Below are positions 1-15,888 of a stretch of DNA of 15,888 bases, one piece after another. Position numbers and translations under genes: made by a program. Below the pieces are notes generated by a model. The model was given only the letters and a program-made list of their open reading frames with translations, searched no databases and had not been told where the DNA came from. Source of the stretch: Candidatus Coprovivens sp. GTDB lineage: Bacteria; Bacillota_I; Bacilli_A; RF39; UBA660. The stretch covers positions 1-15,888 of the forward strand of contig JBJFGS010000022.1 in the NCBI GenBank assembly GCA_051892935.1, written 5' to 3'. Numbering within the stretch: the stretch's first letter is position 1; each line of letters opens with the position of its first letter.

Positions 1-237
1 AGAGTAGAATTTCTAACTTATGATGAAGGATTATGTGTACAATGTATGCATATAGGATCATTTGATGGTGAACCAACAACAGTAAAATTAATGCATACAT
101 ATATGAAAGAACAAGGTTATGAATTAGATATAACAGATACTAGATATCATCATGAAATATACTTAAGTGATCCAAGGAAATATGATGTGAGTAAACTAAA
201 AACAGTAATAAGACATCCAATTAAGAAAATCAAATAA
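1..237 (+). CDS. GyrI-like small-molecule-binding domain protein, 3' part (5' end outside the window)
   Basis: Frame is open from base 1 (RVEFLTYDEGLCVQCMHIGSFD...HHEIYLSDPRK...KLKTVIRHPI). The CVQxMHxGxxD and HHEIYLSDPR motifs are typical of GyrI-like proteins. Confidence 0.85.
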   Translation, partial: RVEFLTYDEGLCVQCMHIGSFDGEPTTVKLMHTYMKEQGYELDITDTRYHHEIYLSDPRKYDVSKLKTVIRHPIKKIK

Positions 238-266
238 AACAAACAAGTTAATAAGGAGAATTAAAA

Positions 267-1010
267 ATGCATGAATATATTAATTTAACAGAAGACAATA
301 TTGAAAAAGAACACATATGTTGTGCTATTGGTGATCCAAAACATCAAAATGGTGTTGATAAGAAAAAAGAATGGATAAAAAATAAATTAAAAGATGGACA
401 TGTATTTAGAAAACTAAATGCTAGAGGAAAAATATTTATTGAATATGAACCAATTGAAACAGCATGGGTACCTATTAATGGTAATAATTACGAATATATT
501 TATTGTCTATGGGTTGCTGGAAGTTTTAAAGAAAAAGGTATTGCCAAAGAATTACTAGAATATGCAATAAATGACTCTAAAGAAAAAGGGATGATTGGAA
601 TATGTACTCTAGTTTCTAAAAAGAAAAAACCATTTTTAGGAGAAAAAAAATTTTTTGAACACTTTGGCTTTAAAGTTGTAGATTCTATTGGCGATTATGA
701 ATTATTAGCATTACAATTTGCTGATAATGAAACTCCTAAATTTAATGATAATGCCCGATTTATGAAAATTGATAATCAAGAATTTACGATTTATTATAGT
801 AATGAATGCCCTTATGTAGAGTATGAAGTAAATGAACTTTCTGAGTATGCTAAAGAAAACAATATAAAAATAAATTTCATAAAAATAGATTCTTTAGAAA
901 AAGCCAAAAATGCTCCATGTATATTCAATAACTGGGCAAACTTTTATAAAGGGAAATTTATATCTAATACTATATTAAATGCCAATTCATTTGAAAAACT
1001 AATTAAGTAG
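267..1010 (+). CDS. GNAT N-acetyltransferase with C-terminal YoaP domain
   Basis: EHICCAI, KxFIEYxP, CLWVAGSFKEKGIAKELL (acetyl-CoA motif A), ECPY, AKNAPCIFNNWANFYKGKF. SD AAGGAG upstream. Confidence 0.85.
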   Translation: MHEYINLTEDNIEKEHICCAIGDPKHQNGVDKKKEWIKNKLKDGHVFRKLNARGKIFIEYEPIETAWVPINGNNYEYIYCLWVAGSFKEKGIAKELLEYAINDSKEKGMIGICTLVSKKKKPFLGEKKFFEHFGFKVVDSIGDYELLALQFADNETPKFNDNARFMKIDNQEFTIYYSNECPYVEYEVNELSEYAKENNIKINFIKIDSLEKAKNAPCIFNNWANFYKGKFISNTILNANSFEKLIK

Positions 1011-1032
1011 TTGTATTTAAAGGATGTTTTTT

Positions 1033-1218
1033 ATGAATGAAGAAAAATTGGAAAATTCATTATTAATCTTTCAAAATGTAAAAGAAATACTAAAAAATTT
1101 TTCTACAAAAGAAGAAACAATAGAATACCTTATAAAAGAAACAAAAATATCAAGAGAAGAATGTACAAGGGCATATGATTTTATAATGAAAATGGAAATA
1201 AAAAAAGGAAGAAAATAA
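1033..1218 (+). CDS. small hypothetical protein (about 61 aa)
   Basis: ORF follows the GNAT gene. AAGGAT upstream favours ATG 1033 over 1024. It ends inside a terminator hairpin. Confidence 0.6.
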   Translation: MNEEKLENSLLIFQNVKEILKNFSTKEETIEYLIKETKISREECTRAYDFIMKMEIKKGRK

Positions 1219-1236
1219 AAATTTTCTTCCTTTTTT
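1201..1236. terminator. intrinsic terminator, probably bidirectional
   Basis: Perfect 16-bp inverted repeat AAAAAAGGAAGAAAAT-aaaa-ATTTTCTTCCTTTTTT. Confidence 0.8.
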
Positions 1237-1245
1237 CATACTTCT

Positions 1246-1274
1246 ATATTACCACAAAATCGCCATTTTTTCAA
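1246..1274 (-). promoter_or_regulatory. sigmaA-like promoter on the minus strand
   Basis: Minus strand reads TTGAAA-17 nt-TAATAT, with TGTG-G just before the -10 (extended -10). Confidence 0.45.
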
Positions 1275-1323
1275 GGATTGTCTTTTATTAGATATTGTTG
1301 TATTAAGAATAAGAGGTGAAAAA

Positions 1324-2232
1324 ATGAAGGAAAATAGTATGACAGCTTTAGTAAGTTGCTTTGCAAGATGTTATCACTACAAAAATTACAAATATCGAAT
1401 TTTTAGTGATAACATTGCAGAAAAAATATTAAGTGAGGAGGAGTATAAAACAATTGCCAATAATATGACAAACGGAATTAATTTTTTTAATCCCAATTTT
1501 AAAGGTACTAAAGAAGATGCATTAAGATGGATAGTAGATAACCAACTATCACCATCAGTTTTAGGAAGAAGCATATTCTGTGAAAAATCATTATCAACAG
1601 CTTATAAAATTGGTTGTAGAGAATACTTAATATTTGCATCAGGTTACGATACATTTGCATATCGTAATAATCTTCCTAATTTAAAAGTATATGAAATAGA
1701 TAAAAAAGAAATGATCGAAGATAAAATAAAAAGACTAGAAGATAATGAAATCGACCATTCAAAAGTCGAATTTATCAAATGTGATTTTTCAAAAGATAAA
1801 TGGATTAATAATATAGTTAATAGTAGTTATAATCAACAAAAAACATCTTTTTGCAGTTTATTAGGAATAAGCTATTATTTAACCAAACAAGACTTTTCTT
1901 CTATGATAAAACATATATCTAATATAATAAGTAGTGGTAGTACTATAATATTTGATTATCCTACTTATGATGATAGCAAAGAAACTAAAACTAATGAACA
2001 ATTAGCAAAAAAAGCCAACGAACAAATGAAATCAAAATATACTTATGAAGAAATAGAAAGATTATTATCCCAAAATAATTTATTAATTTATGAACATTTA
2101 GATAACAATGAAATGACTAATAATTATTTTGAAAAATATAATATATTGAATCCTTCAAACAAAATAATTGCACCTAAAGGAGTAAATTATTGTTTAGCTG
2201 TAAAAAAAATAAACAAAAATAATACTAACTAA
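1324..2232 (+). CDS. class I SAM-dependent methyltransferase (leucine carboxyl methyltransferase / YktD-like)
   Basis: SMTALVSCFARCYH, IFSDNIA, YLIFASGYDTFAYR (motif I), VYEID, CDF, LLGISYYL, IIFDY. SD GAGGTG. Confidence 0.85.
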   Translation: MKENSMTALVSCFARCYHYKNYKYRIFSDNIAEKILSEEEYKTIANNMTNGINFFNPNFKGTKEDALRWIVDNQLSPSVLGRSIFCEKSLSTAYKIGCREYLIFASGYDTFAYRNNLPNLKVYEIDKKEMIEDKIKRLEDNEIDHSKVEFIKCDFSKDKWINNIVNSSYNQQKTSFCSLLGISYYLTKQDFSSMIKHISNIISSGSTIIFDYPTYDDSKETKTNEQLAKKANEQMKSKYTYEEIERLLSQNNLLIYEHLDNNEMTNNYFEKYNILNPSNKIIAPKGVNYCLAVKKINKNNTN

Positions 2233-2335
2233 TGTTAATGTCATTCGCAACAATTTCATATTTTTGTTGTTCTTTCAATATATTTTTGACCTTATTAGCC
2301 ATATGGCCATCTCATTTATAATATTGTATAAAAAC

Positions 2336-2351
2336 AAAAGTGTACACTTTT
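2336..2351. promoter_or_regulatory. perfect 16-bp palindrome, candidate operator
   Basis: AAAAGTGTACACTTTT in the intergenic region upstream of the DUF296 gene. Confidence 0.35.
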
Positions 2352-2450
2352 TATTAGAACTTCAATTTAATCTACTTTTTATTTATAGAAGTATCATTAA
2401 TTAAAAATATACTATGTTATAATATTAATAATTAAGAAGGAGAGAATAAC

Positions 2451-2870
2451 ATGGAATACAAAAGATTTAATAATACTATAGTAGCAAGAATAGATAAAGG
2501 AGAAGAAATATTAACTAAGATAAAAGATATTGCTTTAAAAGAAACCATTAAACTTGCTAACATAAATGCTTTAGGAGCAACTAATGAATTTACTGTTGGT
2601 GTATTTAAAGTAGATGAGAAAAAATATTACTCTAATGAATTCAAGGGTAATTTTGAAATTGTTTCCCTAACAGGAACTATTAACACAATGAATGATGAGT
2701 TTTATACCCATATTCATATGAGCGCTGGAAATGATAAAGGCGAAGTTTTCGGTGGACACTTAAATAAAGCTATTGTTAGCGCAACTTGTGAAATGGTAAT
2801 TAATATTATTGATGGAAAAGTTGATAGATATTTTGATGAAGAAACAGGTTTAAATCTATTTGAATTTTAA
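2451..2870 (+). CDS. PPC/DUF296 domain protein (putative metal/DNA-binding)
   Basis: RIDKGEEI, ALGA, EIVSLTGTI, HIHMS, GGHL, VSATCE. SD AAGGAG and extended -10 TGtTATAAT at 2415-2423. Confidence 0.9.
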   Translation: MEYKRFNNTIVARIDKGEEILTKIKDIALKETIKLANINALGATNEFTVGVFKVDEKKYYSNEFKGNFEIVSLTGTINTMNDEFYTHIHMSAGNDKGEVFGGHLNKAIVSATCEMVINIIDGKVDRYFDEETGLNLFEF

Positions 2871-2981
2871 TATAAAAAGAATTACAAAAATAATACAATA
2901 ATAATATATAAACCTATTCAATAATTAACTTGAAGATACAATAAAAATTAAATATAATAATAATAGAATAGGAATGATACT

Positions 2982-4745
2982 ATGCCAGAACTAAAAGAAG
3001 AATTAATAAAAGAATTCCCATATTTTGAAAAACTACTATCTTCAGCAATACCTGTAACAGAAGAATTATTTAATTTCTATAAAAATGACACCAAAATACA
3101 AGTAGATAATAGTAATATTAGTGTTCAATTATTAAAAGATATCATTTCTAATGAATACTATTATGAAATGGCTAAAAAATTATTCAGAGATGAAATGGAA
3201 GATTTAAATATATATTTAATAAAATATGGTGATATTTTTGGTAGTATTCAATTATCTAAATCTAGCATTATAGAAGGTTTAGACACCATAATGAATCAAG
3301 GACTAAGTTCATTTGATGAACTTGCATATCGTCGATATGATGAATTAAAACAGAGTATTTCCTATGATAGATTTCTCGAAAAGAATAGAAATAATAATTA
3401 TAATATAACCATTGAAGAAACTAAGTATTCAATTCCTATTGAACAAATTATAAGTTTTCTAAATCTATCAAACGAAGAATTTGATCAAATTTGTAAATCA
3501 AATGAAATAAAAGAAATAAATGGTATACCTAAAGAACACTTTGTTTATGCAATTACTAAATTTTTTAAAGAATATAAACTATTAAAAAGCTTTCAGTTTC
3601 CGCAATCAATAATAGATAAAATAAATGCGATAGATTCACTTCAAAAATTAGATATTGAAGCAGTTGATAAAATAACAATTATATCCGATCCAAATATAGA
3701 TAAAATAGAAGTAAATGAAGAACTGAAAAATACTATTTTAGAAAACCTTCCAACAGATGCTTCTGAATTAGAAAAAGCTATATTTATATACATAAAAATG
3801 TGCAAATTATTAACATATGATGATGAGTTCTATGCCGTTAATCAAATGGGTCAAGTAGCAAGAATTCATGAAAACATAAATCATGTTAAAGAAATAACTC
3901 CAACTAATAATAAAGTTGTATGTTATGAATTTAATGCTATATATGGAAAAACGCTTCAAGAAATTGGCTTAACGTTTTCAACCGATCAAGCTCTTATAAA
4001 TGGTTTTGGTGGCGGACATGCAAACTTGAAATTTCGTAGTAGCAAATTCTTAGTAGCAGCTGACTCAGTTACTTCAATTCTTCTTGGAGATATTACTAAA
4101 GCTAAATTAAATCAACCATTAGTAGGTTTAAAATGTGTTAATAAAAATCAACAAACACAACAAGAATTTAATAATGCTTTAACTAAAATGTATAATTTAA
4201 TAATTAATAAAGAAAACGAAAAAAGTGTAGAAACTTCTCCATCTACTGAAGTTACAATACCACAAGAAACACTACCAGAAGAACAAGTACCAACAGAAAG
4301 TTTTGCTGAAACAGTAGCTAAGTATAAAAGAACAACTAAACAGATAGTACACATAAGTCTAGCAGAAAAACTTGATATTCTAATGCAAAAAGTAAATGAT
4401 TCAAAACTAGTTGGAATAGATTCATTATCATATATTCTTCATCTAAGAAAAGTATTATTTACTGAAGAAGAAAGAAAAGAAAACATAAACATTTCGGTAA
4501 TAAGAGACAATGAGCTACTTGAACAAACTCAAAGTGCCACAGCTAGTGCTATAATAGCAATCAATGAATCAAGTTTTACCAATAATCCAGAATCTACTAT
4601 ATATTATGTATATCATCCTAAAATATCTTTTCAAAAAATTACTCTTGAAGAATTAAAAAACAAATTTAGTAATGGAACATATGATTATATACAAAAGAAG
4701 GATCCTGAAATACCAGGAATATCCCAAGGAGGTATGAAAAAATGA
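2982..4745 (+). CDS. large hypothetical protein with a putative transglutaminase-like (Cys-His-Asp) domain
   Basis: 587-aa ORF. SELEKAIFIYIKMCKLLTYD helix, then VVC314YEF, GGH346A and AAD361S. No signal peptide seen. Confidence 0.65.
   Translation: MPELKEELIKEFPYFEKLLSSAIPVTEELFNFYKNDTKIQVDNSNISVQLLKDIISNEYYYEMAKKLFRDEMEDLNIYLIKYGDIFGSIQLSKSSIIEGLDTIMNQGLSSFDELAYRRYDELKQSISYDRFLEKNRNNNYNITIEETKYSIPIEQIISFLNLSNEEFDQICKSNEIKEINGIPKEHFVYAITKFFKEYKLLKSFQFPQSIIDKINAIDSLQKLDIEAVDKITIISDPNIDKIEVNEELKNTILENLPTDASELEKAIFIYIKMCKLLTYDDEFYAVNQMGQVARIHENINHVKEITPTNNKVVCYEFNAIYGKTLQEIGLTFSTDQALINGFGGGHANLKFRSSKFLVAADSVTSILLGDITKAKLNQPLVGLKCVNKNQQTQQEFNNALTKMYNLIINKENEKSVETSPSTEVTIPQETLPEEQVPTESFAETVAKYKRTTKQIVHISLAEKLDILMQKVNDSKLVGIDSLSYILHLRKVLFTEEERKENINISVIRDNELLEQTQSATASAIIAINESSFTNNPESTIYYVYHPKISFQKITLEELKNKFSNGTYDYIQKKDPEIPGISQGGMKK
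4258..4302 (+). repeat. imperfect 15-nt tandem repeat (x3) encoding a P/E/T-rich linker
   Basis: TACCACAAGAAACAC / TACCAGAAGAACAAG / TACCAACAGAAAGTT starting at 4258, 4273 and 4288. Confidence 0.55.
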
Positions 4746-4978
4746 TAGAAATACTAAAAGCAATAAACTATCGAATAATATCTGGTCATAAAGACAATCC
4801 AGAAGAATTACAAAAACAAGAATTAATAAAAAAGATTCTTTCTGAAAAAGATTGCTTTTTAAAAATCGATATAACAACTGCATATCAAATATTAGAAGAT
4901 TTAAAAATACCACAAGATAAAATGAGAAATGTATATTTAGAACTAATAAATCCAGAGAAAGAAGGACTATTTCAATAG
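4742..4978 (+). CDS. 78-aa hypothetical protein, translationally coupled to the upstream gene
   Basis: ATGA start/stop overlap, strong SD AAGGAGGT inside the upstream ORF, terminator after it. Confidence 0.8.
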   Translation: MIEILKAINYRIISGHKDNPEELQKQELIKKILSEKDCFLKIDITTAYQILEDLKIPQDKMRNVYLELINPEKEGLFQ

Positions 4979-4988
4979 TTCTTTTTTT
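4962..4988 (+). terminator. intrinsic terminator
   Basis: AAGGACTAT-ttca-ATAGTTCTT followed by a T tract. Confidence 0.65.
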
Positions 4989-5002
4989 ATATTTTTTTAA
5001 AA

Positions 5003-5019
5003 TTCGACAAAATTCGACA
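5003..5019. promoter_or_regulatory. two tandem Spo0A (0A) boxes
   Basis: TTCGACA at 5003-5009 and 5013-5019, equal to TGTCGAA on the minus strand, with a 10-bp period. Confidence 0.6.
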
Positions 5020-5066
5020 CGACCATATGTAATAATATTATTGTGCTAAACTAAAGGAGGATACAT

Positions 5067-5276
5067 ATGGAAAGTAAAGTAAAGTGGTTTAATAATGAAA
5101 AAGGATACGGATTTATAGAATATAAAGAAAATGAAGATATTTTCGTTCATTATTCTCAAATTCTACAAGATGGTTATAAAAGTCTTAATCAAGGAGATAA
5201 TGTTTACTTCGATTTAATAGAAACAGAAAAAGGCTTCCAAGCCAAAAATGTTCAAGCTGTAAGAAATATTATTTAA
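5067..5276 (+). CDS. csp: cold-shock protein (CspA family)
   Basis: KVKWFNNEKGYGFI (RNP1), DIFVHYS (RNP2), GYKSL, KGFQAKNV. SD AAAGGAGG. Confidence 0.97.
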   Translation: MESKVKWFNNEKGYGFIEYKENEDIFVHYSQILQDGYKSLNQGDNVYFDLIETEKGFQAKNVQAVRNII

Positions 5277-5400
5277 TTAATTATTAACCATTATCAATTG
5301 ATTTATTAGTATTTAAAAAACATTATTTTATGTTTAGCACAAAGAAAATATTAAGTAAATCAAAGTAATATAGTAATTAACAATATAATATTAATATATA

Positions 5401-5426
5401 AGGAACTATCTATAATAGTTCTTTTT
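5401..5426 (+). terminator. intrinsic terminator after csp
   Basis: GAACTAT-ctata-ATAGTTC-TTTTT. Confidence 0.6.
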
Positions 5427-5445
5427 ACTTTAATTAAAATTATTT

Positions 5446-5474
5446 TTGACAAAATAAATATTTAGTATTATGAT
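5446..5474 (+). promoter_or_regulatory. sigmaA promoter of the hisS leader
   Basis: TTGACA-17 nt-TATGAT. Confidence 0.85.
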
Positions 5475-5497
5475 AAAGCCATGAAAGGGAGATTAAT

Positions 5498-5560
5498 ATG
5501 ATAAAACTATTTAATTCATTACATCATCATAATAATCTGCACTTGTTAATACGACATTAA
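5498..5560 (+). CDS. histidine-rich attenuator leader peptide MIKLFNSLHHHNNLHLLIRH
   Basis: SD GAAAGGGAG. 5 of 20 codons are His, including CAT-CAT-CAT. Lies between the promoter and a terminator upstream of hisS. Confidence 0.85.
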   Translation: MIKLFNSLHHHNNLHLLIRH

Positions 5561-5612
5561 TAGTTGTAGTACAAGTGCTATTTGTGGTGCTTGTATTTAG
5601 TTAATATATATA

Positions 5613-5647
5613 AAAGAACTATACGAGGACCACTTGTATAGTTTTTT
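5613..5647 (+). terminator. attenuator terminator of the hisS leader
   Basis: AAAGAACTATACGAG-gacca-CTTGTATAGTTTTTT, ending 24 nt before the hisS ATG. Confidence 0.85.
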
Positions 5648-5671
5648 ATTTTAATAGAAAGAGGAATTATT

Positions 5672-6967
5672 ATGATTATACAAAATGTAAAAGGTGGTTA
5701 TGATTTTTTACCAAAAGAACAAAAAATTAGAAATTATATAAATGAAATATTAAAAAATACTTTTGAAGAATATGGTTATCTACCGATAGAAACACCTATA
5801 TTATGTTACTTTGATATGTTAGCTGGAAAATATGATGAATCAAACGATATTTTAAATGAGATATATAAATTAAAAGATCAAGGGAATCGAAATCTTGGTC
5901 TTCGTTATGACCTAACAGTTCCATTTGCTAAATTTATTGCCCTTAACAAAAATGAACTTAAACTACCATTTAAACGTTATGAGATAAATAAAGTATTTAG
6001 AGATGGCCCAGTAAAAGTAGGTCGTGATCGTGAGTTTACTCAATGTGATGTTGATGTAGTAGGAATTTCCAATCAAATGATAGAAGCTGAACTATTAAGT
6101 TTATATGTTAACGCTTTCTCAAAGCTTAACATAGAAATTAATATCAAATATAATAGTCGTAACTTAATGCGAGGTTTAATACTAGAAACAGGAGTAACAG
6201 AGGAATTAGTATCAAGTACAATAACAATCATTGATAAAATAGATAAACTAAGTACTGAAGAATTAACAACCAATCTTATAGAAATAGGACTTAATAAAAA
6301 ACAAATAGACTTACTACTAGAATATTTCAAACTACCTTTAGAAGAACTAAATAAACTATTCAAAGAAACAAATAACGAAGATATTAAAATAGGTTTAGAA
6401 GAACTAAATAATTTAGAAGAATATATTGAAAAAATGAACTTACGTGAATATTGTAATTTCACATCATCACTAGCTCGCGGTCAAGATTACTATACGGGTA
6501 ATGTATTTGAAGTATACGAAAAGAATGGTTTACTATCAGGTGCTATTGGTGGTGGAGGTCGCTATGATAAAATGATTACTGAATTCATCGATGACGGAGA
6601 AATATATCCAGCAGTAGGTATCAGTTTCGGTCTAACTTCTATCTTCGAATTACTAAAAAATCTAGAAGACTTTAAAGATTCATTTCCTGTTGATATCTAT
6701 ATAATACCTATGGACACAAACATTGAAAGCTTAAATCTTGCAAATGAACTTCGCAAATTAAATATTAAAGTAGACATTGAAATGAACAACAAAAAACTAA
6801 AGAAAAGTTTAGACTTCTGTAACAAAGAAAATATTCCATATGTAATTATTCTTGGTGAAGATGAAATAACAAATCAAGAATTTAAACTAAAAGATATGAT
6901 AAACAAAAAAGAATATAATATCCCGATAGATAAACTATCAATAATAAAAGAAATCATAAAAAAATAA
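5672..6967 (+). CDS. hisS: histidine--tRNA ligase
   Basis: KGGYDFLP, GLRYDLTVP, VFRDGP..GRDREFTQCDVD (motif 2), LARGQDYYTG, GGGGRYD, AVGISFG (motif 3). The C-terminal anticodon domain is present, so it is not HisZ. Confidence 0.96.
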   Translation: MIIQNVKGGYDFLPKEQKIRNYINEILKNTFEEYGYLPIETPILCYFDMLAGKYDESNDILNEIYKLKDQGNRNLGLRYDLTVPFAKFIALNKNELKLPFKRYEINKVFRDGPVKVGRDREFTQCDVDVVGISNQMIEAELLSLYVNAFSKLNIEINIKYNSRNLMRGLILETGVTEELVSSTITIIDKIDKLSTEELTTNLIEIGLNKKQIDLLLEYFKLPLEELNKLFKETNNEDIKIGLEELNNLEEYIEKMNLREYCNFTSSLARGQDYYTGNVFEVYEKNGLLSGAIGGGGRYDKMITEFIDDGEIYPAVGISFGLTSIFELLKNLEDFKDSFPVDIYIIPMDTNIESLNLANELRKLNIKVDIEMNNKKLKKSLDFCNKENIPYVIILGEDEITNQEFKLKDMINKKEYNIPIDKLSIIKEIIKK

Positions 6968-7026
6968 AATTTATATCCCACTTTTATAATTACTTTGATA
7001 ATATATATAACTAAGGAGGTATTAAT

Positions 7027-7626
7027 ATGACAAAAATATCAAATGCATTACTTATGTTACAATATCTCCAATCAGGAAGAAAATACTCAGTAAAAGAACT
7101 ATCTGAAAAATTAGAAGTATCAGAACGTCAAGTTCGTTGTTACAAAGAAGATTTAGAAAAAGCAGGAATTTATATTGATACTATAATGGGACCATATGGT
7201 GGATATGTTCTGAATCAATCAATAAGAATGCCAATAAGAAAGTTTAAAAAGCAAGACTATGAATTACTTGATAAATATATTGATTCAGAACAAGACGAAC
7301 TAACAAAAGAACAATTAACTATATTACAAGATAAAATAAAAGGTGTTTACGCTGGCTCTAAAGCCGAATCCAAAGAACTTAATCTAAAAGAAGAAACCCT
7401 TACAAAATATAATCTTCTTACAAGAGCAATCAAAGAAAGAAGAAAAGTATTTATCAGATATTATTCTTATAATAAAGGAGAAAATGATCGAACAATCTGC
7501 CCGGCTGAAATGTTTCTCTTTCAAGATGGATGGTATGTTGCAGCTTTCTGTTTACTAAAAAATGATATTAGACACTTTGAATTAAAAAGAATAATAAAAA
7601 TAGAATTATTAGAAGAATACTTTTAA
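7027..7626 (+). CDS. WYL-domain transcriptional regulator (wHTH + WYL, YafY-like, short form)
   Basis: N-terminal HTH (SVKELSEKLEVSERQVRCYKEDLEKAG...GPYGGY) and C-terminal WYL (RTICP...GWYVAAFCLLKNDIRHFELKRI). SD AAGGAGGT. Confidence 0.92.
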   Translation: MTKISNALLMLQYLQSGRKYSVKELSEKLEVSERQVRCYKEDLEKAGIYIDTIMGPYGGYVLNQSIRMPIRKFKKQDYELLDKYIDSEQDELTKEQLTILQDKIKGVYAGSKAESKELNLKEETLTKYNLLTRAIKERRKVFIRYYSYNKGENDRTICPAEMFLFQDGWYVAAFCLLKNDIRHFELKRIIKIELLEEYF

Positions 7627-7684
7627 GTAGACGAAATACTTCCTATACAAGTGCTAAATTGTACTTATGAAAGGAAGTTTTTTT

Positions 7685-8599
7685 ATGAAAGAAACAATGA
7701 ATGATAACTTTAATATGTTAACAAATAGAGTACAAGATTCTCTAAAAGAAACTAATCTCGAAGAAACCAGAAGTATTCTAAGTACTATCAAAGAACCTAC
7801 TATAGTAACTGGAGTAGGAGGTTCTAAAGTAGTAGCAGTCTTCACAAGTAAAATACTCGCTCAAAAAAATGGTATTATTTCAATACCATTAGAACCACGT
7901 GATTTAATATATCACCCAATAACAGGATTTTCTAATATTCTAGCTTGTTCTTATAGCGGAACTAATTACGGAGTAAAAACGACTTTCCAAAACAATCTAA
8001 ATAAATATCTTTTATCTAGTACAAAAGTAGAAGGAATAGCATCTATCCAATACAAGACATCTCTACCTAAAGAACATAGTTTTATATCTTTAGCAGCTAC
8101 TCTAATACCTATGACTATTATGTTAGATTACTACTTAGATGGTAATACTAAAATAGTTGATGAAATATTTAAACAAACACCACCTCAAATAGAAGATAAT
8201 TCCGTATTTGAAATAATGTCTGGATATGATACATCAACAGCTCATACATACTTAGAATCAACAATGATAGAAGCAGGTTTATCTATTCCGATAGTACATG
8301 ATAAATATAACTATTGTCATGGCCGAAGTACAACAAGTTATCATAATAATCATTCTCTAATATATTTTGATAAAGATACCGAACTAGATCAAATTATGTT
8401 AGAAGAACTACAAAAATATTATAATAAAGTAATTAGATTAAAAACTAAATATAAAGATCCAATAATAGATGAATACTACCTAACATTTATATCCATGTTA
8501 TTAACTAAACAATTAGCACAAAAAAAAGATATAGACTTAAGTATTGTAGATTATTCACCAGTAGTAAAAAAAATATACACATACAAAGGAGGTATGTAG
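7685..8599 (+). CDS. SIS (phosphosugar isomerase/binding) domain protein
   Basis: VTGVGGS and CSYSGTN phosphosugar-binding loops, EHSFISLAAT, second lobe LESTMIEAG...DKYNYCHGR. SD AAGGAAG favours ATG 7685. Confidence 0.7.
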   Translation: MKETMNDNFNMLTNRVQDSLKETNLEETRSILSTIKEPTIVTGVGGSKVVAVFTSKILAQKNGIISIPLEPRDLIYHPITGFSNILACSYSGTNYGVKTTFQNNLNKYLLSSTKVEGIASIQYKTSLPKEHSFISLAATLIPMTIMLDYYLDGNTKIVDEIFKQTPPQIEDNSVFEIMSGYDTSTAHTYLESTMIEAGLSIPIVHDKYNYCHGRSTTSYHNNHSLIYFDKDTELDQIMLEELQKYYNKVIRLKTKYKDPIIDEYYLTFISMLLTKQLAQKKDIDLSIVDYSPVVKKIYTYKGGM

Positions 8600-8600
8600 T

Positions 8601-9188
8601 ATGTCCTTAACATACGTAACAAGTAATTATGGAAAATACTTAAATGTAAAAAAGCACTTTGATGATAGTAGTTTAAGTTTAGATTATTTTTCTTATGACT
8701 TAACAGAACCTGATATAAATGATATTGAAATAATATCCAAAGCCAAAGTAACAGAAGCTTATGAAATACTAAAGAAACCATGTTTTGTAGCTGATTCAGG
8801 TTTCTATATAATTAATTATCCTAATAATCCAAACTATCCAGGAGCTTTTGTTAAACGTAGTGGTGTAAGTAGTAATATAGACAAACTACTTAATGACTTA
8901 AAAAATACAAAAGACCGAAGAGCATTCTTCTTAGATTGTTTAACATTCTACGATGGAAAAGAATATCATACTTTTTTTGGCAAAAGTGAAGGAATTATTT
9001 CTTATGAAAAGAAAGGCCATATATCAGAAAAATCTTTATCAAATCTATGGTATATTTTTATTCCAAATAATCATGATAAAACATTAGCAGAAATGTCAGA
9101 TTATGAAAGAAATCATCGCCACGATAATCACACATCTGCAACCGAAAACTTTATTGATTGGTATAAAAAAGAATATAAAAAAAAGTAA
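8601..9188 (+). CDS. HAM1/ITPase-family non-canonical NTP pyrophosphatase, divergent
   Basis: YVTSNYGK, EPD, SKAK, ADSGF, YPG, IFIP, KTLAEM. Coupled to the SIS gene (TAG-t-ATG, SD AAGGAGGT). Confidence 0.88.
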   Translation: MSLTYVTSNYGKYLNVKKHFDDSSLSLDYFSYDLTEPDINDIEIISKAKVTEAYEILKKPCFVADSGFYIINYPNNPNYPGAFVKRSGVSSNIDKLLNDLKNTKDRRAFFLDCLTFYDGKEYHTFFGKSEGIISYEKKGHISEKSLSNLWYIFIPNNHDKTLAEMSDYERNHRHDNHTSATENFIDWYKKEYKKK

Positions 9189-9210
9189 ATAGAGAGCATC
9201 TATTTACTTT
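9182..9210. terminator. bidirectional terminator between convergent genes
   Basis: AAAGTAAATAGA-gagca-TCTATTTACTTT. Confidence 0.8.
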
Positions 9211-9212
9211 CT

Positions 9213-10055
9213 TTATCTAAATCTTTTATTAATCCAGTCTTTAATTCTTTTACTTAGACTTTTTGATTTATCAACAGCTATATTATTAGATTGTTCAGTA
9301 TCAATCACTAAATTATTATCTTTTTCTAATTCAGGAAGTATTTTAAAACTAATGACCAAATATTTACCATCATCAGAAACAAATCTCATTCTTTCAAAAC
9401 TATTACCAAAGAATTCGTTATGTTCTAAATTATCATTGATTAAAATGCTTTCACTAGCTTGAATTAACCCTTGTGAAAATCTTTCTCTTTTTGAATCTAA
9501 TGAAGTGCCATCAATTCTATATATTAATACTTGTAATGGATTAAGACCTTGCTGAGCTACATAAGGACATCCTTCTTTTTCTGCAACTTTAAAACCTTCA
9601 AAATCTGGAACAATAGGAAAAGGCATAATTCTATGACCTTGCTTCGTCCATAATATTTCAGCTGTAGAATGCATCTTAAATTCCAATCTATGATATCTAG
9701 TTAATAAATCTTCATTTTTATCTCTTTCTTGATCAGACATAGCATTCCATTTAACACCAATAGAGTTCATCTCATCAGCAATCATTTGTCCATCAGCGAT
9801 TATTTCTTCTTCACTCATATTTTTATAATACCTAAAATCTGGAATCCAATCACAGCTTTCAAAAAAATCAACGGTGCTAGGTTCAGTAAACTCCGCAAAT
9901 TCAAATCTATTATCATCAGTAACAATAAATACTTTACTAAACACCTTATCCATAACTTCAGCTGGAATCAAACTATCAAGCTGCATCAACATCATAACAT
10001 CATTAAGTTGTACATATACTTTTTTATTACCATTCTCAATATTAACTATTTTCAT
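9213..10055 (-). CDS. hypothetical protein (280 aa), acidic, with a basic amphipathic C-terminal helix
   Basis: Long ORF. SD AAGGGGAG supports the start MKIVNIENG at 10055 rather than 10106. No family recognised. Confidence 0.8.
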   Translation of the reverse strand: MKIVNIENGNKKVYVQLNDVMMLMQLDSLIPAEVMDKVFSKVFIVTDDNRFEFAEFTEPSTVDFFESCDWIPDFRYYKNMSEEEIIADGQMIADEMNSIGVKWNAMSDQERDKNEDLLTRYHRLEFKMHSTAEILWTKQGHRIMPFPIVPDFEGFKVAEKEGCPYVAQQGLNPLQVLIYRIDGTSLDSKRERFSQGLIQASESILINDNLEHNEFFGNSFERMRFVSDDGKYLVISFKILPELEKDNNLVIDTEQSNNIAVDKSKSLSKRIKDWINKRFR

Positions 10056-10126
10056 AAACTTCTCCCCTTGTAAAAAGTATAATACCATAAAAAAATTAAT
10101 AAACAACTTTTTTCATATAATTTTAT

Positions 10127-10489
10127 ATGAATAATATTACATCAAAAATTAATGAATTAGAATTTGAAAAAATATTATGGCTAATATTTATCTTTATATC
10201 TGCCTTAAATATATATGGTGATAACATTGAAGAACTATTTCTAATAAATAACGATAAACAATTAGAAGATAATGTCAAAAAAATCTTTACACTTACCGTC
10301 TTCATTTCTTTATTAATATATTTATACTTTGGATATCGAAATTATCGATATACCCAAAATAAAGTAGGAGAAGATTATACATTATCATGTATTCGTTTTG
10401 CAGGAAGTATACTAATTATAGTAGGAACTTTACTCATTTTGTATTATAATATTAAGGAACAAGAACCAGTTGGAACACCAACTATTTAG
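10127..10489 (+). CDS. small membrane protein (about 3 TM helices), function unknown
   Basis: Three hydrophobic stretches. No SD seen; TATAAT ends 5 nt before the ATG, so it may be leaderless. Confidence 0.75.
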   Translation: MNNITSKINELEFEKILWLIFIFISALNIYGDNIEELFLINNDKQLEDNVKKIFTLTVFISLLIYLYFGYRNYRYTQNKVGEDYTLSCIRFAGSILIIVGTLLILYYNIKEQEPVGTPTI

Positions 10490-10499
10490 GAGAATTATC

Positions 10500-10904
10500 A
10501 TGGATGTAGTAGGAACAATGTTTTTTAAAGACAATAAAATATTAATTGATAAACCACGTAAAAGAAAAACTTATCAAATGATAGGTGGTAAAGTAGAAGA
10601 AGGAGAGACACCTTTAAAAGCTGCAATTCGTGAATGTCACGAAGAACTAGGTAATAAAGCTAAATTCAATGAACAAAATATAGAATTAGTAATGGATTTT
10701 GATGAAATAGCAACTAGTGATCCTAACTTAAAAATACATTTTTACGTATTTAAGTATAATGGTTTACTAGAAGGCAAACTAAATACTAGTGATGAAATAG
10801 AATCATTTTTATGGTATGATTCATCACATGGTACAGAAATACTTTCTAATACCTTAAAAAATGAAGTAATTCCATATTGCTTAAATAATAATCTTATAAA
10901 ATAA
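10500..10904 (+). CDS. NUDIX hydrolase
   Basis: Nudix box GGKVEEGETPLKAAIRECHEELG. SD AGGAG supports ATG 10500. Confidence 0.93.
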   Translation: MDVVGTMFFKDNKILIDKPRKRKTYQMIGGKVEEGETPLKAAIRECHEELGNKAKFNEQNIELVMDFDEIATSDPNLKIHFYVFKYNGLLEGKLNTSDEIESFLWYDSSHGTEILSNTLKNEVIPYCLNNNLIK

Positions 10905-10933
10905 TTGTTTACTAATAAACACTTATCAACAAC

Positions 10934-10963
10934 TAAAATACTCTACAAATGTAGAGTATTTTA
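10934..10963. terminator. bidirectional terminator
   Basis: TAAAATACTCTAC-aaat-GTAGAGTATTTTA between the convergent NUDIX and TetR genes. Confidence 0.8.
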
Positions 10964-11512
10964 TATAATATTCTTCATAATATTACAACATATATTAGCC
11001 ATAAAATCATCAGATTCTTTCATACCAGACATAATCCATTCTAAGAATATAACATATACAGAAGCATTAATAGCTAATATCTTATAACTCATTTCTCTTG
11101 AACTAGGATTAAAAGACTTATTAATAATCTTTTCTATATTTATAATATTAGAATTTAATAAATTAGCTTTTATTAATACTTTTAAATTTTTTTCTTCTTT
11201 TCTTGAGTATTTAAATAAGTCAAGAAAGAATAAATACCAATCATTTTTATATTTATCACGATTAGTTATTTCAATAATTGTATTTAACAAATTTTCATAG
11301 AAGTCTAATAATACATCTTCTTTATCTTCATAATTACGATAAAAAGAAGTTCTAGATACTCCAGCTTTCTTAACTATTTCGGTAATTGTTATATTTTCTA
11401 ATTTCTTATTAGCCATTAAAGATATTAATGCTACTTGAATAGATTCCTTAGTTATTTTATTAGATTCCATATTAGATAATTTTAAATATTCCTTTTTATT
11501 TTCTATACTCAT
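10961..11512 (-). CDS. TetR/AcrR family transcriptional regulator
   Basis: ITITEIVKKAGVSRTSFYRNYEDKEDVL HTH. SD AGGAGATG. Confidence 0.93.
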   Translation of the reverse strand: MSIENKKEYLKLSNMESNKITKESIQVALISLMANKKLENITITEIVKKAGVSRTSFYRNYEDKEDVLLDFYENLLNTIIEITNRDKYKNDWYLFFLDLFKYSRKEEKNLKVLIKANLLNSNIINIEKIINKSFNPSSREMSYKILAINASVYVIFLEWIMSGMKESDDFMANICCNIMKNII

Positions 11513-11574
11513 AAAATCATCTCCTATCGATGTTACAAATAAAGCATATTTTGTTTAGTCCATATATAATAATA

Positions 11575-11603
11575 TAGACAAATCTCTCAAATAAATATAT
11601 CAT
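11575..11603 (+). promoter_or_regulatory. sigmaA promoter of the HdeD-like gene
   Basis: TAGACA-17 nt-TATCAT. Confidence 0.55.
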
Positions 11604-11606
11604 AAT

Positions 11607-11632
11607 GTTGATGTTACAATTGTGACATCAAC
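11607..11632. promoter_or_regulatory. putative TetR operator (26-bp palindrome, 1 mismatch)
   Basis: GTTGATGTTACAA|TTGTGACATCAAC just downstream of the -10. The half-site GATGTTACAA recurs at 11529-11538 beside the tetR RBS. Confidence 0.75.
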
Positions 11633-11688
11633 TAAATCATACATCTAAAAATGTTTAATATCAATAGATGTCTAAAAAGGAGAAAACT

Positions 11689-12222
11689 ATGAGTAAATTA
11701 AAAGAAAATATTGGCAATATTATAATGTGTATAGGAGAAATAGTTTTAGGATTATTACTACTATTTAAACCAGTAGATTTTACTAAAACTATAATTATTA
11801 TTATAGGAATAATCCTAATTATAATAGGTCTTATTAATATTATAAAATACTTTACAACTAATATTATTGATGCTATGAAAGAACAATCACTATCTAGTGG
11901 ACTAACATACTTGTTATTAGGTCTATTTTGTTCTTTTAAATCTAATTGGTTTATTATAACATTTCCAGTAATAGCAGTAATATATGGTATTATAATATTA
12001 TTAATAGGATTAAAGAAAGTAGAGTGGACATTCAATTTAATTCGTTTAAAAAGAAAACATTGGTTTATTGTAGCTCTTAATGCTCTCTTATCAATTGTAT
12101 TCTCATTTATAATAATTAAAAATCCATTTTCAACAACTGCAATTTTATGGCAAGTTACAGGAGCAATCCTAATTGTCGAAGCTATTTTTGATATTCTATC
12201 AGTTATTTTTGACTTTAAATAA
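11689..12222 (+). CDS. HdeD/DUF308 family membrane protein
   Basis: About 6 TM helices with repeated GxxLLxxP patterns. SD AAGGAG supports ATG 11689. Confidence 0.85.
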   Translation: MSKLKENIGNIIMCIGEIVLGLLLLFKPVDFTKTIIIIIGIILIIIGLINIIKYFTTNIIDAMKEQSLSSGLTYLLLGLFCSFKSNWFIITFPVIAVIYGIIILLIGLKKVEWTFNLIRLKRKHWFIVALNALLSIVFSFIIIKNPFSTTAILWQVTGAILIVEAIFDILSVIFDFK

Positions 12223-12273
12223 GCTTTATTTTAAATAAATCGTTATAAAATAATACTAAAATCATATTAAAAG

Positions 12274-12322
12274 TGGTATAATTTAAAAGAGCCTAGTAAC
12301 GTTCTCGTTATAGTCTTTTTTT
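12274..12322 (+). promoter_or_regulatory. pyrG promoter (extended -10) and leader hairpin with U-tract, candidate attenuator
   Basis: TGgTATAAT at 12274-12282, then CTA(G)TAACG-ttct-CGTTATAG-TC-TTTTTTT before SD AAGGAGGT. Confidence 0.55.
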
Positions 12323-12344
12323 ATTTGGTAAGGAGGTATGAAAA

Positions 12345-13967
12345 ATGGCTAAATATGTATTCGTAACAGGTGGTGTTGTTTCTGGTTTAGGTAAAGGAAT
12401 AACAGCATCATCAATTGCATTATTATTAAAAGCACGTGGATACAAAGTATTCATGCAAAAATTTGATCCATATATAAACGTAGATCCTGGTACTATGTCA
12501 CCATATCAACATGGTGAAGTTTTCGTAACAGCAGATGGATCAGAAACAGACTTAGATTTAGGTCACTACGAGCGCTATATCGATGAAGAACTTAACTACA
12601 CATCAAATATGACAATGGGTAAAGTTTTCGCATCTATTATTGAAAAAGAGCGTCGTGGTGACTTTTTAGGTGGAACAGTTCAAATAGTTCCTCACGTAAC
12701 AAATGAGATAAAAGCTCGAATTTATGAAGCAGCAAGAACTTCAAATGCTGATATAGTCATAACTGAAATAGGAGGAACAATTGGTGATATCGAATCCGAA
12801 GCTTTTTTAGAAGCATTACGTCAAATGCGCCTAGAAGAAGGAATCGAAAATACCTTATATGTACATACTACACTAATCCCTGAAATATATGGTAGTGGTG
12901 AATTAAAAACCAAACCAACCCAACATTCAGTAATAGAAATGAGAGGATTAGGTATTCAACCAGATATTATTGTATGTCGTACACCAGTTATGTTAAATGA
13001 AGAAATTAGAAAAAAAATATCAATGTTTTGTAGTATCAATCATCAAAATGTTATTTCATCACCAAATGTAACTAATATATATAGTATTCCACTAATCTAT
13101 CATGAACAAGGTATCGATGAAATAATCCTAAATCATTTTAAATTGGAAATAGGTAAAATAAATATTAAAGAATGGGAAAAACTTGTCAAAACTACTGACA
13201 ATTTAAAAGAAGAAATAGAAATATCTCTAGTAGGTAAATATGTAGAATTACATGATGCATATATATCTGTTGTAGAATCATTAAAACATGCAGGTTATTC
13301 ACTAGGTATAAAAGTAAACATTAATTGGGTAGATAGTGAAAAACTAGAAAGTCATGAAATCAAACTATCAGAAGTATTTAAAAATTCAAAAGGTATAATA
13401 GTACCAGGTGGTTTTGGTTCGCGTGGTATTGAAGGCATGATAAAAGCCGCTCAATATGCTCGTGAAAACAATATACCATATCTTGGCTTATGTTTAGGAA
13501 TGCAAATTGCCACAATTGAATTTGCTCGTAATGTTTGCAACATCGAAGATGCTAACTCAACAGAATTCGATCCGTTATGTAAAAATCCAATCATAGATTT
13601 AATGTCAGATCAGAAACAAGTTATTAACATGGGTGGAACACTTCGCTTAGGAAATTATGAATGTGAATTAAAAAAAGATACACTAGCATACAAAGATTAT
13701 CAAAGCGATAAAATCTTAGAAAGACATCGCCATAGATATGAATTTAATAACAAATATCGTCAAGAATTAGAAGAAAAAGGACTAGTATTTTCTGGTATAA
13801 ATCCTCAAGCAAATCTAGTAGAAATAATCGAGTTACCAACACATCCACACTATATAGCTTGTCAATTCCATCCTGAATTCAAATCACGTCCAAATAGACC
13901 ACACCCTCTATTTAAATCATTTATAGAAGTAGCTTCTGCAAAAAAAGCAAAGAAAACAGATAAATAA
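12345..13967 (+). CDS. pyrG: CTP synthase
   Basis: [74 protein letters not shown]. Confidence 0.99.
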
Positions 13968-13979
13968 ATCTGTTTTTTT
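13953..13979 (+). terminator. pyrG terminator
   Basis: AAAACAGAT-aaataa-ATCTGTTTT followed by TTT. Confidence 0.7.
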
Positions 13980-13992
13980 AATACACTAATCC

Positions 13993-14021
13993 GTATATTC
14001 TATATTATAAAAAACATAATA
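13993..14021 (+). promoter_or_regulatory. sigmaG-like sporulation promoter
   Basis: GTATA-17 nt-CATAATA upstream of SD GGAGG. Confidence 0.45.
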
Positions 14022-14037
14022 ATATTGGAGGAACAAT

Positions 14038-14475
14038 ATGAAAAAAGAAAAAATAGAAGTAAATGTTTTAGATGAACTAAATAAAGGAGCATGTATGGGA
14101 ATTGATGCTATTAACTTTATTATAGACAAAGTAACTGATCAAGAATTAAAAGAAGAATTAACAAGACAATCAAGAGAGTATAATGAAATCATAAAAAAAA
14201 TAAGTAAATTATATCCTGATTATAGTAAAAAAGAAGTTCATAAAACAAATACAATGAACAAAGTAATGACTTGGTATGGAATAGAAATAAAAACAATAAC
14301 AGATGATACAACATCTCATTTAGCTGAAATATTAATGCAAGGAACTAATATGGGTATAATTGAAGGAAGAAAACTTCTTAACCATAAAGAATGTGATAAA
14401 GAGGTCAAAAAAATACTAGAACAATTTATTAGTATACAACAAAAATCTGTAGAAAAATTAAAAGAATTTTTATAA
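14038..14475 (+). CDS. conserved helical-bundle (ferritin-like) hypothetical protein, possibly spore-associated
   Basis: Duplicated motif KGACMGIDA / QGTNMGIIE, all-helical pattern. SD GGAGG. Confidence 0.7.
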   Translation: MKKEKIEVNVLDELNKGACMGIDAINFIIDKVTDQELKEELTRQSREYNEIIKKISKLYPDYSKKEVHKTNTMNKVMTWYGIEIKTITDDTTSHLAEILMQGTNMGIIEGRKLLNHKECDKEVKKILEQFISIQQKSVEKLKEFL

Positions 14476-14561
14476 TAATAACTAAGACTCATCGCCAAAT
14501 AAGAAAAATAAAAAATAATTACTAAAATATGATAAAATAATTATATAAAAGGTGATGTAGT

Positions 14562-15479
14562 ATGAAGTTAAAATATCGAAACATAACAGTTCCATTAATG
14601 GTAAGCGATAATAAAAAGCCATTTATTTATTATGTCTATAATAATAAGGAATATAACGATTTTAATGAATTATTTAATGATTTTATAGGAACATATCTTA
14701 CATATCATTTTGAAATAAAAGGAAAAGAAAAAGAAGTTCACAACTTAAAAGAAGTAGTAGAAGCCTTAGTAAAAAATAAAGATACTTTTAAAATACCTAA
14801 GAAGTATATAGAAGAATATAGTGAAGAAGAATATAAATATATTTTTAATTTACAAAAGAAATTATTAAACAATAAATTAAAACTAGAATTAGAAAAAGAT
14901 CCCGAATTTAAATACAAAGTAAAAGATTTTAATACTAAAAAATTATATAATTTTTATAAAGATACATATGATAAATATCAAAATGTCAAAATACCTAAAA
15001 AGGTTCATTCAGATATCTATAATATAGATTATTTCGTTATAGCAGGTCGTGCTTATGATAGTATATTTAACGCTTTAGAAGAAGTATATCAAACAGATTT
15101 ATACTATCAATTTGGTGGTACTAAAAACCCTAATAATCGTACCCATTTTCATGCCCATAATTTCGAAGAACTTATTGGCATGGTATTCACAAATAACCAA
15201 TCTTTTAAAATCCATGTTTTTCAAAGACAATTCTATAGCAAACAAGAACTAGAATTTCTATCTAAATTATCAGATAAACTAAAAAAGATGAATTTTCATA
15301 GCCCAGAAAGAAAAAATAATATTGATGTTGAAGAATATTTCTATCTAAAAGACAATAAAAAACTTTTTAAACTATTATTCCACAATATAAAATACTATAT
15401 ATCTGATAAACAATATAATAAAGAAGTACTAAAAGCTCATAAAATAGGTCCTTTGCCAAATAATGTTGGTACACAATAA
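14562..15479 (+). CDS. hypothetical protein built from two copies of a ~100-aa domain; last 10 codons are IS-derived
   Basis: SD AAGGTGAT. Residues 4-101 align by eye with 138-240. The C-terminal GPLPNNVGTQ is read from the ISL3 end. Confidence 0.8.
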   Translation: MKLKYRNITVPLMVSDNKKPFIYYVYNNKEYNDFNELFNDFIGTYLTYHFEIKGKEKEVHNLKEVVEALVKNKDTFKIPKKYIEEYSEEEYKYIFNLQKKLLNNKLKLELEKDPEFKYKVKDFNTKKLYNFYKDTYDKYQNVKIPKKVHSDIYNIDYFVIAGRAYDSIFNALEEVYQTDLYYQFGGTKNPNNRTHFHAHNFEELIGMVFTNNQSFKIHVFQRQFYSKQELEFLSKLSDKLKKMNFHSPERKNNIDVEEYFYLKDNKKLFKLLFHNIKYYISDKQYNKEVLKAHKIGPLPNNVGTQ

Positions 15480-15504
15480 AAATTGATAATGAATTGGAAA
15501 ATTG

Positions 15505-15527
15505 AAGGATGGCAAAAGCCATCTTTT
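15505..15527. terminator. hairpin terminator inside the IS end
   Basis: AAGGATGGC-aaaa-GCCATCTTTT. Confidence 0.65.
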
Positions 15528-15741
15528 ATAATGCCTTTTATTAAAAGTATTCTAGCTATAAAATGCTCGAATCTTTAATATTTAACTATGATACGTTTCA
15601 TAATATTTGATAAATATTTATTCCTTCAATAATTCCGTTGTTAATTGTTATGTTAAAAGTATTTTCAATGTATTTTATATTTTCTTCAAATAATATTAAA
15701 ACTTTTTTAATAATTTCTTTTGAGCAATTACAATGTATCAA
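15521..15741 (-). pseudogene. ISL3 transposase C-terminal fragment with frameshifts and a stop
   Basis: Minus strand gives NIKYIENTFNITINNGIIEGIN / FIKY / MKRI..*RFEHFIARILLIKGIIK, matching the ISL3 NGxxEGxNNxIKxxKRxxxGxxxFxxFxxRI signature. Confidence 0.8.
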
Positions 15742-15888
15742 ATATTATGTATTTTTTTTTAAATAAAAATAGTATTGATAAAAAACTCACCAACACTATT
15801 TATAATACATCCAATTAATACAACTATTAACTTTATAAATAGCAAGAGTAAGTGTCCGAAGAGGATATAAAAAAAGACACATAGAATT

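Follow-up and report, generated by a model that had tools for sequence, protein, structure and literature searches.

Aminoacyl-tRNA synthetase genes of Bacillota are usually controlled by T-boxes, and synthetase genes can also be under leader-peptide attenuation, as is pheST of Escherichia coli. The his attenuator of Salmonella alternates between the helices A:B, C:D and E:F and the helices B:C and D:E. For trpRS1 of Streptomyces coelicolor, regulation by leader-peptide attenuation is reported (Vecchione and Sello, 2010, J Bacteriol 192:3565, as cited in PMC4787780). In Gram-positive bacteria, histidine leaders have been predicted ahead of hisS*, a hisS paralogue of Bacillus, and of hisZ (Naville and Gautheret, 2010, Genome Biol 11:R97, PMC2965389), as well as ahead of the his operons of the Bacillus cereus group, Peptostreptococcaceae and Erysipelotrichales (Ashniev et al., 2022, BMC Genomics, PMC9413887); in the sections of the two papers that describe them, these Firmicutes leaders are predictions only.

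The leader analysed here lies ahead of hisS2, the gene for a second, eukaryote-like histidyl-tRNA synthetase (HisRS), in a window of 15,888 nucleotides (the whole stretch of DNA analysed) from Candidatus Coprovivens sp. (assembly GCA_051892935.1, contig JBJFGS010000022.1, positions 1 to 15,888 of the forward strand). With the Firmicutes leaders, as far as they are described in those sections, it shares a short ORF preceded by a Shine-Dalgarno sequence, with three to five consecutive His codons, an 'attenuator hairpin', an alternative antiterminator and a terminator, and also the coexistence of a T-box-controlled hisS with a leader-controlled hisS paralogue. It differs in its lineage, uncultured small-genome gut Bacilli with metagenome-assembled genomes titled Candidatus Coprovivens, uncultured Bacilli or 'Tenericutes', and in its target, hisS2, in a genome where neither hisG nor hisD was found.

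As in the enterobacterial his leader (hisL, RF00514), tandem His codons and a ribosome would sense charged tRNA-His within an alternating-helix layout, the window segments S1-S5 corresponding to the Salmonella segments B-F. In contrast to hisL, the window leader has no match to the Rfam His_leader model, carries a run of three His codons, not seven, and is without segment A; a stalled ribosome would mask nothing, the untranslated RNA would read through with no super-attenuation, and the leader stands before an aminoacyl-tRNA synthetase paralogue instead of a biosynthetic operon. The scheme resembles trpRS1 and pheST in that an auxiliary or second synthetase would be induced by shortage of the cognate charged tRNA with a leader peptide as sensor, but amino acid and phylum differ, and whereas the trpRS1 enzyme is antibiotic-resistant, nothing shows resistance for HisRS2. 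The output logic, anti-termination before a synthetase gene upon charged-tRNA shortage, is also that of the T-box (RF00230), but sensing would be performed by a translating ribosome and not by direct tRNA binding, and a T-box motif is absent.

Anatomy of the leader

All features described are on the forward strand. The leader has a promoter of the sigma-70 type (5446-5474) with TTGACA (5446-5451) and TATGAT (5469-5474) 17 nt apart, which matches the consensus at 11 of 12 positions and is joint best in a promoter motif scan of 4700-7100. As promoter-like matches are not enriched as a class in this region (20 versus 19.1 expected), the motif alone is weak evidence; TTGACAAA of the promoter is invariant in 8/8 same-genus leaders, and 41 of 51 leaders have a promoter-like motif at most 80 nt from their ATG. 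The Shine-Dalgarno sequence GGGAG (5487-5491) lies 6 nt ahead of the start codon (ATG, 5498) of a leader ORF of 20 codons and a stop (5498-5560), the predicted 20-aa peptide of which, MIKLFNSLHHHNNLHLLIRH, contains five His residues and has homologous His-run ORFs at related loci. The putative regulatory codons are CAT CAT CAT (HHH, 5522-5530), a run kept in related leaders.

Segment S1 (GCACTTGT, 5539-5546) has its first base 11 nt downstream of that of the third CAT codon and is fully complementary to 5571-5578 within S2 (5569-5580), the loop between them holding an inner hairpin (5550-5568, from the MFE fold and covariation) which contains the stop codon TAA (5558-5560). S2, which covaries with both of its partners, can alternatively pair with S3 (5584-5602; fold, covariation and duplex test) via 5585-5596, giving the S2:S3 hairpin (5569-5596), and S3 can instead form the antiterminator with 5617-5633 of S4. 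S4 (5614-5633; fold and covariation) comprises the terminator 5' arm (5614-5627) and loop besides the 3' strand of the antiterminator, and the intrinsic terminator is completed by S5 (5633-5652), which supplies its 3' arm (5633-5646) and T-tract. With its stem at 5613-5647 and T-rich tail this terminator is the sole terminator-like site in 4700-7100, where shuffles expect 0.4. The hisS2 gene (5672-6967, 431 aa) follows behind its own Shine-Dalgarno sequence AGAGGA (5660-5665). Every element listed by the sequence-only reading, from the promoter, Shine-Dalgarno sequence and 20-aa HHH/5-His leader to S1-S5 and the terminator, is present where that reading had placed it.

The 191-nt leader folds with an MFE of -46.0 kcal/mol compared with -29.2 +/- 3.6 for shuffles (z = -4.66; 0/200 shuffles as stable). 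Helix energies are -17.5 kcal/mol for S1:S2 (8 Watson-Crick pairs) plus the inner hairpin and -17.0 kcal/mol for S3:S4, and -12.5 kcal/mol for S2:S3 (4-nt loop) and about -15.0 to -15.7 kcal/mol for the S4:S5 terminator. Genome-wide, 41 HHH mini-ORFs occur in the same genome, of which only three, the window leader and two others, have an SD-like motif. Sequencing-run records for 5300-6900 include no RNA run; a quarter of its words occurs in three DNA/unknown runs, which all come from one study.

Distribution and conservation

Among the best 80 hisS2-orthologous loci (57-88% protein identity), the leader is present at 50. At 39 of the 80 it is proximal, leader and terminator lying directly ahead of hisS2, and at 11 it is distal, 0.7-1.9 kb upstream and heading an operon that ends in hisS2; at the other 30 best loci, two of which have less than 300 nt upstream, it was not found in the available upstream DNA. 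Same-genus orthologues carry the leader within 330 nt in 8 of 15 cases, and a covariance model of the leader has matches in 15 of the 151 genera of the family, the own genome counted. A terminator is located between leader and gene in 40/40 leaders.

The His run is the constant part of otherwise divergent peptides such as MKKVINMHHHHSNCTC, MKKLNRQHHHNSRTC and MIRNAELKHHHNHLHFLP. Its longest stretch among 51 leaders is three codons in 42, four in three and two (HH) in three, the remaining three having isolated His codons (HYH or HNH), so that a run of at least three is conserved in 45/51 leaders despite peptide divergence. The run codons are 139 CAT versus 5 CAC, a thin synonymous variation expected because the G+C content of the genome is 26.5%; CAT/CAC swaps are found in leaders L038, L069 and L093, and CAC occurs at unpaired run positions. 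S1 is read in differing frames among leaders, as L-H-L or C-T-C, which indicates conservation of S1 at the RNA level and of the His run at the codon level. Judged from these alignments, the fourth and fifth His of the window peptide are by-products of S1 and of the inner hairpin. The loop of the S2:S3 hairpin, TATTTGTGG, shows high conservation, beyond what pairing needs.

The distance between the His run and S1 is nearly invariant, with S1 starting at +10 or +11 relative to the last run codon in 40/40 leaders (34/40 automatically, 6 misparsed cases corrected from the sequence), while S2 lies at a variable distance from the stop codon, between +11 and +30 apart from the single outlier L079, whose ORF is extended (+45). 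By-eye comparison places the first hairpin arm of the B. cereus and Clostridioides difficile leaders, as displayed in Additional file 6 of PMC9413887, likewise about 10 nt past the last His codon, and by eye the Peptostreptococcaceae hairpin arms shown in that source resemble the S2/S3 arms of the window.

Alternative folds

Covariation was assessed in 35 leaders against 500 shuffles and slid-register controls. In the ON fold (S1:S2, inner hairpin and S3:S4), 87.0% of cells are paired, with both-side changes in 18 of 30 pairs; the covariation score is 0.218 versus 0.131 for shuffles, 0/500 of which reach it, and slid controls do not exceed 0.118. In the OFF fold (S2:S3 and S4:S5), 89.1% of cells are paired and 13 of 26 pairs change on both sides, with a score of 0.238 versus 0.145 shuffled (0/500 reach it; slid controls at most 0.102). 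The S1:S2 helix is 96.8% paired with both-side changes in 4/8 pairs, and the inner hairpin 81.4% with both-side changes in 6/6 pairs. Single columns covary with two alternative partners: S2 column 91 with S1 column 45 (GC 28, AU 7) and S3 column 100 (CG 25, UA 7, other 3), and S4 column 144 with S3 column 107 (UA 29, CG 3) and S5 column 160 (AU 31, GC 4). Projected onto all 35 leaders, the S3:S4 register of the window fails in subgroups with a shifted S3 arm, and a register-free duplex test was used instead; complementarity of S3 to the terminator 5' arm beats shuffles (at most 5/200 as good) in 26 of 31 leaders, with a median of -14.7 kcal/mol. Covariation across the leaders of relatives, to which the sequence-only reading had pointed as a check, hence supports both of the alternative folds, neither score being reached by any of the 500 shuffles.

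Five leaders represent a minimal three-segment variant in which the S2:S3 hairpin itself is the terminator. There, S1:S2 (-13.8 to -15.0 kcal/mol) is predicted to outcompete S2:S3 (-9.4 to -9.9 kcal/mol) if S1 is free, and pairing of the terminator arm drops from 0.65-0.81 to 0.06-0.40 with the ribosome at the stop codon.

Folding with ribosome masks gave a divided answer to the expectation that ribosome positions select between the folds. In the window leader itself equilibrium folding shows no difference between states, the terminator probability being 0.80-0.95 in every ribosome state and pairing of the terminator 5' arm 0.78 in all of them. Of 40 leaders, 18 behave as predicted, a ribosome placed on the first His codon raising terminator 5' arm pairing by more than 0.2 over one placed on the stop, and 0/40 show the reverse. 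In a noisy step-wise test, placing the ribosome at the stop clearly increases sequestration of S3 in 6 of 32 five-segment leaders, and the reverse holds in one. As equilibrium folding of the window leader does not discriminate the states, the decision of the switch must be kinetic.

Proposed mechanism and alternatives

Because the leader recurs at 50/80 loci, the spacing is constant, terminators follow and both folds covary, a histidine attenuator is well supported, and we consider it very probable that the element is a ribosome-mediated leader-peptide transcription attenuator which reads charged tRNA-His and controls hisS2. This was also the proposal of the sequence-only reading, which geometry and covariation in 35-49 related leaders support, and its wiring, in which a stall at HHH permits S1:S2 and S3:S4 and full translation permits S2:S3 and the terminator, fits the same data. 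The analysis shows the anatomy and its conservation, covariation in all four helices, a constant spacing and His-related genes downstream, while the ribosome stall, the kinetic order of folding and the histidine response are inferred.

Transcription would start from the promoter at 5446-5474, and a ribosome would load on the leader via the Shine-Dalgarno sequence (5487-5491) and the AUG at 5498. With scarce His-tRNA(His) the ribosome would stall when any of the three CAU codons (5522-5530) occupies its A site, leaving S1 just outside and hence free to pair with S2; S3, thereby left free, would capture S4 once made as the antiterminator, and with S5 remaining without a partner RNA polymerase would read through into hisS2. 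With plentiful His-tRNA the ribosome would traverse S1 and reach the stop codon, which lies in the S1:S2 loop; S1 would be melted or masked, S2 would fold with S3, and S4 would be left to S5, with termination near 5647-5652. An untranslated transcript would take the read-through fold, which is the MFE prediction for the untranslated window leader RNA; the switch would be ON by default and termination would require leader translation, a design from which leaky expression is to be expected whenever the leader is untranslated.

Such read-through of untranslated RNA, whereby any block of leader translation would turn the gene on, is at the same time an argument for the least improbable alternative, a generic translation-coupled attenuator that responds to leader translation as such (global capacity, initiation or a start-codon helix) and in which the His codons are incidental. 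The helix in question, P0, is taken from the MFE fold, its 5' strand (5490-5502) comprising the spacer and the leader AUG and its 3' strand (5526-5538) the last His codon, two Asn codons and a C. Across 49 leaders, 88% of P0 cells are paired and 5 of 10 pairs show both-side changes, with a covariation score of 0.160 versus 0.106 shuffled that 1/500 shuffles reach; a control slid by -3 is still 71% paired. With moderate confidence, P0 is a candidate helix sequestering the leader's own start codon, and as it pairs the AUG with the last His codon it would offer an RNA-level reason for keeping CAU, in line with runs that are nearly all CAT. Yet P0 covers only the last CAU, whereas the 45 leaders with the longer runs retain two or three further His codons, and CAC substitutes for CAT where the run is unpaired. 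The genes downstream of the leader family, hisS2, hisG and M20 peptidase genes, are moreover His-related, and two weak relatives of the leader scaffold carry runs of Arg codons instead and precede M20 (ArgE-like) genes, which suggests that the codon run sets the specificity of the leader. A generic attenuator thus appears improbable.

Slightly less probable still is a trans-acting factor, be it a protein, an uncharged tRNA as in the T-box or a small molecule, that controls the hairpins with the ORF not being the sensor. The prevalence of T-boxes at synthetase genes of Bacillota and the conservation of the TATTTGTGG loop beyond pairing needs would agree with it. Against it, the whole window has 0 matches to Rfam at gathering score, and a search of 5280-5720 with E up to 10 yielded neither a T-box (RF00230) nor a His_leader (RF00514), only five weak, chance-level matches, the best of them to the trpB motif with 24.3 bits against a gathering score of 59; the absence of a T-box match is what the sequence-only reading had expected. 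Specifier loop and T-box bulge motif are absent from the 191-nt leader, 38 of the 39 proximal leaders have an SD-like motif 4-14 nt ahead of their ATG (one is flagged '?'), and the fixed distance of 10-11 nt between the His run and S1 is expected of a ribosome ruler, not of a ligand pocket.

That the ORF stands by chance beside an ordinary terminator of the upstream cold-shock gene (5067-5276), which needs a terminator somewhere, in a genome whose low G+C content makes AT-rich hairpins and short ORFs common, is a reading we give practically no weight, contradicted as it already is by the comparative data: the element has its own, conserved promoter, travels with hisS2 or His-related genes into differing genomic contexts and covaries in both folds, and its nhmmer profile matches the own genome once only.

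The histidine attenuator, the preferred reading, belongs to a class for which predictions exist in other Gram-positive bacteria, and as its mechanism is classical the main finding will not surprise the specialist. New are the lineage, the three- and five-segment variants, the candidate start-codon helix and a regulon with hisG and M20 peptidase genes. Leader-peptide attenuation in Gram-positives, still only predicted, would be extended to a large uncultured gut lineage; the 51 aligned, covarying leaders could seed an RNA family missing from Rfam, and three- versus five-segment leaders and His versus Arg codon runs offer natural variants for studying the construction of such a switch.

hisS2, the canonical hisS and the regulon

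The hisS2 product belongs by family membership to the histidyl-tRNA synthetases, with Pfam matches to tRNA-synt_His (3.7e-38) and HGTP_anticodon, 340.4 bits to TIGR00442 (above the cut-off of 286.75) and 173 to the HisZ model TIGR00443 (below the cut-off of 272). Its best-scoring model is NF009085 (PRK12420 HisRS subfamily) with 475 bits, below the cut-off of 540, which 0/401 genomes sampled from the phylum reach. The blocks LRYDLT, FKRYEI..FR..R.REF.QCD, ARGQDYYTG and GGGGRYD align to solved HisRS; the nearest solved chains are 6nhi (3e-68) and the 'cytoplasmic' HisRS 4g84 (1e-58), 1qe0 and 1kmm following with 1e-24 to 1e-27. In class and phylum samples (401 genomes each), the paralogue is confined to the window's own family. 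The name 'hisS2' was found in the literature only in an unrelated use.

The sequence-only reading had the leader controlling hisS in place of a T-box, of which one half stands: there is no T-box here, but the gene is a second HisRS paralogue, and the canonical hisS is found behind a T-box elsewhere. The genome contains two HisRS genes, the window copy being 27% identical to the other, which (TIGR00442, 479 bits) belongs to a hisS-asnS operon on a different contig, immediately preceded by one of the 10 T-box (RF00230) matches of the genome. The specifier of this T-box is AAC (tRNA-Asn), not His, and because the T-box of the other hisS reads Asn, the leader would add a His-specific response and not substitute for a T-box on a sole hisS. 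The genome, judged by the missing hisG and hisD, appears to be without His biosynthesis; since in addition the T-box of the housekeeping hisS reads Asn, hisS2 would supply the only His-specific boost of charging capacity. The locus would then illustrate how a probable His auxotroph with a reduced genome monitors charged tRNA-His, namely through a spare eukaryote-like HisRS whose gene carries a ribosome-read leader.

The leader also stands at the head of an operon in sister species, the first gene of which needs a conserved +1 frameshift at CCC-CAU, CAU being a His codon, within an SD-like/TAT CCC CAT site. The 310-aa ORF that lies downstream in the window (7667-8599) is unrelated to the PRTase-like gene of this operon, and the SLOG gene of the operon, used as query, was not found in the own genome. 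Speculatively, and with the balance tilting against it, the leader could be the master switch of an undescribed His-starvation regulon of uncultured small-genome gut Bacilli, comprising hisS2, hisG, M20 peptidases and the PRTase-like/SLOG operon; it would act as a default-ON, translation-dependent terminator with its first arm abutting the stalled ribosome and its AUG sequestered by P0, would exist because the hisS behind the Asn T-box cannot sense His, and would be complemented in sister species by a prfB-like +1 frameshift layer. If this were true, the sister species would read tRNA-His shortage twice, at transcription termination and at reading-frame maintenance, and the window genome would possess only the first layer. 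The frameshift of the sister operon is a more unusual lead than the main finding.

Results

Anatomy of the hisS2 leader

The leader of hisS2, the second HisRS gene of this genome and the one lying in the window, is very probably a ribosome-mediated histidine attenuator, a reading well supported by comparative evidence. The elements named by the sequence-only reading are all found at their claimed positions on the forward strand: a promoter with 11 of 12 consensus bases (TTGACA, 5446-5451; 17 nt; TATGAT, 5469-5474), the SD motif GGGAG (5487-5491), and a leader ORF of 20 codons translated as MIKLFNSLHHHNNLHLLIRH (ATG at 5498, TAA at 5558-5560), which contains three consecutive His codons CAT CAT CAT (5522-5530). 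Among the five pairing segments that follow, S1 (5539-5546) and S2 (5571-5578) are exact complements, S2 and S3 can form an alternative hairpin (5569-5596), S4 is also a possible partner of S3, and S4 with S5 forms a terminator hairpin of 14 bp (5614-5646) running into a T-tract. S1:S2 with S3:S4 constitutes the ON or read-through fold, S2:S3 with S4:S5 the OFF or terminator fold. A consensus scan of 4700-7100 returned one terminator-like site at 0.4 expected, and promoter-like motifs as such were not enriched there (20 vs 19.1 expected). The leader RNA folds at -46.0 kcal/mol compared with -29.2 in shuffles (z = -4.66; 0/200 shuffles equal), and in MFE folding the untranslated RNA adopts the read-through fold. 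Rfam gave no match at the gathering score in the whole window and, at E up to 10, neither a T-box nor a His_leader match in the leader region, which bears out that a T-box is missing at this leader.

The same MFE fold contains a helix between 5490-5502, which spans the leader's spacer and AUG, and 5526-5538, covering the last His codon and the next two codons. This candidate helix, P0, is paired in 88% of cells across 49 leaders with changes on both sides in 5/10 pairs (score 0.160 vs 0.106; 1/500 shuffles reach it), a register shift in the AT repeat still leaving 71% paired. P0 would be open while a ribosome occupies the His run and would afterwards close the start site of the leader. A further ATG at 5481 is out of the leader frame in the window (ATG AAA GGG AGA TTA ATA TGA, 5481-5501), and in several relatives its equivalent is in frame (MKGKIS-M...); since one-base indels in the SD region toggle this frame, it is probably not the leader start codon.

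The leader is preceded by a cold-shock-like gene (5067-5276), and hisS2 is followed by a WYL/HTH regulator gene (7027-7626). Five ORFs of 120-587 aa are without a Pfam family (2982-4745, 7667-8599, 9213-10106 on the reverse strand, 10127-10489 and 14562-15479), the first two of them without an NCBIfam match either.

Conservation and covariation

Promoter, SD, His-run ORF and terminator lie within 330 nt of hisS2 in 8 of the 15 same-genus orthologues, and the remaining seven orthologues abut an upstream ORF. In a wider set, the best 80 of 423 relatives, with record titles such as uncultured Bacilli, 'Tenericutes', Candidatus Coprovivens and Ca. Faecisoma, a proximal leader is present at 39 loci. 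At 11 more, a full leader with terminator is situated 0.7-1.9 kb upstream and heads an operon ending in hisS2, and these include every 'abutting' same-genus member present among the 80; in the upstream DNA available for the other 30, no leader was found. An intrinsic terminator precedes the gene in 40/40 proximal leaders, window counted, and a promoter-like motif lies ahead of 41/51 leaders.

The His run comprises three codons in 42 of the 51 leaders, four in three and two in three, with isolated His codons in the last three, so that a run of three or four is kept in 45/51 while the peptide outside it diverges freely; CAT predominates over CAC, which occurs in a few runs (139 vs 5). Of the five His residues pointed out initially, the HHH run is thus conserved. 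The fourth and fifth are best read as by-products of RNA constraints, the run alone being the codon-level feature, because S1 is read in another frame in seven leaders, as C-T-C rather than L-H-L, and the peptide is otherwise free to change.

Two layouts were distinguished, with five segments in 35 leaders, the window's included, and with three in five leaders, where the S2:S3 hairpin with its T-run is itself the terminator (-9.4 to -9.9) and S1:S2 (-13.8 to -15.0) the antiterminator. In the alignment of 35 sequences, both folds are supported by covariation, in line with the proposed attenuator wiring. The ON fold (S1:S2, inner hairpin, S3:S4) has 87.0% of cells paired and both-side changes in 18/30 pairs (score 0.218 vs 0.131 shuffled), the OFF fold (S2:S3, S4:S5) 89.1% and 13/26 pairs (0.238 vs 0.145 shuffled); 0/500 shuffles reach either score, and slid-partner controls are far lower for both. 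The most telling evidence is provided by columns common to two helices: C5578 of S2 becomes U jointly with its S1 partner (GC 28, AU 7) and with its S3 partner (CG 25, UA 7), and one S4 base covaries with its partners in S3 and in S5. The S3:S4 register of the window is not transferable to every leader subgroup; in a register-free test, the S3 region is complementary to the 5' arm of the terminator beyond shuffles in 26/31 leaders.

Ribosome position and folding

Counted from the first base of the run's final codon, S1 starts 10 or 11 nt downstream in 34/40 leaders as printed; in the other six, the pattern picked HVH or HHY first, an artefact, and both the printed sequence and the leader alignment A3 show this spacing too. 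The position of S2 relative to the stop codon is variable, +11 to +30 and in one outlier +45 (locus L079, extended ORF). As a bacterial ribosome extends over some 12-13 nt beyond the first base in its A site, S1 would lie just outside a ribosome held on the His run, while a ribosome at the stop codon would cover S1 and the inner hairpin and leave S2 uncovered. This matches the mechanism put forward in the sequence-only reading. S1:S2 can coexist with the terminator, so the choice between S3:S4 and S4:S5 would have to be kinetic, set by whether S3 is free as S4 emerges. The core logic is that of classical attenuators, whose first segment is missing in the window leader, which explains why read-through is the fold adopted without translation.

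Equilibrium folds with ribosome masks, a check suggested together with the original claim, went in the predicted direction in 18/40 leaders and in the reverse direction in 0/40. Three-segment leaders show the effect clearly; for the window's own leader the masks do not discriminate between the states because of its helix energies (S1:S2 with inner hairpin -17.5, S3:S4 -17.0, S2:S3 -12.5 and S4:S5 -15.7 kcal/mol).

Two HisRS genes with apparently different control

The ORF at 5672-6967 encodes a complete HisRS with catalytic core and anticodon-binding domain (Pfam) and scores above the cut-off of TIGR00442. Its best NCBIfam model is NF009085, at 475 bits and under the model cut-off, and its nearest solved structures are 6nhi and chains named cytoplasmic HisRS (E ~1e-58 to 1e-68), with 1qe0, 1kmm and 1htt much further away (E 1e-24 to 1e-27). 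Based on these profile and structure-chain matches, we call the gene hisS2, a predicted eukaryote-like second HisRS; the paralogue possibly originated by horizontal transfer. It is carried by 15/27 same-genus genomes, own included, and in class and phylum samples turned up in no family but the window's own (5/49 and 3/16 of the family genomes sampled).

The canonical hisS, on another contig of the same genome, shares 27% identity with the window copy, scores higher on TIGR00442 (479 bits) and has asnS next downstream. It is also seen in 13 of the 15 hisS2-bearing same-genus genomes, the two misses being assemblies 90% and 65% complete. Directly upstream of it is a T-box (contig C25:116499-116681, minus strand; locus L011:1501-1683; E = 1.6e-15), which scores 70.7 bits where the gathering score is 93. 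Alignment to the Rfam consensus places the specifier at AAC followed by A, and GAA-N-AAC-A is invariant in 12/12 same-genus T-boxes upstream of canonical hisS. In the antiterminator bulge, UGGC, the C fits the discriminator of this genome's tRNA-Asn (G73) and mismatches that of its tRNA-His (C73). From specifier and bulge, the hisS-asnS operon appears to respond to tRNA-Asn and the housekeeping hisS seems unable to sense histidine, so that a separate His-specific device makes sense. The notion of an attenuator controlling hisS in place of a T-box therefore holds in that the gene encodes a HisRS and lacks a T-box, and needs amending in that it is a second paralogue beside a canonical hisS with an Asn-type T-box.

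A profile search found neither a HisG nor a HisD domain in the own genome, 92% complete, both models being positive in 14/14 control genomes. His auxotrophy is therefore probable for this organism, where hisS2 is not a HisZ-type partner of HisG.

Other copies of the leader

The leader covariance model has one match in the own genome, as does nhmmer, and matches in 15/151 family genera, counting that genome. Two further short ORFs that combine an HHH run with an SD-like motif occur in this genome (contigs C10:63875-63955 and C37:14442-14531, both minus strand). Leader copies precede hisS2 at four loci, hisG at two (L133 and L142; in one, a HisRS-like gene follows), M20 peptidase genes (L137, L134, L080), a split PRTase-like gene paired with a SLOG gene (L139, L130) and several unknowns. 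The copies before hisG, M20 and PRTase-like/SLOG genes in other genera of the family outline a putative His-starvation regulon. Two weak matches, at loci L143 (leader ~1500-1640, minus strand, E 6e-7) and L144 (~1500-1600, plus strand, E 2e-5), show the same S1/S2/S3/terminator scaffold with the Arg-codon runs RRRR and RNRRYR (peptides MKFINMVNRRRRVIHLCIR and MKKNIYRNRRYR), upstream of genes for M20 (ArgE-like) peptidases. Possibly these are Arg-sensing forms of the attenuator, which hints at the codon run as an exchangeable specifier.

Discussion

The attenuator belongs to a known kind, here in a new lineage, considering published Firmicutes His leaders and trpRS1 of Streptomyces, an auxiliary synthetase reportedly under leader-peptide control. 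Naville and Gautheret (2010; PMC2965389) predict His leader peptides before hisS*, a Bacillus hisS paralogue, and hisZ, beside a T-box-controlled hisS. Ashniev et al. (2022; PMC9413887) describe His attenuators in front of his operons in the B. cereus group, in Peptostreptococcaceae and in Erysipelotrichales, and report that RF00514 is without match in Firmicutes. By eye, alignments in that paper share the layout of the window leader and its ~10 nt from last His codon to first arm, and the Peptostreptococcaceae hairpin arms are similar to those found here.

The most unusual lead of the analysis, though not part of the window's locus, is a putative +1 frameshift site in sister species, where the His leader heads an operon of PRTase-like, SLOG cluster4 and hisS2 genes, in that order. 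The first of these is interrupted at a conserved site, an SD-like motif (GGGAGG, GGAG or GGTGG) followed by N3-6 and TAT (once TTT) CCC CAT, in 8/8 such loci from 8 species (L032:1273-1281, L033:1279, L042:1282, L044:1309, L046:1327, L068:1259, L040:1279-1287, L026:309-317). The 0 frame ends 5 codons past the site (once 11), and the +1 frame, open just 4-11 codons upstream, continues for 213-227 codons. By analogy to prfB, which is subject to programmed +1 frameshifting, this looks like a site of the same type at which the A site holds a slow, 'hungry' His codon. The predicted +1 product (..YP-I(I/V)(S/T)LDKIY) is colinear with homologues of 305-316 aa that are not split.
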